From: Candidatus Latescibacterota bacterium
GTDB taxonomy: Bacteria > Latescibacterota > UBA2968 > GCA-2709665
Direction of reading: 5' to 3'
Length of the DNA stretch: 64,000 nt
Assembly: GCA_963667175.2 (NCBI GenBank)
Contig: CAXXXF010000012.1
Coordinates: forward strand, 192,001-256,000
Shown here: piece by piece, positions 1-64,000 of the stretch
Position numbering within the stretch: the first letter of the stretch is position 1
Layout of the letters: the number at the start of each line of letters is the position of its first letter
Program-made: the position numbers and the translations under genes
Notes under the pieces: model-generated
Told to the model about the DNA's origin: nothing
The model's database searches: none
Seen by the model: only the letters and a program-made list of their open reading frames with translations

Positions 1-784
1 CGTCGGTTTTCAGCACCCGCATCCAGCCCCGATAGCGCGCCCGCCATTCGGGCGTATCCTCACGGGGCCCGACGAAATCCGCATACCCCTTCTCCCTCAC
101 CCAGTAGGGATACATAAACAACTCCACCGCCGTCGCGCCCACAGACCCCATCACAGCCAATGCCACGAAGGCCCCCTCCGCCGGCAAGGCGAAGCGAAAC
201 CCTGACAATACCTCGTCGCCGCCCACGGCGTAGGGCGTTGCCTGCATCGCCGCGACGGACCCGATAACGACCAGACTGAAGCCCGCAACCAGTACGGTGA
301 TCATGCGTTCGAGGTCGGCGTACAGACCCCGGTACAGCAGAATCGAGATGGCCGCGAATACCAGAACGGCCCAAACGTTGTACGGGACCCCGGGAAGGAG
401 GGTCACCATCAGTCCGGCCACCGACCCCAGGATGCCGATCACGGCGATCATCACCGAGAAGTATCCCAGCACGCACAACCATGCCGCCCACGAGGTATTC
501 GCCAGCCGCATTCCGGGCACGCGATCCAGCACCTGTATCGTCGTACTGTTGCGCAGAACGCACTGGCGCCCGAGTTCAAGCTGGATGAAGAACTTGACCA
601 GACAGGCCAGGATCACCCCCCAGAGGAACACGAAGCCCACCTCGGCGCCCATGCGCGTGGTAACCAGCAACTCGCCGGATCCAACCACCGACCCCGACAC
701 AACCATGCCCGGACCGATATTTCGGAGCAATCCTCCGATGCCCCTCGGCGCCTCGCGCACCGACCGCTCGGTCGCATTCGCCAT
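1..784 (-). CDS. Nramp/YcsG-like divalent metal transporter (3' end runs off the window)
   Basis: Not in the ORF track. Manual translation from ATG 784: MANATERSVREAPRGIGGLLRNIGPGMVVSGSVVGSGELLVTTRMGAEVGFVFLW...YPYWVREKG. Multiple TM segments and an Nramp-like GPG...GSGE motif. Confidence 0.8.
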   Translation of the reverse strand, partial: MANATERSVREAPRGIGGLLRNIGPGMVVSGSVVGSGELLVTTRMGAEVGFVFLWGVILACLVKFFIQLELGRQCVLRNSTTIQVLDRVPGMRLANTSWAAWLCVLGYFSVMIAVIGILGSVAGLMVTLLPGVPYNVWAVLVFAAISILLYRGLYADLERMITVLVAGFSLVVIGSVAAMQATPYAVGGDEVLSGFRFALPAEGAFVALAVMGSVGATAVELFMYPYWVREKGYADFVGPREDTPEWRARYRGWMRVLKTD

Positions 785-863
785 CGTCAGTCCTCGCGAC
801 GTCAACCGACACTGCAACGTTCATGCGGGGTGAAACAGCCAGGCCCCGAACGTGCGCTGAACG

Positions 864-2198
864 CTAGTACACCGGCAGATAGCGTTCCCGCTCCCACTGG
901 TCGACGTGCAGATGGTATTCCGCCCACTCTTCGCGTTTCACCTGCACGTAGTAGTCGGCATATTCCGTTCCGAGCGCTTCCCGAAGCACGTCGTCGGACG
1001 CCAGGTGGTCGGCCGCCTCGGCCAGAGTCCCCGGCAGCAGATCGATGCCCCGCGCTTCCAACTCGCTCTCGGACACCTCGTAGAGGTTGCCCTCGTTGCG
1101 TTCGCCCGGATCCATGCGGTTTTCGATGCCGTCGAGCCCCGCCGCCAGCATCGCCGCGGCCGTCAGATAGGGATTGGCCGCCCCGTCGATCGCCCGATTC
1201 TCGATACGGCCCGCGTCCGGGATGCGGACCATCTGCGTCCGGTTCGATCCGCCGTAGGTGATGCAGATCGGCGCCCAGGACGCGCCGGACCGGGGCGCGC
1301 CCCTCGTGAGGCGCTTGTAGCTGTTCACGAGCGGCGCGGAAACGGCCGAAATCGCCTTGGCGTGGTTGAGGATGCCCGCCATGAACCAGTAGGCTTCCCT
1401 CGACAGTCCGTTTTCGTCCGCCTCGTCTAGGAACAGATTCGTCCTGTTCTCCGGATCCCACAGGCTCATGTGATAATGCGCTCCGCTGCCGGTGAGATGA
1501 GAAAACGGCTTCGGCATAAACGTCGCATGGTATCCGTGACGCTCCGCGTTCACCTTCACCATCCACCTGAAAAACGTCTGGCGGTCGGCGGTCGTCAGCG
1601 CGTCGGAATAGGTCCAGTTGATCTCGAACTGGCAATTGGCGTCTTCGTGGTCGTTGGCATAGGGTTCCCAACCCAGATCCTGCATATATCCGATCAGCGT
1701 GGTCATCACGTCCAGGTTGCGATGCAGGGTGACGAGATCGTAACAGGGCTTCTCCAGCGTGTCCATCGGATCGGCCAGCGAGTAATTGCCCATTTCGTCC
1801 TTTTTCAGGAGAATGAACTCCGCTTCCACGCCCAGATTCAATCGGTATCCCTTTGTCTCCGCCTTCTCGAGCTGGCGCTGCAGAATCGTCCGGGGACAAT
1901 ATCCGAAGGGTTCCCCTTCGACCTGAATGTTACCCGCCACCCACGCCGTATTCTTTCGCCAGGGCAACACGGTCATCGAATTGAAATCCGGTATGTTCAT
2001 CATATCGGAATCGTGCGGTCCCTGCCCCATATTGCCCGCCGCGAACCCCGCGAACCCCGCGCCCTCCGAGGCCATGTCGTCAAGGTGCGTGACAGGCACG
2101 ACCTTGGCCTTCGGCATCCCGCTCATCTCCACAAACGAACACAGAAAGAAGTCGATTCCATTTCTCTCTACGTATTCTTTAACCTGGTCCAGCGTCAT
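864..2198 (-). CDS. gmaS: GlnT-type glutamine synthetase-like enzyme, probably gamma-glutamylmethylamide synthetase
   Basis: GS motifs (GVEAEF, DHEDANCQFEIN, ATFMPKPF, GGSNRT, RIENRAIDGAANPYL), the GAGFAGFA signature of the GlnT/GmaS clade, and methylamine gene context. Confidence 0.85.
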   Translation of the reverse strand: MTLDQVKEYVERNGIDFFLCSFVEMSGMPKAKVVPVTHLDDMASEGAGFAGFAAGNMGQGPHDSDMMNIPDFNSMTVLPWRKNTAWVAGNIQVEGEPFGYCPRTILQRQLEKAETKGYRLNLGVEAEFILLKKDEMGNYSLADPMDTLEKPCYDLVTLHRNLDVMTTLIGYMQDLGWEPYANDHEDANCQFEINWTYSDALTTADRQTFFRWMVKVNAERHGYHATFMPKPFSHLTGSGAHYHMSLWDPENRTNLFLDEADENGLSREAYWFMAGILNHAKAISAVSAPLVNSYKRLTRGAPRSGASWAPICITYGGSNRTQMVRIPDAGRIENRAIDGAANPYLTAAAMLAAGLDGIENRMDPGERNEGNLYEVSESELEARGIDLLPGTLAEAADHLASDDVLREALGTEYADYYVQVKREEWAEYHLHVDQWERERYLPVY

Positions 2199-2225
2199 CG
2201 CGAATTCTCCCCCGGAAAATCATCG

Positions 2226-2456
2226 TTAGGAATCCTTGCCCTCGTCTTCCGTTTCCGATGCGGAAGGACCGGCTTCCGCTAACTGATCCAGTTCGTCCCG
2301 ATAGACCGCGTTCTCGTGTTTCATCTGCCAGACCGTGTACGCGAGCCACAGGACAACACAAACCACGAAGAGAGGGACCTCGTACCCGACGAAGGGATAC
2401 ATGGGACCCACGTCAGCCGGATTTCCCGTCCACGTGTCTACCAAACCCGTTCTCAT
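2226..2456 (-). CDS. Small single-TM membrane protein
   Basis: 76 aa, strong RBS (AAGGAGGTG), GPMYPFVG followed by one hydrophobic helix, in operon position. Confidence 0.7.
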   Translation of the reverse strand: MRTGLVDTWTGNPADVGPMYPFVGYEVPLFVVCVVLWLAYTVWQMKHENAVYRDELDQLAEAGPSASETEDEGKDS

Positions 2457-2601
2457 CTGCCACCTCCTTGACCGATCGTGTGTATGAAAATCAGTTGTCC
2501 CGCTCGGAATCTTGAACAGTACGTCTCAGACCCCGAAATATCGAATTCCCGGAAGCGCGGTTCGCTGGAATCGGCACGCTCGACGGATCGCGGCCCCGAC
2601 G

Positions 2602-4287
2602 TCAGAACAGCCCCACGGTCTGTCCGGCTTCATCGTAGTCGATCGCCTCGGCTGAAGGTTTTCGGGGGAGCCCCGGCATTGTCATGACGTCGCCGGTGTA
2701 CACCACCACGAAACCGGCCCCGGCAGACACCCGCACGTCGCGGATGGGCACGTTGAAGCCTCTCGGTCTGCCCTTCAGTCCCGGATCGGTCGAGAGCGAA
2801 TACTGGGTCTTGGCCATACATACCGGAAACCTTCCGTACCCCGCTTCCTCGAGCTTTCCGAACCGGGCTCTCAGACGTTTGTCCCCCATGATATCGTCGG
2901 CGCCGTAGATTTCCCGGGCCACGATCCTGGCCTTGTCCCACAACCGCAGGCTATCGGGATACAGAAGGTTGAAATCGGCAGGCGCCGTTTCCGCGGCTTC
3001 GACCACCGTTCGAGCAAGCGCTTCGGCGCCGGCCCCTCCCGCGGCCCAGTGTTCCGCAGGAACGATCGGCAGGTCCATGTCGGCGCACCTGTCCCGGATC
3101 AATGCGACCTCACGGGTGGTGTCGGAAAGAAACCGGTTCACGGCGACGACCGCCGGCAGACCGAAGCGCCGGATATTCTCAATATGCTTCCTGAGGTTTA
3201 CGAGCCCTTTCTCCACCGCGGCCGGATCGGGGTCCGCCAGCCTCCTGAGCGACGTCCCTCCATGGTATTTCAGCCCCCGGACGGTTGCCACGAGCACCAC
3301 TACGTCCGGGCGGATGCCGGCCTGCCGGCACTTGATGTTCAGAAATTTCTCCGCGCCGAGGTCCGCGCCGAATCCGGCTTCGGTCACGGTGTATTCCCCC
3401 AGACGCATCGCCAACTTCGTCGCGATCACCGAATTGCATCCGTGCGCGATATTGGCGAACGGACCCCCGTGGACGATCGCCGGGTTGTTCTCGAGCGTCT
3501 GGACCAGATTCGGTTTCAACGCGTCCTTCAACAGCACGGCCATCGCTCCGTGCACATTGAGATCTGCCGCCGTGACCGGTTCGTTGGCCCGTGTGCGCGC
3601 AACGACAATTCGACCCAGCCGCTCACGAAGCTCGTCGAGCGACTCGGACAGGCAGAAGATCGCCATCACTTCGGACGCGACCGTGATCTCAAACCCGGAT
3701 TCTCGAGGAAAGGAATTCCCCGTGCCCCCAAGACCGATGACGATGTCCCGCAACGCCCGGTCGTTCATATCCATGGCGCGCTTCCACAGGATGCGCCGGG
3801 GATCGATATCCAGCCTGTTCCGGTGATGAAGTTGGTTGTCGATTGCCGCGGCCAGCAGATTGTGGGCGACGCCGATGGCATGGATATCGCCCGTAAAGTG
3901 CAGGTTGATGTCCTCCATTGGCGCGACCTGCGAGGCCCCGCCGCCGGCAGCGCCTCCCTTCATGCCGAAACAGGGACCCAGAGAGGGCTCCCGGAGACAC
4001 ACGGCCGCGCGCTTGCCCAGCCGGTTCAGCGCGTCGCACAGACCCACGGTTGTGGTGGTCTTGCCCTCGCCGGAGGGCGTCGGATTGATCGCCGAGACCA
4101 GCACCAGTTTTCCGGTGGGATTTCCGGCCAGGCTGTCGCAGAAATCCAACGAAACCTTGGCCTTGTGCCTGCCATAGACCTCCAGTTGATCTTCCGGAAC
4201 GCCCAGCTTTCGCCCGACCTCGCCGACATGAAGCAAATCGGCCTGCCTCGCGATCTCGATATCCGGCAGTATCCCCTGTTCGCCCAT
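2602..4287 (-). CDS. fhs: Formate--tetrahydrofolate ligase
   Basis: [58 protein letters not shown]. Confidence 0.97.
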
Positions 4288-4296
4288 CGATTCCCT

Positions 4297-5689
4297 TCAG
4301 TTTCCCCGCGCTTCGTCGACTTCCGCCTGAACGAGTTCGTTCGCGTCCGCCGTTTCGTTCTCGATGGTCGCGTGATCCAGACCCGCCAGCTCGATTCGCC
4401 CCGGAACGCGGAGAACGCCCAGCTTCTTGAGGATCGCGCCCACCACGTAACAGGGCAGAAAACCCAGCACGAAAAACATGATGACGGCGCCGAGCGTCTG
4501 ACCCCACGGCGTTATCGGGGCGTATTCGGGATTCGCGCCCGGATACCCCCACAGAACGAATCCCGCGACAATCACGCCGATGACCCCGGCATAGCCATGC
4601 ACCGCCACGGCGCCCACCGCATCGTCGATCCTGAAGCGGCGTTCGACCCAATTGTGCAGCTTGTACATGCAGAACGTGCCGAATGCGCCGATGAGAAGCG
4701 CCTGCATCGGATGATACAGGTCGTTGCCGGCCGACGCCGTGATGATACCGGCCAGTCCGCCCGAGAAGGTCCAGTAAGGATCGCCTTTGGACACGAAATA
4801 CCCCATGATCAATCCGCCGGCGAGAGACATCAGAAAGTTGAAGGTGATGGCGCTGAGCGTCGTGGGTGTCAGGTAAATCGTGGTGGCCGAGAAGAACGAC
4901 CTGCCGTCGGCCGCATCGACGTCCATAATGGGAACGTTGCAGGCCGCGTAGAAGCCCCAGAATCCGGTATAGATCAGAAACAGTCCGATAATGACCAGCC
5001 ACGTGTTCTGCGGCGGGAAATTCCTCGGAGAGCCGTCAGGCCTGAACCTGCCGATGCGCGGCCCGAGGTGATAGAGTATCGCCAGCGCGGAACCGCCGCT
5101 GATCGCGTGGATCACGCCGGACGCGTACGCGTCGTGATAACCCAGCAACTGCACCATCCAGCCGTCCGCGGACCATCCCCACGCCGCATCGATCACCCAG
5201 GTGACCGACCCCACCAGCACCGCAAAAATCCAGAACGCGCCGGATCGGATGCGTTCGATGACCGCCCCCGAAAGAATCGATCCCGCCGTCAACGAAAACA
5301 GAAGAAACGCCGCCCAGAACACGCCGTTCAACCGCGCCCAGAGTGCCGTATCATCCCCGGTCAAGCCCCCGGAGTGCGGCTTTCCCCCCATTATGCGTCC
5401 CCATCAGTTCATTCCACGGCGCCGCCCAGGCGGCTTGTATGAGTCCGCCCGTGATCCCGGGCCCGTTCTGGACCGCAAAGTAGATCCACCACCCGAAGAA
5501 ATAGAACGTGATGGTCACCAGAGGAATCAGCATCGCGTTCTTCATCAGGGTGTGCATCATATTCTTCCGCCTGGAGACGCCGACTTCATACAGACAGAAG
5601 CCGACGTGGATCAGGAACATGAGAACGATGCATATCCAGTAATAGAACTCCGTAAACACGACCGTCAATGCGCTGAGTTCGTTATCCAT
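4297..5689 (-). CDS. amt: Ammonium/methylammonium transporter (Amt family), one frameshift at ~5391
   Basis: ORFs 5351-5689 and 4297-5391 join if one A is removed (CATAATG to CATATG). Motifs GFCLYEVG..RRKN, LGPRIGRF, IDDAVGAVAVHG. Confidence 0.88.
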
Positions 5690-5742
5690 TCCACTCCTCC
5701 CTATTGTGCTTGAATACGCCGACAGGCATGCGACAGAAACCT

Positions 5743-6231
5743 TCAGACCTCCGCGGACCCTTCCGCCATCCGGCTATACTTCCCCCGGTAAAACAGCAGC
5801 GGACGACCCACGCCGGCGTCGCCCGCCACAATCTCACCAACGAAAATGTCGTGGTCGCCGGTCCGCAGCACCTCGATCAGCAGACACTCCACGTGGCCCA
5901 GCGCGTCCGCGAAGACGGGCGATCCCGTCCGGCCAGCGGAGGAAGCCACGTTCGAAAAGTCCTTCGGGCCCGGCCTGGCGAACTGTACGGAAAGCGCTTC
6001 CTGATCCTCGTTGAGGATATTCAATGCAAATTGCCGGCTGGCGGTCAGATGGGCGTGCATCTGCGCCCCCTTGTCCACGGCGACCATGACCAGGGGCGGG
6101 TCCAGCGACAGCGAGGTCACGGCATTGGCCGTCATCCCCCGGGACTCGCCTCCCGCAACCGTCGTCACGACGGTTACCCCGGTCGCGAAACAACCCATAA
6201 TCCGCCGTTGTTCCATCGGGTCGAACGCCAT
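5743..6231 (-). CDS. Flavin reductase (HpaC/DIM6/NTAB family)
   Basis: FATGVTVVT, GMTANAVTSLSLDPPLV, GDHDIFVGE, PLLFYRG. Confidence 0.93.
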   Translation of the reverse strand: MAFDPMEQRRIMGCFATGVTVVTTVAGGESRGMTANAVTSLSLDPPLVMVAVDKGAQMHAHLTASRQFALNILNEDQEALSVQFARPGPKDFSNVASSAGRTGSPVFADALGHVECLLIEVLRTGDHDIFVGEIVAGDAGVGRPLLFYRGKYSRMAEGSAEV

Positions 6232-6350
6232 TCCGATACCCTCTCAATGGCCGCGGCGCAGGATTCGGCCTCGTCCGCCGCCGGACGTCCGGACGCTGTG
6301 AACCGGACCGCCGGGATACCCGTTGAAGCGTCCCAGGTTTCGCTTATCGA

Positions 6351-8689
6351 TCAGGACCGGGGCCGGGTCTTCTCCGGATCGTAGAACGGCAACGGCGCCA
6401 CGCGGGCGGGTATGCGCTTCTGATGTCCGTCCAGCCTTCCCACCTCCACGGCCACGCCGACCGCTGCGTACCCGGTCGCCAGACGGCACAGCGCGATATT
6501 CCTGGCCCAGAATGGGTGAGCGGGCGCCGCTGGTAATCACGCCCACGCGGGCCCTTCCGTCATAGACGTCGTCGCCGGTGGCGGCGGGCTCGTTTCCGGA
6601 CAACTCCAGGCCCACGAGCACGCGTTGCGGATGGGACCGCCTTTGTATCAGCGCCTCTTTACCGATGAAATCGTCTTTCTTGCGTTCGAGCGGAACGGTG
6701 AAGCCGATGCCCGCCTCGAACGGATCCGTCTGATCGTCGAACTCGCAGCCGGCGAAAACCAGACCCGCCTCGATCCGAAGCATGTCCAGGGCTTCCAGCC
6801 CCAGTGGGGTCAGGCCATGCGGCTGCCCCGATTCCCATATGGCATCCCAGACTTCGGGCGCATCGTCGGGATGGCACCACACCTCATAGCCCAGTTCGCC
6901 CGTGTAGCCGGTCCTGGAGACCACAACCGCCGCTCCGCTTCCATGGCCGATTCGACCCACCGTGAATCGGAACCAGCCCAATTCGACCAGGGACGGACGC
7001 GACGGAGGCGTCCCAGATGACTTCCTTGAGAATATCCCGGCTTCTCGGGCCCTGGACGGCAAGATTATGGAGTTGGTCCGTGGCGTTTCTGACCCATACC
7101 CGCATCCCGCGGCGACTCGCCTGCTCGCGCAACCACGCCCCGCCGTAGTCGTCTCCGCAGATCCAGCGAAAATTCTCGGGACCCAACCGGAACAGGGTCC
7201 CGTCGTCCAGCATGCCGCCGGTTTCATAGCACATGGCGGAATACGTCACCTGGCCCGTCGAAATCCTGCGAACGTCTCGCGTGAGCGTGAGCTGCAGCAA
7301 CGCCTCGGCGTCCGGCCCCAGGACCTCGAACTTGCGAAGCGCGGACAGGTCCATCACCGCCGCCGCCTCACGACAGGCGTAATACTCCTCGACGGCGCCC
7401 TTCCCCGTAAAGGAGTACGGCAGCCAGAAACCGCGGTATTCCTCGAAATTTCGAGTCAGGGCCGAGGTTCGCCGGTGAAAGGCCGTCTCCCTCGTCAACC
7501 TCGGTTCGGCGTCTGCCGTCATCCGGTGCGCAATTCCTCTGGAAAAACCGGTACCGTTCGGGGTAGACGCGGACCTGGATCTCTGTTGGCTCCCAACCGT
7601 TGGCCGGATCGATATCGTCCGGGCACGCGGACGACAGGCAGACCAGGTCCGTCAGGGCTTTCAGCAGCACGTAGTCCCCCGGACGAGACCATGGTTCGTC
7701 CATGACAAGGACGTTATTCAGGTCGATTCTCGTATTGTAGAAAAAGTTCACCGCGGGCCAGCCGCGGCGGGACTGAATCGTATACGGGGCCAGTGCCGCG
7801 TTGAAGTTGTCCGTACAGTTGACGTGGCCCGGGTAACCCATATCCTCGTAATATTTCGCGGTGCACGCAAGCGCAAACGTATCGTGCCGACCTACCGTAT
7901 CCCGAACCACTTCGACCAGCGGCTGCATATCCTGGTCGTAAAACTTCGAGAAAAGTCCCGGACCGGGATAAGCGGCGCCCATGAGCGTCCGCGTCGTGGG
8001 TCGCGTCCAGACCCCGCTCGATGCCCCGTTGCAACCGCCTGGCGTCGAACGCCAGAAAATCGGAACACTGCCGGCCGGCGGCGTCGATCACCTGGATGAA
8101 CTCTCCGGCCTTTACCTCGTATGCGATCGCCGACGCCTTCTCCACCTCCAGATCCAGGCGCATGTCGCCAAGAGGCGACGGAAGCGGGGGACGTTCCGGC
8201 GCCTCAACGCGCGAACGCCTGACCACCACGTCGAGGTCCGTGGGAGGGTCCTGGGCATCCACCCTCATCGGCGCCCCCGGCGCCGCAATCAGGCAGACGG
8301 CGTCGTCTGCGGCGTGGAAACACGCTTCGGCGCCGGCTTCCGTTTCTCCGCCGAAGACCTGCACCGCTCTGGCGCGGGGCAAGGTCAACGCCGCGCCGCC
8401 GAAGCGCCGCGTCGGCCGCCTGCGCGCTTTCGTCGCCCCGCCTGAGCGCGGCCGCGAAACCTTCCATCGCGCCATCCGCCCGGAGTCCCAGCCTGGACGG
8501 ATCGGCATTGCCGTCCGGACCGAACACACCCAGTTCGCATCGCTGGCGCCCCTCCACGTCCACAACCGCAAGCCGGTCGCCAGGCGCCAGCGCCAGGGCG
8601 ATCGCCCCGCCGCCCGGCACCCGATAGCGCTCCCTGCCCGGCGTCCACCTCAGCAGTCCCGTCCCCGTCATTTGGACGTCCGCAGGCAT
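6351..8689 (-). CDS. tdm: Trimethylamine N-oxide demethylase (DUF1989 + GcvT domains), five frameshifts
   Basis: Pieces in ORFs 8204-8692, 7714-8571, 7368-7982, 6884-7522 and 6244-7227 join into one protein. GRQCSDF, HDTFALAC..GHVNC, CPDDIDPANGW (Cys-rich DUF1989), then GcvT motifs SRTGYTGELGYE and LRIEAGL. Ends PFYDPEKTRPRS*. Confidence 0.85.
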
Positions 8690-10089
8690 CACCCTTCTTC
8701 GGTTTCAGCCAGAAGCTGGCGCGCGAGTTCCTTCTTCTTCTCGCCGTCCATTTTCTTGAGTTCGTTCCTCAACAACCGCTCGTTCACCGACTGGTTCCAG
8801 TAGTCCAGGGAGTCGAATCCCAGCAGCACGCTCTTGCCCACAAACTGGCGGAGGACCTCGTTCGTGGGGCCCATCACCCAGCCGGCCTTGCCGTCGCGCA
8901 GGTACCGTTCAATCCCAAGGTCGGGTTTGTACCCCGTCCCGCCGCAGGCATGGAGCATCTTGTCGGAGACGTTTGCCACGTTCTTCGCCGCGGTGAACTT
9001 TACCTGCCACATCCAGTGCAGCACGTCCGCCCTGGGCATGCAGGAGAAGGTCCCGGTGGATGGACCAGTCGCACCGATTCGTGACGTCGTCCATCGCGCG
9101 GGCCATCAGGTAGACAAAGGACCGGGAGGCGTTGGTATCGATCACGGCTTCGCCCACGTAGTCCTGGATTGTCGGGTAGTCCGCCACCCGCATGCCCACG
9201 TCAGCGTGCCGCCTGGCGGTGGTATGCCGCCTGGCGATGTCGATCATCCCCAGAGAAATGCCGTTCCAGCAGGCCGATGAGCACAACAGGAAGAACGGAT
9301 CCACCGTCTCGTCGTTCGAATTCGCCCCGTCACCCACCGGCCCCACCAGCCTGCTCTCGGGCATCGTGACGTTGTCGACCTCCAGCGTGCCGGACTGATT
9401 CCCGCGCAGACCCAGGCCGTCCCACAGCGACGGTTCCGCTTTCACCTCGTCGGCCATAACGAGAAAGCAGGAAAGATTCGAATAGTCACCCGCGAAATCC
9501 GGACTCGTCGTCTGCACGATGTACCAATCGGCGAAGCCCGCGGACGTCGTCCAGGACGCCTTCTTCCGCACCTTCCAGCCGCCTTCCACCCGCTCGGCCC
9601 CGGAAGAAACGGGGTAGGTACCAGAAATGAGAGCCCGTCTCCGGGTCCGAATAGGATAACGTGCCCACCAGCACGTCGCTGTCGAGGCGTTTCATGAGGC
9701 CCCTGAAGCGTCGCATTGTCGTGCGCCCGAAACATGGCGGCGGCCACGGCCCCGACGTGCATGGTGTAACACATTGCGGTACTGGCGCACCCGTAACGCG
9801 CGATCGTCTCCACCACCATCGCCGTACACGTGTGGTCTTCTCCCAGACCTCCCCATTCGCGGGGCACGTTCAGTCCCAGCAGACCCAGCGAAGCCAGCGC
9901 TTCGAAGTTTTCCCGTGGAAACACGAGGTTGCGATCGCTTTCTACCGCGTTGTCCCGCAGCGTTGTCCGGCAGAGGTCGATCAGTTTCTCCTGGAGCGCC
10001 CGCTGCCCGGGCGTCAATACCCATTGGGGATCCCAATCGTAGTCCAGACCCCAGAACGCCTCCGGGCCCCACGTCTTCGTATTGCTCAT
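8689..10089 (-). CDS. Acyl-CoA dehydrogenase-fold flavoprotein (possible monooxygenase), three frameshifts
   Basis: ORFs 9442-10089, 9486-9716, 8909-9589 and 8689-9039 join. VPREWGGLG, STAMCYTMH, SYSDPETGS, WDGLGLRGNQSG, CGGTGY..IERYLRD. Stop overlaps the tdm start (TGATG). Confidence 0.85.
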
Positions 10090-10104
10090 TGCGCCTCCGG
10101 GTTT

Positions 10105-10537
10105 TCAGGTTGCCGGGTTTGAGACTGCGCCATGCGCGTCGTCGTCAAGATTCATGCCGTAGGCATCTCCAAGTTCCATCATCGGATGATTATCGGACAT
10201 CTGAAACTTGACGAGCAGCTCCCGTGCGATCATATCACGCTCCTGCTGGTTGTCGGGCAGCGCCATGTCTACGGGAACCAGCACCCAGCCGTTGATGTTC
10301 CGGTCGAATACCGCCGGCTTTCCGTCTTCGTATCCCATATGCACGTCTTCCAACCAGTTCAGGTCCCGCCACCCCATAACCTCGATGTATCGCTTCAGGA
10401 ACGGAGTCAGGAGCCCGTAGTCCGGCGGCAGGTTCACGTCGTAACCGGTATCCGATGTGCTGGCCGATTTCCTTCTCGCGGTCCGAGTCCAGCCCCGTGG
10501 ACTCGAGGTAGTAGTTCACGTCTTTGGCTTCGTCCAT
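10105..10537 (-). CDS. Small acidic protein of unknown function (~143 aa), one frameshift at ~10443
   Basis: RBS AGGAG before ATG 10537. MDEAKDVNYYLE..GQHIGYR continues as YDVNLPPDY..WLEDVHMGYE..FDRNINGW after removing one T. Confidence 0.7.
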
Positions 10538-10621
10538 CGGATTCTCCTGGCGCGGCGCCCTGCCCCCGGAATTGCGAGCGCAGGACCGGTGGCCGTGCGG
10601 TGGGTTACTCGCTTCCGCCGT

Positions 10622-11992
10622 TCAATACCTGTTCATCTCGGGATGTCCGACCGTATAGCGGGTACCTGCCAGGGGCACCTCCGCCATGGCGGAGGCTTCC
10701 ATGGTGAGCGCGGCAAGATCCTCCGGCTCCAGGGAATGAACGTCGGTCTTGCCGCAGGCCCTGGCGAACATCTGGCATTCGATCGCCAGGGTATGCAGGA
10801 AGTTATACACCCGCTCGGCCGCGTCATCCGGGTCCAGCCGGCTGCGCAGGTCCGGATCCTGGGTGGCCACGCCCACGGGGCAGAGTCCGGTATGGCAGTG
10901 ATAGCATTGCCCCGCCGGAACGCCTACCGTGCCTTCGTAATCCGCCTCGGGGATATCCTTGTTGCAATTCAGCGCCACCATCGCCGCCGTACCGATGGCC
11001 ACCGCGTCGGCGCCGAGCGCAAGCGCCTTGGCCACGTCGGCCCCGTTGCGAATCCCGCCCGCGTAGACGAGCGTAATCGCTCCGGTCTTGCCCACGTCGT
11101 CCAGCGCTTTTCTGGCCTGCCGGATGGCCGCGATCCCCGGCACGCCCGTCTCCTCGGTGGCCAGATGGGGCCCCGCCCCCGTCGAGCCCTCCATCCCGTC
11201 CATATAGATGCTGTCGGGCCCCGTCTTCGCTGCCATCCGCACGTCGTCGTAAACACGGGCCGCGCCGAGCTTCAATTGAATCGGCACCTGCCAATTGGTC
11301 GCCTCCCGGATCTCTTCGATCTTCAGGGCAAGATCGTCGGGGCCCAGCCAGTCCGGGTGCCTCGCCGGCGAACGCTGGTCGATCCCCGCGGGCAGCGAAC
11401 GCATTTCAGCCACCTGGTCGGTTACTTTCTGGCCCATCAGGTGGCCGCCGAGCCCCACCTTGCATCCCTGGCCGATAAAAAACTCCACGCCGTCGGCGAG
11501 GCGCATGTGGTGCGGGTTGAACCCGTAGCGGGACTGGATGCACTGGTAGAGCCACTTCTCGGAATACCGGCGCTCGTCGGGCAGCATGCCCCCTTCTCCC
11601 GAGCAGGTGGCGGTGCCCGCCATCGTGGCCCCTCTTGCCAGCGCCACTTTCGCCTCGTAGGATAACGCGCCGAAGCTCATGCCCGTAACGTAGACGGGAA
11701 TATCCAGCACGAGCGGCCGTTCGGCCCCGGGCCCGATCACCGTCCGGGTCTCACATTTCTCACGGTATCCCTCGATCACGAACCTTGTGAGCGTGCCGGG
11801 AAGAAACGTCAGGTCGTCCCACGATGGAATCTGCTTGAAAAGCGCCATGCCCCGCATTCGGTACCGCCCCAGATTCGCCTTGACGTGGATGTCGTCGATC
11901 ACGTGGGGCGGAAACATGAAATTCCTGCCCAGAACCTGGGGGTTCCGGTCATGCCGGCCATTTCCGGAAACGTCATTTCCGGGTGTATCCAT
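10622..11992 (-). CDS. mgsC: FMN-binding glutamate synthase-like protein (N-methylglutamate synthase subunit C / GlxD)
   Basis: GMSFGALS, CSGEGG, GQGCKVGLGGHL, GGIRNGADVAKALALGAD, CYHCHTGLCPVGVATQDP. Start moved to ATG 11992 (RBS AGGAG). Confidence 0.88.
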   Translation of the reverse strand: MDTPGNDVSGNGRHDRNPQVLGRNFMFPPHVIDDIHVKANLGRYRMRGMALFKQIPSWDDLTFLPGTLTRFVIEGYREKCETRTVIGPGAERPLVLDIPVYVTGMSFGALSYEAKVALARGATMAGTATCSGEGGMLPDERRYSEKWLYQCIQSRYGFNPHHMRLADGVEFFIGQGCKVGLGGHLMGQKVTDQVAEMRSLPAGIDQRSPARHPDWLGPDDLALKIEEIREATNWQVPIQLKLGAARVYDDVRMAAKTGPDSIYMDGMEGSTGAGPHLATEETGVPGIAAIRQARKALDDVGKTGAITLVYAGGIRNGADVAKALALGADAVAIGTAAMVALNCNKDIPEADYEGTVGVPAGQCYHCHTGLCPVGVATQDPDLRSRLDPDDAAERVYNFLHTLAIECQMFARACGKTDVHSLEPEDLAALTMEASAMAEVPLAGTRYTVGHPEMNRY

Positions 11993-12092
11993 AACCCGTT
12001 TCTCCTGGCGTCGGCCCGGAATGCTCGCGGTTCCGGGAGCGACGCGCGTTGAAGCGTTCGATTGTCTTTTTATGGAAGGGAGTAAACGGTAG

Positions 12093-12120
12093 ATAATACG
12101 GAAGGGTCGCGCGCTGTCAA
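12093..12120 (-). promoter_or_regulatory. Sigma-70-like promoter of the methylamine operon
   Basis: TTGACA-16 bp-TATTAT about 100 bp upstream of mgsC. Confidence 0.55.
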
Positions 12121-12179
12121 AGGAGGAAACGTCGTGGGGTTCAACGGGTTCAGCCCCACCCACAACGCTGACCTGAAGC

Positions 12180-12914
12180 TTAGCGGAGCGCTTTCAACGA
12201 TACGTACAACCCTCGACCCGGCGTCAATCCATCCTCGTGATACCGGGTGCGGAGACCTGCGTCCGAAAGGATCTCAAGGAACCGCGACCGGTCGAAGAGC
12301 GCCAGTTCGTGGGTGTCGCGGAAGTATCGTACGCCCTTTTTTGTGGATAGGAGAAAATGGAAATCGAGAACGGCCAGGTCTCCGCGGCGCCTGCTCACGC
12401 TGTGCCTGGAGATTCTGACACCCTCTCCTGCCATGGTGCCGCCGTGGATCGACCCGGGCAGAAACGTCTCGGTCGTGAAAAAGGGCTCGACGACAAGGAC
12501 GCCGCCCGGTTTCAGGTGTTTTTCGAAACACGCGATTGACCGTCTAAGATTCCGGTAGGTCCTGACGTAAGCGATCGAACTGAACAGGCAGACGACGGCG
12601 TCGAAGCGGCGCTTCAGGTCGAAGGAGGTCATGTCGCGACAGCGTAGAGGGATTCCGGGATTCTTTCTGCGCGCCACCTTCAACATTTCACGGTTCAAAT
12701 CCAGTCCGGTCACGTCGTAGCGTTCCCGCAGGAACCGGGTGTGTTCTCCGGTCCCGCACGCGACGTCCAGCAGGGAGCGGCCGGATGACGCGCGCCTTGC
12801 CCGGATCAGTTGATGTACTTGCTCCGACTCGGCCCGATAATCCTTCCACTGGTACATCACGTCGTAGAACGGCGCCAGGGCGGCCCACATTTTTTCGGTT
12901 TCTCTGGGCGCCAC
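12180..12914 (-). CDS. Class I SAM-dependent methyltransferase
   Basis: LLDVACGTG, GLDLN, DMTSFDL..FDAVVCLFSSIAY, HLKPGG; resembles the TylM1/DesVI-like family. Confidence 0.88.
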   Translation of the reverse strand: MAPRETEKMWAALAPFYDVMYQWKDYRAESEQVHQLIRARRASSGRSLLDVACGTGEHTRFLRERYDVTGLDLNREMLKVARRKNPGIPLRCRDMTSFDLKRRFDAVVCLFSSIAYVRTYRNLRRSIACFEKHLKPGGVLVVEPFFTTETFLPGSIHGGTMAGEGVRISRHSVSRRRGDLAVLDFHFLLSTKKGVRYFRDTHELALFDRSRFLEILSDAGLRTRYHEDGLTPGRGLYVSLKALR

Positions 12915-12942
12915 TGCAACCTCCTAACCATACCGACAGCCG

Positions 12943-13917
12943 CTAGCGAGCGAAAAAGTGATACGTGGCGCCCACGTGGAGCTGGTAGTCGGACGTCAGC
13001 TGGCTCTCGTTTACGTTCTGATAGACCGGTAGCGGCAGCCGGGCCTCCAGGCTCAGATTCTCCGTTGCCCGTATGCCCAGCTTTGGTGCGAGATACAGCC
13101 AGGCGCCGCCGCGTTTTCGGGCGATCTTTCCATATTGGAAGTAATCGCGCGACGTGTAGACGTGGTTCAGGCTGAGACCCGTGATAAGCATGTCCCCGTG
13201 CATGTAATCCATCGAGAAGATGCCCTGAAACTCGTTTCCGTATTTGTAGCCGTATACATTCTCGCGGGAAATAATGCGGGTGAACAGCATACCGTTGAAG
13301 AACAGGTTGTCGAATGCATGCGACAGACTGACCGAGAAAATCGGGTCCATGCTTCCGGACCCCACCTGCAGCAGGTCGGCGAAGCGCTCGCCGTATTCGT
13401 CGACCGCGTGGGTCGACCCGTTCGCGAGCTTGACGCCGGCGGAAAAGAGCAGGCCCGGCAATGATTCCGGCAGAGGAGGAGCAAAGTTCAACATCAGAAC
13501 GACGTCGCCGAGTCCCGCGGCATGCCGGATATATTTGCCGCCCTCATACTGGTTGTCGTACTGACCGGGAAGGAGGATTTTGTCGTTGGTTATGGAACGA
13601 AACGGGAGAACCACGGCGGCGCCGAACCAATCCTTGACCCCGTAACTGGCGAATACGGACACGGTGGACATGCTGGTCACTTCCTGGTTGATGTTGGGGA
13701 TCGGCCCGGTACCGTACATCGCATCGCCCAGGTACTCATACTCGTAATTCACGCTCAGTACCAGCAGGTCCCTGGTGATCAGACTGCCCTGCAGCATTCT
13801 CCCGCCCGGGAGCACGGGACGGCGTCAACTCACGCCGGGCTGCGCCTGAACGGACCGGCCTGCGAAAATCAGCTGGGCGAACAGAATCAACGGCAGCACC
13901 TGCAACGTACGTTTCAT
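12943..13917 (-). CDS. Outer-membrane beta-barrel protein with an in-frame TGA at codon 31 (candidate selenocysteine)
   Basis: ATG 13917 overlaps the upstream stop (ATGA). Signal peptide MKRTLQVLPLILFAQLIFAGRSVQA, TGA at 13825-13827, same frame as ORF 12943-13815. GLGD..L, LQVGSGS.D and a C-terminal aromatic strand (ATYHF). Confidence 0.7.
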
Positions 13918-14429
13918 GTTCCTGACTCCTCCGGGACTGAACGCTTCAGTGACTTATCCAGGATCTTTCGGTATTTCCGAAAAGATCCGTAACCCGAAAA
14001 AACGACCTCTCCCCGGGCGTTGACGATGACAACCGTGGGCGTCAAGCGGGTCTCGAAGGCTTCGAACACCCGACCATCCGAATCGATATAGCTGAGCAGC
14101 GATTCCTTCTTGTCGGCGAAGTAGGTCTGTATTTCCTCCGCGCTGTTCTTCCACGCGATGCCGAAGACCTGCACCCTGTTTCCGTATTTCTTCCTCAGCT
14201 TGTAGACGCGCTTCAACTCCCTCTTGCATGTCTTGCACCAGGTTGCCCACAGATAGACGAAGGACGTCCTGCCTTCGCAGACGTCGGCCAGACTCAGCGT
14301 ATCTCCTTCGAGCGTGACGACCTGCACCAGAGGCAGTGGATCGGGTCTGTCGTCCGCGGCGGCGGTATCAACAAAAAAAACGAACAGACCCGCAGTCAGC
14401 ACGACACCCATGATCCGGAGCAACTGCAT
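13914..14429 (-). CDS. Exported TlpA/ResA-like thiol-disulfide oxidoreductase
   Basis: Signal peptide, WATWCKTC, cis-Pro TPT. The ORF-track N-terminal extension is MITE-derived. Confidence 0.88.
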   Translation of the reverse strand: MQLLRIMGVVLTAGLFVFFVDTAAADDRPDPLPLVQVVTLEGDTLSLADVCEGRTSFVYLWATWCKTCKRELKRVYKLRKKYGNRVQVFGIAWKNSAEEIQTYFADKKESLLSYIDSDGRVFEAFETRLTPTVVIVNARGEVVFSGYGSFRKYRKILDKSLKRSVPEESGT

Positions 14430-14507
14430 TCCACCCACAATCGAACCCTCAGCAAACGGCATCCGATCCCAGATCCCCTGTCTCCAGCCGAACGGCCGAA
14501 GGGTTAT

Positions 14508-14714
14508 CAGCCCGTTGAAAAAGTCCATCCGGTCTGCCTGCCTGTGCGTTCGCACGCAGACAGGCGTCCGGCCCTTGTGGCCGAAATACGGCGTTGCCTG
14601 CCTGCAGCAGGCAGGCGCTCCCTCCCCGAATCCAGGGATTCGCGTCGGTCGCGCGCCTTGTCTTCGGCCACAATGCCTCGGCCTCGCCTGCAGAGCGACT
14701 TTTTCAACGGACTG
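14508..14714 (-). mobile_element. MITE copy 1 (~207 bp)
   Basis: Terminal inverted repeats CAG(C/T)CCGTTGAAAAAGTC; homologous to 38956-39164 and 47620-47812; no transposase. Confidence 0.85.
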
Positions 14715-15908
14715 TTATCTCCTGGCGACGTGCTTGTACACCACGCGGATGCGATGGTTAAACGTATCGGCAATGTACAGATTCTCGTCCTGATCGAGCG
14801 CGACTCCGAACGGACTCCGGAGTTTGCCCCACCGGGGATGGTCGCTGTCGCCCTTGAAACCCGGCTCTCCGCACCTGCCGGCAAGCGTGCTAATGGTCCC
14901 CTCCGTATCCACCTTGCGGATACAGTGGTTGCCGGTATCGGCAATGTACAGATTTCCCTCCGCGTCGACGACCACGTCGCCGGGGCGGGAAAGGCTGGCC
15001 TGGACCGCCGGGCCGCCGTCTCCTGAATACGTGCCGGCGGTGGGGCCGATGCTGCCGCCGCCGGCCACCGTACTGATCCTGCCCGTGGCGTCCACCATGC
15101 GGATGCGGTTGTTGAACGTATCGGCGATATACAGGTTGCCCCTGCCATCCATCGCAATCCGGCCCGCCGGCTGCGCGGCGTCTCCCGTGGGCGCATAGAG
15201 GTCGGCCAGGACAGCCGGACCGCCGTCCCCGGAAAACCCCTCCCGTCCGGTGCCCGCGACGGTGGAGATCACACCGTCAAGGTCCACCATTCGTATGCGA
15301 AGGTTGCCCTGATCCGAGATATACATGCGACCGGCTGGATCGAAACCCGTGGAACTCGGCAGGTTCAGCGAGGCCTCGAGAGCGGGGCCGCCGTCACCCC
15401 CGAATCCGCGGTCGCCACGTCCGGCAATGGGTTCGACGCGACCGGAGGTCGAGTCGTATCTCAGGATCGTGGCGTTCTGCCAGGCCGACACAATCAGCCG
15501 TCCCTGGAGATCGAAGGAAATATGGGTCGGGTGATCGACGCCCGTCTCCAGCGCGGGGCCCGCGAGCGGATGGCCCGGTTCGCCGTTGCCAATGAGCGGT
15601 CGGACGATTCCGTTGTCGATCACGACAACCCGATTGTTGTTCCAGTCCAGAATGTACGTCCGGTCGTCGGGGCCGACGGCCACGTCCTGGGGGAAATACA
15701 GGTTCGTGTCAAGAGGACCCGATCCCGCGGCGCTTCTGCCCGGGTCTCCGGTGCCGGCGAGGGTGATCATGATCCCGTAGGGCAACCCCGGGTACTCTTC
15801 GTACAAATCGTCGTCCACGGTGGGAGGCGTCTTTCCGCAAGCCGCCACGGCCGCGGAAGCCCCGACCACGAACGCGAGCCGAACCCACACCTGTTTCAGT
15901 AATTTCAT
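14715..15908 (-). CDS. NHL-repeat beta-propeller lipoprotein
   Basis: Repeated GDGGPA..A.L..P..V..D..GNLYIADT.N.RIR; lipobox VAAC; start moved to ATG 15908. Confidence 0.88.
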   Translation of the reverse strand: MKLLKQVWVRLAFVVGASAAVAACGKTPPTVDDDLYEEYPGLPYGIMITLAGTGDPGRSAAGSGPLDTNLYFPQDVAVGPDDRTYILDWNNNRVVVIDNGIVRPLIGNGEPGHPLAGPALETGVDHPTHISFDLQGRLIVSAWQNATILRYDSTSGRVEPIAGRGDRGFGGDGGPALEASLNLPSSTGFDPAGRMYISDQGNLRIRMVDLDGVISTVAGTGREGFSGDGGPAVLADLYAPTGDAAQPAGRIAMDGRGNLYIADTFNNRIRMVDATGRISTVAGGGSIGPTAGTYSGDGGPAVQASLSRPGDVVVDAEGNLYIADTGNHCIRKVDTEGTISTLAGRCGEPGFKGDSDHPRWGKLRSPFGVALDQDENLYIADTFNHRIRVVYKHVARR

Positions 15909-16043
15909 CTCTGTAAAAATAGGAACAAGCGAGCCGCGATTCAACCCCGAAATCGGTTCGGTTGCCTGAATCGCGCGCATTGAGCCCTGTACGCCGGTCC
16001 CACCGGCGAACCGCGACCTGAACGCCATAACGGCCGGGGACCG

Positions 16044-16928
16044 TCAAACCCCGGCAAACGCCCGATAGTGTGCCAGAGGCTGGGACATGCCTTCATCGAG
16101 CTCCGTCAATACCAGTCGCATCCGGACCGTGCGTCGGCTGCCGGGTACCAGGTCGTCGCCGAACAGCGAAAAATCGAACGCGCTGTAATCCGTCATGCGG
16201 TCGGCTTCGTCCTCCACGTGGTACCGAGTACTAATGGCATAACAGTCCGCTTCCGTGGACATCAGCACCACGCCCAGCCGGTTCGCGGTGTCCGTCAGGA
16301 AGGAGAACGGATACCCGTAGTACCGCACCGGACACATCTGCACGGTGGGCGAGTTGCCCTCGCTGCGGTTCCACCGCCCGTCCACGCAGCGCCGGGCGGC
16401 GTGCGGGTCCCGAGGAAACACGACGACGGCGCCGCGAAAGACGTCGTTGACCATGGGAACGACAAGCTCCGGGGCCGTGCTCGCCCTGCCGTACCGGCTT
16501 CCGTGGAGATAGACGTGCGGCCGCAGTGTCTTGTGAAAATAGTTGGAAAGGAAGAGCTCATATCCCGCATAGGTACCTTCGCAACTCACCGTCACCGTCA
16601 GGTCGATCCCGTTGGGCTCGATCACCTCGTACCGTGCGGTCAGCGCTCCCTGGTGCGTTTCGGTTACGGGCCAATGCACGTCAACGGTGTTGTTGCCGGC
16701 TTCGGTCGTGCGTTCCATCAGGCGCGGCTGGTCCAGGCCCTGGTGAACCGCGAACAGCCGGAACAGGTTCAATGCCGAATAATCTGGATGAATCACCTGT
16801 CTGCCGGTGATCTTGTCGGTGAGCGTCCACACGCCGTGATAGTCGCCCGACGCGCGAATCTCGCCGGACATCGCTTCCGTCTCGAACCGATAGGTGTCGG
16901 TAGCCGGGAGATATACGAGCTCGGCCAT
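16044..16928 (-). CDS. Hypothetical protein
   Basis: 294 aa, RBS GAGGAGG, natural composition, co-directional with neighbours. Confidence 0.7.
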   Translation of the reverse strand: MAELVYLPATDTYRFETEAMSGEIRASGDYHGVWTLTDKITGRQVIHPDYSALNLFRLFAVHQGLDQPRLMERTTEAGNNTVDVHWPVTETHQGALTARYEVIEPNGIDLTVTVSCEGTYAGYELFLSNYFHKTLRPHVYLHGSRYGRASTAPELVVPMVNDVFRGAVVVFPRDPHAARRCVDGRWNRSEGNSPTVQMCPVRYYGYPFSFLTDTANRLGVVLMSTEADCYAISTRYHVEDEADRMTDYSAFDFSLFGDDLVPGSRRTVRMRLVLTELDEGMSQPLAHYRAFAGV

Positions 16929-16951
16929 TTTCGGTCCTCCTCGGTACGCCG

Positions 16952-18400
16952 CTATTCAGCTGCGAGCTCTTCGATTCGTTCCGCCATGGCCTCGGTCAGG
17001 ATTTCGAGGCAACCCGGCGCCAGACTCGACGGCTCCTCCTGGTACAGTCCCTTGCCGTACGCCTCTCTCCGCAGAAGATAGGCGACCTGCACGTTGCCCG
17101 CGAGCGGGGAAACCAGAATCGCGAACCCGGGAAACCGCCGGCGCAACACGACCTGAAGATCGCTGTAGGGTTCCCCGCCGCAGGTCACCCAGATTGCGTC
17201 TCCCATTCGGTAAACCGAAAATCCATAGGGATATGACTCGCCCGGCGGCAGGTTCGCGATCCGCGCGAGCCAGCGCCTGGCCCGTTCGGCCCGGGCGCCG
17301 CAGGACCGGGCTTTCAGGGCATCCCCCTCCGCGTCAGCGGCCCGTTGAGCCTCGGACCACCGCGCCACGTCTTCCCGGAGCGTTTCCCGGTCGGGCCGTT
17401 CCACCATCGGCAGATCCACGGAATAGACGCCCCCGGCGACAAGAGAAGCTCCGCGTAAACGCTCCCGGCCGAATGCCGAATGCGCCCACGTGCCCAGCGT
17501 GGCGCCCGAGATCACGGGCCCCCGGTATTCGAAGTCCATACCCGGCGGGCCCATCGACGTCAGGACGGACAGCGCCGCAAACCCGAGTTGCCTGCCGTTC
17601 TTGTCGGCCGCCGCGAGATCTCCGACAAACCCGTCTTTCGGTCCCAGGTCTCCACAGGGCGCCAGCGCGAACGTGCATGGCGCCCCGGTCGCCCTCTCGA
17701 CTTCCTCCCGCATGGCGCCCACGTAGTCCGGGCTGATGAGGGTGTTTTTCCAGGCCAGCGTGGTCGGGTGGCATCCGTAATTGACAATCGTCGCGACGGT
17801 CGCGCCGTCCACGTCGCACATCCGTCCCACCAGCAGCGAATCGTCACACTCGCCGTCCGGATTGTACCCGCACACGTACCCGCCGAACGCGTCATCCCGG
17901 TAATCCCGGTCCGCCGCCATGCTGCAACGCCCGTCCGCGTAGGTGACCAGCACCTCCCGCATCCCCGCCACCGCGCTCGTACAGGCCTGCGCGAGCTTCT
18001 CTCCGACGTCCTTCAGAAACGGTTGTATCAGTTCGCCTCCCGGCATGCCGAACCGATCCGGTGCGTACCATCCCGAGGCATGGGTGTGCGAAAACGTCAC
18101 GTCTGCCCGATCCGGCCCGACCCCCGCGGCGTCGCAGAGGGCCTTCACGAGCGCCGCGTACTGTTGAGCGACCAGACCGACCAGGTCCAGGTGCGCCCGA
18201 ACCAGCGCAACTTTCCCCGGCGAGTCGACCGACGCGAACGCGAGCACGTCGGCCAGAATCGGGCGGTGAACCCCCGTTGCCCTGTCGTGCCGGGCGGCGC
18301 CCCACATCCGATGGTAGATCCCCACCGGCGGCGTTATATCCACTCTCGCAAAGCCAAAGCGCACGCGGGAGGTCGGCGCGCGTTCCGTTCTTCGAACCAT
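16952..18400 (-). CDS. Neutral/alkaline ceramidase-like amidohydrolase
   Basis: ARVDITPPVG, SHTHAS, NYGCHPT, ISPDYVG, GEPY. Confidence 0.75.
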   Translation of the reverse strand: MVRRTERAPTSRVRFGFARVDITPPVGIYHRMWGAARHDRATGVHRPILADVLAFASVDSPGKVALVRAHLDLVGLVAQQYAALVKALCDAAGVGPDRADVTFSHTHASGWYAPDRFGMPGGELIQPFLKDVGEKLAQACTSAVAGMREVLVTYADGRCSMAADRDYRDDAFGGYVCGYNPDGECDDSLLVGRMCDVDGATVATIVNYGCHPTTLAWKNTLISPDYVGAMREEVERATGAPCTFALAPCGDLGPKDGFVGDLAAADKNGRQLGFAALSVLTSMGPPGMDFEYRGPVISGATLGTWAHSAFGRERLRGASLVAGGVYSVDLPMVERPDRETLREDVARWSEAQRAADAEGDALKARSCGARAERARRWLARIANLPPGESYPYGFSVYRMGDAIWVTCGGEPYSDLQVVLRRRFPGFAILVSPLAGNVQVAYLLRREAYGKGLYQEEPSSLAPGCLEILTEAMAERIEELAAE

Positions 18401-18495
18401 CCGGACCCTCTCTCAGCATTCAATGACGCAGCCGCGCGCACGCAAGTGCGCGCGTTCGGGAGCTTCGCCGCTCTCATCGCCGCCGGCTTCGGGTT

Positions 18496-19218
18496 CTACC
18501 GCAACTGGTACGCGATCGCGTAGGCCGTCTTGTGCTCGCCCGACCGGTTCACTTCCGAACGATGCCAGGTATAATTGGAGAAAAACGCCGCGTCGCCGGG
18601 CCGCATCGGCAGCACCACTTCACGGGACAGGTCGACGCCCTCTGTGGGAATCCGCCACCGGGTGAACGCTTCTCCGGACCGCGCGGCGTAGTAATTGGGC
18701 TCATCGTAATAGCGCTCGTGGTCAGTCAGCGTCCAGTCCGCGTGGGATCCGGGCAGGATGCCCAGCGCGCTGGCGTCGACCCCCACCTCATCCAGCGCGA
18801 TCCATGCATTGCACCCTCGATTCGGCTCGATTTTCCAGTAATAGGAGTCCTGGTGATAGAACGACTGCCCGTCGATCGCGCGGTTCTTGATGAGCGCCTG
18901 ATCCGTAAATCGTTTCACCGGCCCACCCAGCAACTGCGACATCGCCCCCCTCAGATTGGCGTGGTCCGCAACCTCCCGGAAGACGGCCTCCTGCCTGGCG
19001 GGTCTTTGTACGCCGATCGGCACGTATCCACCCTTTTCGTTGCGGTACTTCGCGGGGTCCAGGACCTGAAAGTGCAGGTCCGGCCAGTCGTGCTCCCCCT
19101 CAAGTACTTCCATGAGCCGCTTTCGCGCCGCGGCCGCCTCGGCGGTCGAAATCAGCCCTTCCACCGTTGTGTATCCATCCTGCCGGTACTGCCGCAGTTT
19201 CGCCTCATCCAGCTCCAT
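18496..19218 (-). CDS. Phytanoyl-CoA dioxygenase (PhyH) family Fe/2OG enzyme
   Basis: YRQDGY, HQD, WIALD, LPGSH, GDAAFF...HRS. Confidence 0.9.
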   Translation of the reverse strand: MELDEAKLRQYRQDGYTTVEGLISTAEAAAARKRLMEVLEGEHDWPDLHFQVLDPAKYRNEKGGYVPIGVQRPARQEAVFREVADHANLRGAMSQLLGGPVKRFTDQALIKNRAIDGQSFYHQDSYYWKIEPNRGCNAWIALDEVGVDASALGILPGSHADWTLTDHERYYDEPNYYAARSGEAFTRWRIPTEGVDLSREVVLPMRPGDAAFFSNYTWHRSEVNRSGEHKTAYAIAYQLR

Positions 19219-19306
19219 GGGTAATTCTCCCGATTCTCCCGTTCTGACGATGAGCTCCAAGGATCCTGACGACACCGGAAGCCGACCTGTCGAATCCGCA
19301 TCGGAA

Positions 19307-20305
19307 TCAACCGGCTACGAGCCTTCCCACCGCGTAACCCATCCCCGTGGCGCCAAACCCGTTTCCGGTATACCAGCATCGGTATTCATCGCCGTGTTTT
19401 ACGACACTCACGTAGCACCGCTGCTTATCATCGAACGCGCCCGGCTTTCCCACGCCGAGTTCCCCGTCGGGCCCGCTGTGGCGCCAGGACCAGGTCAGGC
19501 CGTCACGTCCGACCAGACTCCTTATCCGATAGGCCGTGCCGAACGTATTCACCCACATCCGGTAGCCTCCGCCGTCCCCTAAGATGAAGGGCTTCGAACA
19601 GATATACTCATAGAGTTCGGTGTCGAAGCCCCGTGGTCCGACCATCAGACCATCTGTGGGTTTGGTCCACACCATTCCGTCCGGCGACGCCGCGTATGCA
19701 ACGCCGATGCGTGGAATCACGTCTCCGTGGCCCGTGACCGCGCCTTCGGGACGGTTGAAATAGGCCCCGATAGACGTATAATACATATGGTACCGGTCAT
19801 CGATCCGCAAGACACATACACTTCCGGTTCCCTCCCGGTCCCAGTCCCGATCCAGCGGCAGAATCGGTACCCTTTTCGGGTAAGAGAACTTGTATCCGCC
19901 GTCGTCGCTGACTGCCACGCCAGTGGTATTGGGCAATTTGCCGTCCTGCCTGGGTTTCCCCCAACCGCAAAAGTACAGGAGCCATGGGCCGTCGTCCCGC
20001 GGAACCACAAACGGAAACCCAGGACCCTGGTCGTTATAGTCCGTGTCCCGCTGCCGGCTGAGCGCGACGCCCGCGGGCTGCCATTCGTTGGGCGCATCCA
20101 CCGTGCTCTCGGCAATCAGTATGCGATGAAACCCGTTCACACCGGTACCCCAGTAATACATCCGGTACCGGTCTCCGACCTGCACGACGTGCGCGGCGCC
20201 GGCGCGCCGGCTGTCCATATCCGCGTGCAACTGTCCCGGCGCGATGACCGGATGATCGCCGCTGCATCTCCAGGCGATGCGTTCTGGCTGCAGGTTCCGT
20301 TCCAA
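19307..20305 (-). CDS. Five-bladed beta-propeller glycoside hydrolase-like protein
   Basis: Repeated blades YRMYY.G / AxSxDG..W / G.FD. Confidence 0.7.
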   Translation of the reverse strand: MERNLQPERIAWRCSGDHPVIAPGQLHADMDSRRAGAAHVVQVGDRYRMYYWGTGVNGFHRILIAESTVDAPNEWQPAGVALSRQRDTDYNDQGPGFPFVVPRDDGPWLLYFCGWGKPRQDGKLPNTTGVAVSDDGGYKFSYPKRVPILPLDRDWDREGTGSVCVLRIDDRYHMYYTSIGAYFNRPEGAVTGHGDVIPRIGVAYAASPDGMVWTKPTDGLMVGPRGFDTELYEYICSKPFILGDGGGYRMWVNTFGTAYRIRSLVGRDGLTWSWRHSGPDGELGVGKPGAFDDKQRCYVSVVKHGDEYRCWYTGNGFGATGMGYAVGRLVAG

Positions 20306-20360
20306 GGATCCCCTCCGCGTCTGAATAACCGGGTATGGACGGACGAGCGTCCGCAGGCCG

Positions 20361-21950
20361 TCAGGCGCGACGCAGTACCCGGCCGTGCCGCTTTCCCGTA
20401 AGGGCGCCGTCCTTCACCGCGAAGCCGCCGTTCACCAGTACGTGGCGCATGCCCGCGGCCGTACGGTTCGGTTCGAACGTGGTCCCGCGCTCGGAAAAAC
20501 CATCCAGATCGAAAACGGCCAGATCCGCGCGCGCTCCTAACCGAATCACGCCCCGGTCGGCGACCCCCAGGCGGGCGGCCGGCAGCGCCGTCAGCCGGCG
20601 CACGGCCTCCTGCGGGCTGAACAGCTTTCGGTCCCGAACGAAATGACGGAAGAACCAGGATGCCCACGTGAAGGCGCCGTGGAACGTATCGTCCTTCAAC
20701 GGCCCATCCGTTGCGAGCGCGGTCGCGTCGGATCCGACCATACAGAACGGGTGTTCGAACGCTGGCCGGACGTCCGCCTCCCGATAGCTGAACGCGATCA
20801 CCATGACTTCGTGCAGGCGGTCGACTGCCGCGTACAGGACGTCGCAGATGGTGTCGAAGGCGTTGCCGTTTCCGGCGGCGGAGAGTTCCGCGATACTCTT
20901 CCCCGCCAGCTCCGGCTGAACGGGTGAATGGAAGATGACGATCCGCCCCCAGTCGCCGCGCGCCAGCGCGGAGACGATACTCCCACAGTCTTCCATCTCC
21001 CGCCGAAGGGATGGATCGCGCAGGCGCCTCGCAACGTCGCCCTCATGTCCCTCCAGCGCCCAGGACGGCAGCGCGGCGCTCAGATTGGTGGTCCCGAAAA
21101 GCCGCGTGTGCATGTCGAACTGCACGTCCAGGCCGCGGTTGCGCGCGCGGTCGACCTGCTCGATGGCCTGTTCGACCGCCCGCCCGCCGTCGTCCTCGAG
21201 CCGCGCGACGCATGAAATATGGGAAATCTGGAGGGGCGCGCCGGCCGTTTCGGCCGTACGGATCGCCTCCGCGACAGTCTCCTCCGCCTCCCCCATCCGG
21301 TTGCGGGTATGGGTTGCGTAGACCCCGCCGTAGCCGGCGGCGACCGCGCACAGGTCGGAGATCTCTTTCTCGGGACAGTCCCGCTCGGGGACGTATTCCA
21401 GACCCGTGGAATACCCCGCTGCGCCCTCCTCCATGCCCTGCGCCAGCATCCGTTTCATTCTGGCGAGTTCATCAGGCGTGGATGGTCGATCCACCGACTC
21501 ACAGACCGCCAGTCTCAGGTTTCCGTTGGGCACCAGCGTTAAGACGTTCAGGGCGGGGCGCCGCGCCTCCAGGACGTCCAGGTATTCGCCGACGGTACGC
21601 CATTGGATCTCGTGCCCGGTCCTGCACCCGTAGATGTTCGCACGAGCGCGCGCCGGGTCGACGATGGGCGCGCAGCCGTGCCCGCAGTTCCCCACCACCT
21701 CGAGCGTCACGCCCTGCGTGACCGAACTCACCGCTCGCGGGTCCACGACCAGGGTGAAATCGGAGTGGCTGTGAATATCGATAAAACCCGGGGATACGTA
21801 ACACCCCGCCGCATCGACGCGGGGTACGCCCTGCGGGCGCCGGAACCGGCCCACGTCGACGATCCGTCCGTCCGCCACGGCCACGTCGCCCGGGACGGGA
21901 GCGGCGCCGGTACCGTCAATGACCGTACCGCCCGAAATCACCAGATCCAT
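20361..21950 (-). CDS. N-acyl-D-amino-acid deacylase (D-aminoacylase)
   Basis: PGFIDIHSHSD, GNCG, STGLEY, HTR, ISH, GSD, ADLAVFD. Confidence 0.92.
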   Translation of the reverse strand: MDLVISGGTVIDGTGAAPVPGDVAVADGRIVDVGRFRRPQGVPRVDAAGCYVSPGFIDIHSHSDFTLVVDPRAVSSVTQGVTLEVVGNCGHGCAPIVDPARARANIYGCRTGHEIQWRTVGEYLDVLEARRPALNVLTLVPNGNLRLAVCESVDRPSTPDELARMKRMLAQGMEEGAAGYSTGLEYVPERDCPEKEISDLCAVAAGYGGVYATHTRNRMGEAEETVAEAIRTAETAGAPLQISHISCVARLEDDGGRAVEQAIEQVDRARNRGLDVQFDMHTRLFGTTNLSAALPSWALEGHEGDVARRLRDPSLRREMEDCGSIVSALARGDWGRIVIFHSPVQPELAGKSIAELSAAGNGNAFDTICDVLYAAVDRLHEVMVIAFSYREADVRPAFEHPFCMVGSDATALATDGPLKDDTFHGAFTWASWFFRHFVRDRKLFSPQEAVRRLTALPAARLGVADRGVIRLGARADLAVFDLDGFSERGTTFEPNRTAAGMRHVLVNGGFAVKDGALTGKRHGRVLRRA

Positions 21951-21996
21951 GATTGCATCACGTCAGTACCCCATCCCGGGACATCGATAGCCCGAT

Positions 21997-22035
21997 AAAA
22001 AAACGGTCTCGCAATGTGTCGCTGTTACGAGACCG
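21997..22035 (-). terminator. Intrinsic terminator after the ankyrin pair
   Basis: CGGTCTCGTAA...TTGCGAGACCG hairpin followed by T7 on the minus strand. Confidence 0.7.
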
Positions 22036-22064
22036 ATTCTCAAGAGCAAGAACCCGCCGGGTAC

Positions 22065-22742
22065 CTACCTTGAACTCCCCACGACACTGTCCACTTCGGC
22101 TTCCAGCAAGAGATCCACGATTTCCGAGTGCCCCTTTTTGTATGCGAGGTCCAGCGCGGTCTTTCGGTCCTGTGAACCGTAGAGCCGACGGTTATATGCA
22201 TGGTAACGGCTGCGGATAGGCTTGTAGATGTGTTCACCGGACCCGCCGCTCTTCGCGCGTACGTCCGCACCGCTTTGGATGAGCGCTTCAACGACGTCTC
22301 GGTGGCCCATCTCCGCGGCGAACATCAGCGCTGTCTTCCCGTCTGTCGGTATCCCGATTAAATCACTGTCGGTTGTTCGCTTCGCCATAAATAGCGACTG
22401 AGGGCCGGAACTGTCGGCATTGACAAACCGTTCCCTGGTATACTCGGAATCGCGCGTATAATCCTCGGCCTCGGCTACATAGACAATCCTCCAGGCCCTG
22501 GCTTCGAGATCCGAACCGGCCTGAATCAGGGCCCGAACCACCTCCAGGTGGCCCTGCCGGGCCGCCAGCGTCAGTGGGGTGTGCCCGCGGCGTGTCGTGA
22601 CGTTTACGTCGATTCCACGACGAAGGGCTCGCCGAACGCCGTCCAAGTCTCCACGCTCCGAAAGTTCAATCAACGAAGGTCCGCAGCCCGTTGCGGCCAA
22701 AAGAATGACCAAGGCCTTCAGACGATCAATTGTTCGAGTCAT
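22065..22742 (-). CDS. Ankyrin-repeat lipoprotein (paralog 2)
   Basis: Lipobox ATGC; GHTPLTLAARQGHLEVV, GKTALMFAAEMGH, KTALDLA. Confidence 0.88.
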   Translation of the reverse strand: MTRTIDRLKALVILLAATGCGPSLIELSERGDLDGVRRALRRGIDVNVTTRRGHTPLTLAARQGHLEVVRALIQAGSDLEARAWRIVYVAEAEDYTRDSEYTRERFVNADSSGPQSLFMAKRTTDSDLIGIPTDGKTALMFAAEMGHRDVVEALIQSGADVRAKSGGSGEHIYKPIRSRYHAYNRRLYGSQDRKTALDLAYKKGHSEIVDLLLEAEVDSVVGSSR

Positions 22743-23571
22743 CGGTCACGTCCTCACGAGGCGATGAATGTTCACGTTTCAGACTCGACGGCGTCATCCC
22801 CGCGCCGGCTTCCAGGAGGCACTCGATTATCTCCTTGTGTCCGTTCCGGTAAGCGAAGTCCAGCGCCGTGCTTCCGCCGATCGACCAGGAAGGTCGCTCC
22901 GGATAGGAATGGACGATATCGTAATAGAGAACGCGGCCGTGCTCGGGCCCGTAGTAAGTGCCGCCATGTTTATCCTCTTCGCGGCCGACGTCTTCGGGCT
23001 GCGCCCCGGTATATCCGGAGATGTACGCATCGTAATCCTTGAACGAAGGCATCCCGGCGGTCACGACTTCACCGCCGCTGGTGGCGAACAGGTCGGCGCC
23101 GCCCTCGACAAGCGCCTCGACCACGTCCTCGTGACCGGCCTCGGCAGCCAGCATCAACGCAGTCTTCCCGTCTCTGAGCACCCATCCGGCCGAGCCGCGC
23201 GTACGCTGCGCCATGAACCTGGACTGAGGGCCGGAACTGTCGGGGTTGACGTACCGTTCCCTGATGAACGCGTAGCCGCCGTGTCGGTCCTGGCTTTCGA
23301 TGGTATGCGCGCCAACGGTCCAGGCCACGGCGTGGACGTCCGCGCCTGCTTGCAGCAGGGAGAGAACGACCTCCAGGTGACCCTCTCTCGACGCCAGCGT
23401 CAACGGGCTGTGGCCCTGCGGCGTCCTTGCGTTTACGTCGCGTCCGCGTTCCAGGGCCCGGTGAACGCCGTTGACGTCTCCGCGCCGCGACAGTTCCGTC
23501 AGCGGGGCGCCGCAGGACGCGAATCCCAACGACAGCAGAACCAGTACGAATTGATTGATTTTTCTGGACAT
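22726..23571 (-). CDS. Ankyrin-repeat lipoprotein (paralog 1)
   Basis: Lipobox FASC; GHSPLTLASREGHLEVV, GKTALMLAAEAGH, GSTALDFA. Confidence 0.88.
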   Translation of the reverse strand: MSRKINQFVLVLLSLGFASCGAPLTELSRRGDVNGVHRALERGRDVNARTPQGHSPLTLASREGHLEVVLSLLQAGADVHAVAWTVGAHTIESQDRHGGYAFIRERYVNPDSSGPQSRFMAQRTRGSAGWVLRDGKTALMLAAEAGHEDVVEALVEGGADLFATSGGEVVTAGMPSFKDYDAYISGYTGAQPEDVGREEDKHGGTYYGPEHGRVLYYDIVHSYPERPSWSIGGSTALDFAYRNGHKEIIECLLEAGAGMTPSSLKREHSSPREDVTDDSNN

Positions 23572-23645
23572 AGGTCGCCTCTTAAATGAATCCTATTCAA
23601 CTACCTTCAGCCCCGATTCAAATATACCGCCATTCAACGTTCGAG

Positions 23646-25400
23646 TCAACCCTCGCCGTGGCTGCGGGACGGGGTTCCGGGCGCCGACATCCGCCGCCGC
23701 GTATTCCCGGTTTCCGTCTCGTTGACCGACAGGGTCCCGCGATCCATCACCACGCCGTACAGTTCCCGCGCCTGGCTCACCGAAACTCTTCCGTTCTTTA
23801 CGTCGCGCGCGACCGCCCCTGGGTCCCGCTCCATCGGATTTCCCCATCCCCCGCCGCCCGCCTGCCGGTGGTAGATCCGCTCTCCGGCCCCCATCGTCGT
23901 CGAAATCATCGTCGGCAACTCCTCGCCGCCGTCGCTTCCGTAAAGCACGTTGGTCGATCCCGTCGCCGGTTTTCCGCCGTACAGGCCATACGGCAGGTGG
24001 TCTCTTCGATCGGACCGGATTGCCAGGTGCGCTTCTCCCGAAAGCAGGGTCCACTCCCGCTCGATCGCCATTCCGCCCCGAAAACGTCCGGCGCCCCCGC
24101 TGTCGCAAACCAGTCCGTACCGGTCGATTCTCACCGGGTATTCACACTCCGCCTGTTCAACGGGAATATTGCTGGCCACGTTCGCCGGATTGCACAGCCC
24201 GTCGTTTCCGTCCCGGTCCGGCCGCGCGCCCCAGGTCCCGGAGAGCAGTTCATAGTAAACATAGTGCGACCGGTCCTGCCGCTGGCCGCCGATGATGACC
24301 AGCGAATTGCCCCCCTCGCCGGCGGCCGGCACGCGGTCGGGCAGCAGCCCGGACAGAGCGCCGAACACCACGTCCGCCATCCGGAAGCCCGTCACGCCGC
24401 GCATCGACGACGCGCCCGGCATGCGCACGTTCACCAGCGTGCCCTCGGGCGCGATGACCTCCAGCGGACGGAACATCCCTTCCGTATTCGGAATCTCCTC
24501 CCGCATTACGGCGCGCACGCAAAGGGCCACGACGGCCGCGGTAAACGAGAGCGTACTGTTGACAGCGCCCCGAACCTGCGGGTCCGTCCCCGTGAAATCG
24601 GCGGTGAGCGAGTCTCCCCGCACGGTCACGGTCACGCGGATCCGCACCCGGGGGCCGCCCACTCCGTCGCTGTCCAGGAAATCGGTAAAGGTATGGGATC
24701 CATCGGGCCAGGACGCAATCTCCGACCGTACCAGGCGTTCCGTATAGTCGATCAGATCCTGCGCGCACGCCAGAAACGTCCCGGATCCGTACCGCTCGAT
24801 CAGCGCTTGCACTGCCCGTTCCCCCATATGGCAGGCCGCCAGCTGCGCCCTGATGTCCCCAATCGTCATCTGGGGCACCCGCACGTTCGCCCGGATCAAT
24901 GAAAATATGGACTCGTCGGGCTCACCCTGGCGATAGAGCTTCAGCCACGGAATGCGAAACCCTTCCTGAAAGATCTCCGTGTTGTCGCACGCGGAACTGC
25001 CGGGCAGGCGCCCTCCGAGGTCCAGGTGGTGCGCCGTACTCACCGCAAACGCCACCCGCTCACCGTTCCAGAAGATCGGTTGTACGATAAAGACGTCCGG
25101 AATGTGCATCCCGCCGTCGAACGGATCGTTCAGGATAAACACGTCGCCGGGGTCGATGTTATCCTCGAACCGCTCGAGCAGCGCATTCAGAGCATACGGG
25201 ACCGATCCCAGATGCAGTGGTATGGTCACGCCCTGCGCGATCATCTGACCATCCGCGTTGCACAGCGACGTGGAGTAGTCCAGGCAGTCGCGCACGATGG
25301 TGGAATAGGCCGTGCGATACAGCGCGGCGCTCATTTCGTCGGCGGCCGCAGCCAGTGCATTCTGCATGATCTCACGCGTGATTGGGTCTATTTCCGTCAT
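23646..25400 (-). CDS. hyuB: Hydantoinase B/oxoprolinase family protein
   Basis: NDPFDGGMHIPD, HHLDLGG, IFQEG, DSGGAGRFRGG, GGGGWGNP. Confidence 0.9.
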   Translation of the reverse strand: MTEIDPITREIMQNALAAAADEMSAALYRTAYSTIVRDCLDYSTSLCNADGQMIAQGVTIPLHLGSVPYALNALLERFEDNIDPGDVFILNDPFDGGMHIPDVFIVQPIFWNGERVAFAVSTAHHLDLGGRLPGSSACDNTEIFQEGFRIPWLKLYRQGEPDESIFSLIRANVRVPQMTIGDIRAQLAACHMGERAVQALIERYGSGTFLACAQDLIDYTERLVRSEIASWPDGSHTFTDFLDSDGVGGPRVRIRVTVTVRGDSLTADFTGTDPQVRGAVNSTLSFTAAVVALCVRAVMREEIPNTEGMFRPLEVIAPEGTLVNVRMPGASSMRGVTGFRMADVVFGALSGLLPDRVPAAGEGGNSLVIIGGQRQDRSHYVYYELLSGTWGARPDRDGNDGLCNPANVASNIPVEQAECEYPVRIDRYGLVCDSGGAGRFRGGMAIEREWTLLSGEAHLAIRSDRRDHLPYGLYGGKPATGSTNVLYGSDGGEELPTMISTTMGAGERIYHRQAGGGGWGNPMERDPGAVARDVKNGRVSVSQARELYGVVMDRGTLSVNETETGNTRRRMSAPGTPSRSHGEG

Positions 25401-25432
25401 CGTGCCATCGACCTTCCAGGCCGCGCCGCGGC

Positions 25433-27532
25433 TTATCCCCGCGCCCCGGCGGCTTCCAGAATCAAGTAATCCTGCCGATTCCGATACGCCCGCATTTCCG
25501 GCGGCACCACGATTGTGGAGTCGTATTCATCGATCAGGAGGGGCCCGACCCGCGGCGCAGTCAGATCCGCTCGTTCGATCACGGGCGTTTCCACGGTTCC
25601 CCACGCCTTTCCGTAATACGCCCGACGTGCTGAGGTGCCCGGCCCGCTGCGCCGCAGGGCGCGCATTCGGCCACTTGCGTCGCGGCGGGCGGTTCTGCCG
25701 ATCAGACGAACGGCAACCACCTCGACCGGATTGTCCGGGTCCGACGAATGTCCGTACATCTGCCGATGGGCGCGTTCAAACGCTCCGCGCAGACGACCTA
25801 TAGCTGCGTCCGTCGCCGGGGATTCCGGCGCCGGAATCCGGATTTCCGAAGCCTGGCCCCTGAAGCGCACGTCGACACTGTGTCCAAGCGCCACCTGCTC
25901 AGCGGAATACCCCTCCGCCCGGAACCGGGCAAGCATCTTTCGTTTCAGGTCCGACTGGATTTCGCCCAACGCTTCCGCGTTCAGTGCGTCGCCCGAAAGC
26001 AAACAGCTGTAAACTTCGTGATGTTCCACGCCGGAGAGCAGAAGTCCCAGCGCGCTGAACAACCCGGGCAACGGAGGGACAATGACTTTGGGGCTCAGAA
26101 GTTCACTGGCCAGCCCGGCTGCGTGAATCGGACCGGACCCGCCGAAGGCGATCAGGGCGAACGCCCTGGGATCACGGCCCCGCTCCGTGGACACGGACCG
26201 AAGCGCCCGCATACACCGGGCATTGGCAATCCTGTGTATGCCCTCGGCCGCTTCGAGCAGGCCCAGGCCCAGTGGAGCCGCGATCCGATCGTGAACGATC
26301 CTTCTCGCGTTCTCGGGGTCGATGGAGACTTCTCCGTCTGCCAGTTCCCCAGGCCGTATATACCCCAACACGACGTTGGCGTCGGTAACGGTGGGCTCGT
26401 CTCCGCCCCGGCCGTAACAGACGGGGCCCGGTTCGGCGCCCGCACTTCTGGGTCCGACCCGCAATCCGCCCGCTCCATCCAGCCAGGCCACGCTGCCACC
26501 ACCGGATCCCACCTCCGCGATATCGATGCTGGGCGCGCGGATCAGCTCCCCTCCTCCGCCCACCAACCTGTTTCCCGCCGACACGGATGCGCCGACTTCG
26601 TATTCCGGGCTGTAGGAAATCTCGCCATTCTCGATGATGGACGCCTTGGCAGTGGTGCCTCCCATATCGAACGTGATGAGGTCGTCGATTTCCAGTTGCT
26701 CGCCGGCGGAACGGGCGGCGAAAACCCCGGCCGCGGGTCCCGACTCGAGCACGTACACCGGACGGTGCGCCGCGTCGGCTTCAGGCGTCAGTCCCCCGGC
26801 GGACTGCATGATCAGCACCGGCGTCAGAATGCCCTGCTCACTCAGCCCATCCCGCATCGCCGTGAGATAACGCTGCATCACCGGACGCACGTACGCATTC
26901 AGCACCGTGGTTGCCGTACGTTCGTACTCCCGCCGCTCCGGCAGAATCTCCGTGGAGAGAGACACCGGTACGCCGGGACACGCGCCTTCTAGACACCGGC
27001 CAATGGCGTGTTCATGCTCGGGATACGCGTACGAGTGAAGCGTGCAGACCGCAATCGACTCCACCCGTTCCTTCTCCAGCGCTGAGATGACGGCCTTGAG
27101 GTCCGCCTCGTCCAGGGGCGCCAGAACGTCACCATTCGCGGCAAAGCGTTCGGTCACCTCGAACCTGAGATACCGGGCCACCAGCGGTTCAGGCTTGTCG
27201 AAGAACAGATCGTACATCTGCGGCGCCCTGATGCGCCTCAGTTCCAGAACGTCCCGGAATCCGCGCGTGGTGATCAGCGCGGTCCTGGCGCCCCGCCGCT
27301 CCAGGACCGCATTCGTCGCCACGGTGGTCCCGTGGGAGACGTCACCGATCTCTCCGCCCGGGATGCCGGAATCTCCCAGCAGGCGGGCGATGGCGTCCAG
27401 TACGGCCTGCTCGAAGTCCGGCGGCGTCGAGGGGATCTTGTGGGTCCATAGATTCCCCTCGCCGTCCATGAGGATGACGTCCGTGAAGGTTCCGCCAACG
27501 TCAGCGCCGATTCGATATGAAGTCCGATTCAT
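25433..27532 (-). CDS. hyuA: Hydantoinase A/oxoprolinase family protein
   Basis: DVGGTFTD, HGTTVATN, ESGPAAG, DMGGTT, SAGAEPGPVCYGRGG, FGGSGPIH. Confidence 0.92.
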   Translation of the reverse strand: MNRTSYRIGADVGGTFTDVILMDGEGNLWTHKIPSTPPDFEQAVLDAIARLLGDSGIPGGEIGDVSHGTTVATNAVLERRGARTALITTRGFRDVLELRRIRAPQMYDLFFDKPEPLVARYLRFEVTERFAANGDVLAPLDEADLKAVISALEKERVESIAVCTLHSYAYPEHEHAIGRCLEGACPGVPVSLSTEILPERREYERTATTVLNAYVRPVMQRYLTAMRDGLSEQGILTPVLIMQSAGGLTPEADAAHRPVYVLESGPAAGVFAARSAGEQLEIDDLITFDMGGTTAKASIIENGEISYSPEYEVGASVSAGNRLVGGGGELIRAPSIDIAEVGSGGGSVAWLDGAGGLRVGPRSAGAEPGPVCYGRGGDEPTVTDANVVLGYIRPGELADGEVSIDPENARRIVHDRIAAPLGLGLLEAAEGIHRIANARCMRALRSVSTERGRDPRAFALIAFGGSGPIHAAGLASELLSPKVIVPPLPGLFSALGLLLSGVEHHEVYSCLLSGDALNAEALGEIQSDLKRKMLARFRAEGYSAEQVALGHSVDVRFRGQASEIRIPAPESPATDAAIGRLRGAFERAHRQMYGHSSDPDNPVEVVAVRLIGRTARRDASGRMRALRRSGPGTSARRAYYGKAWGTVETPVIERADLTAPRVGPLLIDEYDSTIVVPPEMRAYRNRQDYLILEAAGARG

Positions 27533-29196
27533 TGGGAAATGACCGGGAGACGCAGAAAGGAGGCATATTGGCCGCTGTGATGGATCGTCTGAAGGGCGAC
27601 TCTCATTTCGTCGTCCAGGCCGGGGATATTGCCGGTGTTGAGATTCCGGTCGAAACGGGGAAAGTTGCTGCTGGAGACCTCCAGCCTGATCCGATGGCCG
27701 GCCCTGAACAAATTGCTCGTCTCCCAGAGTACGATCCGGTATTCCACCACCGCCCCCGGACGGATCAGACTCGGCCTGCGAAAGGATTCTCGGTAACGGG
27801 CCCGCACGATGCCCTCCGTAACGTGGATCGCCGCGCCATCGGGATACACGTCGACCAGGGTGGCCGTAAAGTCCGTATCGCGCGCATCCGATGCGGCGAA
27901 CAGGGTGAGTTCCACGGGGCCGGTCACCTCCACGTCCGACGTCAGGGCTTCCGTTGTGTAAAACAGCACGTCCTCGCGGGTTTCCAAGCCTCGCCGGTCC
28001 CGGGGACCCGTGTTGGCGGGGAACAAGCTCTGCCCGCCCACGGTGGTCACCGGATCCTCCGGATCGTAGTCGAACCGGTCCGCGGGCTCGTCCCCCGGCG
28101 CTTCACGGCTGAGCGTTCCATCGCCGAGCGAAGTATTGGCGCGGCCGCCGCTGTGGAGATAGTATGCCGTGTATTTCGTTCGCGCCAGCGGCCACTCGTT
28201 TTCCCACCGCCAGGAATTCCGGCCCATCACGAAAATCCTGACGGGCGGCTCCTCGTCGATCCCCGTATCGATTCCGCGCAGCCGCTGGTCGTACCAGCGC
28301 AGGTGTTCGCCGGGAATATCCACCGCGGCACTCGATCCGAAATCGATATCCCCGTACGGCGCCGCGCTCCCGATCTGCGAGTGTGTCCACGGGCCGACCA
28401 ACAGGCGGGTCAACGATCGGGTCCGGGCGTCTGCCGGCTCCGTTCGCCAGCCGCGAAAACACTTGAAGCTCTCGTGGACGAGATTGTCGTACCAGCCCGT
28501 GACGAAATAGGCCGGCGTATTCACTTCCCGGTACCGGCCTTTCATGCTGATTGACGACCAGAATTCGTCGAATTCGCCGTGCCGGACCACCTCTCTGAAA
28601 AAAGGCCGTTCCGCGATGCCGTCCATTGCGGAGATCAGCGGCAGCCGGCGGTAGATGCGTTCCCAGTCCAGCAGGTCCCGCGGCGCGTTCTGGTTGGTCC
28701 GTCCTCCGAGCCAGATCCAGTTCATCGCATTCTGCAGCTGAAGGAGACCATTGTAGCGCAGGTGCCCGTAGTTGTCCTCCTGGTTTGCGATGGGCATCAG
28801 CCCCTTTACGAAGGGGCTCCGGAACGGGGCCGGTAGAATCTGGGTGAAGCCCGGATAGGAAATCCCGAACATCCCGATATTGCCGTCGCACCATGCCTGC
28901 GCCCCGATCCATTGTTGCGTGTCGTAGCCGTCGCGAGCTTCGTCCGCATAGGCCCGCCACTCCCCTTCCGATTCGTACCGCCCCCTGCTGTCCACCATGA
29001 CCACCGCGTAGCCGGACCTCGCGAACCGGACCGCCCAGTCCACGTATCTGGGATGCTCGGTACTGTAGGGCGACCGGATCAGCAGAACGGGAAAGCGCAC
29101 GCCGTGCGCGGGCCGATATGCCGCGCCGTAGAGCGTCACCCCGTCTCTCATCGGGATGCTCAGGTCCAGTTGAATTCGCACACCCGCATCAGACAT
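27529..29196 (-). CDS. CocE/NonD family serine hydrolase
   Basis: IPMRDGV, RSPY, GISYPG nucleophile, GWYD, GPWTH, SSSNFPRFDRN. Confidence 0.93.
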   Translation of the reverse strand: MSDAGVRIQLDLSIPMRDGVTLYGAAYRPAHGVRFPVLLIRSPYSTEHPRYVDWAVRFARSGYAVVMVDSRGRYESEGEWRAYADEARDGYDTQQWIGAQAWCDGNIGMFGISYPGFTQILPAPFRSPFVKGLMPIANQEDNYGHLRYNGLLQLQNAMNWIWLGGRTNQNAPRDLLDWERIYRRLPLISAMDGIAERPFFREVVRHGEFDEFWSSISMKGRYREVNTPAYFVTGWYDNLVHESFKCFRGWRTEPADARTRSLTRLLVGPWTHSQIGSAAPYGDIDFGSSAAVDIPGEHLRWYDQRLRGIDTGIDEEPPVRIFVMGRNSWRWENEWPLARTKYTAYYLHSGGRANTSLGDGTLSREAPGDEPADRFDYDPEDPVTTVGGQSLFPANTGPRDRRGLETREDVLFYTTEALTSDVEVTGPVELTLFAASDARDTDFTATLVDVYPDGAAIHVTEGIVRARYRESFRRPSLIRPGAVVEYRIVLWETSNLFRAGHRIRLEVSSSNFPRFDRNLNTGNIPGLDDEMRVALQTIHHSGQYASFLRLPVISQ

Positions 29197-29256
29197 TGGC
29201 TGTACCCCGTTCGAAGCGTTACCATGTGTTGCCGTGAGAAACCGGATCGGTCCCCG

Positions 29257-30627
29257 TTACGTCGCCAATCTGTCCAGAACGTTGCGGGTAATCCCGGCCA
29301 CCACGCTCTCATCGCGGTACAACCCATGAGCCCATTCGATGGTGGCGGCGTTGAAGACCGTGCCCTCGAACTCCGTTTCATTGATGGCCACCGTGCCGTA
29401 GCACGGCGCAACGCCCTCTTTCCCCCCTTCCTTCGCCAGACGGTGACCGTCGGGGGTCATGCAATCCGCAAGCGCCACGATCCTGTACTCCGGCGATACC
29501 CCGTCGGCGCCCGTGTACACGGGCCGGCCGTCATTGAATTTCAGGTCCGCCGCGTCCGCCTCCACGCCGACGATCGAGTCCTCCCGTCCGAATTCGTCCC
29601 CTTCGGCCAACCCCGTCCCCTCATACACCCAGTGTTCCGGGTCGCACACGCGGTAGTACCCCCAGTCCTCGGTCGTGGGCGCCAGGAAAACGTTCGGATC
29701 TGACGTCTTCGTGTGGACAAACGACGTGTAGAACACGCCGATCGTGCGCTGGCGAAGGTCGTCCAGAAAGCAGAGAAACGACGTTTCCGGACGCTCGGGC
29801 GTGGGATGATCGTGATAGTAGGGCTTTGCGCAATAAATCTGCCTGCCGTGGTTTCTCAACTCGATTTCCTGGCAGAAACAGTTCCCGCCGAACAGGATGA
29901 GATTGCCTCCATTCCGAACGAAACGCTGTAACTGTTCGCACTCGTTTCTGCTGTTGTATTCGTCGTGACAGAAGCGCACGTTCGCCCGGTAGTCTTTCAG
30001 TATATCGGGTTCCGCGTCGTGGTCGCCGTTCACACAATAATCGGCGCCGTACCCCTCCGCATCCAGCCACGAGGTGAAAAACTGGTCCCAGATGTAGAAG
30101 TTGCCCAGGCATTCCATCTGAAGGGGGCGTTCGAAACTCAGCAGCTTGGCGTGCTGCCGGTCGGTTGATATATAATCGTAAAAGCACTTGCCGCCCACGT
30201 TGTTGTAGGCCTGGTAGGTATTGGTCGCAACCGTCAGCAACATCGGAGATTCCGGTGACCTGGGGCGTACCACGAAGAAAATCTCGCGCAGCCCCTGTCC
30301 GGTCGGGAAGGTCGCAATATAGATTCCGCTCTTCCAGGTGTCCGGAATGACGAAGGACGCCGCCGGCGCCCACCCGTAGCCATCCCGGTAGCCCTGTTCC
30401 GGAACCTCCTGAAGCGCGCCCCGCAGCCCCTCTATAGTCTTGACCAGTTCCCGTTTGGCGCCTTCCCGGAAGATGAATATCTCGTAGTACGACCGTGAGT
30501 TCGAAACGTGAAACGTGATTTCCTCGCCCGGCCTCACGCTCTGCAGGTCGGCGTAGCCGCCTTCCATCAACTTCCAGTTGATCGTTGCGTCCCACTCATG
30601 ATGCGCCCAGATGTGTTCTCTCTTCAT
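29257..30627 (-). CDS. N,N-dimethylformamidase large-subunit-like protein
   Basis: WKSGIY, NTYQAYN..GGK, SFERP, HDEY, GGN..FGGN, HWVYEGTGL..GD.FG, GVEAD, VFNAATIEW, ITRNVL. Confidence 0.78.
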   Translation of the reverse strand: MKREHIWAHHEWDATINWKLMEGGYADLQSVRPGEEITFHVSNSRSYYEIFIFREGAKRELVKTIEGLRGALQEVPEQGYRDGYGWAPAASFVIPDTWKSGIYIATFPTGQGLREIFFVVRPRSPESPMLLTVATNTYQAYNNVGGKCFYDYISTDRQHAKLLSFERPLQMECLGNFYIWDQFFTSWLDAEGYGADYCVNGDHDAEPDILKDYRANVRFCHDEYNSRNECEQLQRFVRNGGNLILFGGNCFCQEIELRNHGRQIYCAKPYYHDHPTPERPETSFLCFLDDLRQRTIGVFYTSFVHTKTSDPNVFLAPTTEDWGYYRVCDPEHWVYEGTGLAEGDEFGREDSIVGVEADAADLKFNDGRPVYTGADGVSPEYRIVALADCMTPDGHRLAKEGGKEGVAPCYGTVAINETEFEGTVFNAATIEWAHGLYRDESVVAGITRNVLDRLAT

Positions 30628-30729
30628 CCCGAATGCCGCCTTCCTCTGTTAAGTTGACCTTCCGAAAACCCATGCCGCCCGTACACGCCGGATCGGTGGC
30701 GCCGAAACCCCCCGGGCCGCGGGTTGTCC

Positions 30730-30758
30730 TTGACACCGGCGTTCAATCCTCGCAATAT
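30730..30758 (+). promoter_or_regulatory. Sigma-70-like promoter
   Basis: TTGACA-17 bp-CAATAT upstream of the isochorismatase gene. Confidence 0.45.
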
Positions 30759-30809
30759 TCCCCCTGGAAAGATGGTTCGAAATCTTCGCTCCGAAACGAA
30801 AGGTCCGCC

Positions 30810-31595
30810 ATGAAGAACATCCGGCTGGACGTCCGGTACTATCACCTCACCCGGCGAGCCAGGGTGACCGAAGACGAATTCCATCTCCGGACACTGCGGC
30901 GAGACTATCCGGCGGACCGGACCGCACTGGTGCTGGTGGACGTGTGGAGCGACCACTTTGTGAGCACGCACCTGAAGCGCGGGAGAGACATCACCCTTGA
31001 ACGCATCATTCCCGTTGCGGAGGCCTTCCGATCGGTCGGCGCCGCGGTGATCCACGCGCCCAGCCCGGACTGCGCCAAACGCTATGAGGCGTGGACCCGC
31101 TTTGCAGGCGATGACGAAGTCTTCGGACGCCCCGGTCCGGCCCCCGACGACTGGCCTCCCGCGGAATTCCGCTCGAGGACGGGCGACTACGAAGCGTGGG
31201 CTCAGCCGAAGGACCCGCACGATCAGGATTTCGAGGACACCATCAGGAACCGCCGCATCATTCCCGAAGCCGAACCTTGCGACGGCGACGAGGTTGTCGT
31301 AACCGGCGCCCAGCTGCACCGCCTGCTGAAGCACCGGGGGATCCTGCACCTGTTCTACGCCGGCTTCGCCGCAAACATGTGCGTCCCCTTCAGGGACTAC
31401 GGCATGAGGGCCATGAAAGACCGCGGGTACGACATCATCCTCATCAGAGACTGCACCACCGCCATCGAAGTCGCGGACACGTCCGAAAATCTGGACCTGT
31501 CCCGGGCCGCCGTCATCGATACGGAAGTCAATATAGGATACACCACGTCCCACAGCGAACTGGTTGCAGCCTGCCGGCAGGCGTCACAACCGTGA
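30810..31595 (+). CDS. Isochorismatase/cysteine hydrolase family protein
   Basis: TALVLVDVW, HAPS, GFAANMC, IRDCT; start moved to ATG 30810. Confidence 0.85.
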   Translation: MKNIRLDVRYYHLTRRARVTEDEFHLRTLRRDYPADRTALVLVDVWSDHFVSTHLKRGRDITLERIIPVAEAFRSVGAAVIHAPSPDCAKRYEAWTRFAGDDEVFGRPGPAPDDWPPAEFRSRTGDYEAWAQPKDPHDQDFEDTIRNRRIIPEAEPCDGDEVVVTGAQLHRLLKHRGILHLFYAGFAANMCVPFRDYGMRAMKDRGYDIILIRDCTTAIEVADTSENLDLSRAAVIDTEVNIGYTTSHSELVAACRQASQP

Positions 31596-31640
31596 GCAGC
31601 CGTTCGGAAAGGAGTCCTTCATCGTCAGGTGTGGGGCGAG

Positions 31641-32624
31641 TCACGACGGCCCCAGGACGAAGGTGGCGGCCTGCCGGATCACCTCGACGCCCGATCCGGG
31701 CCTGTGCGCGTTCTCGCTCAGGTGCCGGCGCCAGGCGCGGGCTCCCGGCAACCCCTGGAAGAGGCCCATGATGTGCCGCGTCATGCCGGCCAGCGGCATC
31801 CCCATGCGCAGCTGATCGTCGACGTATTCACAGAATCGATCCAGAATCTCCCCCCGCCCGGCCACGGGGCGCGTATCGCCGTAGAACGCCTGGTCCATCG
31901 ACGCCAGGAAATAGGGATTCTGATAGGCCTCGCGACCGATCATGACGCCATCCACGGTTTCGAGGTGTTCCCGCACCTGCTCGCGGGTTGTGATTCCTCC
32001 GTTCAGGACGACCTCCAGGTCCGGGAAGTCCTGTTTCAGACGATACACCACGTCGTATCGCAGCGGGGGGATCTCGCGGTTCTGCTTCGGACTCAATCCT
32101 TGCAGCCACGCCTTTCTGGCGTGGATGACGAACACGCGGCATCCGGCGCCGGAAACCGTCCGTACGAAATGCGCCAGGTCCGCGTAGGAATCCCTGTTGT
32201 CGATACCAATCCTCGTCTTCACGGTGACCGGGACTTCCACCGATTCGCGCATGGCCGCCACGCAACGTGCGACCAGATCGGGCTCCGCCATGAGGCAGGC
32301 GCCGAACCGGCCTGCCTGCACGCGGTCGCTCGGGCAGCCCACGTTGAGATTGATCTCGTCATAATCGTAGTCCTGGCCGATCCGCGCACAGCGCGCCAGC
32401 GCCGCCGGATCGCTTCCTCCCAGCTGAAGCGCCACCGGATGCTCCCGGCGATGGTATTTCAGAAGCTGCTCGCGTCGGCCCCGGAGGACCGCATCGGCGG
32501 TTATCATCTCGGTGTAGAGCAGGATGCGCCGCGAAAACAGCCTCAGGAAATACCGTTCGTGCCTGTCCGTCCAGTCCATCATCGGTGCGACCGACAGGCG
32601 TCTGTTGAACGTCTCTTCCGCCAA
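31641..32624 (-). CDS. dusA: tRNA-dihydrouridine(20/20a) synthase
   Basis: SVAPMMDWTDRH, EINLNVGCPSDRVQ, HARKAWLQGLSPKQNR; probable TTG start. Confidence 0.95.
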   Translation of the reverse strand: MAEETFNRRLSVAPMMDWTDRHERYFLRLFSRRILLYTEMITADAVLRGRREQLLKYHRREHPVALQLGGSDPAALARCARIGQDYDYDEINLNVGCPSDRVQAGRFGACLMAEPDLVARCVAAMRESVEVPVTVKTRIGIDNRDSYADLAHFVRTVSGAGCRVFVIHARKAWLQGLSPKQNREIPPLRYDVVYRLKQDFPDLEVVLNGGITTREQVREHLETVDGVMIGREAYQNPYFLASMDQAFYGDTRPVAGRGEILDRFCEYVDDQLRMGMPLAGMTRHIMGLFQGLPGARAWRRHLSENAHRPGSGVEVIRQAATFVLGPS

Positions 32625-32877
32625 CGTCAGACTCCGGCTCAGGTGAAAGACCGTACGGCCGGCGGCGGCGCGGCCCGCGTCAATCTGCAGCCGGCCTGAA
32701 GGAGGACCCCGATACCTATCTTCTCTACTCCGTCGCCGGTGAATACGGAATCGCAATTGCGAAGATAACGGAGTGACACGCGCCGTGCCACGAAAAACCG
32801 AACGGCGGGATTTCACGCCTCGTGCGCGTGGAACCCCGCCGCTCTGGTCCTGGTCAACCGCAGCCGGACCGGTTCAA

Positions 32878-34023
32878 TTACCCGGCGGCCGGCAGTCCGA
32901 GTTCTTCCGCATTCACGATACTCGGACAGGCGTTGGGCGCGCCGTCGCCCAGAAATGGCAGGACGTCGTCCTGGTCCGCCCACGCGGGAAAGCCCCGTAG
33001 AACGCCGGCGACATTGCTGGCGGCGAGTGTCGCCATACCTTCGCGGGTCCAACTCGTCGCAGACGCGATGTGGGGGACGATCACCACGTTGTTCAGTTCA
33101 TTCAATCCGGGCTTCATTTCCGGCTCGTCTTCAAAAACGTCGAGCCCGACCCTGAAGTCAGGATTTTTCCTGCAGTGCGCCACGAGCGCGGTTTCGTCGA
33201 TAACGGGGCCCCGGCTGGCATTTACGAGAATCGCATCGGACTTCATCAGGTTCAGGCGTTCCTCGTTCATCAGGTGGTGGGTCGTCGGATCCAGAAGCGG
33301 ATGCAGGCTCACCACGTCGGCCTCGCGCAACACCTGTTCCGCGGTGTCTGCCCTGCGAACACTCACGGGCTCCTCGCCGTGAGCCTCCAGAAACGCGGCG
33401 TAGTCCCGAATGTAATCTTCGAGTCGTTCATTCGGGTAGGGGTCGTAATAGATGAAGTTCATCTTGAATCCTTCGACCATCATTCGCGCATACGTCGCGC
33501 CGATTCGCCCGGCGCCAATCACGCCGACGGTCTTCCGGTTGAGCAACTGCCCCAGGAACAGCGTGGGCAGCCATCCCTCGTACCTGCCGCCGCGCATGTA
33601 CTCGTCGGCCTCCACCACGCGGCGCGCGGCCGAGAACGTCAGCGCGGTCGCCATTTCGGCCGTGGTTTCCGTCAATACGCCTGGCGTGTTTCCCACGGGA
33701 ATTCCATGCCGTATGGCCGCCTCCACGTCCACGTTGTTATAGCCTACCGCGTAGTTGCTGTAGGCTTTGCCGCCGGCCGCTTTCAGTGCCGAAAAGAGCG
33801 GTTCGCCCCAATCTTCGGTGAGCTGCCCGATCACGCCGTCGCAACGATCGCCGATTGCGGCCGTGATTTCATCCACCTGCAGGATCCGGGTGGAAGTACT
33901 GTATTCAACGCGACAGCCCGCCCCTTTCAGAATATCCAGCCAGCGGTCGCCGGGAAGCTCCTTGGTAACCACCACGCGCAGATTCCCCGAAGCATTGACC
34001 GTCGTCCACTCATTGGCAGCCAA
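32878..34023 (-). CDS. Hydroxypyruvate reductase / D-glycerate dehydrogenase, plant HPR1-like
   Basis: CDGVIGQLTEDWG, AVGYNNVDV, GNTPGVLTETTAE, GAGRIG, SRGPVIDE, PHIASA; TTG start after AAGGAGG. Confidence 0.9.
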   Translation of the reverse strand: MAANEWTTVNASGNLRVVVTKELPGDRWLDILKGAGCRVEYSTSTRILQVDEITAAIGDRCDGVIGQLTEDWGEPLFSALKAAGGKAYSNYAVGYNNVDVEAAIRHGIPVGNTPGVLTETTAEMATALTFSAARRVVEADEYMRGGRYEGWLPTLFLGQLLNRKTVGVIGAGRIGATYARMMVEGFKMNFIYYDPYPNERLEDYIRDYAAFLEAHGEEPVSVRRADTAEQVLREADVVSLHPLLDPTTHHLMNEERLNLMKSDAILVNASRGPVIDETALVAHCRKNPDFRVGLDVFEDEPEMKPGLNELNNVVIVPHIASATSWTREGMATLAASNVAGVLRGFPAWADQDDVLPFLGDGAPNACPSIVNAEELGLPAAG

Positions 34024-34222
34024 AACACGCCCTCCTTGGAAATTGAAAATAGGATTGGATGCGGTCAAACCGCGGTGGCTCGGACCGGATCCGGTTCCAA
34101 AAATCCGCCTGATTGTCCGTCGAATATACGCAATCGGGTCGACCGATACAAGATTGCGGACGAGGAGCCGGAATCAGATGCGCAACCGGGCCGTCGCCCG
34201 CGCCGTACCGGAACGCCGGAAC

Positions 34223-35272
34223 TCAATGGATCCTGTAATCCGGAACGGCGACCGGCGCGCTTCCCTGTTGAGCCGACAGATGCGCGCACAGACCCGGTAC
34301 CGAAAAGTCCAGGGACCGGTAGACGTCTATCGGTACGGGACCCTGGCCGTTAACGGCCCGCACGAACCGGTCCACCATGAAGTACTCCGAGGTCCCGTGC
34401 CCACCGGCACGCGCCCCGGCAGGCGCGTCGGGATCGGAGTCCAGTGCCTGGATTTTCTCCATTGCCCCCTCACCCGCACGGAAAATCTTGGCGTCTTCCC
34501 AAGTCGCCCGTCTGTTTTCCAGCGTACCCTCGGTACCGTAGAAGATCTGCCAGTGCATCCCGGGCTCCCTGGTCACCGTAAACCCGCACAGGATCTTGAT
34601 GACGTTACCCTTCTCGGTCCGGAACAACCCCACCTGCATGTCAATCGAGCCGATCTCGGGCTCGGTATGCGTGCCCGTCGACATGCCCACCGCGGAAACA
34701 CATCGGTCGTCCAGGATATCCAATACCGGACCGAGGCTGTGGGTACAGTAATGAATCGGCGGCATCGACGCCCGCCACGTCAGTTCTCCCCCAGGACCCT
34801 GCATCAGTTTCCTGCAATCGTGTATATACTCCGCTTCGGCATAGAAGACTCGCCCAATCGCGCCGGATTGAATCTTCGCCTTCCAGTCCTGAACATAATG
34901 GTAGAAGTTCATATTCTCTGCCATCATGTAGATCCGCCCGGTGCGGCGAACGGCCTCGGCCAGCGCGTCGGATTCGTCCAGCGACCAGGCGGCTGGAACC
35001 TCGCTCAGGACGTGCGCGCCGGCTTCCATTGCCCGAATGGAATGGTCCGCGTGCATGGGCGCCGGCGTCGCCACAACGACGACGTCCAGATCCGCCGCCA
35101 GAAACGCGTCGAAATCCGCGTACGCCGATTCAGTGCGAACGACGTCTGCAGCCCGCTCCCGCCATTCCGCTACTGGATCGCAGATCGCCGCAAGTCGCGC
35201 TTCCGGATGGTTCTGAAACGTATTCGCAAGGCTTCGGCCACGCCTCAAACCGGCAACCCCGACCTTTAACAT
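34223..35272 (-). CDS. Gfo/Idh/MocA family oxidoreductase
   Basis: KVGVAG, ATP..H, HVLSEVP, YCTHSLGP, GGHG. Confidence 0.88.
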   Translation of the reverse strand: MLKVGVAGLRRGRSLANTFQNHPEARLAAICDPVAEWRERAADVVRTESAYADFDAFLAADLDVVVVATPAPMHADHSIRAMEAGAHVLSEVPAAWSLDESDALAEAVRRTGRIYMMAENMNFYHYVQDWKAKIQSGAIGRVFYAEAEYIHDCRKLMQGPGGELTWRASMPPIHYCTHSLGPVLDILDDRCVSAVGMSTGTHTEPEIGSIDMQVGLFRTEKGNVIKILCGFTVTREPGMHWQIFYGTEGTLENRRATWEDAKIFRAGEGAMEKIQALDSDPDAPAGARAGGHGTSEYFMVDRFVRAVNGQGPVPIDVYRSLDFSVPGLCAHLSAQQGSAPVAVPDYRIH

Positions 35273-35335
35273 ATCTCCTTCCCGGGCAGGACGGGACGGA
35301 TCCGTGAGACTTCAGGGCCGTCACCGTCTTCCGCA

Positions 35336-38300
35336 TCAGACCCGCTCAACAACGGGCTCGATGGACAGATAGGGTTCGGCCGACCGGGGGCGTCCGTTGC
35401 CGTCCATCATCGCCGCGGCCGCCTGATACGCCGCCTTGATCTTGGGGCGGATCACCTCGCGATAACCGCGCACTTCCTCCGGCATGCGGAACACCCGCAC
35501 GTAGTCCCCGTAACGTTCGTCATGATCGAATTCGAACCGGTCGACGAAATTGACGTACCAGTCGCGGTACGCCTTTTCCTCCCGATGCCACGCCGGCATC
35601 AACTTCCGCAGGAATTTCATTCGTTTCATCAACTTCAGCATCCAGTCCCGGGTGGTCAGCTTGAGATACACGTTGAACCCGAGAATATTGAAATTGCCCC
35701 GGTTGAAGTGTCGGTAGGAAATCCGGTCTCCGCGCTCGGCGCTCACGTTGAATCGCTCGCGGTCGCGCCTGTACTTTTCTTCACTTGTCAGCAGATGCGC
35801 GACGTACACTTCATCCTTGTAAGCCATCACGCGGGGCAGATACCTGATGACCGCGCGGGTCGCCTCGTATCCCTCCTCGGGGCGGTCTTTTTCGTACACC
35901 TTTCGCACCCGCCTCACGTAAGACCTGGCGTAGTCCGCGCCATCCCACTGCATCAGATCGTACACACCCAGGGCAAACTGCAGACGATCCTCTTCGGCAA
36001 GGTCCAGCGGCGCAGCCTCGGCGGTCAGTTCGAGGTACGCCGCGCTCGCTTTCCTGCCCCGTCCCCGTTCAAGAATGCCGGCCTTGTCTTCAATCAGTTC
36101 GTTGGAGGAAAGCGAGGGTTTCTCCTTCGCGACGACTTCCGGATCGATGGCGATCTTGCGGCCCAGATCAAAGGCCCTGAAATTGGACTCGAGGTCGCTG
36201 CGTTTAATGTTGCGCCGCATCGACCATCTTATGTTCTCCAGATCCAGCGGCAGCACGCCCCGCTGATACGCAACCCCGAGAAGGATGCTGTTCGCGTAAA
36301 TCTTGTTGCCCAGAAAACGCTCCGATATTTCCCCGAGGTCCATCCCGAAATACGCCTCGGATCTGGTGTGACGCTTCAGTACCTCCTCCAACCGGGCGGT
36401 ATCGAATTCGTCCTGGCCGGTAAGCGTAAGTACCGTGTGCCGCTTCCCCGTCTCCACCACCGCGGTTGTATGTCTCGGGCTGGCCACACGCCCGTTACCC
36501 ATGGACTCCAGACCGCGCACCGCCTCCAGGATATCCAGGCCCAGAAGCAAGTCGGCATGACCGTAGGGGGTGATCTGGGAAATCACGCGGTCGCCCTTCG
36601 CGAAGCTCACGTGGGAATAGACGGCCCCGTTTCGGATCGCCAACCCCTTCTTGTTGGTAAACCGGACGGTATACCCCTGCCGGGCGCCGGCCACGGAGAG
36701 AATCGCGGCGATGGTATTGATGCCCATGCCGCCCACCCCGGCGATGTACGCGTACCAGGTGGCGTCAAACGCCTTGACGTCGGGCGCCGGCAGATTCGAA
36801 AGGTCGATGGCTTCCGTCTGTCGCCGCGTGGCCCGGGAGCGCTTTACGATGACCTCCTCGAACGACGGGCAGGTGCCGTCGCCGTTCGAAACGGTCACCC
36901 GTGTGCAGGCGCCGTCCGCGACGCACAGGGACAGATCCGTGGCAATTTTCGGACCGTGGAGCGTCTCCTCCACCGTCAATCCGCTGCAACCGGTTGCCCG
37001 CGTGCATTCCAGGCAATATTCGCAGACCTCCGGCGTAATGTTGACGTGACGCTCCTCGGGCAGGTATCCCCTTTCCTGAACGATATCGTTCTGCAGGGCT
37101 CGCTGCCTGCGGTGGAAGGTGATTCCGCATTCCTTGTCCGCAATAATGATCTTCACGCCGTCCTTCAACAAAGCGCGCTCAAGGGTCTGCCGGTAGGACG
37201 TCCGCTCCGCCGGATTCATCCGCGCGATAAACACGCTTTCTCCGTCGCCCGCCATACCCCGCACAACCTGCTCGATATCCTGTGCGAACGTCGGCTTGCC
37301 GAGAATGTCCACGTCGACGCCAGGCGTGGGCTGGTGCCCCGTCATCGCCGTCGTCTTGTTGTCCAGAATGACGTAGGTAATGTCCTGGCCATGTTTGATG
37401 GAATCGGAAATCGCCGCCATGCCGCTATGGAAGAAAGTCGAGTCTCCCATAAAGACAAGCTGCTTGTTATCAATATAGGGATCGATCCCGGCGCCCGTGC
37501 CGCCGCCCAGACCCATACCGGACAAATTGTGCATCAGCCGGTCGAAAGGCTTGTATTTCAGCAGGGAATAGCAACCGATGTCGCCATGAAACACCAGGTC
37601 CGCGGGATCTTTCTGGTGGTGTTTCCTCATATAATCCGCGTTGCTGAAGTCGTCGATGACCCGATTCAACACACTGGCGGAGTCCCGATGCGGGCAACCG
37701 GGACAGAAGGAGGGCGTGCGAACCTCCGCCTGAACCCGGTAGTCGGCCGTTTCGTTTACAAGGTCCACTTCCCGCGAAATCCGGTCCCGGTCGACGGGGA
37801 CCGTGGGATCGTCCAGCTGCAGCAGCACGGGCGAGAGCGCCTTGAGCAGAATGGAGGGATTCATCCCCTTGCTGTCCGGAATGCCCGGTTGACCGCCGGG
37901 AAAGCGCTTCCCCCAGACCCGGAATGGGCCGATCATACCATCCTGATGCAGTCTCTGCAGCGCGGCTGTGACCTGTCCCTCCAGAAATCCGCGTTTCTCT
38001 TCCACGACGTAGACGTCATCGACGAACGCCACGAAGTCCTTCAGTATCTCCGGGTCTACGGGATACGTCAGCCCGTATTTCAGAATCGGAAAGCTTCCTT
38101 CCAGCCCCAGCATATTCATCACGTGCTCCAGATAGCAGTAGGCGAGGCTGGAACTGATGAATCCCACTCGCTTTTTCCCCGATTCAGGCGGATACAGAAT
38201 GCGATTCAGATTGTATTCACGGGCGCATTCGAGAAACTCCGGCATCCGTCGATGAAGGACGTCCTCCTCTTTGACGGCCGTGCTTGGCGGGATGATCACC

Positions 38301-38941
38301 CGGTCGTCCAGCGGAATCGACCCGCTGTCGATGGTCAAGGGCGTGTTCGCCGTCAGATCGGGAAAACGATTGGGCCCCACCTCGACCGTGCCTCCTCCAT
38401 CGGCCTGGTTGGAGGTAACCAGATAGGCCACGTAAAGGCGTGTCTTTTCCGACAGGTCGAACGCGGCCCCGATCCAGTCCTTGATTTCCTGAAACGTACT
38501 GGGCTCAAGAATGGGCATATAAAGATGTTTGGCAATAAACCGGGAATCAGCCGGCACCTGGGTGCCTTCGGACCAGGTATCGTCGCCGAACACCGCCACC
38601 GCCGCGCCTCCGGGCGCCGTGCCCGCCATATTGCCGAGAGCAAGCCCGTCGGACGCCACGTGGGCGCCCACGCTCTTCATCACCGCCATCGCGCGCACGG
38701 GCGCCATCTGGGAACCGTTGAGCCGCGCGGCGCTGAGCGCTTCGTTGTTGGCGATCTGCACGACAACGCCCTGCTCCACCAGCAGTTCCCGGATGCGTTC
38801 CGCGGCATCGAAGACCTCGGCGACCGGAGATCCCGGGTAGCCCGTAAGCATCCCCATGCGATGTTCCAGACCGCCCTTGACAATGAGCTCATTGCCGGTA
38901 AAGATCCCCACGCCTTCTTCCAGGAGAAATCTCGGATCCAC
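35336..38941 (-). CDS. Fused indolepyruvate/2-oxoacid:ferredoxin oxidoreductase (alpha+beta)
   Basis: GYPGSP, RTPSFCPGCPH, GDIGC, GDSTFFHSG, N.TTAMTG, CEYCLEC, AGVGGMG, MAYKDE. Probable GTG start 38941; the ORF-track N-terminus is MITE sequence. Confidence 0.88.
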   Translation of the reverse strand: MDPRFLLEEGVGIFTGNELIVKGGLEHRMGMLTGYPGSPVAEVFDAAERIRELLVEQGVVVQIANNEALSAARLNGSQMAPVRAMAVMKSVGAHVASDGLALGNMAGTAPGGAAVAVFGDDTWSEGTQVPADSRFIAKHLYMPILEPSTFQEIKDWIGAAFDLSEKTRLYVAYLVTSNQADGGGTVEVGPNRFPDLTANTPLTIDSGSIPLDDRVIIPPSTAVKEEDVLHRRMPEFLECAREYNLNRILYPPESGKKRVGFISSSLAYCYLEHVMNMLGLEGSFPILKYGLTYPVDPEILKDFVAFVDDVYVVEEKRGFLEGQVTAALQRLHQDGMIGPFRVWGKRFPGGQPGIPDSKGMNPSILLKALSPVLLQLDDPTVPVDRDRISREVDLVNETADYRVQAEVRTPSFCPGCPHRDSASVLNRVIDDFSNADYMRKHHQKDPADLVFHGDIGCYSLLKYKPFDRLMHNLSGMGLGGGTGAGIDPYIDNKQLVFMGDSTFFHSGMAAISDSIKHGQDITYVILDNKTTAMTGHQPTPGVDVDILGKPTFAQDIEQVVRGMAGDGESVFIARMNPAERTSYRQTLERALLKDGVKIIIADKECGITFHRRQRALQNDIVQERGYLPEERHVNITPEVCEYCLECTRATGCSGLTVEETLHGPKIATDLSLCVADGACTRVTVSNGDGTCPSFEEVIVKRSRATRRQTEAIDLSNLPAPDVKAFDATWYAYIAGVGGMGINTIAAILSVAGARQGYTVRFTNKKGLAIRNGAVYSHVSFAKGDRVISQITPYGHADLLLGLDILEAVRGLESMGNGRVASPRHTTAVVETGKRHTVLTLTGQDEFDTARLEEVLKRHTRSEAYFGMDLGEISERFLGNKIYANSILLGVAYQRGVLPLDLENIRWSMRRNIKRSDLESNFRAFDLGRKIAIDPEVVAKEKPSLSSNELIEDKAGILERGRGRKASAAYLELTAEAAPLDLAEEDRLQFALGVYDLMQWDGADYARSYVRRVRKVYEKDRPEEGYEATRAVIRYLPRVMAYKDEVYVAHLLTSEEKYRRDRERFNVSAERGDRISYRHFNRGNFNILGFNVYLKLTTRDWMLKLMKRMKFLRKLMPAWHREEKAYRDWYVNFVDRFEFDHDERYGDYVRVFRMPEEVRGYREVIRPKIKAAYQAAAAMMDGNGRPRSAEPYLSIEPVVERV

Positions 38942-38955
38942 GGCGAATTCCTTAG

Positions 38956-39164
38956 CAATCCGTTGAAAAAGCCGCTCTGCAGGCGAGGCCGAGTCATTGT
39001 CGCCGAAGACAAGGCGCGCCTGTCTGCGTGCGGACACGCACAGGCAGGCGACCGACGCGAATCCCTGGATTCGGGGAGGGAGCGCCTGCCTGCTGCAGGC
39101 AGGCAACGCCGTATTTCGGTCACAAGGGCCGGACGCAGACCGGATGGACTTTTTCAACGGGCTG
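38956..39164 (+). mobile_element. MITE copy 2 (~209 bp)
   Basis: CAATCCGTTGAAAAAGCC...GACTTTTTCAACGGGCTG; close reverse complement of copy 1. Confidence 0.85.
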
Positions 39165-39248
39165 TTTGGATAGTTCCGTGCCAAATACAACAACTGCCGC
39201 GAACCCGGAACCGCACGGGTTCCCCGGCTCCCGGCCCCTGACGGCGCA

Positions 39249-40625
39249 CTACTCGATCAGCCGCCAGTTCGGATTATACGTTTCCGCAGGATGGGTGGAG
39301 TGCACGAGTTCGAAAACACCTGCGCCGCGCCGGTCCATGAAAATGAACCGGACACCCCGCTGGTTTTCGTACGTCCAGACTTCAAACGGCTTCTCGTTGG
39401 ATGCCGCCAGATTGTATTGTATGTCGCTCGGCTCGCCGAACTTGATGTAGACCCGGCCCTTGTCCGTATCCGACCCCCGCTTTCCCCGGCTGGCAGCGTA
39501 GTTGTTCTCGGCAAAACGCATCCGCTGAATATGCTGGATCAGGCGTTCGTTCTCGTCGGTGGCCGGCGTAGGATCAAGGTCCTTCCAGAATGCTTTCAGG
39601 AACACCATCTGGTCCTGTCGGTTCGTCAGTTTCCTGTATTCCTTTACCTGCGAACCCCTGGCGATATATCGGATATCTCTGTAAAATCGAATGTTGTCCC
39701 GTTCCTCCTGGGTCAATTCGACGACTTCCTGCTGCCTGGCCAGCGAAACCATCCGCTTCACCCTGTGTACCGCGCGGTTGCTCCGATCCAGCGCTTCGAC
39801 GTGAAGATAGTAGGTGCCCGGAGGCAGATCGCCGGTGTTGAAGATCTCTGTTTTTACGGCGCTGGTCCCGGGTTTCATCAGCCGCTGGTCGGCAAACTTC
39901 GCAAGCACGGCGCCGGCTGTATCCAGCACGCTGTACCCCAGCAGAAACGTATTGTCCGCTCCCTCAGCCGGAGGCGAAAGGTGATAGATCTCGAAATAGA
40001 CTTCGATATCTCCGCCGGCGGGATAGGTCCGCGTGACGTTCGGGGTCACCAGCCAGCCGTATCTCGAAAACCGGCTGTCCGTCTCGGCTTTTGACAGCCC
40101 CGTTGCGAACAGAAGATCGCTGGATTTCAAGGTCTGCCCTTCAAAGTTCCGAACCTGCAACGCTCCTTCCGCCACCGCTTTCTTCTTCTCCTTGAGGTCT
40201 CGAATCGAAAGGGTCATCCGGTAGGCGCCGGGCTTCAGATCGAATCCGATCATATCGCGAAAGGGCAATCCGGCGCCTTCGACGTCGTCGGCGCTTTCAA
40301 CCCACACCTTGCGTTTCCAGGTCTCTTCGTTGACGACGGCGCCCGCGGAGTCGGTCAGGGAAACGGACAATTCCATTTCGGCTTCGTATCGTTTTCTCTT
40401 CCGCCTGAACTTCAACTGACTCGCATCGAGAAGAACGTAAATCTCCTGGCGGGTATATCCGACCGACGCCTGGAAGCCGGCGGTGTCGGTAAAAAACGCC
40501 AGATCGCCTTCGCCGATCAGAGGCAGGTCCACGCCCGTCGCCTCGCCGCAATGCCCGTTCGCGCACCAGAACGAAACGCCGGCAAACATCAGGACGCCTA
40601 TCCATAGCCGGTCTGCAGATCCCAT
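39249..40625 (-). CDS. GWxTD-domain protein (motif variant GSDTD)
   Basis: Signal peptide; FWKDLDPTPATDENE, GSDTDKGRVYIKFGEP, EVWTY. Confidence 0.85.
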   Translation of the reverse strand: MGSADRLWIGVLMFAGVSFWCANGHCGEATGVDLPLIGEGDLAFFTDTAGFQASVGYTRQEIYVLLDASQLKFRRKRKRYEAEMELSVSLTDSAGAVVNEETWKRKVWVESADDVEGAGLPFRDMIGFDLKPGAYRMTLSIRDLKEKKKAVAEGALQVRNFEGQTLKSSDLLFATGLSKAETDSRFSRYGWLVTPNVTRTYPAGGDIEVYFEIYHLSPPAEGADNTFLLGYSVLDTAGAVLAKFADQRLMKPGTSAVKTEIFNTGDLPPGTYYLHVEALDRSNRAVHRVKRMVSLARQQEVVELTQEERDNIRFYRDIRYIARGSQVKEYRKLTNRQDQMVFLKAFWKDLDPTPATDENERLIQHIQRMRFAENNYAASRGKRGSDTDKGRVYIKFGEPSDIQYNLAASNEKPFEVWTYENQRGVRFIFMDRRGAGVFELVHSTHPAETYNPNWRLIE

Positions 40626-40840
40626 TTCCCAGGTCTCCGAGATTGTCTGTAACGATTCAAATCCGGTGTCCCGTGCCGGTAACAGGTCGCCACTCTCCCC
40701 CGATTCCGGCGATCATCTCCCAGGACAGAACACCGAAATTCAACTGCGGCCTGGCGGCTTCCCGCCCGGAGCCGAAACAGGCAATGTATGGCACGCCGGC
40801 ATTCAAGTCAACTCCAAAGCGCCCGGGCAACCCGTCAGAC

Positions 40841-41227
40841 TCAGGCGTCGGGAGAGACGAAAATCTCATCCTCCCGGATACGTACGGGATATTTTCTGAC
40901 CTTGAAATGCGGCGCCTCGGTACAGGCGCCGGACTCGAGATCGAACGTGAGGTTGTGCCAGAAACAGGTCACCGTGCCGCCGCTGATCCCGTCCGTGCCG
41001 ATGGGTCGATGGTTGTGAGGACAGAAGTTGTCAATCGCCTCGATTCTGCCGCCGACGTTGAACAGCCCGATTTCACGTCCCATCATCGTCACCAGCTTGC
41101 CCTTTCCGGGCGGGACTTCCTGCATCGAAGCCACGCGAAAGAACCGCTGGCCGCAGCCTGAGCCGCCGGGGGCGGACCGACCGGTTCCACACCGGTCTTT
41201 CGGACGCCGTCGATTCAACTTGAACAC
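40841..41227 (-). CDS. Rieske [2Fe-2S] ferredoxin
   Basis: AIDNFCPH...VTCFWH..FDL.SG; start uncertain. Confidence 0.8.
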   Translation of the reverse strand: MFKLNRRRPKDRCGTGRSAPGGSGCGQRFFRVASMQEVPPGKGKLVTMMGREIGLFNVGGRIEAIDNFCPHNHRPIGTDGISGGTVTCFWHNLTFDLESGACTEAPHFKVRKYPVRIREDEIFVSPDA

Positions 41228-41231
41228 GCAC

Positions 41232-42119
41232 TCACCCTGCAGAAACGTGGCTTGCGGCGTGGTAGGAACTCCGTACCAGCGGACCCGACTCCACGTGGCG
41301 AAAACCTCGCGTCTCCGCAAAAGTCCGGATCTTCCGGAATTCTTCCGGACGGTAGAATCTGGCGATGGAAACATGGGTCGGCGACGGCTGCAGATATTGA
41401 CCCACGGTGAGTATATCCGTTCCCTGTTCGGCAATGTCGTCGATGGTCCGGTACACCTCGTCCACGCTCTCGCCCGCGCCCACCATGATTCCAGACTTCG
41501 TTGCAATACGGGGGTCGGCCCTTCGGGCGCGCCTCAGCAGTTCGAGAGACCTGGCGTAATTCGCCTGCGGGCGCATCAGGCGGTACAGTCTGGGCGGGGT
41601 TTCCACGTTGTGGTTCAGAACGTCGGGACCGGCGGACGTCACTGTATCCAGAGCCGGCCAGTTTCCCTGAAAGTCCGGAATCAGGACTTCCACCCGTGTC
41701 TCGGGCCGCAACCGGCGGATCGCCCGGATGGTGGCTGCAAAAATCGACGCGCCTCCGTCCGGCAATTCGTCACGGTTCACGGAAGTCACGACGGCATGTC
41801 TCAGGCCCAGCCGCCGTACAGCTTCGGCGACCCGGCCGGGTTCTTCCAGGTCGAGGCCCTCCGGCCGCCCGGTCTTTACCGCGCAGAACCCGCAACTTCG
41901 GGTACAGATATCTCCCAGGATCATGAACGTGGCCGTACCGGCCCCCCAGCATTCGCCGATATTCGGACACCGCGCACTCTCGCAAACGGTGTGCAGGTCC
42001 AGTTCCCGCATCAGGCGTTTCAATTCCCGGTACCCGGCATTGCCGGGCGCGGGTACCCGGAACCAGTCGGGCAACCGCCGGTTTCTTCTCGGGTTCTGGT
42101 TTTCGATTTGCAGGATCAT
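41232..42119 (-). CDS. lipA: Lipoyl synthase
   Basis: [24 protein letters not shown]. Confidence 0.97.
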
Positions 42120-42165
42120 AAATGCGTCGCGGCACGGCGTCGATTGCCATGCCCCTCACGACAAC

Positions 42166-43542
42166 TCAGTTTTCGGGATGACCGATCAACGTGCGGGAGG
42201 TTGCGTCGGTGATTCTGACGTTCACGAATGTATTCGTCTCGATCCCGTTTCTCGGAAACACCACCGTTTTGAATCCGTCTGACTTTCCCACCGCCTGTCC
42301 CTCGCCCCGCCTGGCATCCCCCTCCACGAGCACCTCCTGCAGCTTTCCGACGTAACGTCGGTTGATCTCTCCGGAGATGCTCGTCTGCCGGGCAATCACG
42401 GCCTCCAGCCTCCGTGCCTTTTCGGTCTCCGGAACCGTATCGGGAATCTCCCGGTAGGCCACCGTACCCTTCCTGGGTGAATATTTGAACATAAAGGCCG
42501 AATCGTACCTTACATGCCGCATCAGCGCCAGGGTCGATTCGAAATCCGAATCCGCCTCACCCGGGAATCCCACGATGATATCCGTGGACAGGCAGAGTCC
42601 TGGCAGGGCGGACCGCAGGCGCGCGACAAGGTCCAGGTACCCTTCCGGGGAATAGGTCCGCTTCATCGCCTTCAGAACCCGGTCGGAACCGGACTGTACC
42701 GGCAGATGGATGAACCGGCAGATTTTTTTCTCGTCTGCCATGGTGTCGATCAGTTTCCGTGAGAAGTCACTGGGATGCGGCGAGGTAAAGCGAATCCGCC
42801 GTATTCCCTCCACACCGGCCACCAGCTTCAGGAGGTCGGCAAAATCGGTCTCTCCATCGTCATAGGAGTTCACGGTCTGCCCCAGAAGGGTCACTTCCCG
42901 GAACCCCTCCGAAGCGGCCATCCGGACCTGGCGCAACAGGTCGGCCGCAGGCACGCTCCGCTCTCTACCGCGGACGTAGGGCACAATGCAGAACGTGCAG
43001 AACTTGTCGCATCCCCGCATGATCGTGATCCAGGCGTTGGTACCCGCCTGGCGTACGGGGTCGAGTTCCAGATAGTCCTCGCGCCGGTCGAGCCGCACGT
43101 CCAGCGCGGGATTCCCGGAGGCTTCACCGATCAGTTCGGGCAGGCGGCGATAGGAGTCGGGCCCGACCACGAGGTCCACGTACGGCAACTCGTCGAGGAG
43201 TTGCTCGGCAAGGTGCTTGGCCATGCATCCGCTCACGCCGAGCACGAGGTCCGGGCGCGACCGTTTCGCCTGGCTGAGCTGGGAGAGTCGGCCCACCACC
43301 CGCTCTTCAGCGCGCTCTCGGATGGCGCAGGTGTTCAACAGCACCACGTCCGCGTCTTCAACGCCGATCGCCGTGCGGAAACCCGCCTTTTTCAGAACGC
43401 CCATCATCAGTTCCGTGTCGGACACGTTCATCTGGCAGCCATAGGTCTCGATATAGATCCGTCGCGCCGCCGCGGAAGCGCGCCGGTTCGAAATTTCCGC
43501 CGTGGAATTGTCCGGCTGCCGTTCGATGTCAAGAAGCTGCAT
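42166..43542 (-). CDS. miaB: tRNA i6A37 methylthiotransferase
   Basis: TYGCQMN, NTCAIRE, GCDKFCTFC, TRAM domain. Confidence 0.97.
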   Translation of the reverse strand: MQLLDIERQPDNSTAEISNRRASAAARRIYIETYGCQMNVSDTELMMGVLKKAGFRTAIGVEDADVVLLNTCAIRERAEERVVGRLSQLSQAKRSRPDLVLGVSGCMAKHLAEQLLDELPYVDLVVGPDSYRRLPELIGEASGNPALDVRLDRREDYLELDPVRQAGTNAWITIMRGCDKFCTFCIVPYVRGRERSVPAADLLRQVRMAASEGFREVTLLGQTVNSYDDGETDFADLLKLVAGVEGIRRIRFTSPHPSDFSRKLIDTMADEKKICRFIHLPVQSGSDRVLKAMKRTYSPEGYLDLVARLRSALPGLCLSTDIIVGFPGEADSDFESTLALMRHVRYDSAFMFKYSPRKGTVAYREIPDTVPETEKARRLEAVIARQTSISGEINRRYVGKLQEVLVEGDARRGEGQAVGKSDGFKTVVFPRNGIETNTFVNVRITDATSRTLIGHPEN

Positions 43543-44761
43543 GCGGCACTCCGTGATGATGGCCCGTCTTCGGTTTGACGGGGACCTCCGGCTTCCGGCA
43601 GCGGTGTCCCCGGTCTTCGACGTCCCGGTCGATCTCGTCTATTGCCTGTCCGATTTCCTCTCGGACGGCCTCGTCCGTCTCGGAGCCGCTGGCCGCCGAA
43701 AGCGCGCGGCGGGCTTCCGGACCGCCGATGCGGCCCAACGCCCATGCCGCATGTCCGCGCACAAGGGGCTCATGGTCGGAAAGCGCCCCCGACAGAGCGG
43801 GAATATCGTCCGCTGTTCCCCGGTTGCCCAGGGCTACGGCGGCGTTCCGCAACAAACCGCGTCGTTTGGCGCGTTTGATGGGGCTTCCGCGGAACCGCCG
43901 GCTGAACGCCGCCTGGTCCATGGCAAGCAATTCGGAGAGATCGGGCGCATCCAGGCCTTCTCGGGCTTTCAGTGCCGGCTCCGTCGACGGGTCGGCGTGT
44001 TTCCGGTTCCACGGACAGACTTCCTGGCATACGTCGCATCCATAGATCCAGTCTCCCATATTCTTCCGATAGTCCCTTGGAATGGCGCCCTTCAGCTCAA
44101 TCGTCAGATACGAGATGCATCGGTTGGAATCCAGCACGTAGGCCTGTGGAATCGCATCGGTGGGGCAGGCATCCATACACAGCGTGCAGGTCCCGCAATG
44201 GTCGGCGACGGGACGATCGTAGACCAGAGGGATGGTCAGCAGGATTTCGCCCAGGAAGAACCACGATCCGCTGCGCTTGTGGATGAGATTGGTGTGCTTT
44301 CCGAACCATCCGATGCCGGCCCGGGCGGCGAAATCGCGCTCCAGCACCGGTCCGGTGTCCACGTAGACCCGTCCCTTCGCCCGGGGTTCCCGCACCTGTA
44401 TCCATTCCAGCAGGCGCTTCAGACGGGCGGTCATCAGGTCGTGATAGTCGTCGCCCCTGGCATACCTGGAAATCTTGCCCCTGGGCCGCCCGTTGACGGG
44501 ATGAGCGCCTGGCTCCTGATCGTAATTCATCCCCACGCAGAGGAGGCTCCTGGCGCCCGGAAGCACTTGCCCGGGATGCGACCTGCGGTCGAGATTCCGA
44601 CCGAGATAGGCCATCTGGCCGCCATACCCCCGCGTCAGCCAGTCCAGAAAAAAGTTCCAGTGCTCCGGCGGGCCGGCGGGCGCGACCCCGACGGGGCCGA
44701 ACCCCATCCCGCGCGCCTTCCGCTTGATCTGAGCCGTCAACTGCCGCTTTTCGATGACCAT
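43529..44761 (-). CDS. queG: Epoxyqueuosine reductase
   Basis: SRYA.G.DYH, VDTGPVLER, CGTCTLCMDACPT, CISYLTIE, GCDVCQEVCPWN, HEAT-like tail. Confidence 0.95.
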   Translation of the reverse strand: MVIEKRQLTAQIKRKARGMGFGPVGVAPAGPPEHWNFFLDWLTRGYGGQMAYLGRNLDRRSHPGQVLPGARSLLCVGMNYDQEPGAHPVNGRPRGKISRYARGDDYHDLMTARLKRLLEWIQVREPRAKGRVYVDTGPVLERDFAARAGIGWFGKHTNLIHKRSGSWFFLGEILLTIPLVYDRPVADHCGTCTLCMDACPTDAIPQAYVLDSNRCISYLTIELKGAIPRDYRKNMGDWIYGCDVCQEVCPWNRKHADPSTEPALKAREGLDAPDLSELLAMDQAAFSRRFRGSPIKRAKRRGLLRNAAVALGNRGTADDIPALSGALSDHEPLVRGHAAWALGRIGGPEARRALSAASGSETDEAVREEIGQAIDEIDRDVEDRGHRCRKPEVPVKPKTGHHHGVPHAAS

Positions 44762-44846
44762 ATCCTCCGCCGTGGCTGCCAAACAAGCCCAAAAGGACAG
44801 GGAACGGACGCGCCCTGTCCTTTTTCGTACATCAGAATTAGAGCCG

Positions 44847-45227
44847 TCAGGCCTTCACCCGGGCCCTGAAATCCGCCAGCGCCGCCCTGACCGCATCTCT
44901 GGCCAGCGCGGCGGCATGTCTCCTTGTAGGCGGCAGACCGCCCAGCCTGGCCTCGACGTCCGCCCGCGTAACCGCCGCCGCCGCCGCAACCGGCAGGCCC
45001 GCCACCATCTCCGTCAATAGGGAAGCTGCGGCGATGGTGGCCGTGCAGCCCTGGGCCTGAAACACCGCCCGGACGACCCGTTCATCGACAACTTTCAGTT
45101 GTATCGAGACGACCGCGCCGGATGCCGGATTCTCCACGGAGCCCGCGCCGTCCGCATCGCGCATCGTTCCGGCATTGCGAGGATTCCTGAAGTGATCGAG
45201 GGCAATTTCACTATAAATCTCAGCCAT
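44847..45227 (-). CDS. IscU/NifU-N-like scaffold protein (Cys-degenerate)
   Basis: YSEIALDHFRNPRNAG, GCTATIAAAS, LGGLPP. Confidence 0.85.
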   Translation of the reverse strand: MAEIYSEIALDHFRNPRNAGTMRDADGAGSVENPASGAVVSIQLKVVDERVVRAVFQAQGCTATIAAASLLTEMVAGLPVAAAAAVTRADVEARLGGLPPTRRHAAALARDAVRAALADFRARVKA

Positions 45228-45248
45228 GGAGCCCAACCACCCGCCGGC

Positions 45249-45746
45249 TCACCGGGTACTTTCCAGCGGCCTTCGAGGCGGCGTAAGCGTTACCCGGTCT
45301 TCCACGGCCAGGAGTTGCTCTTTGGTATAAATCAGCTCGGCCCGGGTTTCCGCCGCCAGTTCGGTTCGCTCCGTCATGACGATCGCGTCTTCAGGACAGG
45401 CTTCAACGCACATGCCGCAGAAAATACAACGCAACATATCGATGTCAAATCGTCTGGGATGTTTTTCCCGGTCCTCCCAGGGCGCTTCTTCGGCTTCTAT
45501 GGCGATACATTCGGCGGGACACGCCGTGGCGCACATGTAGCACGCAACACATTTGGGGCGGCCCTTATCGTCCTTCGTTAGCTTGTGCAGCCCCCGGTAC
45601 CCGCCGGGTTTTGTCCAGGTTTCCTCCGGATACTGCATCGTGATCTTTTTGCCGAGCAGATGCCTGAAGGTCAGCGACAGACCCTTTGTGATTGCCGGAA
45701 GATACATTTTTTCGGTCAGCGTCATTTCGTGACCGACCTTTTTCAT
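45249..45746 (-). CDS. nuoI: NADH-quinone oxidoreductase subunit I-like protein (orphan)
   Basis: ITMQYPEE, YRGLH, CVACYMCATACP, CIFCGMCVEACP. Confidence 0.9.
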   Translation of the reverse strand: MKKVGHEMTLTEKMYLPAITKGLSLTFRHLLGKKITMQYPEETWTKPGGYRGLHKLTKDDKGRPKCVACYMCATACPAECIAIEAEEAPWEDREKHPRRFDIDMLRCIFCGMCVEACPEDAIVMTERTELAAETRAELIYTKEQLLAVEDRVTLTPPRRPLESTR

Positions 45747-47364
45747 AACGGCGTTCTCCTCTCCTGTTCCGGGACCTGCCTTTGCGCCGCTTGTTTGAAC
45801 GGCCCGCCCATTGGGTGGCGACCGTCTGCCGGATAATCGTAACCTGAATCTCCCCGGGATAGGTCATTCCCTCCCGGATGCGCTGTGCGATTTCGAATGA
45901 AAGCCCCTTGGCGCGCTCGTCGTCCACCCGGCCGGCATTTACCATCACACGGATCTCCCGGCCTGCGTTAATGGCATACGCATCACGAACGCCATGGAAA
46001 CCCCGCGCGATATCCTCCAGATCCCGCACTCTGCGAATATACCCTTCCGCATCGTCACGCCGGGCGCCGGGGCGGGACGAAGATATGGCGTCGGCTGCCT
46101 TTACCAGGAAGGAAATGGGAGAACTGGCTTCAGCGTCTCCGTGATGGTAGAGAATGGCGTTCCCAACCTCCGGCCCCTCGCCGTGCCGGCGCACCATCGC
46201 GACGCCGATGTCGGTATGCGTTCCTTCCTGTTCCTGATCGACCGCCTTGCCAATGTCGTGCAACAGGCCGGCCCGACGTGCCAGGATCTCGTCCATCCGG
46301 AGTTCCGCCGCCATCGCGCCCGACAGAAAGGCGACTTCCTTGGAATGCCCCAATACGCTCTGTCCGTAACTGGTCCGGTATTTCAGGCGTCCCAGCATCG
46401 TTACCAGTTCGGAGTGCATGTCGTCGATGCCGACTTCCCTGACCGCGCGCCGACCCTCCTCTTCGATCAGGGTCTCGATCCGGCTCTCGCATTCGGCCAC
46501 GACCTCTTCCACCCGGCTGGGATTGATTCGCCCCTCCTTCACCAGTTGTTCCATCGCCAGCCTGGCCACGTCCCGCTTTACCGGATCGAAGCTGGAGAGA
46601 ACCACGGCTTCCGGCGTATCGTTAACGATCACCTTCACGCCGGTGGCGGCCTCGAACGAGATGATATTCCGCCCCTCCTTGCCGACGATTCGCCCCTTGA
46701 TATCGTCGTCGGGCAGCGCCACGACCGAAATCGACGATTGCACGGTCTGATCGGTGGAACAGCGTTCGATCGCCTGCGCAATGATCTTTTTCGATTCCCG
46801 TTCGGACCGCTCCCTGGCCTGATCGATGATCTCCATACCCATGGCGGTTGCCGTATGCTGGAGATCGGTCTCGATATTCTCCAGGAGCATTTCACGGGCG
46901 CGGTCGACGTTCATGCCGGATATGCGTTCCAGCAGGCCGCGCTGTTCAGTCAGCACCTGTTCGAGTTCCTGATGATGCTGATCCAGTCGTACCGCGCGCT
47001 GCCGAACGTCGCGCTCCCGGCGATTCAGTTCCCTGGTTCGCTGTTTGAGGTTCTCACGTTGCTCGAGTATTCCGTTCTCTTTTTGGTTGAGGTCCTCAAC
47101 CCGGCGTTCCAGTTCGCGCCTCTTTGTTTCCAGTTCGTGCTCGAACGTGTTCTTGGCGTCGTACCATCTGTTCTTCTCTTCGAGAAACGTGGCTCTGCGC
47201 TCCCGGCCCGCCTTCTCGACCAATTTTGAAATGCGACGCTCGGTGTGGTGTTCAATTTCCTGAATCTTGCGGGCCTTGAGCCTCGCGCACAAGAACCATC
47301 CGGCAACGAAGAGGAGAATCGCGCATGCAATGGCAAGGCTGACTGAGGTTGCATCCAGCGCCAT
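45565..47364 (-). CDS. rny: Ribonuclease Y
   Basis: N-terminal TM, coiled coil, KH (KGRIVGKEGRNI), HD (LLHDIGK), ADAISSSRPGAR. Confidence 0.95.
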   Translation of the reverse strand: MALDATSVSLAIACAILLFVAGWFLCARLKARKIQEIEHHTERRISKLVEKAGRERRATFLEEKNRWYDAKNTFEHELETKRRELERRVEDLNQKENGILEQRENLKQRTRELNRRERDVRQRAVRLDQHHQELEQVLTEQRGLLERISGMNVDRAREMLLENIETDLQHTATAMGMEIIDQARERSERESKKIIAQAIERCSTDQTVQSSISVVALPDDDIKGRIVGKEGRNIISFEAATGVKVIVNDTPEAVVLSSFDPVKRDVARLAMEQLVKEGRINPSRVEEVVAECESRIETLIEEEGRRAVREVGIDDMHSELVTMLGRLKYRTSYGQSVLGHSKEVAFLSGAMAAELRMDEILARRAGLLHDIGKAVDQEQEGTHTDIGVAMVRRHGEGPEVGNAILYHHGDAEASSPISFLVKAADAISSSRPGARRDDAEGYIRRVRDLEDIARGFHGVRDAYAINAGREIRVMVNAGRVDDERAKGLSFEIAQRIREGMTYPGEIQVTIIRQTVATQWAGRSNKRRKGRSRNRRGERRYEKGRSRNDADRKNVSSGNHKGSVADLQASARQKDHDAVSGGNLDKTRRVPGAAQANEGR

Positions 47365-47619
47365 TGAAGCCTCCCGTTTTCGTGAAAATTGAGGTCCAGG
47401 TCAATCGATTTACGCACGTTTGGCCCCGCCGTGAATTGTCGCTCTTTCTCCCTGCAACAGTGCGACGCCGGTTCTCCGGAATTCCCGAACAGAGCCAATT
47501 GCCGCCGCCCTTTCGGGAGCAGGCATGCAATGTGCAGCAAAAACAACATAAGACTCCGGTTCAACAGATCGATCGGATAACAAAGGGAGGCGTCCGAACC
47601 GAACCCCTCCCTCCCCTAA

Positions 47620-47812
47620 CAGTCCGATGAAAAAGTCGCTCTGCAGGCGAGGCCGAGTCATTGTGGCCGAAGGCAAGGCGCGCTCCCTCCCCGAATCCGC
47701 GGATTCGGGGAGGGAGCGCCTGCCTGCCGCGCTTCGCTTGGCGCATGCAGGCAACGCCGTCATTCGGTCACAAGGACGGGAAGCAACCCGGATGGGCTTT
47801 TTCTACGGGCTG
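47620..47812 (+). mobile_element. MITE copy 3 (diverged, ~193 bp)
   Basis: CAGTCCGATGAAAAAGTCGCTCTGCAGGCGAGGCCGAG...GGCTTTTTCTACGGGCTG. Confidence 0.8.
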
Positions 47813-47863
47813 ATCATCCGGAAATCAACCGGCCGCCACAGCAGGCCGAACCGGTTCAATTCG

Positions 47864-48187
47864 TCATACACCAAACGATTCCCCGCAGCCGCACTGATTC
47901 GTGGCATTGGGATTAAGCACTTTGAAGCCGGCCCCCATCAACCCATCGTCATAATCCAGTTCGGACCCGGCGAGATAGAGTGCGCTCTTCATGTCCACAA
48001 ACACCCTGACGCCCTTGCACTCTATGGTGTCGTCGTCTTCGCCGGGGCCATCTTCGAAGCCCAACTGGTACTGCAGCCCGGAGCATCCGCCTCCAACCAC
48101 CTTCATCCGGAGACCCGCATCCGGAACGCCTTCGCGTTCGAGCAGGTCCTTGATCTTTACCGCGGCAGCTTCGGTGACCCTAACCAT
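47864..48187 (-). CDS. A-type Fe-S carrier (HesB/IscA/ErpA family)
   Basis: GGGCSGLQY, NPNA..CGCGESF. Confidence 0.93.
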   Translation of the reverse strand: MVRVTEAAAVKIKDLLEREGVPDAGLRMKVVGGGCSGLQYQLGFEDGPGEDDDTIECKGVRVFVDMKSALYLAGSELDYDDGLMGAGFKVLNPNATNQCGCGESFGV

Positions 48188-48227
48188 TTTACCCTCGACG
48201 TTCCCGGCGACCTTGAATCACTTCCGC

Positions 48228-48704
48228 TTATCCGATTGCGGACAGACAGCGTTTTACGGCGTCGAAGTCCGGCAGTACGGTCGCGTCCTCCGAGACCTCC
48301 GCGTACCGGACGATCCCTTCCTTGTCTACGACGAACGCCGCTCGTTTTGCGACACCCCTGAAACCCAGAAGATCCTGATATTGGGCTCCGTAGGCGGCGC
48401 TCACTTCCTTATTGAAATCACTCAGCAACGGGATGGATATGTTGTTCTGATCCGCCCAGGCCTCCTGAGCGAAGGGACTGTCCACGCTGATGGCCAGCAC
48501 CTGCGCGTTCAGATTGTCATATTCCGAAAGACCTCCGCTCACCGAACACATTTCGTCGGTGCAGACCGACGTATACGCCAGAGGAAAAAAAAGCAACACG
48601 ACGTTTCTGTTTCCCCTGAAACTGCTCAATGCAACGTCCTCCAGGTCGCCGCGTTTGCTCGTCAGCGTGAAGTCGGGCGCCTGATCGCCTACATTTATCC
48701 CCAT
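48228..48704 (-). CDS. Peroxiredoxin (AhpE/BCP-like)
   Basis: APDFTL, FFPLAYTSVCTDEMC, LLSDF, RAAFVVD. Confidence 0.9.
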   Translation of the reverse strand: MGINVGDQAPDFTLTSKRGDLEDVALSSFRGNRNVVLLFFPLAYTSVCTDEMCSVSGGLSEYDNLNAQVLAISVDSPFAQEAWADQNNISIPLLSDFNKEVSAAYGAQYQDLLGFRGVAKRAAFVVDKEGIVRYAEVSEDATVLPDFDAVKRCLSAIG

Positions 48705-48789
48705 GGTGATGATCCTTTCGTGTGTTTCCGGAATACCGGCCGCACATTCACACTGACTGCACGACCGTCAACACTGTTCCGCCGTGTGG

Positions 48790-49404
48790 TTACGCGGCTG
48801 CTTCCGCGAATCGGGCCGCCACCGCGTCCCAGTCAATCACGTTTCCCCAGGCCTCGATATAATCGGGGCGCCGGTTCTGATAATTCAGATAATAGGCGTG
48901 CTCCCAGACGTCCAGTCCGAGGATAGGCGTACCGTCGCCCGTCATCAGCGGGCTGTCCTGATTCGGGGTGCTGAGAATTTCCAGCTTGCCGTCCTTCACG
49001 ACCACCCAGGCCCATCCGCTGCCGAAGCGGGTGGTTGCCGCCTGGACGAACTCGTCACGAGCCGCGTCCAGGCTGCCGAACGCGGCGTTGATGGCGTCGG
49101 CCAGGTCTCCGGAGGGGTCTCCGCCTCCACCGGGCGACATGATCGTCCAGAACAGACTGTGATTGGCATGGCCGCCGCCGTTGTTCCGAACCGCCGTGCG
49201 AATCCCCTCGGGAACACCATCCAGATTGCTGATCAGATCTTCCACGCTCCGGGCGGCAAGGTCGTCGTGCCCCTCGAGTGCGTTGTTCAGGTTGGTGACG
49301 TAGGTGTTATGGTGCCTGCCGTGGTGAATCTCCATGGTGCGGGCGTCTATATGGGGCTCCAGAGCATCGTGACCGTACGGCAGATCGGGAAGTGAATGTG
49401 CCAT
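48790..49404 (-). CDS. sodA: Mn/Fe superoxide dismutase
   Basis: [36 protein letters not shown]. Confidence 0.95.
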
Positions 49405-49479
49405 TGAGTACACTCCTTAAGATTGAATGAGGATGGTTGACTGAACCGGACGTAACGATCAGATGTAAGAATATGACGA

Positions 49480-49508
49480 AATATAACGAAGTCCAGGCTT
49501 AGCGTCAA
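49480..49508 (-). promoter_or_regulatory. Sigma-70 promoter of sodA
   Basis: TTGACG-17 bp-TATATT, with an AT-rich tract upstream. Confidence 0.6.
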
Positions 49509-49557
49509 GCGATTTCCAGCCCCCCTCACATATAACAAAAATAACAAAAACTTACAC

Positions 49558-50439
49558 TTATCGTATTTCTTGAACCGCCCGTCCGTCGGTTTCCACGACG
49601 ACGTTGTCGATAAGCCGGGATTGGCCGAAACGGACGGCCGCCGCCAGGAGGACCCTGCCTTCAATCGCTTCGAGCGGCCGGAAATCCCGGGCATCGACCG
49701 CGGCGATGTAATCGACCTCCGCGCCCGGTTTCCGGCGTACGCGGCGATCCATGGCGCCGATGACCGCGCACGCGCGTTTTTCGCCCGCCAGCACCAGGTC
49801 CCTCCCTTCCTGCAGGGCCCTGTAGATTACCGCGGCGTGCCGCCGATGCCGGGGTGAAAGGGTGCGGTTGCGTGAACTCTTCGCCAGTCCATCCGCCTCT
49901 CTCACCGTCGGCGCGGTCAGGATTTCCACGTCGAAGTCGAGGTCTCTCGTCAACCGGCGGACAACACCCGTCTGCTGGGCGTCTTTCTGTCCGAATACGG
50001 CCACGTGCGGCTTCACGGCCGAGAAGAGTTTGGTCACCACCGTGGCGACTCCCCTGAAATGACCGGGACGGGAAGCGCCGCACAGATGGTCCGCCAGTCG
50101 CTCCACCTCCAGGTAGGTCGCATAACCCCGCGGATACATCTCTTCCGGAGACGGCGAGAAGATCAGGTTGCCTCCCTCGTCGCGGACCATGGCCCGGTCG
50201 CGTTCGAAATCCCGAGGATACGTTTCGAAATCCTCATGCGGTCCGAACTGCGAAGGGTTGACAAAGACACTCACGACGGTACGGTCGGACGCACGCCCCG
50301 CCAGGCGTATCAGGCTCGAATGGCCAGCGTGCAGAGATCCCATGGTGGGTACCAGCCCGATCCGCAATCCCTCCCGGCGCATCCGGTCTGCAATTCGGTG
50401 CATTTCCCGCACATTTCGTATGACCCTGACCGTTCCCAT
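49558..50439 (-). CDS. panC: Pantothenate synthetase
   Basis: VPTMGSLHAGH, FVNPSQF, RPGHFRGV, FGQKD, SSRN, RLIDN. Confidence 0.96.
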   Translation of the reverse strand: MGTVRVIRNVREMHRIADRMRREGLRIGLVPTMGSLHAGHSSLIRLAGRASDRTVVSVFVNPSQFGPHEDFETYPRDFERDRAMVRDEGGNLIFSPSPEEMYPRGYATYLEVERLADHLCGASRPGHFRGVATVVTKLFSAVKPHVAVFGQKDAQQTGVVRRLTRDLDFDVEILTAPTVREADGLAKSSRNRTLSPRHRRHAAVIYRALQEGRDLVLAGEKRACAVIGAMDRRVRRKPGAEVDYIAAVDARDFRPLEAIEGRVLLAAAVRFGQSRLIDNVVVETDGRAVQEIR

Positions 50440-50528
50440 GGTTCGCCTGCCGCCTGTCTCCGGATAAGAGACAAGGGGCGGGAGATCCCCGCCCCACGGT
50501 GTTGTCGCCCGATTGTTCGACGTTGCGT

Positions 50529-51407
50529 TCAATCCTCCGCGAGGGCCTTGAACTTCCTCAATTCTTCGTTTCTGATCCGATATCGATGTTCTTCGGCTGG
50601 ATACCGCTTCGCCTTTACATCCTTGACGTAGGCCGAAAACGCGTCGCAAATGGTGGTTCCCAACTCCGCGTAGCGTTTGGAATACCGAAATGAAAAGTCG
50701 TTGAGGCCCAGCAGGTCCGGCGCCACAAGCACCTGTCCGTCGCACCGTCGACCCGATCCGATACCGATTGTGGGAATGCCCAGCGCCCGCGAAACAACCC
50801 CGGCCACCTGCTCGGGAACGCATTCGAGCACCACGGCAACGGCGCCCGCAGCCTCGAGCGCGAGCGCACCCGCAAGAACCAGTGCCGCTTCATCGGCGCG
50901 GTCTCCGTAGACATGCCGGCTACCCTTCCACGTCTGGGGCATATGGCCGACGTGGCCGACGGCCGGAATGCCTTCGGCGGTTATCGCCCCGATTCTTGCC
51001 GCCACTTCCTCCGCGCCTTCGAGCTTCACCATATCTGCCCCGGCGTGCGCCAGCAGCCGGGCATTTTCTACGGCATTGGAATCCGTTTCGTAGGACCGGT
51101 ATGGCAGATCGGCCAACAATATTGCCTTCTGCACGCCACGCCGGACCGCGCGGGTATGGTGGAGCATGTCCTCCATCGTAACCTGCTGCGGACTTTCGTA
51201 CCCCAGGATATTTATCCCCACCGAATCGCCAACCAGGATGACATCCACGTCCGACGCATCCTGAAGGATGGCGGAGGGGAAATCGTAGCAGGTGAGCATG
51301 GCGATGGGTTCGCCCCGCCTCTTCATCTCCGTCAGAAAACCGGGTGCGGCACGCAATTCTGCGTCGGGCGCTTCCTGAATTCCCTTGACTGTATCTGCAT
51401 ATTCCAT
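50529..51407 (-). CDS. panB: 3-methyl-2-oxobutanoate hydroxymethyltransferase
   Basis: LTCYD, LVGDS, VKLEG, TIGIGSG..CDGQVLV. Confidence 0.95.
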   Translation of the reverse strand: MEYADTVKGIQEAPDAELRAAPGFLTEMKRRGEPIAMLTCYDFPSAILQDASDVDVILVGDSVGINILGYESPQQVTMEDMLHHTRAVRRGVQKAILLADLPYRSYETDSNAVENARLLAHAGADMVKLEGAEEVAARIGAITAEGIPAVGHVGHMPQTWKGSRHVYGDRADEAALVLAGALALEAAGAVAVVLECVPEQVAGVVSRALGIPTIGIGSGRRCDGQVLVAPDLLGLNDFSFRYSKRYAELGTTICDAFSAYVKDVKAKRYPAEEHRYRIRNEELRKFKALAED

Positions 51408-51422
51408 AACGGGATTCCGCGA

Positions 51423-52085
51423 TCAGGCCTCATTGCGGGACGGACGATAGTAGCGGGTGCCGGCAGGTGGCGCCTTCACCTGCCGCAGCAGTTCCTCCAG
51501 ACCCTCAGGATTCCGTACGAAGTCGACCTGCGACACATTGACGATGAGCAACGGCGAGTCGGTATAGTGAAAGAAAAAATGCGTGTACGCCTCCACGAGC
51601 CTTTCAAGGTAAGATTCCGTCATCAGCCGCTCGTAAGAGGGCGTCTGCCGGCGAACTCGTTGAAGGAGGCTCTCGGTCGAATTGTGGAGGTATATGACCA
51701 GATCGGGCTTCGGCGCCTTTTCCTGGATCGTCTCGGCCACGCGTTCGTAGAGCGAAAGCTCGGCGTCGTTCAGGCAGACGTGGGCGTATATGTCGCTCCG
51801 TGCGAACAGGTAGTTGCTGACCACGGTGGATTCGAACAGATCCATCTGATGCAGGTCCTGCTGCTGCCTGTACCTGTGCAACATGAAAAAGACCTGCGTT
51901 TGAAACCCGTAGTGCTCCGGATTCTCGTAAAAAAGGGGCAGAAACGGATTTTCTTCAGCTTCTTCAAGGACCAGGCGCGCCTGCATCGACCTTCCGAGGA
52001 GCCGGGCAAGATCGGTCTTGCCCACGCAGGGGGGGCCTTCGATTGCGAGATATCGTACCGCCACAGATGACGCCTTTACGTGCAA
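51423..52085 (-). CDS. Deoxynucleoside kinase
   Basis: IEG...GKT P-loop, ENPFL..FY, QVFFM..R, PDLVIYL; usual folK-panB context. Confidence 0.9.
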   Translation of the reverse strand: MHVKASSVAVRYLAIEGPPCVGKTDLARLLGRSMQARLVLEEAEENPFLPLFYENPEHYGFQTQVFFMLHRYRQQQDLHQMDLFESTVVSNYLFARSDIYAHVCLNDAELSLYERVAETIQEKAPKPDLVIYLHNSTESLLQRVRRQTPSYERLMTESYLERLVEAYTHFFFHYTDSPLLIVNVSQVDFVRNPEGLEELLRQVKAPPAGTRYYRPSRNEA

Positions 52086-52588
52086 ACCGACAGCAGCGAA
52101 ACCCCGTGCAGCTTTCTCACTTGCTGCGTCGGAACGATCGATTCGGCCAATTCCGAAAAGGTCTTGTTGAACACGGGATGGCGGCCGCGCGGCGCCAGCT
52201 CGCGCAGCGGAATCAGCACAAATGCCCGCTCGTGCAGCCTGGGATGGGGGATTTGCAGCTCCCGACCACGGATTATCTCATTCCCGTACAGGAGAACGTC
52301 CAGATCGAGGGACCGCGGGCCCCACCTCTGCTTCCGGACTCTCCCGAACCTCCTTTCGACCGCCAACAGACACGCAAGCAGCGCACTCGGTTCGAGATCC
52401 GTTTCCACCGCAAGCACCGCGTTCAGATACATCGGCTGCCCGGTGACACCGATCGGCGCGGTTTCATAAACCGGCGAGGCATTCCTGACGTCGAGTCCGT
52501 CGTGTTCGTGGAGCGTGGCCGCGGCCCGGCGCAATGCAGCCGTCCGGTCGTTCTGGTTCGCCCCCATACCGATGTAGGAGAGCGCCAT
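52076..52588 (-). CDS. folK: HPPK (6-hydroxymethyl-7,8-dihydropterin pyrophosphokinase)
   Basis: RWGPRSLDLDVL, IPHPRLHERAFVL. Confidence 0.96.
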   Translation of the reverse strand: MALSYIGMGANQNDRTAALRRAAATLHEHDGLDVRNASPVYETAPIGVTGQPMYLNAVLAVETDLEPSALLACLLAVERRFGRVRKQRWGPRSLDLDVLLYGNEIIRGRELQIPHPRLHERAFVLIPLRELAPRGRHPVFNKTFSELAESIVPTQQVRKLHGVSLLSVCT

Positions 52589-52591
52589 GGG

Positions 52592-52948
52592 TCATCCTCG
52601 CTCCACTTCGGCCTCAACGCCGTCGAACATCGCCTGGATGGGCGGATTGGGTTTGCGAACCCTCACGCGCAGTCGCTCAATTTGGTGACTCGACTGCAGA
52701 GCCTCCGCGATGCGGTCTGCGAGCGCTTCCACCAGACCGAATCGTTCTTCGGTGACGACCGACTTCGTCGTTTCATAAACCCGTGAATAGTCGACGGCGG
52801 TGGCGCCGCCGCCGCGGGCATAGCCCCGGAAGTCCGAAAAGATTTCCACGTCCACTTCGAACCACTGCCCCAGCTTCGCCTCCTCGGGAAACAGCCCATG
52901 GTAGGCATAAAACCTCATGTTTCTCAGGCGCAACACGTCGTTTCCCAT
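52592..52948 (-). CDS. folB: Dihydroneopterin aldolase
   Basis: FYAYHG..PEE..LGQ, VDY, LVEALA, KP. Confidence 0.93.
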   Translation of the reverse strand: MGNDVLRLRNMRFYAYHGLFPEEAKLGQWFEVDVEIFSDFRGYARGGGATAVDYSRVYETTKSVVTEERFGLVEALADRIAEALQSSHQIERLRVRVRKPNPPIQAMFDGVEAEVERG

Positions 52949-53054
52949 TGCCAGTTTCAGCCACCTCCAGCCGACGTCGGAACCCTTGACTGCGCCGTGT
53001 TGTCCGGCCCGCGACGCGGGGGACGCCCGACGCCCTGCCCTTCGTTCGTTTATC

Positions 53055-53083
53055 AATATAAATGAACAAATGTGCAGAGTCAA
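53055..53083 (-). promoter_or_regulatory. Sigma-70 promoter of folB-folK-dnk-panB
   Basis: TTGACT-17 bp-TATATT. Confidence 0.6.
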
Positions 53084-53209
53084 CAAACCTCTCGACTCAG
53101 GCGCCGGTGGACCTCGCCTGCAACCGCGTGCTCCTGAGACAAAAAGCCCTTGACAACGCCGATTTTCGCCGTTATTGTACGACGATGCGCTGTATCCGGG
53201 TCGACCCGT

Positions 53210-54271
53210 CTATCGCCGTACAAACGGCAGTTCGACGACCTCGGCGCGGCCTCCGCCGTCTACGGACAGCATCCGGCCGGGCCGTTCGAATCCCCGACGG
53301 ACGGAGGCCAGCGAAATCACCCGCCGCAGGGCCGGGGAGTCCAGGCCGCTTGTTATCCATCCGACCTGTCTTTCGCCGTCTCGAAGCGGTGTTTCAGCCG
53401 GCGGAACGGTTTCCGTGTCCACAAGGAGGCCAACCAGATACCGCCTGGGCTTGCCCAGATTGTGCATTTTGGCGATCGTTTCCTGTCCGATAAAACATCC
53501 TTTGGCGAAATCGACGGCGTGATGGAGGCCCGCTTCCAGCGGCACGACCCGCTCGTCCACGTCCACTCCGTAGCGCGGAATGCCGGATTCTATACGCATT
53601 GCTTCCAGTGCCCGGACACCCACGGGGCGCGCGCCGGCGGAAGCCAACGCGCTCCAGAGGCGGCGGGCCGGGACCGCCTCTGTCCGGAGATCGTAGCCGG
53701 GCTCTCCGGTATAGGCGCGCGCGGTCACGGACACATCCGCGCCTTCCAGGGTCCGGAAAACGGTATGGCAATCCGCAAGATCGACGGGCGCCTCGCCCAG
53801 GACACGCGCGATCAAGGCGCGGGAGCGCGGCCCGTGTACGCCCAACGTGGCCTGTGCCCCGGTTACGTCCTTGATGTCGACGTCGTCCGCGACCAGGTAT
53901 TTGTCCAGGGACGCCATCAGTTTTTCCTGCAATCCCGGCTCTGTCTCAAGCAGGAACCCATCCGCTCGGTGATACACCCATACGTCCGTCAGGGTCTGTC
54001 CCCGTGGCGTGGTCATCGTCGCATAATTGCCGGCCCCGGATTCCAGCCCCTCGACCGTATTGCTCAGCATCCCGTGCAAAAACCGCGCGCGATCCGAGCC
54101 GGTAACCAGCAGGTTGCCCCGGTTGCTCCGATCGACCAGACCCGCGGCCTCTCGAACAGAAGCGTATTCGGACGCGGGATCGCCGTAATGCGCAGCCGCC
54201 TCCATGCCGTCGATTGGTTCAAATACCGCGCCAGCCGCCAGTTTGGCTTCCCGCAACGATGGAACAGTCAT
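53210..54271 (-). CDS. YgfZ/GcvT-like folate-binding protein
   Basis: G.DRARFL, RIESGIP, KGCFIGQE signature. Confidence 0.88.
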   Translation of the reverse strand: MTVPSLREAKLAAGAVFEPIDGMEAAAHYGDPASEYASVREAAGLVDRSNRGNLLVTGSDRARFLHGMLSNTVEGLESGAGNYATMTTPRGQTLTDVWVYHRADGFLLETEPGLQEKLMASLDKYLVADDVDIKDVTGAQATLGVHGPRSRALIARVLGEAPVDLADCHTVFRTLEGADVSVTARAYTGEPGYDLRTEAVPARRLWSALASAGARPVGVRALEAMRIESGIPRYGVDVDERVVPLEAGLHHAVDFAKGCFIGQETIAKMHNLGKPRRYLVGLLVDTETVPPAETPLRDGERQVGWITSGLDSPALRRVISLASVRRGFERPGRMLSVDGGGRAEVVELPFVRR

Positions 54272-54321
54272 TGAGCGACCTCCCGAATGAACGCCGAACA
54301 CACACTGTTACGACCTGCTGA

Positions 54322-54350
54322 AACTTATTTTGAACCCCAGGGCGTGTCAA
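54322..54350 (-). promoter_or_regulatory. Sigma-70-like promoter
   Basis: TTGACA-17 bp-TAAGTT upstream of the ygfZ-like gene. Confidence 0.5.
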
Positions 54351-54420
54351 GCAAAACCGGGGTGGCGACGCGGATTCCGGACAACCCTCCGAATCCCCGA
54401 CTGCGCGCCGCGTATCCGAC

Positions 54421-54987
54421 ATGAAACGCTTTCTGCCAACGGTCCTTCTGGCGCTCATCGCGTGCGGCGGCGGCCTGGGTCCGGGGCCGCCCGACGGTAC
54501 GGGCATCAAGGGAACCCTCATATTCAACGGCGAGTGGCCGCCGGAAACCGACGACGTCGCCGTGGCGGTCTATCGCCGTCGCCCGCAAACCCTGGCCGAA
54601 TTCTTCAACATTGCGGGCTGGGACACCACCGTGACGATCGGGGCGGTCCGGTACGAGTATTTCGTCCCCCTGGAAGAGCCGGGCGCCTATGAGTGGATTG
54701 TGGTGGCCTGGCGGCCCCGGGGCGGCTTCTGGAACTTCGAATCGCTGCTTGGCTGTTACCACGTTGGGAACGACACCCTGCCCACACCGGTGACGGTTCG
54801 CACAGGTGAAACCACGAAAAATGTCGACATTCAAACCTATTTCGACCTCGTGCAGGGCGCCGACCGGCCGGATCGGCACATTTGCACTGGTTTTCTGCCT
54901 CCTCTGCCCTCTCTTTCAGGGCTCAACGCTGCGGGCGGAAACCTCCGGCGCGATGTCGGGACGAACAATCGACAAGGCGACCGGTGA
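54421..54987 (+). CDS. Lipoprotein of unknown function
   Basis: MKRFLPTVLLALIAC lipobox; precedes the TonB receptor. Confidence 0.7.
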   Translation: MKRFLPTVLLALIACGGGLGPGPPDGTGIKGTLIFNGEWPPETDDVAVAVYRRRPQTLAEFFNIAGWDTTVTIGAVRYEYFVPLEEPGAYEWIVVAWRPRGGFWNFESLLGCYHVGNDTLPTPVTVRTGETTKNVDIQTYFDLVQGADRPDRHICTGFLPPLPSLSGLNAAGGNLRRDVGTNNRQGDR

Positions 54988-57034
54988 ACCGCTACCCGGC
55001 GCCAGCGTCGTATTGCTGGGTACCGGCATCGGAACCGAATCCGACGTCGAAGGAGAATTCAGCCTGACCGGTTTGCCGCCGGGCGTCTATACCGTCTCCG
55101 TCTCCCTGCTGGGTTTCGCGCCTCATGTGTCGAAAGACGTTGAGGTTGCCGCGAACGATACCCTCCGGCTGTCCGTTGGACTCTCGTCGACGCCCATCCA
55201 CATGCCAGCGATTGTGGTTTCCGCCAGCAAGCGCGCGCGAAACGTCGTCGACGCGCCAACAAGCGTCTCGCTCATCGGCTCTGAGGAAATCCAGTCCGAC
55301 AATTCCGTCACCCTGAACGAATCCCTGGAATACGTGCCTGGCGTGAATATGGTGGGAGGCCAGGTCAACATCCGGGGGTCAAGCGGATATTCCAGGGGAA
55401 CGGGAAGCCGCGTGCTGATGCTGATCGACGGCTTTCCGGCGCTGTCCGCGGACAACGGCGACGTCAAGTGGGACGCGATACCCATCGACCAGATCGCACG
55501 CGTGGAAGTCATCAAGGGCGCCGGATCCGCGCTTTACGGCACCGGAGCGCTTGGCGGCATCATCAATGTCATTACCCGGAATCCGTCGACCGATCCGGAG
55601 ACGCACGTCCGGTTCCTGGGCGGTCGATACAGCGAACCCGTGCATCAGGAGTGGCGATGGTCGTCGAGCGGGCGGTACTTCCAAGGAACGGATATCAGCC
55701 ATTCCCGGCAGTCAGGCAATACCGGGTTCATTCTGGGGGCCGGACAAAAATGGACGAACGGGTTCAGAGAAAATGCATGGCACCGGAGATACAAACTCTT
55801 CGCCAAACTCAGACATCGATTCAAGGCCGCGGCAACGATAACCGCGACATCCAACTGGGCCCTGGACGATCACGGTGCGTTCGTCCTGTGGAAAGACCGA
55901 AACGAGCCCCTGGAAGTGCCCGACAGCGCCAAGAACGACAAGACCGTATCCCAGAAGCTGAACCTGAACGTCGATTTCTATCACCTGCTCAATCCGCAGA
56001 CGGGTTATCGTCTCAAGTCATTTGTGTATCGCACGGAATTCGACAACGAAATCGGCAGTCGGACCTCGTCGGAAGCCTACAAGATCGGGCAGGAACTCCA
56101 GCTGGACCTCCAGCCAACCGGGAAGGTGGCGCTTACCGTCGGAGCTCAGTGGATTCGCGACGTTGTGAATTCTTCGGATCACCTCTTTGGCAATCACACC
56201 GGGCTCAACCTTGCCGCCTATGCCCAGGCCGAAATCGAAGCCACGGATCGGATGACGCTGTCCGGCGGCAGCCGCTACGATCGGTACCGCACCGACGACC
56301 GCGCCGCCGAGAACCGCCTCAGTCCCAAGCTGGGTTTCTCGTATCGCCCCTCCAGGCGAACCACGTTGCGCGCGACCCTGGGGTGGGGCTTCAGAGGCCC
56401 TGTGATCGCTGAAATCTACACCAATGCCACCTTCTCCGCGATTCCCATCGTTCCCAATACCGGACTTGTGGCGGAAAGAAGCATCTCCACGGAAATCGCC
56501 CTGGATCACCGGCCGACGTCGTGGTCACACGTAAACGCCGCGGCGTTCTGGAGTCGATATCAGGATCTCGTCGAAGCCCGTCCGGACGCAACCGGGCGGG
56601 TCAGTTTCAGGAACGTCGCCATGGGCCGGACGGCAGGTATCGAGACGAGTCTGGCGGCCGCGCTGGGTCCGGTTCGTCTTGAAGGGAACTATACCTTTAT
56701 CAGCGCGATCGAGAATCTGCCCGGCGGCGACCTGCCGCTGCCCTATCGCCCCAGGCACATTGCCGCGGCCGGTGCACGGGCCACGTCGGGCCGCCTGACG
56801 CTTGAAGGCCGTTTCAGGTTCAGAAGCCGGATCCTGCGCGCATCCGGACTCCTGCCGGAAGGGAACCGCGATCTGATTCCGGTCTACCTGATCGACCTCT
56901 CAACAGCGTACGCCATCGGCAAAGTCCAGGTGGTTCTGAAGGCGCATAACGCCCTGGCGTACAACTACGCCGTTGTGGAACGCAATCTGGGGTCGCCCAG
57001 ACGTATCTCTCTCGGCATTAACGCACGGTACTGA
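54821..57034 (+). CDS. TonB-dependent receptor with an N-terminal carboxypeptidase-regulatory-like domain
   Basis: TGEPLPGASV, IVVSASK, IRG, RVEVIKGAGSALYG..ALGGIINVIT, barrel ending in Y; start uncertain. Confidence 0.92.
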   Translation: MSTFKPISTSCRAPTGRIGTFALVFCLLCPLFQGSTLRAETSGAMSGRTIDKATGEPLPGASVVLLGTGIGTESDVEGEFSLTGLPPGVYTVSVSLLGFAPHVSKDVEVAANDTLRLSVGLSSTPIHMPAIVVSASKRARNVVDAPTSVSLIGSEEIQSDNSVTLNESLEYVPGVNMVGGQVNIRGSSGYSRGTGSRVLMLIDGFPALSADNGDVKWDAIPIDQIARVEVIKGAGSALYGTGALGGIINVITRNPSTDPETHVRFLGGRYSEPVHQEWRWSSSGRYFQGTDISHSRQSGNTGFILGAGQKWTNGFRENAWHRRYKLFAKLRHRFKAAATITATSNWALDDHGAFVLWKDRNEPLEVPDSAKNDKTVSQKLNLNVDFYHLLNPQTGYRLKSFVYRTEFDNEIGSRTSSEAYKIGQELQLDLQPTGKVALTVGAQWIRDVVNSSDHLFGNHTGLNLAAYAQAEIEATDRMTLSGGSRYDRYRTDDRAAENRLSPKLGFSYRPSRRTTLRATLGWGFRGPVIAEIYTNATFSAIPIVPNTGLVAERSISTEIALDHRPTSWSHVNAAAFWSRYQDLVEARPDATGRVSFRNVAMGRTAGIETSLAAALGPVRLEGNYTFISAIENLPGGDLPLPYRPRHIAAAGARATSGRLTLEGRFRFRSRILRASGLLPEGNRDLIPVYLIDLSTAYAIGKVQVVLKAHNALAYNYAVVERNLGSPRRISLGINARY

Positions 57035-57054
57035 ACCAGTTAAGGAGAATTCAC

Positions 57055-58023
57055 ATGAAGGCGATCCAGGTTTCCCGCACCGGCGGACCCGAGGTCCTGC
57101 GCTACATCGACGTCCCCAGTCCGGAACCCGCCTCCGGCGAGGTCCTGGTCAGAATCGACGCCATCGGTCTGAATTACATAGATACCTACCACCGCACGGG
57201 CCTCTATCCGCTCGATCTGCCCTTCATCCCCGGACTCGAAGCGGCGGGTACGGTGGAGGCTCTGGGTCCGGATGCCACCGAGTTCCGGCAGGGTGATCTC
57301 GTGGCCTACGCCGGAGTTCCCGCCTCCTATGCCCAGTACGTCGCCGCGCCGCAGGAGAGGCTCGTCAGACTTCCCGATGGGATGGACGCCCCCGCCGGCG
57401 CGGCCGCCATGCTCCAGGGGATGACGTCCCACTATCTCGTTCACAGTACCTGCAACGTCCTGGATGGCGACACCGTACTTATCCACGCGGCCGCGGGGGG
57501 CGTGGGTCTCATTCTGGTACAGATGGCGAAAATGCGGGGCGCACGCGTCATCGGGACGGTGTCAACGGAAGAAAAGGCGCAGCTGGCGCGGGGCGCCGGC
57601 GCAGATGAAGTCATAAGATACACCGAACAGGATTTCGAAGCCGAAGTCAAACGGCTCACGGACGGCCGGGGCGTGCACGTCGTATACGACTCTGTGGGGA
57701 AAACCACGTGGGAAAAGAGCATGAACTGCCTGTGCCCCAGGGGCTACCTCGTGCTGTTCGGCAATGCCAGCGGCCCGGTGCCGCCGGTCGATCCGCTGCT
57801 GCTCAGCCGTCTCGGCTCAATCTTCCTGACGCGCCCCACCCTTGTCGACTATACTGCGACCCGGGAGGAACTGCAACTTCGCGCCGGCGAGGTGCTGGGC
57901 TGGCTGCAGTCCGGCAGGCTCAGACTCCGCGTCGACCGTACGCTTCCGCTGTCGCAGGCCTCGGAAGCCCATCGACTCCTGGAAGGCAGACAGACAACGG
58001 GCAAAGTGCTCTTGACCCCGTAG
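57055..58023 (+). CDS. qor: NADPH:quinone oxidoreductase (zeta-crystallin)
   Basis: GGPEVL, GLNYID, HAAAGGVG, VYDSVG, FGNASG, TTGK. Confidence 0.93.
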   Translation: MKAIQVSRTGGPEVLRYIDVPSPEPASGEVLVRIDAIGLNYIDTYHRTGLYPLDLPFIPGLEAAGTVEALGPDATEFRQGDLVAYAGVPASYAQYVAAPQERLVRLPDGMDAPAGAAAMLQGMTSHYLVHSTCNVLDGDTVLIHAAAGGVGLILVQMAKMRGARVIGTVSTEEKAQLARGAGADEVIRYTEQDFEAEVKRLTDGRGVHVVYDSVGKTTWEKSMNCLCPRGYLVLFGNASGPVPPVDPLLLSRLGSIFLTRPTLVDYTATREELQLRAGEVLGWLQSGRLRLRVDRTLPLSQASEAHRLLEGRQTTGKVLLTP

Positions 58024-58128
58024 GAAACAGAGAAATACCGGGCGAACCGATCGTTCGTCCCGTTTTCCGTGTGCCACCGGGCGGCGCGCGTGAAAGCCGC
58101 TCGGCGCGATTGCACGCGGCGGTTCACC

Positions 58129-58878
58129 TCAGATGCGGATATCCCGCATGACGCCCCGGATATCCATCTCGAACTCGATCTCGATGACCGGTGGCCGCGC
58201 CCGGTACAGCCGGAAGCCATGGCGCTGCGCCCCTCCGACGCAGGGCAGCACGACCTCGTCCAGAATGCCCTCCAGAGGGTGAGCCGTGTAGACGTCCACC
58301 GTGGTCACCCGGTCCCAGTCCGCGCCCAGGCCCGCCAGCCGATCCGCCATCACCCGCGCCACGTACGCCGCTTTTTCCCGCAGTGCGCCGGAGCCTGTCT
58401 CACCCCGCCTCACAATGCCGCCGGCCGTCAGCACGCCGTCACGCAATTCACCGGCGCCCGCGATGACGAAGGTCCGGCTTTCCTGTTCACGACAGGGCAC
58501 GGTATACGAGAATGCGTGCATCACCGTCTCACCCGGCGGATCGTGCACCGGTGCAACGTTGGTTCGCGCAACCGGATTCAACCCCTCCACGCGCAGGTCC
58601 CAGGACGCCAGAAGGTCGCGATAGTCCGCGTTGAACCTGAGGAACCCCTTCATCGGATGAGGTTCGGGACAGCGCAGTTCCACCCCGCAAAGCGCGTGCC
58701 GGCCCCGGCCCGAGGCGCGAAGATGCCTCTCCGCTTTCCGGAATCCCTCGCGCCACGGTGGCGCGTCCATAAACGTCACGTGTACGATCTCGTACCCGGG
58801 CGCCGCAATAACGCCGCACGAATAGGGATCAATTCCTTTGAGGAATCGATATTGACCTTTTTTATTCTCAAATAGCAT
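58129..58878 (-). CDS. CnbZ-like (2-amino-5-chloromuconate deaminase family) protein
   Basis: PYSCGV.A.PG, LCGVELR, NPVARTNV, FVIAGAGE, RPPV..IEFEMD.R. Confidence 0.7.
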   Translation of the reverse strand: MLFENKKGQYRFLKGIDPYSCGVIAAPGYEIVHVTFMDAPPWREGFRKAERHLRASGRGRHALCGVELRCPEPHPMKGFLRFNADYRDLLASWDLRVEGLNPVARTNVAPVHDPPGETVMHAFSYTVPCREQESRTFVIAGAGELRDGVLTAGGIVRRGETGSGALREKAAYVARVMADRLAGLGADWDRVTTVDVYTAHPLEGILDEVVLPCVGGAQRHGFRLYRARPPVIEIEFEMDIRGVMRDIRI

Positions 58879-58888
58879 AATAAGACGG

Positions 58889-59938
58889 TCAGGTGCTGAG
58901 ATACGCCATCAGCAACCGCGCCGAATTCAGAATCCCTTCCACCGAACAAATCTCGTACCCGTGGGTATTCTCTCCCGGATACGCGATACAGGCCGACCTG
59001 CCGGCCGACCCGACGCGTTTCGAAATGCTGGCGTCGCTCCCGTAGGAAGTCACCACGGCCGGCTGCGTCTGGAACCCCATCCGGTCCGCCAGCCCGTTCA
59101 GGCAGCGCAACGTCCGTTCATGGTAAACGCCCGACGCGTCGCCCCAGAGCAGAACCGGATTGCCGCAATTCTCAATCTGGTACTCCTCGGCAACCGGGGC
59201 GATATCCAGCGCGACCGCGGTCTGGGCGGGCAGTTGTCCGATTGAAAACGCGGCGCCCTGCGCGCCGATCTCCTCCTCTGAACTTGCAATGAGATAGACG
59301 TCGCGCGGCGGCGGTGTTTCCGCCAGATGCCTGGCCGCCTCGAGCAACACGGCCAGCCCGGCCCTGCAGTCCAGATTGTAACCGCAAATGAAATCACCCA
59401 TGTACACGGGTGATTTTCGGGACCTTGCGAGAACCGCCTTGCTGCCGCGATGTACGCCGAGCTCGCGCAGTTCACCGGCGGAGCGCTTGGTCTCGATCCA
59501 GAACGTCTCCCATTTTATCGCGCTGCCAGACTTCAGAGGACCCGCCGGACTCTCGTCGGATACATGTTTCGACCCTACGGACAGGATCCCCGTTACCGGT
59601 TCACCTTCCGTCAGAACGTCAACCGGACCCTCGCCCACGGCCCAGGGATGTAGCCCGCCCAGTGGTCGGACGCGAAGTCGACCGTCGTCCTGGACACGCC
59701 TGACCATCAGCGCGATCTCGTCCTTGTGTGCCGTGACGGCAACCGGCGCGCCGTCCCCGCGGCCCTCGAAATGGATCACGATGCTCTCTGCCGCATCCTG
59801 CCAGACCGACGCCGCGAACGGTCGCGCCTCGTCCATTACAATGGCGTCGACTTCCCCTTCGGCCCCCGGCGGGGCATGCGCGTTCAGGAGTCTTTCCAGC
59901 AATTTCAGGAGACGTAAACGGTCAATCGGCACATCCAT
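58889..59938 (-). CDS. M42 family metallopeptidase
   Basis: AHKDEI, LDCR, EEEIG, ALD, GSDA, HGYE. Confidence 0.88.
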   Translation of the reverse strand: MDVPIDRLRLLKLLERLLNAHAPPGAEGEVDAIVMDEARPFAASVWQDAAESIVIHFEGRGDGAPVAVTAHKDEIALMVRRVQDDGRLRVRPLGGLHPWAVGEGPVDVLTEGEPVTGILSVGSKHVSDESPAGPLKSGSAIKWETFWIETKRSAGELRELGVHRGSKAVLARSRKSPVYMGDFICGYNLDCRAGLAVLLEAARHLAETPPPRDVYLIASSEEEIGAQGAAFSIGQLPAQTAVALDIAPVAEEYQIENCGNPVLLWGDASGVYHERTLRCLNGLADRMGFQTQPAVVTSYGSDASISKRVGSAGRSACIAYPGENTHGYEICSVEGILNSARLLMAYLST

Positions 59939-60209
59939 CGGAATGCCTCCATTCGACCTCGCCCGGTACGCCGTCGCGGCGCCGGATCGGACGTGCAACG
60001 AACACGAACCGGAATGAACGACGCGTAATTTACGTCAAACGCGTGACGCGGTCAAGACGGGGCCGGTCGGAGAGCCGATCTTGCGGCCGGCGTCGGGCGA
60101 AAGCCGGGATGAAGTCGCATCGGAACGGCCGAGAATCCGTTGTCCGCGCGTCCCAGAGTTACCGGAACTTCCGGAAACGGACTCCCGCGGTCTTCATCGG
60201 AAATTTCGC

Positions 60210-60238
60210 TTGACATCCAGGGAAGAACGCCGAATATT
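60210..60238 (+). promoter_or_regulatory. Sigma-70-like promoter of the sigma factor gene
   Basis: TTGACA-17 bp-AATATT. Confidence 0.5.
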
Positions 60239-60320
60239 TCCTTCGATTTCTTTCCCTTTCGCCCTCCCGCCGGCTGCCCTTTCCCATCCAACTTCCGCGT
60301 ATCCATTCGAGGTGATCTTC

Positions 60321-61184
60321 GTGACCAGAAAGAGCGGAATCTTCCGCAATGACGTGAAAGATTCATTGCACCGCTACCTGGAAGACGTAGCCACGTCCGA
60401 ACCGTTGACGGCCCAGGAGGAAGTCATCCTTGCGCGCCGCATCAGGAAGGGAGACCTCGACGCCCGCAGGAAACTCGTCGAGGCCAATCTTCGATTCGTC
60501 ATCACCGTGGCGCGCGAGTATCAGAACCAGGGCGTGCCGCTGGGGGATCTGATCAGCGCCGGCAACCTCGGGCTCATCACCGCGGCGGAGCGGTTCGACG
60601 AAACCAGGGGGTTCAAGTTCATATCCTACGCGGTCTGGTGGATTCGCCAGTCCATCCTGCAAACCCTGGCGGAACACTCCAGGGTCGTGCGCCTTCCGCT
60701 GAACCGGGTGGATCTCTTGCGCCGCATTTCCCGCTACGTGAACAACAGACAACAGGAGACGTCCGGGCGACCCCCGGAAGAAGAGATCGCGAAGGAGCTG
60801 GGCATCACGGTCGAACAGGTGGTCGATACACTTGCCAGCGGACAGCGCATCCTCTCGCTCGACATGACCTTCGGCGAAGACGAGGAGAACAGCCTTCTGG
60901 AAATCATGACGGACGAAAACCAGGAATCGCCCGACCATTTGCTCATGCGGAATTCACTTGAAGATGAAATATTCGCGGCACTGGACACACTGGAAGAGAG
61001 GGAACGAGAGGTCATTCGACTCTATTTCGGCCTGGGCGGCGATACCGAAATGACCCTTGAAGAAATCGGCATCCGGTTCAGGCTCACGCGTGAACGCGTC
61101 CGGCAGATCAAGGAAAAGGCACTCAGGAAGCTTCGCCACCCGACCCGGGGACGAAAACTCATGCCCTATTCCGACGGCGCGTGA
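60321..61184 (+). CDS. RpoD/SigA-family sigma-70 factor (no region 1.1)
   Basis: ANLRFV, DLISAGNLGL, KFISYAVWWIRQSI, TLEEIG..LTRERVRQIKEKAL; probable GTG start. Confidence 0.93.
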   Translation: MTRKSGIFRNDVKDSLHRYLEDVATSEPLTAQEEVILARRIRKGDLDARRKLVEANLRFVITVAREYQNQGVPLGDLISAGNLGLITAAERFDETRGFKFISYAVWWIRQSILQTLAEHSRVVRLPLNRVDLLRRISRYVNNRQQETSGRPPEEEIAKELGITVEQVVDTLASGQRILSLDMTFGEDEENSLLEIMTDENQESPDHLLMRNSLEDEIFAALDTLEEREREVIRLYFGLGGDTEMTLEEIGIRFRLTRERVRQIKEKALRKLRHPTRGRKLMPYSDGA

Positions 61185-61206
61185 ACCGGAACCGTACAAC
61201 GATTCA

Positions 61207-61239
61207 GGCCGAGGCCGGACGTCCGGCCTCGGTTTTTTT
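61207..61239 (+). terminator. Intrinsic terminator after the sigma factor gene
   Basis: CCGAGGCCGG-ACGT-CCGGCCTCGG followed by T7. Confidence 0.8.
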
Positions 61240-62081
61240 CATCCCCTATCGCCGGCAATTACGCCCACTTCCTCCGCCGTCGCCCACAGCAGTGGTACGA
61301 GCAGGTCCTCCTGAACCGAACCGTCGTGCATACCGAGATTCCCGCTCTCGTCCTCAACGCCGCGCGGAGACTCGTGCATCCCGTGATCCGCAACGATCAC
61401 GACTGCATATCCGGAGGTCGCGAGAGAGGACAGAAGGCCCTTCATGCGCCGGTCCGTGTTCACGGCGGCCTCGCGGACCTCCGGCGTATAGGGGCCGAAT
61501 CTGTGACCGGCTTCGTCTATATCGAGCAGATGTACGAACGCGAATCCGGGCGAATCTTCAACAATCAAGTCGGGCACCCGGCTGTAGATTTCCAGATCGT
61601 TTCGTTCCTCGGCCAGGACGGTCCTGTCGGCAAACCGTTCGATATCCAGACCCGCCACGTCCCGTTTGTGCACGGCCATCAACGTCTGTCCGCCCGCGGC
61701 CCTGACTCGATCGAAAACGGAATCCATATCCGGGGATCGTGTCGCGTGGATCATCGTCTGTAAATCCGTCACGCCATGGGAGGCCGGAGAACTGCCGGTC
61801 AACATCGTCGAGATGCAGATATACGTCATGGACGGCAGCACGGATTGGATTTCGAGGCGCCGAAGCGCCGCGACCCGGTTGAACACCGGCACGGAATCGC
61901 GAACGTACGCCCACAACGACGAACCGAAACCGTCAACCACCACCAGTGCCAGCCGGTCGGCCGCAGCCAGGGTCTCGATGACGGCGGCGATCGGCGGCGC
62001 CTCGGCCCCACGGGGGGCGGGCACGTTTAGTACGCGGGCAACGGTCGGAGCGATCGCCCGCAAGTCGATGGATTCAGCCAT
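61239..62081 (-). CDS. Alkaline phosphatase superfamily protein (NPP/PglZ-like)
   Basis: VVVDGFG, PSMT, TG, DEAGH, ADHG, HDG. Confidence 0.82.
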   Translation of the reverse strand: MAESIDLRAIAPTVARVLNVPAPRGAEAPPIAAVIETLAAADRLALVVVDGFGSSLWAYVRDSVPVFNRVAALRRLEIQSVLPSMTYICISTMLTGSSPASHGVTDLQTMIHATRSPDMDSVFDRVRAAGGQTLMAVHKRDVAGLDIERFADRTVLAEERNDLEIYSRVPDLIVEDSPGFAFVHLLDIDEAGHRFGPYTPEVREAAVNTDRRMKGLLSSLATSGYAVVIVADHGMHESPRGVEDESGNLGMHDGSVQEDLLVPLLWATAEEVGVIAGDRG

Positions 62082-63450
62082 CACAGCCCCCAGAATCCAG
62101 AACCAGTGTCTTGAACCGGTTTCCGCGCTCCACGTAATTGAGAAAGCGATCGTAGCTGGCCGATGCCGGAGAAAACAAAACGGTACCGCCGGTTCCCGCC
62201 CGCCGCGTTGCGGCGGGCACGGCATCGTCCAGCGAGTCCACGCGTGAAATATGCGTGGGAGATCCGGACGGGACCGAAGCCGCAATCGCGTCCGCCGTGT
62301 CGCCCGTAAGGATCAGATGGGACACCCTGCGCCCGATGTGTCGGCCCAGCGCAACGTATGACAGACCCTTGTCGGAGCCCCCTGCGATCAGCACAACGCC
62401 CGGCGGCAGGGCCGAGAGCGCCACGAGAGTCCGGTCAGGGCTGGTGGCGATCGAATCGTTGTAATACGTAACGCCTTGGAACTCCGCCACCCGCTCCAGC
62501 CGGTGCGGCACGCCCTTGAAACTGCGAAGCGCGTCCGCGACGTCCTTTTCGGTCACGCCGTTGCAGAGCGCCGCCCCGCACGCGGCCAGCGCGTTTTCCA
62601 GGTTATGCCGTCCGGGCAGAGCGACCGTGGCAGCCGGACAGACGGCTTCTTCGGATTGGGCGATCCGGTGTCTTATCTCTCCGTCTTCCACAAAGACGTC
62701 GCAATCCGACGTCCGTTGCGCGCCGAATACGACGCGGCGTCCGCGCCCCCGCCACTGCCGGACTTCAGGGTCGTCGCCGTTCAGCACCTCCACGTCGCCT
62801 TCGCCCTGGTGCGCGATTATCTGTCGTTTCGCCTGCCTATATGCCTCCAGCGAACCGTGCATATCCAGGTGATTGGGGGCGAAATTCGTAATGACGGCGG
62901 TCTCCGGGCTCCATTTCAATTCGGTCAGCCGCTCGAGCTGAAAGCTGGACAGTTCGAGGACCACACGCGTGTCCACAGTGATCTCCTCGAGGCGTTCCAG
63001 TAAAGACCCCCCGATATTTCCGCCCACCAGCGTCCGCGGTGACTTGCGCCGCATCATCTCGGCCGCCAGAGACGCGGTCGTCGTCTTTCCGCTGGTGCCG
63101 GTAATCCCCACGACCGGCGCCCTGCACCGCTCAGCAAACAGGCAGATTTCCGTAGTTACGGGGATACCCCGTTTTTCGACAGCCTTCAGGAACGGGGATG
63201 ACCGTGGCACCGCGGGATTGGCCACGACAAGGTCCGCCGCCCGGAAATCCGACGCCTCGTGTCCGCCCAGCCTGTAGGCGACGGGCAGCGTCTCGAGCGT
63301 CCGCAACGACTCCCGAAGCGCGTCGGCCTGCCGCAGGTCGGTAACGGTAACGCGCGCTCCCTCCCTGCACAGAAACCGCACCGCGCCCGCGCCCCCTCCG
63401 AACAGACCAAGACCCATCACAAGCACTCGCCGCCCGTCCAGCGACGTCAC
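62074..63450 (-). CDS. murD: UDP-N-acetylmuramoyl-L-alanine--D-glutamate ligase
   Basis: GITGTSGKTTT, GGNIG, LELSSFQL, NHLD.H, HRLE, NDSIAT, SPASASYD. Confidence 0.95.
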   Translation of the reverse strand: MTSLDGRRVLVMGLGLFGGGAGAVRFLCREGARVTVTDLRQADALRESLRTLETLPVAYRLGGHEASDFRAADLVVANPAVPRSSPFLKAVEKRGIPVTTEICLFAERCRAPVVGITGTSGKTTTASLAAEMMRRKSPRTLVGGNIGGSLLERLEEITVDTRVVLELSSFQLERLTELKWSPETAVITNFAPNHLDMHGSLEAYRQAKRQIIAHQGEGDVEVLNGDDPEVRQWRGRGRRVVFGAQRTSDCDVFVEDGEIRHRIAQSEEAVCPAATVALPGRHNLENALAACGAALCNGVTEKDVADALRSFKGVPHRLERVAEFQGVTYYNDSIATSPDRTLVALSALPPGVVLIAGGSDKGLSYVALGRHIGRRVSHLILTGDTADAIAASVPSGSPTHISRVDSLDDAVPAATRRAGTGGTVLFSPASASYDRFLNYVERGNRFKTLVLDSGGCDG

Positions 63451-64000
63451 GGTTCAACCCCTTCCCGGATCGGAATCTTTCCCCCGGACTCAAGCAGATC
63501 GAGGATCTGCCGCGCGGCCGCCTGAGGCGAACATTCGGCCGCCTTGATCACGAGTTCCGGAGCCGCCGGGGGCTCGTAGGGATCCGAGATCCCGGTGAAA
63601 TCATGGATCTCACCCGCGCGCGCCTTCTGATACAGTCCCTTTGGGTCCCTCTCCTCGCAGACCGAAAGTGGGGTGTCCACGTAGACCTCCAGAAAGTCGC
63701 CCCGGTCCAGCATTCCCCGTACGCCGTCCCTGTCGGCCCTGTACGGGCTCACGAAGCTGCTTATCGTAAGGATCCCGGCATCCACGAACAGCTTTCCCAC
63801 CTCGCCGATGCGGCGTATATTCTCAGCCCTGTCCTCAGCCGAAAAACCCAGATTGCAGTTCAGCCCATGCCGGATATTGTCGCCATCCAGCACGTAGGCC
63901 ATGTGACCCCGCGCAGCCAGCGCGTGCTCCACGGTAAACGCAATGGTGCTCTTCCCGGAGGACGGCAGACCCGTCAGCCACACCAGACACCCCGCCTGCG
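63447..64000 (-). CDS. cysC: Adenylyl-sulfate kinase (5' end outside the window)
   Basis: WLTGLPSSGKST, LDGDNIRHGL, RDPKGLY, FTGISDPYE. Confidence 0.95.
   Translation of the reverse strand, partial: QAGCLVWLTGLPSSGKSTIAFTVEHALAARGHMAYVLDGDNIRHGLNCNLGFSAEDRAENIRRIGEVGKLFVDAGILTISSFVSPYRADRDGVRGMLDRGDFLEVYVDTPLSVCEERDPKGLYQKARAGEIHDFTGISDPYEPPAAPELVIKAAECSPQAAARQILDLLESGGKIPIREGVEP

Follow-up and report, generated by a model that had tools for sequence, protein, structure and literature searches.

Flavin monooxygenases of group D share the fold of the acyl-CoA dehydrogenases (ACADs). They include DszC, SfnB, HsaA and C2-HpaH, together with the N-oxygenases KijD3 and isobutylamine N-hydroxylase, and the oxygenation of nitrogen and of sulfur is known chemistry of these enzymes. 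In the turnover of TMA and TMAO, tmm serves as the marker gene for surveys of soils, oceans and animal hosts. Passages of PMC13352529 describe group D ACAD-fold enzymes that oxidize sulfur compounds of the DMS pathway, and a 'DMA bottleneck' is reported for marine bacteria in the abstract of PMC5520151.

We have analyzed a stretch of 64,000 nucleotides (the window; positions 192,001 to 256,000 of contig CAXXXF010000012.1, assembly GCA_963667175.2) from a Candidatus Latescibacterota bacterium, in which the gene for an ACAD-like protein lies next to tdm. From sequence comparison we consider it somewhat probable (about 0.55) that this protein works with a neighboring flavin reductase as a two-component, flavin-dependent N-oxygenase of TMA, one that is not homologous to Tmm and supplies Tdm with its substrate.

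Organization of the locus

Eight genes lie on the minus strand in the order mgsC-like, small ORF, ACAD-fold gene, tdm, flavin reductase, amt, fhs and a GS-like gene (Table 1). The stop codon of the ACAD gene overlaps the start of tdm within ...GGGTGATGCC... (TGATG). The order from the small ORF to the reductase, the overlap, and the motif WVMGPTNE in the ACAD-like protein had been given in a preliminary description of the DNA, and all are confirmed here, the motif as GWVMGPTNE in the reading frame 8689-9105. The arrangement is kept in 10 of 10 relatives compared, and the linkage of the ACAD gene to tdm and a flavin reductase spans at least five phylum labels; it is therefore not due to chance.

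Table 1. Genes of the locus, with positions in the window.
Feature	Position	Strand	Basis
ACAD-fold flavoprotein, proposed oxygenase component	8689..10089	-	Pfam Acyl-CoA_dh_N/M/1 on pieces, and intact orthologue L016:10115-11506
NAD(P)H:flavin reductase, HpaC/StyB/HsaB type, 162 aa, intact	5743..6231	-	PF01613, E 8.7e-42
tdm, TMAO demethylase (DUF1989 + GcvT)	about 6351..8693	-	Pfam on pieces
Small conserved hypothetical protein	10105..10537	-	no Pfam/NCBIfam match
mgsC-like FMN subunit of N-methylglutamate synthase	10622..12163	-	PF01645, E 8.7e-90
amt, Amt-family ammonium/methylammonium transporter	4297..5689	-	PF00909 on both pieces
fhs, formate-tetrahydrofolate ligase	2602..4287	-	PF01268, E 1.7e-258
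GS-like gene, glutamine-synthetase family	864..2198	-	PF00120

Several of these genes are interrupted in the assembled sequence, by ten single-base insertions and one 4-bp duplication. The frameshifts lie near 9700, 9613-9616 and 9047 in the ACAD gene, near 8374, 7998, 7543, 7012 and 6504 in tdm, near 10443 in the small ORF and near 5391 in amt. Four public runs were compared at the ten places; at each place, contigs from between two and all four of them lack the extra bases, and some of these contigs have no substitutions; the extra base is retained in two run-and-place cases (X2 at 7998 and X1 at 8374). The orthologues in relatives are intact, with 145 residues for the small protein, 464 for the ACAD-like protein, 778 for Tdm and 463 for Amt. 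Since independent contigs omit the extra bases and the genes of the relatives are intact, the frameshifts are assembly errors, and decay into pseudogenes is ruled out. The mgsC-like gene likely starts near 11992; its orthologue has 456 residues.

The small protein had been suggested as a possible part of the oxygenase, a suggestion that its distribution contradicts. It has 7994 homologues at E<=1e-5, and the few names given among the best 120 of the 7994 are all 'hypothetical protein'. Of the 25 ACAD loci in which its gene is found, 20 have it immediately after mgsC, and the same placement is seen in 25 of 25 further loci, 18 of them in genomes that lack the ACAD gene. A role as a third oxygenase subunit is ruled out by this linkage; the small protein is instead a companion of mgsC.

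The window's genome encodes Tdm and the full gmaS/mgs/mgd methylamine route, with mgsA, mgsB, gmaS and mgd placed on another contig (C11). The gene of the window previously called gmaS does belong to the glutamine-synthetase family, but the closer counterpart of the gmaS that precedes mgsABC in relatives is found on C11: at locus L036 a GS-like gene of 510 aa lies upstream of mgsA, and it has 86% identity to C11 and only 30% to the window gene. Two other assignments were considered and dropped. The mgsC-like gene is not a Dmm subunit; Dmm consists of DmmA, a PDR-type reductase and a PF11927 protein, and mgsA and mgsB lie upstream of mgsC in relatives. An ORF of the DAO family that follows the reductase gene in two sister genera was considered as a DMA oxidase; at other loci it accompanies gmaS and mgs.

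An ACAD fold without the dehydrogenase base

The intact orthologue of the ACAD-like protein contains all three ACAD Pfam domains (N, M and C). An AF2 model has the ACAD fold, with a pLDDT of 92.6; an earlier model built on 12 near-identical sequences (pLDDT 51) was discarded. The top Foldseek matches are ACAD-fold chains with TM scores to the target of 0.84-0.92, a comparison that does not separate dehydrogenases from oxygenases. They include 5z8t, which is labeled 'Flavin-containing monooxygenase'; the abstracts and passages of the literature searched contain nothing on 5Z8T/5GJ7.

The catalytic base of the dehydrogenases is lost. GWVMGPTNE aligns with IYEGTNQ of a solved ACAD (8i4p), placing Gly at the site of the catalytic Glu (VMGPT), and the alternative base position of the IVD type is occupied by Phe in the same alignment. 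The non-Glu residues at both positions are invariant across the family, and M404 and P406 are retained even in relatives at 25-35% identity. None of the curated NCBIfam equivalog cut-offs for ACADs is reached; the best score is 218 bits against 600 for Rv1679_FadE16, and the others are at most 104 bits. The DszC, SfnB, HsaA and HpaH models give 63, 69, 63 and 53 bits against cut-offs of 850, 431, 450 and 650. No ETF, CoA-ligase or beta-oxidation gene occurs in the operon of the window, in one locus of the alphaproteobacterial type or in the Labrys locus, and the earlier statement that the operon has no ETF or CoA-handling gene holds for all eight genes of Table 1.

The ACAD-like protein belongs to a discrete family with 72-95% identity across Latescibacterota, Acidobacteriota, Alphaproteobacteria, and MAGs labeled Verrucomicrobiota or cyanobacteria. 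Cultured carriers are Xanthobacter sp. VTT E-85241 and E-85242, Labrys okinawensis DSM 18385, Dongia deserti and Virgifigura deserti. We found no characterized member of the family, and the abstracts and passages of the literature searched hold no prior description of it together with tdm.

Linkage to tdm and to a flavin reductase

The intact tdm orthologue passes the NF053776 model with 1244 bits, the cut-off being 1100, and has the DUF1989 and GcvT architecture. tdm lies inside the retrieved flanks at 53 of 80 ACAD loci, and at 35 of the 40 that have at least 8 kb of flank on both sides. The co-occurrence that the preliminary description pointed to is near-obligate: Tdm is encoded in 49 of the 50 genomes carrying the ACAD gene, and in 42 genomes it scores above the curated TMAO-demethylase cut-off. 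Three genera of the window's order have the ACAD gene; the same three, and no others of the order, have Tdm.

A PF01613 reductase is present at 51 of the 80 ACAD loci, adjoining the ACAD gene in 27, adjoining tdm in 22 and elsewhere in 2. The reductase is a conserved partner of the ACAD-like protein. The window reductase matches NCBIfam models for reductase components of two-component monooxygenases, all below their cut-offs. In the nearest relatives outside the family, from its sister clades (P0242 at 52% identity, P0249, P0254), the ACAD-like part is joined in one protein to FAD_binding_6 and NAD_binding_1 domains, a reductase of the FNR type.

Exchange with Tmm

As had been noted, the window lacks Tmm and the Dmm alpha subunit, and neither these nor TmoP were found in the whole genome, which is 95% complete. 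None of 41 genomes from the same order has Tmm. We compared 401 evenly drawn alphaproteobacterial genomes, 37 of which bear Tdm. Tmm is found in one of the nine of these with the ACAD gene and in 19 of the 28 without it (Fisher p = 0.005, kinship ignored). On the Tdm tree the ACAD and Tmm labels interleave, with at least eight switches. Among five independent contrasts, an average of 4.7 have Tmm changing against the ACAD gene and 0.0 have it changing in the same direction, this being a test of only five pairs (median p = 0.0625) on related genomes, many of them MAGs. The expected anticorrelation with tmm is thus seen. The two are not strictly exclusive, because six of the 50 carriers hold a bona fide canonical Tmm, and displacement is incomplete. 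In Virgifigura and three Dongiaceae MAGs the Tmm gene adjoins tdm, close to the ACAD gene.

In Labrys, tmoP stands beside ACAD-flr-tdm-dmmD-dmmA-dmmB-dmmC. Xanthobacter has the same ACAD-flr-tdm-dmmDABC operon, in a genome that lacks both Tmm and TmoP. Dongia deserti has neither Dmm nor Tmm.

Proposed function and alternatives

In the reaction that we propose, the flavin reductase would supply free reduced flavin to the ACAD-fold oxygenase, which with O2 would N-oxygenate trimethylamine to TMAO. The co-translated Tdm would then split TMAO into dimethylamine and a C1 unit. The pair would be a non-homologous stand-in for the FMO-type Tmm; the ACAD-like protein has ACAD domains only and no FMO homology, so it would work like Tmm without being a member of that family. 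As TmoP is missing from 25 of the 50 carriers, TMAO would need to be made inside the cell.

The preliminary description left open whether the enzyme is a TMA N-oxygenase or a DMA N-demethylase, and the co-occurrence with tdm and anticorrelation with tmm favor TMA. On the second reading the pair would be a non-homologous dimethylamine monooxygenase or demethylase that replaces DmmDABC and converts DMA from Tdm to monomethylamine. This would fit the absence of the Dmm alpha subunit from 43 of the 50 carriers (Dmm is found in seven), the four carriers that lack Dmm and have tmm adjoining tdm, and the window's genome, in which Tdm and the whole gmaS/mgs/mgd route are present and no Dmm was found. 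It would also fit the methylamine-using genes of the ACAD clusters, mgs and gmaS, with a copper amine oxidase at locus L092. We nevertheless think it unlikely. In Labrys and Xanthobacter the ACAD gene and dmmDABC lie in a single operon, and in flavoenzymes a flavin hydroperoxide generally attacks nitrogen and not a methyl C-H. The anticorrelation with dmm that was looked for is not seen: among the Tdm-bearing Alphaproteobacteria Dmm is present in 2 of 9 with the ACAD gene and in 7 to 10 of 28 without it (p = 0.69-1.0, kinship ignored), and it is unchanged in 4.7 of the five independent contrasts. Neither Tmm nor Dmm is found in 38 of the 50 carriers, whose clusters often hold methylamine-utilization genes, and this leaves their step from DMA to MMA unexplained. 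An extension of the proposed reaction, which we rate as rather improbable, would have the ACAD-like enzyme and reductase act with Tdm in iterative demethylation, converting TMA to TMAO and DMA to N,N-dimethylhydroxylamine, with Tdm cleaving the two to DMA and then MMA. TMA could then be taken to methylamine with neither Tmm nor Dmm, which would account for those 38 carriers and would close the DMA bottleneck described in the abstract of PMC5520151.

A broader heteroatom oxygenase, acting for example on dimethyl sulfide, DMSO or another tertiary amine, seems quite improbable. Its linkage to tdm would in that case come from shared regulation, or from these Tdm homologues acting on some other N-oxide. 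The sulfur chemistry of group D enzymes (passages of PMC13352529) and the weak matches to SfnB and DszC are in keeping with such a role, as is an alphaproteobacterial locus type in which tdm is followed by genes for sulfite reductase, CysG and TauE; but sulfur genes occur in that one locus type only, most carriers have a Tdm above the TMAO-demethylase cut-off, and the exchange is specifically with Tmm. Translational coupling and near-obligate co-occurrence with Tdm would fit a Tdm accessory, for example one that keeps the Fe(II) site reduced or removes a toxic by-product. Such a role is very improbable, given that 28 of the 37 Tdm-bearing Alphaproteobacteria manage without the ACAD gene and that this gene is present where Tmm is absent, a pattern not predicted for an accessory. 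Least probable of all is an ordinary acyl-CoA or acyl-carrier dehydrogenase, desulfinase or reductase outside methylamine metabolism with an incidental tdm neighborhood. In its favor, the three Pfam domains are those of ACADs, and the best matches among solved structures and NCBIfam models are ACADs too. Against it, the protein lacks the catalytic Glu and stays below every equivalog cut-off, the examined operons lack ETF and CoA genes, and the linkage to tdm and the reductase recurs across phylum labels.

If the TMA N-oxygenase reading is correct, surveys based on tmm miss methylated-amine oxidizers among the Dongiaceae and other soil Alphaproteobacteria, the Acidobacteriota and sponge-associated Latescibacterota, as well as some MAGs labeled Udaeobacter or cyanobacteria. 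It would be a clean case of non-orthologous displacement within a conserved pathway cluster, and would give the ACAD fold a new physiological role.

Comparison with known systems

The best profile match of the ACAD-like protein is to the Rv1679/FadE16 family (NF049984), and both have an MxPT motif in place of YEGT. It differs in falling short of that family's cut-off and in its methylamine context, which is specific to the ACAD-like family; the abstracts and passages of the literature searched include no paper on the function of Rv1679. Like the group D monooxygenases it has the ACAD fold, lacks the dehydrogenase base and is encoded alongside a separate short-chain flavin reductase. Unlike them it retains flavin-site motifs of the ACAD kind, with about 60 additional residues, and its profile scores place it closer to true ACADs than to enzymes of the DszC or KijD3 type.

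DmmDABC, the heme-dependent oxidative N-demethylase, belongs to the same pathway and shares the operon in Labrys and Xanthobacter. Its PAS-heme alpha subunit (PF11927), PDR-type reductase and GcvT subunit are however unrelated to the ACAD-like protein, and the distributions of the two are not complementary. With Tmm (NF058570) the ACAD-like protein would share both its reaction and its place in the pathway; each clusters beside tdm, tmoP and dmm, and they replace one another on the Tdm tree. Tmm is a single-component class B enzyme using NADPH and FAD, whereas the ACAD-like protein is non-homologous to it and has a separate reductase.

Organization of the locus

The metagenome-assembled genome that contains the window comprises 5.5 Mb in 18 contigs and is 95% complete, and the majority of the public runs containing this stretch are sponge metagenomes. 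The stop codon of the ACAD-fold gene overlaps the start of tdm (GGGTGATGCC), and a GWVMGPTNE motif is found in the ACAD-like protein. The preliminary description had reported the gene order, this overlap and the WVMGPTNE motif, and all three are confirmed by the Pfam assignments and the sequence itself.

Positions of the methylamine locus and of other features in the window
Feature	Position	Strand	Basis
GS-family gene	864-2198	minus	Pfam
fhs	2602-4287	minus	Pfam
amt, two frames	4297-5689	minus	Pfam
Flavin reductase	5743-6231	minus	PF01613
tdm (DUF1989 + GcvT), five frames	about 6351-8693	minus	Pfam
ACAD-fold gene, three frames	8689-10089	minus	Pfam
Small ORF	10105-10537	minus	no family (Pfam)
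mgsC-like FMN protein	10622-12163	minus	Pfam
Hydantoinase B and A (oxoprolinase or N-methylhydantoinase type), S15 peptidase, N,N-dimethylformamidase beta subunit-like protein (PF20254)	23646-30627	minus	
Stand-alone GcvT-family aminomethyltransferase, 363 aa	53210-54301	minus	

Elsewhere in the window, the N,N-dimethylformamidase-like protein could provide an additional source of dimethylamine, and the gene for the stand-alone aminomethyltransferase adjoins that of a TonB-dependent receptor.

Several genes of the locus are broken into more than one frame. When the window is compared with two relatives (~92% DNA identity), the interval from 5391 to 10443 shows ten insertions of a single base and a 4-bp duplication, roughly 400-750 bp apart; nearly all lengthen a homopolymer. 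The extra bases are confined to about 5 kb; by the same comparison fhs, mgsC and the GS-like gene are free of frameshift indels, and the flanking genes and the long ORFs of the rest of the window are intact. Within contigs from public runs the extra letters are missing at ten of ten places (in two to four of the four runs at each), and some of these contigs are otherwise identical to the window, letter for letter. The extra base is retained in two cases, X2 at 7998 and X1 at 8374. The frameshifts are assembly errors, and from their clustering it would seem that consensus building or polishing of a long-read assembly went wrong locally; save for these, the observed locus is real. All the genes are intact in the relative G009 (small protein 145 aa, ACAD-like protein 464-479 aa, Tdm 778 aa, flavin reductase 162 aa and Amt 463 aa). 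We have therefore analyzed the intact orthologues, and left the window sequence itself unrepaired.

A discrete family with an ACAD fold

The intact tdm orthologue scores 1244 bits on the NCBIfam model TmaoDeMthMsil, for which the cut-off is 1100. The reductase resembles the reductase components of HpaH, HsaAB and StyAB, with every score below cut-off. All three ACAD domains are detected by Pfam in the ACAD-like protein. Among curated models it scores highest, at 218 bits (cut-off 600), on that of the uncharacterised Rv1679/FadE16 family; it reaches at most 104 bits on models of true ACADs, and 53-69 bits on those of the group D oxygenases SfnB, HsaA, DszC and HpaH. By these curated-model scores the family belongs to no characterised oxygenase group.

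The closest solved structure is a Thermobifida ACAD (E 5e-31). Alignment with this protein places VMGPT where the dehydrogenase has IYEGT, and thus glycine at the position of the catalytic glutamate, with phenylalanine at the alternative IVD-type base position. An AlphaFold model calculated from a 49-sequence alignment has a pLDDT of 92.6; its matches are ACAD-fold chains, from dehydrogenases and from one entry bearing the title flavin-containing monooxygenase. The model confirms the ACAD fold, and this fold is compatible with either class of activity.

Homologues of 74-95% identity are found in records labelled Latescibacteria, Acidobacteria, Alpha- and Gammaproteobacteria and Udaeobacter, where acyl-CoA dehydrogenase is their sole annotation. 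Searching a library of 50%-identity clusters gives 825 bits inside the family; the next scores are 564, 510, 419 and 330 bits, after which come ordinary ACAD levels. Judged by this drop the ACAD-like proteins are a discrete, highly conserved family. The first relatives outside it, P0242 (52% identity, 770 aa), P0249 and P0254 (36%, 882 aa), have a C-terminal FNR-type reductase (FAD_binding_6 and NAD_binding_1). From these natural fusions it follows that the clade draws electrons from NAD(P)H, which would fit an oxygenase rather than an ETF-linked dehydrogenase. Our literature search found no assay, expression data or knockout for the family.

Linkage to tdm and other methylamine genes

We scanned one genome from each of 185,579 species, obtaining 300 stretches encoding relatives, and fetched the best 80. 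With tdm called at ≥45% identity and ≥40% coverage, 53 of these 80 loci have it inside the fetched flanks; where at least 8 kb was available on both sides, the count is 35 of 40. A flavin reductase is present in 51 of the 80, adjoining the ACAD gene in 27, tdm in 22 and lying elsewhere in 2. At least three architectures recur. The order is ACAD-tdm-reductase in Latescibacterota and ACAD-reductase-tdm in Xanthobacter and Labrys; in many Alphaproteobacteria reductase-ACAD is convergent with tdm, and most Acidobacteriota loci have ACAD-tdm with the reductase absent from the fetched flanks.

Fifty of the 80 loci were scored at the level of whole genomes, after 22 short contigs and 8 loci that nearly duplicate others in the window's genus had been set aside. 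Tdm is detected in 49 of these 50 carriers of the ACAD gene, in 42 above cut-off; co-occurrence with tdm is seen in genomes as well as in well-flanked loci. Within the window's order (41 genomes) the ACAD gene is confined to genera g1 (14/14), g2 (2/2) and g4 (1/1); Tdm follows the same distribution (13/14, 2/2 and 1/1). The single miss in g1 is a genome with a short fetched ACAD locus, probably truncated where its contig ends. In the window itself tdm falls below the detection threshold because it is split into pieces. The family is widely spread by horizontal transfer along with tdm.

Contig C11 holds most of the methylamine genes identified in the window's genome, namely gmaS, mgd and two sets of mgsABC. 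A tblastn search of this genome gave no match to Tmm, DmmA, DmmB, DmmC or TmoP; canonical tmm and dmm elsewhere in the genome, which the preliminary description had regarded as evidence against a new oxygenase, are thus not found. The methylamine cluster is split in this genus, with mgd, gmaS, mgsA, mgsB and the second mgsABC set at G000:C11:70757-82494 and the mgsC matching this mgsA and mgsB in the window. The cluster is contiguous in two sister genera (L036).

Some loci have further features. A Leptolyngbyaceae MAG has consecutive genes (L092:1119-8917) for the ACAD-like protein, a copper amine oxidase, a Tdm-like protein that is shorter at its N terminus, and Amt; together they make up a compact cluster for methylated amines within a cyanobacterial bin. 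At L059 and L062 (also L054 and L060) a divergent SHMT-like gene lies between the ACAD gene and tdm; in this locus type a fatty-acid desaturase and an aromatic amino-acid lyase homologue are upstream, and sulfite-assimilation genes are downstream of tdm. The L062 contig, labelled Udaeobacter, is syntenic with an alphaproteobacterial contig, and the label may reflect a binning error or transfer. In one alphaproteobacterial genome (G456) the ACAD-like gene and Tdm each occur twice, spread over two contigs.

The small protein accompanies mgsC

The small protein, conserved and about 130-145 aa in length, is without a match in Pfam or NCBIfam. A search at E ≤ 1e-5 gives 7994 homologues, and the few names among the 120 listed are all 'hypothetical protein'. 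It is encoded in 25 of the 80 ACAD loci, adjoining mgsC in 20 of the 25 and near the ACAD gene in only 15. Among Tdm-bearing Alphaproteobacteria it is found in 25 of 35, and 18 of those 25 lack the ACAD gene; in all 25 alphaproteobacterial loci (L120-L144) it lies directly downstream of mgsC. The suggestion that the 143-aa protein forms part of the oxygenase is consequently rejected. Its genomic position indicates an unnamed companion of N-methylglutamate synthase, and its gene may be an unrecognised fourth member of that cluster.

Exchange with Tmm

Canonical Tmm (NF058570) is found above cut-off in 6 of the 50 carriers and in none of the 41 genomes of the window's order, and the Dmm alpha subunit (PF11927) in 7 of the 50. 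Labrys alone has both, and 38 carriers have neither. As a control we took 401 Alphaproteobacteria drawn evenly, of which 37 have Tdm and 9 of these the ACAD gene (7 plus 2 already scored). Tmm is present in 1 of the 9 with the ACAD gene and in 19 of the 28 without it, plus one broken copy (Fisher p 0.005, kinship ignored). For Dmm the corresponding counts are 2/9 and 7/28 at E < 1e-40, or 10/28 with weak hits included (p 0.69-1.0, kinship ignored). The predicted anti-correlation is thus observed for tmm but not for dmm.

A FastTree phylogeny comprised 82 Tdm sequences, 36 from the alphaproteobacterial sample and 46 from carrier loci, excluding hits with below 90% coverage or stops and two partial copies. 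Sequences from carriers interleave with those from Tmm-bearing genomes, and well-supported branches force at least eight switches. Five phylogenetically independent contrasts were available; on average Tmm changes opposite to the ACAD gene in 4.7 of them and in the same direction in 0.0, and Dmm is unchanged in 4.7. The sign test gives a median p of 0.0625, the lowest attainable with five pairs.

Proposed function

We consider the most likely function to be that of a two-component TMA N-oxygenase (probability about 0.55), in which the ACAD-fold protein and the flavin reductase would generate TMAO and feed it to Tdm in place of Tmm. Of the two activities suggested originally, TMA N-oxygenation is favored by the exchange with Tmm; DMA N-demethylation loses ground with the lack of any contrast in Dmm. 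There is counter-evidence in the coexistence of the ACAD gene and Tmm in the six carriers; four of these, Virgifigura deserti and three MAGs of Dongiaceae, have tmm adjoining tdm within a few kb of the ACAD gene.

That coexistence would suit a Dmm-like role in oxidizing DMA, as would the absence of Dmm from most carriers despite the methylamine-utilisation genes in their clusters, and the copper amine oxidase of the Leptolyngbyaceae cluster. Yet among Tdm-bearing Alphaproteobacteria Dmm is equally frequent with or without the ACAD gene, and we regard this role as unlikely. The carriers with Tmm, and the methylamine clusters in the many without Dmm, are also consistent with a dual TMA/DMA N-oxygenase acting iteratively with Tdm, which we think slightly less probable again. 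Oxygenation of some other heteroatom substrate is the least favored of these, and further minor alternatives remain.

The TMA N-oxygenase proposal is open to test in cultured strains. In Labrys okinawensis a divergent tmoP is followed by ACAD, flavin reductase, tdm, dmmD, dmmA, dmmB and dmmC, which places the ACAD pair at the head of the tdm-dmm cluster. The operon of Xanthobacter sp. VTT E-85241 is identical in order, and neither Tmm nor TmoP was found in the genome of this strain; in Dongia deserti we found neither Tmm nor Dmm. TmoP is detected in 25 of the 50 carriers, with none among those from Latescibacterota, Acidobacteriota and cyanobacteria. In the Methylocella cluster tmm adjoins tdm, and the ACAD pair would therefore occupy the place of tmm in Labrys. 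The ACAD-like proteins are a new and uncharacterised enzyme family, and their mechanistic kind would be one already known.

Follow-up and report, generated by a model that had tools for sequence, protein, structure and literature searches.

A single TGA lies within the reading frame of a putative outer-membrane protein gene on the minus strand of the window, and the question raised by this locus is whether that codon ends a short peptide or is decoded as selenocysteine (Sec). The window is the whole 64,000-nucleotide stretch of Candidatus Latescibacterota DNA that was analysed, and all coordinates given below refer to it. The best explanation, which we regard as very probable, is that the gene belongs to a genuine selenoprotein family of exported outer-membrane barrels of the COG4313/FapF class, in which UGA is read as Sec by means of a hairpin.

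The gene and its reading frame

The features of the gene are the following:

12943..13917, minus strand: predicted complete selenoprotein CDS (TGA=U translation; full-length homologs with one TGA; AlphaFold2 model)
13843..13917, minus strand: predicted signal peptide of 25 codons, MKRTLQVLPLILFAQLIFAGRSVQA (K/R n-region, hydrophobic core, AxA-like end)
13825..13827, minus strand: in-frame UGA (aligned TGA in all homologous loci of three sets; synonymous variation of the flanking codons)
13799..13812, minus strand: SECIS-like hairpin CUCCC-GGGC-GGGAG (pairing in 28 sequences, compensatory changes, fit to the bSECIS model)
12946..13842, minus strand: predicted mature protein, a 25-residue N-terminal segment with Sec followed by a beta-barrel, without Cys (Foldseek, family profile, Cys count)

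Read from 13917 to 12943 with TGA as U, the frame gives 324 residues that begin MKRTLQVLPLILFAQLIFAGRSVQAQPGVS-U-RRPVLPGG and contain a single U at residue 31, and it then ends in TAG. Its predicted layout (324 codons plus TAG) is signal peptide, Sec, N-terminal segment and beta-barrel, with the UGA falling at about residue 6 of the mature protein. The start ATG (13917-13915) and the TGA (13916-13914) that ends the thioredoxin-like gene upstream overlap in the sequence ATGA, and AGGAG is found at 13930-13926, 8 nt 5' of the ATG. The coordinates therefore bear out an earlier reading of the sequence, in which the frame ran through one TGA up to an ATG coupled to the stop of the TlpA gene. The same reading had noticed that the protein of the ORF track lacks a signal peptide, and this is indeed the case for the table-11 ORF, which begins at GTG 13815 (MLPGGRMLQ...).

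Signal peptidase would cleave after VQA. The sequence of the signal peptide is variable among homologs, the A-Q junction is retained, and the signal peptide stays in frame with the TGA. In the AlphaFold2 model a helix covers residues 3-19, within the predicted signal peptide. A lipobox reading of G-V-S-U was discarded on inspection of the sequence, as Gly occupies position -3 and there is an AxA site ahead of it.

The expectation that gene callers would truncate such a gene is confirmed by the databases, where 33 of 36 homologs begin after the TGA (by length and coverage; 11 were inspected as sequences). The family's entries there are hypothetical proteins cut short at the N-terminus, with the signal peptide missing. 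The window sequence itself is best represented in sponge metagenomes.

Conservation of the in-frame UGA

All 33 loci from the same bacterial family have the TGA followed by RRPVLPGG, including those of a 54%-identical paralog that is present in every genome of the genus. Exactly one TGA was found in 33 of the 36 matches among 41 related genomes, the other three being two fragments, one C-terminal and one of 89 aa, and a relative with 27% identity. Moreover, TGA followed by RRPxLPGG is present in 41/41 close homologs. These belong to uncultured members of Latescibacterota, KSB1, Calditrichaceae, Fidelibacterota and Marinimicrobia. The Sec motif of the family can be written Q-(P/G)-G-V-S-U-R-R-P. 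A divergent subfamily, 30-40% identical and with a C-terminal thioredoxin domain fused to the barrel, has the TGA in 9/9 loci; its motif is (K/R)-U-A-(S/P)-...-LPVG, with spacing and hairpin unchanged.

At the two Arg positions that follow the TGA, 5-6 codons are in use (2.0-2.4 bits), and in the preceding AQGGVS region the Ala, Gln and Gly codons are likewise synonymously variable, which argues that the sequence is translated both before and after the TGA. These organisms nevertheless still use TGA as a stop, namely for the TlpA gene of the window and for 6 of the 18 family genes examined for this.

As support, the sequence-only reading had named homologs with Cys or TGA aligned at this position and with conservation on both sides. 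The TGA and its conserved flanks were found throughout the three sets of loci; Cys was not, since the close family holds no homolog with Cys in place of Sec. The only full-length relatives without TGA have Ser (P0012 and P0020) and are continuous full-length proteins with the same frame and motif. More distant relatives have Pro or Ala at the Sec site (P0041, P0061), and two database proteins (P0050 and P0170), seen as protein only, have W. From these relatives with Ser, Pro, Ala or W, Sec may be dispensable in some lineages. In distant homologs this N-terminal segment has Cys pairs, which are offset from Sec by 2-3 alignment columns. At the mature N-terminus these pairs take the forms CC, CxC and SCGxxxCP, and several of the proteins in addition have His/Asp-rich loops that look metal-binding. 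In one distant homolog of the Cys type an AhpC/Redoxin gene lies 10 nt downstream.

The SECIS-like hairpin

The hairpin consists of CTCCC (13812-13808), the loop GGGC (13807-13804) and GGGAG (13803-13799). Its stem starts 12 nt and its loop 17 nt after the UGA, both distances being those first proposed. The bSECIS model as given in a 2026 review has a loop of 3-9 nt, a stem of 4-16 bp, a G in the first two loop positions, a distance of 16-37 nt from the UGA and MFE <= -7.5. The 4-nt loop, the 5-bp stem and the loop distance agree with the claimed fit to this model, and the energy (-7.0 kcal/mol alone, -8.3 in context) is borderline against the MFE limit. Folding alone is unremarkable: the 61-nt stretch scores z = +1.59 relative to shuffled sequences, and single-sequence folding favours other structures. 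The support for the hairpin is therefore comparative.

The core stem is paired in 28/28 distinct sequences, with its one varying pair being CG in 22, UA in 5 and UG in 1. Among 46 unique genes, 34 have CUCCC/GGGAG, 9 have CUUCC/GGAAG, 2 have U.G and one has a broken terminal pair, and C.A was found at the varying stem pair in none of them. Loop positions 1 and 4 co-vary as well (G..C versus A..U). A tree inferred with the hairpin columns left out shows at least 6 origins of the stem C>U change, at least 4 of the G>A change in its partner, and none in the opposite direction. Only one stem pair varies, and the independent pairs do not reach significance in a sign test (p 0.125-0.25). Longer helices proposed by RNAalifold (columns 5-8/48-51 and 14-19/38-43) were dropped as poorly conserved, with 55-100% of sequences paired at each pair and only a single compensatory change.

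The hairpin doubles as the coding sequence for L-P-G-G-(R/S). Its codons are nearly invariant, the changes being compensatory, and synonymous variation in them is suppressed. Its Leu codons are only CTC or CTT (0.79 bit, versus 1.46-2.31 at other conserved Leu) and its Gly codons have 0.71-0.79 bit, versus 1.27-1.97 for Gly elsewhere; this restriction persists even in AT-rich Marinimicrobia genes. The GG of the loop is also dictated by the Gly codon. The family would be a clean case of a SECIS hairpin whose translation shows up as a peptide motif, LPGG/LPVG.

Sec machinery and genomic background

It had been suggested that selA, selB, selC and selD be sought in the genome, and all four are present: selA, selB, a tRNA-Sec (selC, 73 bits) and a selD that itself contains Sec and has its own UGA. 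The SECIS of this selD has the loop GGUC at nt 21-24 counted from the U of the UGA, and the GGGC loop described here agrees with it both in distance from the UGA and in its GGNC form. The presence of selA in 4 of 5 gene-carrying genomes from other phyla was also recorded. Among the relatives, selA is found in 39 of 41, so that the Sec trait is order-wide and co-occurrence of selA with the gene does not discriminate.

The pattern of a TGA, 12 nt, a perfect 5-bp stem and a GGNN tetraloop occurs at 29 sites in the 5.5-Mb genome. At only three of them, selD and the two copies of the barrel gene, are there long protein-like frames on both sides, which places the hairpin beyond chance. Judged by frame length, the other 26 do not look coding on both sides of the TGA, and six of these, when translated, proved to be Arg/Pro-rich frames or stop-plus-terminator contexts.

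Other explanations of the TGA

If the UGA were instead read through without Sec, by near-cognate Trp, Cys or Arg or by a generic read-through stimulated by the hairpin, the W of P0050 and P0170 would be accounted for. These proteins are nearest to a clade with TGA (L099), however, and their W probably stems from gene calling under a TGA=W table. Together with the full Sec machinery, the hairpin geometry and GGNC loop shared with the selD SECIS, and the retention of TGA in 41/41 and 9/9 loci when TGG and TGC are one mutation away, this makes such a read-through very improbable. A slimmer chance still is given to the UGA being a real stop, with a 30-residue leader peptide, a barrel initiated separately at GTG 13815 or ATG 13797, and the hairpin as a coupling or attenuation signal. 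This would agree with the output of the gene callers and with the ATG and GTG that follow shortly after the TGA in the window. It would, however, leave the barrel without a signal peptide despite a confident outer-membrane barrel model. Between the TGA and these internal starts, RRP is kept as protein sequence while its codons change freely by synonymous substitution; the starts themselves are unconserved (residue 40 is R or S, residue 41 M or L), and the Ser relatives show the motif within uninterrupted proteins.

A pseudogene, or a TGA created by an assembly or sequencing error, would be the usual suspicion for a single in-frame stop inside an otherwise intact gene. Here its probability is close to nil, as dozens of independent assemblies, closed chromosomes included, show the TGA at every homologous locus, and contigs from two other studies bridge the site with no difference among the matches listed. 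An RNA library yielded one contig, over 13337-13612 only; it derives from a relative and could be DNA. Run X1 was without a contig over 13753-13860, the UGA region.

The predicted barrel protein

The AlphaFold2 model of the protein has a pLDDT of 90.5 and a pTM of 0.84, with residues 21-40 at a pLDDT of only 60-64, and DSSP assigns it 13 strand elements, some of them split. By Foldseek the best match is FapF (E 8e-12), and the COG4313 channel 4rl8 is matched with TM 0.64/0.76. The family sequence profile also matches FapF (E 3e-9), the sole PDB family matched. The model predicts with confidence a barrel resembling the 12-stranded COG4313/FapF channels. The window protein (P0001) matches no Pfam family at E<=10 and does not reach the gathering threshold of PF13557, and no family of NCBIfam release 20.0 matches it at E<=0.1. 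Relatives that do pass PF13557 (cut-off 22) are P0017 with 25.9 bits, P0041 with 23.7 and P0127 with 39.7. Cys is absent from 46/46 mature sequences of the family, and any resolving thiol must therefore act in trans.

The proposed thioredoxin partner and neighbouring genes

The neighbouring genes in the window are the following:

13914..14462, minus strand: TlpA/ResA-like membrane-anchored thioredoxin-fold protein with WATWCKTC (Pfam Redoxin, AhpC-TSA)
14715..16028, minus strand: NHL-repeat beta-propeller, probably a lipoprotein (Pfam NHL, TEN_NHL)
12180..12914, minus strand: SAM-dependent methyltransferase, directly downstream (Pfam Methyltransf_25)

The start of the TlpA-like protein is uncertain, as the start in the ORF list (14555) falls inside a dispersed repeat. 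A TlpA-like homolog lies directly upstream of the barrel gene in 23 of 41 loci, all 23 with CxxC, and these loci span Latescibacterota, KSB1, Calditrichaceae, Fidelibacterota and Marinimicrobia; in the other 18 there is no TlpA-like gene within 3 kb. In the fused subfamily, the C-terminal domain was identified as thioredoxin by Pfam PF00085 in 2/2 proteins scanned, and 8/8 full-length fusion genes have CxxC. The proposed link between the barrel and the adjacent CxxC protein is thus backed both by synteny across phyla and by natural barrel-thioredoxin fusions.

The NHL propeller gene is present at 12 orthologous loci of the window's genus and at L074, 13 in all, and its product is probably a lipoprotein, as suggested by a lipobox AAVAAC after an internal Met. 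The synteny of the methyltransferase is confined to the genus, with tblastn matches in 12 genus loci and none in other phyla. Among the annotated neighbours there are no genes for metal resistance or metal transport, and no multihaem cytochrome lies beside the gene.

Possible function of the selenocysteine

Translation would start at ATG 13917, and a Sec-type signal peptide would export the protein. SelB and tRNA-Sec would decode the UGA at 13825-13827 as selenocysteine, directed by the 5-bp hairpin with its 4-nt loop 12 nt downstream. The product would be an outer-membrane beta-barrel whose N-terminal segment of about 25 residues carries the only chalcogen nucleophile of the protein, and by analogy with the COG4313 structure this segment may be located at, or inside, the barrel's periplasmic mouth. 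The Sec may be redox-active or metal-binding. As a selenol it would react with an oxidant or with an oxidised chalcogen or metalloid species, and the CxxC of the TlpA-like thioredoxin would re-reduce it through a mixed selenenylsulfide, so that a single Sec is probably recycled by its TlpA or thioredoxin partner. The beta-propeller lipoprotein may be a further conserved partner.

With the same recoding, the Sec could instead be a ligand for a soft metal or metalloid (Cu, Hg, As or Se species) at the channel mouth, serving uptake or sequestration, with TlpA merely keeping it reduced. We consider this possible, at somewhat long odds. TlpA is a reductant of Sco and CuA proteins, which are copper-site proteins. 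The N-terminal Cys pairs of distant homologs, several with His/Asp-rich loops, also speak for a ligand, and many selenoproteins are predicted metal binders (2026 review). The Sec family itself, however, has one Sec only, without Cys and without a His-rich loop; the two Arg after the Sec (and the Lys before it in the fused subfamily) disfavour cation binding, and the annotated neighbours lack the metal-resistance or transport genes that a ligand role would suggest.

Within the redox reading, a more specific and rather doubtful proposal is that the Sec, on a plug segment of a small channel, acts as a covalent relay, in which an external substrate is captured as an adduct and released into the periplasm by the thioredoxin. 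Substrates of such a relay could be, for example, polysulfide, elemental sulfur, selenium species or peroxide. The adducts, formed at the outer membrane, would be Se-S, Se-Se or Se-O, and a fused or TlpA-like thioredoxin would reduce them. If true, the relay would be a redox-driven, TonB-independent device for outer-membrane import or detoxification, associated with a lipoprotein beta-propeller. More generally, a built-in thioredoxin partner, adjacent or fused, renders the chemistry of the family testable.

Status of the family and comparison with known systems

The best reading is that this barrel selenoprotein family is undescribed. It is absent from the 119-family inventory in Table 1 of the 2026 review, where only two families could be recognised as outer-membrane ones; the window protein has no NCBIfam or Pfam model; and no description of the family was found in the literature, where supplementary candidate lists (e.g. 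of a groundwater-MAG study) may include it. Bacterial selenoproteins are mostly soluble redox enzymes, and this family would put Sec at the cell envelope. A corrected annotation would give an additional selenoprotein to Latescibacterota, KSB1, Calditrichaceae, Fidelibacterota and Marinimicrobia.

FapF (PDB 5O65), the amyloid-secretion barrel of Pseudomonas, has an architecture with a coiled-coil and a plug. It is the best structural match of the window protein, at an identity of about 14%, but is itself without Sec, and no fap genes are among the annotated neighbours of the window gene. The COG4313/PF13557 channel Pput2725 (PDB 4RL8) is of similar size to the window protein. In the passages of PMC4493636 on the crystal structure, the N-terminal ~14 residues lie in the barrel lumen on the periplasmic side. 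Unlike the family described here, the known COG4313 channels are not known to have Sec or a thioredoxin partner, and the literature implicates them in the uptake of hydrophobic molecules.

Two families of the review's Table 1, like the one proposed here, are bacterial outer-membrane barrels with a predicted Sec: the GSU2204 family (MtrB/PioB barrel, NF041027) and the FCYXU-type TonB-dependent receptor (NF049945). Both belong to other barrel classes in the review, which mentions no dedicated thioredoxin for them, and the window protein matches neither model (NCBIfam, E<=0.1). The Sec motif is CxxU in the FCYXU receptor and none is given for GSU2204, both unlike the window family. ExtI of Geobacter, which the sequence-only reading had cited as a Sec-containing porin, does not serve as a precedent in that sense: in the relevant passages of PMC5877670 it is a 45-kDa putative porin for which no Sec is mentioned, and the putative selenoprotein is the cytochrome ExtKL. 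It resembles the window protein, on the same passages, as a porin-like outer-membrane protein tied to selenium and tellurium chemistry.

The upstream protein shares with the TlpA/ResA reductases the WxxWCxxC thioredoxin fold, the membrane anchor and a tight linkage to one client. Its ResA- and TlpA-like matches in NCBIfam score under the cut-offs, which makes it a relative and not an ortholog. The clients of TlpA and ResA are the Cys pairs of a cytochrome or copper protein, whereas here a lone Sec carried by an outer-membrane barrel is proposed as the client.

Reading frame and in-frame UGA

The comparative evidence from sequence indicates that the minus-strand barrel gene (12943-13917) has a genuine, conserved Sec-UGA; it belongs to a predicted outer-membrane family not described so far and has a putative dedicated thioredoxin partner. 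The start, the UGA and the hairpin lie exactly where the sequence-only reading had described them:

13917-13915, minus strand: start ATG, in overlap (ATGA) with the stop codon TGA of the thioredoxin-like (TlpA) gene upstream
13827-13825, minus strand: in-frame TGA, the single one of the frame
13812-13808 / 13807-13804 / 13803-13799, minus strand: hairpin CUCCC / loop GGGC / GGGAG, beginning 12 nt past the TGA

An AGGAG is found 8 nt 5' of the ATG. With TGA read as U, the frame gives 324 residues with one U (residue 31) and begins MKRTLQVLPLILFAQLIFAGRSVQA-QPGVS-U-RRPVLPGGRML, while the table-11 ORF, whose start is not before GTG 13815, lacks a signal peptide.

Conservation and probable translation of the UGA

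When 41 related genomes were searched in all six frames, the barrel gene had 36 matches, 33 of them with exactly one TGA. Of these 33, two come from each of the 15 genomes of the genus, namely the ortholog and a paralog of 54% identity, and three from a second genus; the remaining three matches are a C-terminal fragment, a relative of 27% identity and an 89-aa fragment. RRPVLPGG after the TGA and AQ(P/G)GVS before it are kept in 33/33 loci, among which the signal peptide varies freely. Moreover, 43 barrel loci were obtained in a scan with a single genome for each species. Of these, 41 are close (41-93% identity; records titled Latescibacterota (some Gemmatimonadota), KSB1, Calditrichaceae, Fidelibacterota and Marinimicrobia/Neomarinimicrobiota) and without exception have the TGA within AQGG(V/I)(S/N)-U-RRPxLPGG; in the two distant ones (24-26%) ASCGSA(N/S)C replaces this motif. 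Both sets thus show the aligned TGA with conservation on either side that had been proposed as support; they share genomes, and their 74 loci reduce to 48 unique coding sequences, 46 of full length.

Five to six different codons are used for the two Arg directly 3' of the TGA, and the Ala, Gln and Gly codons 5' of it vary synonymously, so both sides are translated. TGA also terminates the window's TlpA gene and 6 of the 18 family genes examined, and it remains a stop in the organisms that carry the barrel. As had been expected, gene callers truncate the family, since 33 of 36 protein-database homologs (200-289 aa) start past the TGA, judged by length and coverage with 11 sequences inspected.

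The two full-length relatives without TGA have Ser at the Sec site and more distant ones Pro or Ala; no Cys variant was found there in the close barrel family. Homologs with Trp, Arg or Gly had been named as evidence against selenocysteine. All close loci have TGA, but two database proteins are listed with W. As L099, the nearest relative of these two with DNA available, has TGA, we suspect that their W was assigned by gene calling with TGA=W.

SECIS-like hairpin

Loop size, stem length, position of the G and the 16-37 nt spacing all agree with the bacterial SECIS model of a 2026 review, as the sequence-only reading had maintained. In addition, loop positions 1 and 4 covary (G..C versus A..U), which corresponds to the pairing of N1 with N2 in that model. 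Across 28 distinct sequences from the same bacterial family, none of the five core pairs is ever unpaired; one of them varies, being CG in 22, UA in 5 and UG in 1. Across the 46 unique genes the stem is CUCCC/GGGAG (34), CUUCC/GGAAG (9), a U.G variant (2) or broken at the terminal pair (1), and C.A is absent at the varying pair. On a tree that left out the hairpin columns, there were at least six origins of C>U and at least four of its partner change G>A; independent pairs changed in the same direction in 3-4 cases and in the opposite in none, 1-2 being still U.G (sign test p 0.125-0.25, not significant, with few pairs).

Synonymous variation is suppressed in exactly the hairpin codons: the Leu shows 0.79 bit (CTC/CTT only) against 1.46-2.31 at other conserved Leu, and the Gly codons 0.71 and 0.79 bit against 1.27-1.97 at other Gly. 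The AT-rich Marinimicrobia genes retain the GC-rich hairpin, and after GG the amino acid changes between Arg (AGA) and Ser (AGY) with the paired AG kept. The folding energy is borderline (-7.0 kcal/mol alone, -8.3 in context), and single-sequence folding did not single out the hairpin. The selD SECIS of the same genome serves as internal control: it has an 8-bp stem, and its GGUC loop occupies nt 21-24 counted from the U of UGA, the position of the GGGC loop in the barrel gene. Across the genome, the pattern of TGA, 12 nt, a perfect 5-bp stem and a GGNN loop occurs at 29 sites, with long protein-like frames on both sides only at selD and the two barrel genes.

Selenocysteine machinery and paralog

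The genome contains selA, selB, selC and selD, for which a check had been advised, and a second barrel gene:

contig 6, 264741-268028: cluster of selA, selB and tRNA-Sec (73 bits)
contig 13, 163286-164209, minus strand: selD, itself a UGA gene (CGU-AAK) with a GGUC-loop SECIS
contig 5, 30152-31081 (locus L106, 8153-9082), plus strand: barrel paralog with 54% identity, a TGA of its own and the compensatory hairpin CUUCC/GGAAG

Moreover, selA is present in 39/41 relatives and in four of five barrel-carrying genomes of other phyla, the fifth being a 1.6-Mb MAG. No TlpA-like gene was found near the paralog. Its locus holds an overlapping downstream gene for a 422-aa beta-propeller and, about 2 kb upstream on the opposite strand, a multihaem cytochrome-like ORF.

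Putative thioredoxin partner

The TlpA gene product has a membrane-anchored Redoxin/AhpC-TSA fold with WATWCKTC. Among 41 loci examined, a CxxC homolog lies directly upstream in 23, covering every phylum named for the close loci, and was not found beside 12 Latescibacterota paralogs nor at six other loci. In a sister subfamily of 30-40% identity a C-terminal thioredoxin domain is fused to the barrel (PF00085 on both fusion proteins scanned; seven further representatives inspected). The adjacent CxxC protein, earlier suggested as partner of the Sec, gains support from these 23 loci and from the natural fusions.

Database entries of the fusion subfamily are all N-terminally truncated. The nine metagenome loci with upstream DNA (L107-L113, L116, L117) all have the TGA and hairpin, with a signal peptide followed by (K/R)-U-A-(S/P)-x-x-LPVG; their hairpins, 12 nt past the TGA, are CUCCC-GGUC-GGGAG, CUCCC-AGUU-GGGGG or the compensatory CUUCC-GGUC-GGAAG. 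The C-terminal CxxC is present in 8/8 full-length fusion genes. Both termini of an even-stranded barrel are on the periplasmic side, and therefore the Sec segment would be on the same side as the fused thioredoxin. Behind one distant Cys-type homolog, an AhpC/Redoxin gene follows after 10 nt.

Barrel fold and possible role of the Sec

The window protein had no match in Pfam or NCBIfam, and a few relatives weakly pass PF13557. AlphaFold2 (44-sequence alignment) gave pLDDT 90.5 and pTM 0.84, with only 60-64 for residues 21-40, including the Sec. The top Foldseek matches were FapF (E 8e-12), a Pseudomonas barrel also matched by the family sequence profile (E 3e-9), and the COG4313 channel Pput2725 (TM 0.64/0.76). 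In Pput2725 the N-terminal ~14 residues fill the lumen on the periplasmic side (PMC4493636), and by analogy we infer that the Sec-bearing segment would lie at the periplasmic mouth. Cys is absent from 46/46 mature sequences, which makes the predicted Sec the only chalcogen nucleophile.

In distant homologs the mature N-terminus has CC, CxC or SCGxxxCP, in some cases together with His-rich loops, and the Sec may thus be a thioredoxin-recycled redox site or a soft-ligand site; MAFFT places their Cys 2-3 columns off the Sec. At 24-30% identity, L039, L040, L042, L043, L044 (same class), L104 and L105 have (A/G)SCGxxxC(P/F)L. A His/Asp-rich loop, additionally found in L039, L040, L042 and L043, suggests a metal-binding branch of the superfamily.

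Other neighbours and features

Further neighbours were examined at 22 loci. A lipoprotein seven-bladed beta-propeller (~350 aa, weak SGL/Lactonase matches, lipobox 14/14) lies directly downstream, as a conserved operon partner, in 14 (L075, L076, L079, L082, L089, L090, L093-L097, L099, L101, L103), including the paralog and all five Marinimicrobia-like loci without TlpA, and an FG-GAP/UnbV_ASPIC protein with a type-IX secretion tail occurs in 12. The window's orthologs have instead an NHL-repeat propeller with lipobox upstream of TlpA.

16047-16928 and 16955-18400, both minus strand: ORFs of 294 and 482 aa that precede the NHL gene, without a Pfam match at E<=0.001
14505-14537 (plus) and 39135-39167 (minus): 33-nt core of a dispersed intergenic repeat

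The repeat core has 102 copies in the 5.5-Mb genome (<=4 mismatches), often directly 3' of a stop codon and with a palindrome (CCTGCCTGTGCGTTCGCACGCAGACAGGCG) behind it; in the read overlay, contig depth is very high there and loose ends are numerous. The annotated TlpA ORF start, GTG 14555, falls inside the repeat, which makes ATG 14462 or 14429 the probable true start. A 276-nt marine metatranscriptome contig (run X20) matches 13337-13612 of the barrel gene with 12 differences; its source is a relative, and it does not prove that the gene is transcribed.

Comparison with known selenoproteins

No description of the barrel family was found in the literature searched, supplementary candidate lists being outside that search. 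ExtI had been cited as precedent for a Sec-containing porin; this does not hold, as the putative selenoprotein of the ExtI paper (PMC5877670) is ExtKL and not the porin. In the 119-family table of the 2026 review the outer-membrane entries recognised are the GSU2204/MtrB-PioB barrel and the FCYXU-type TonB-dependent receptor, and the window protein matches neither model. The mechanism of UGA decoding is ordinary; what is new is the location of the predicted Sec and its putative partnership with a thioredoxin.
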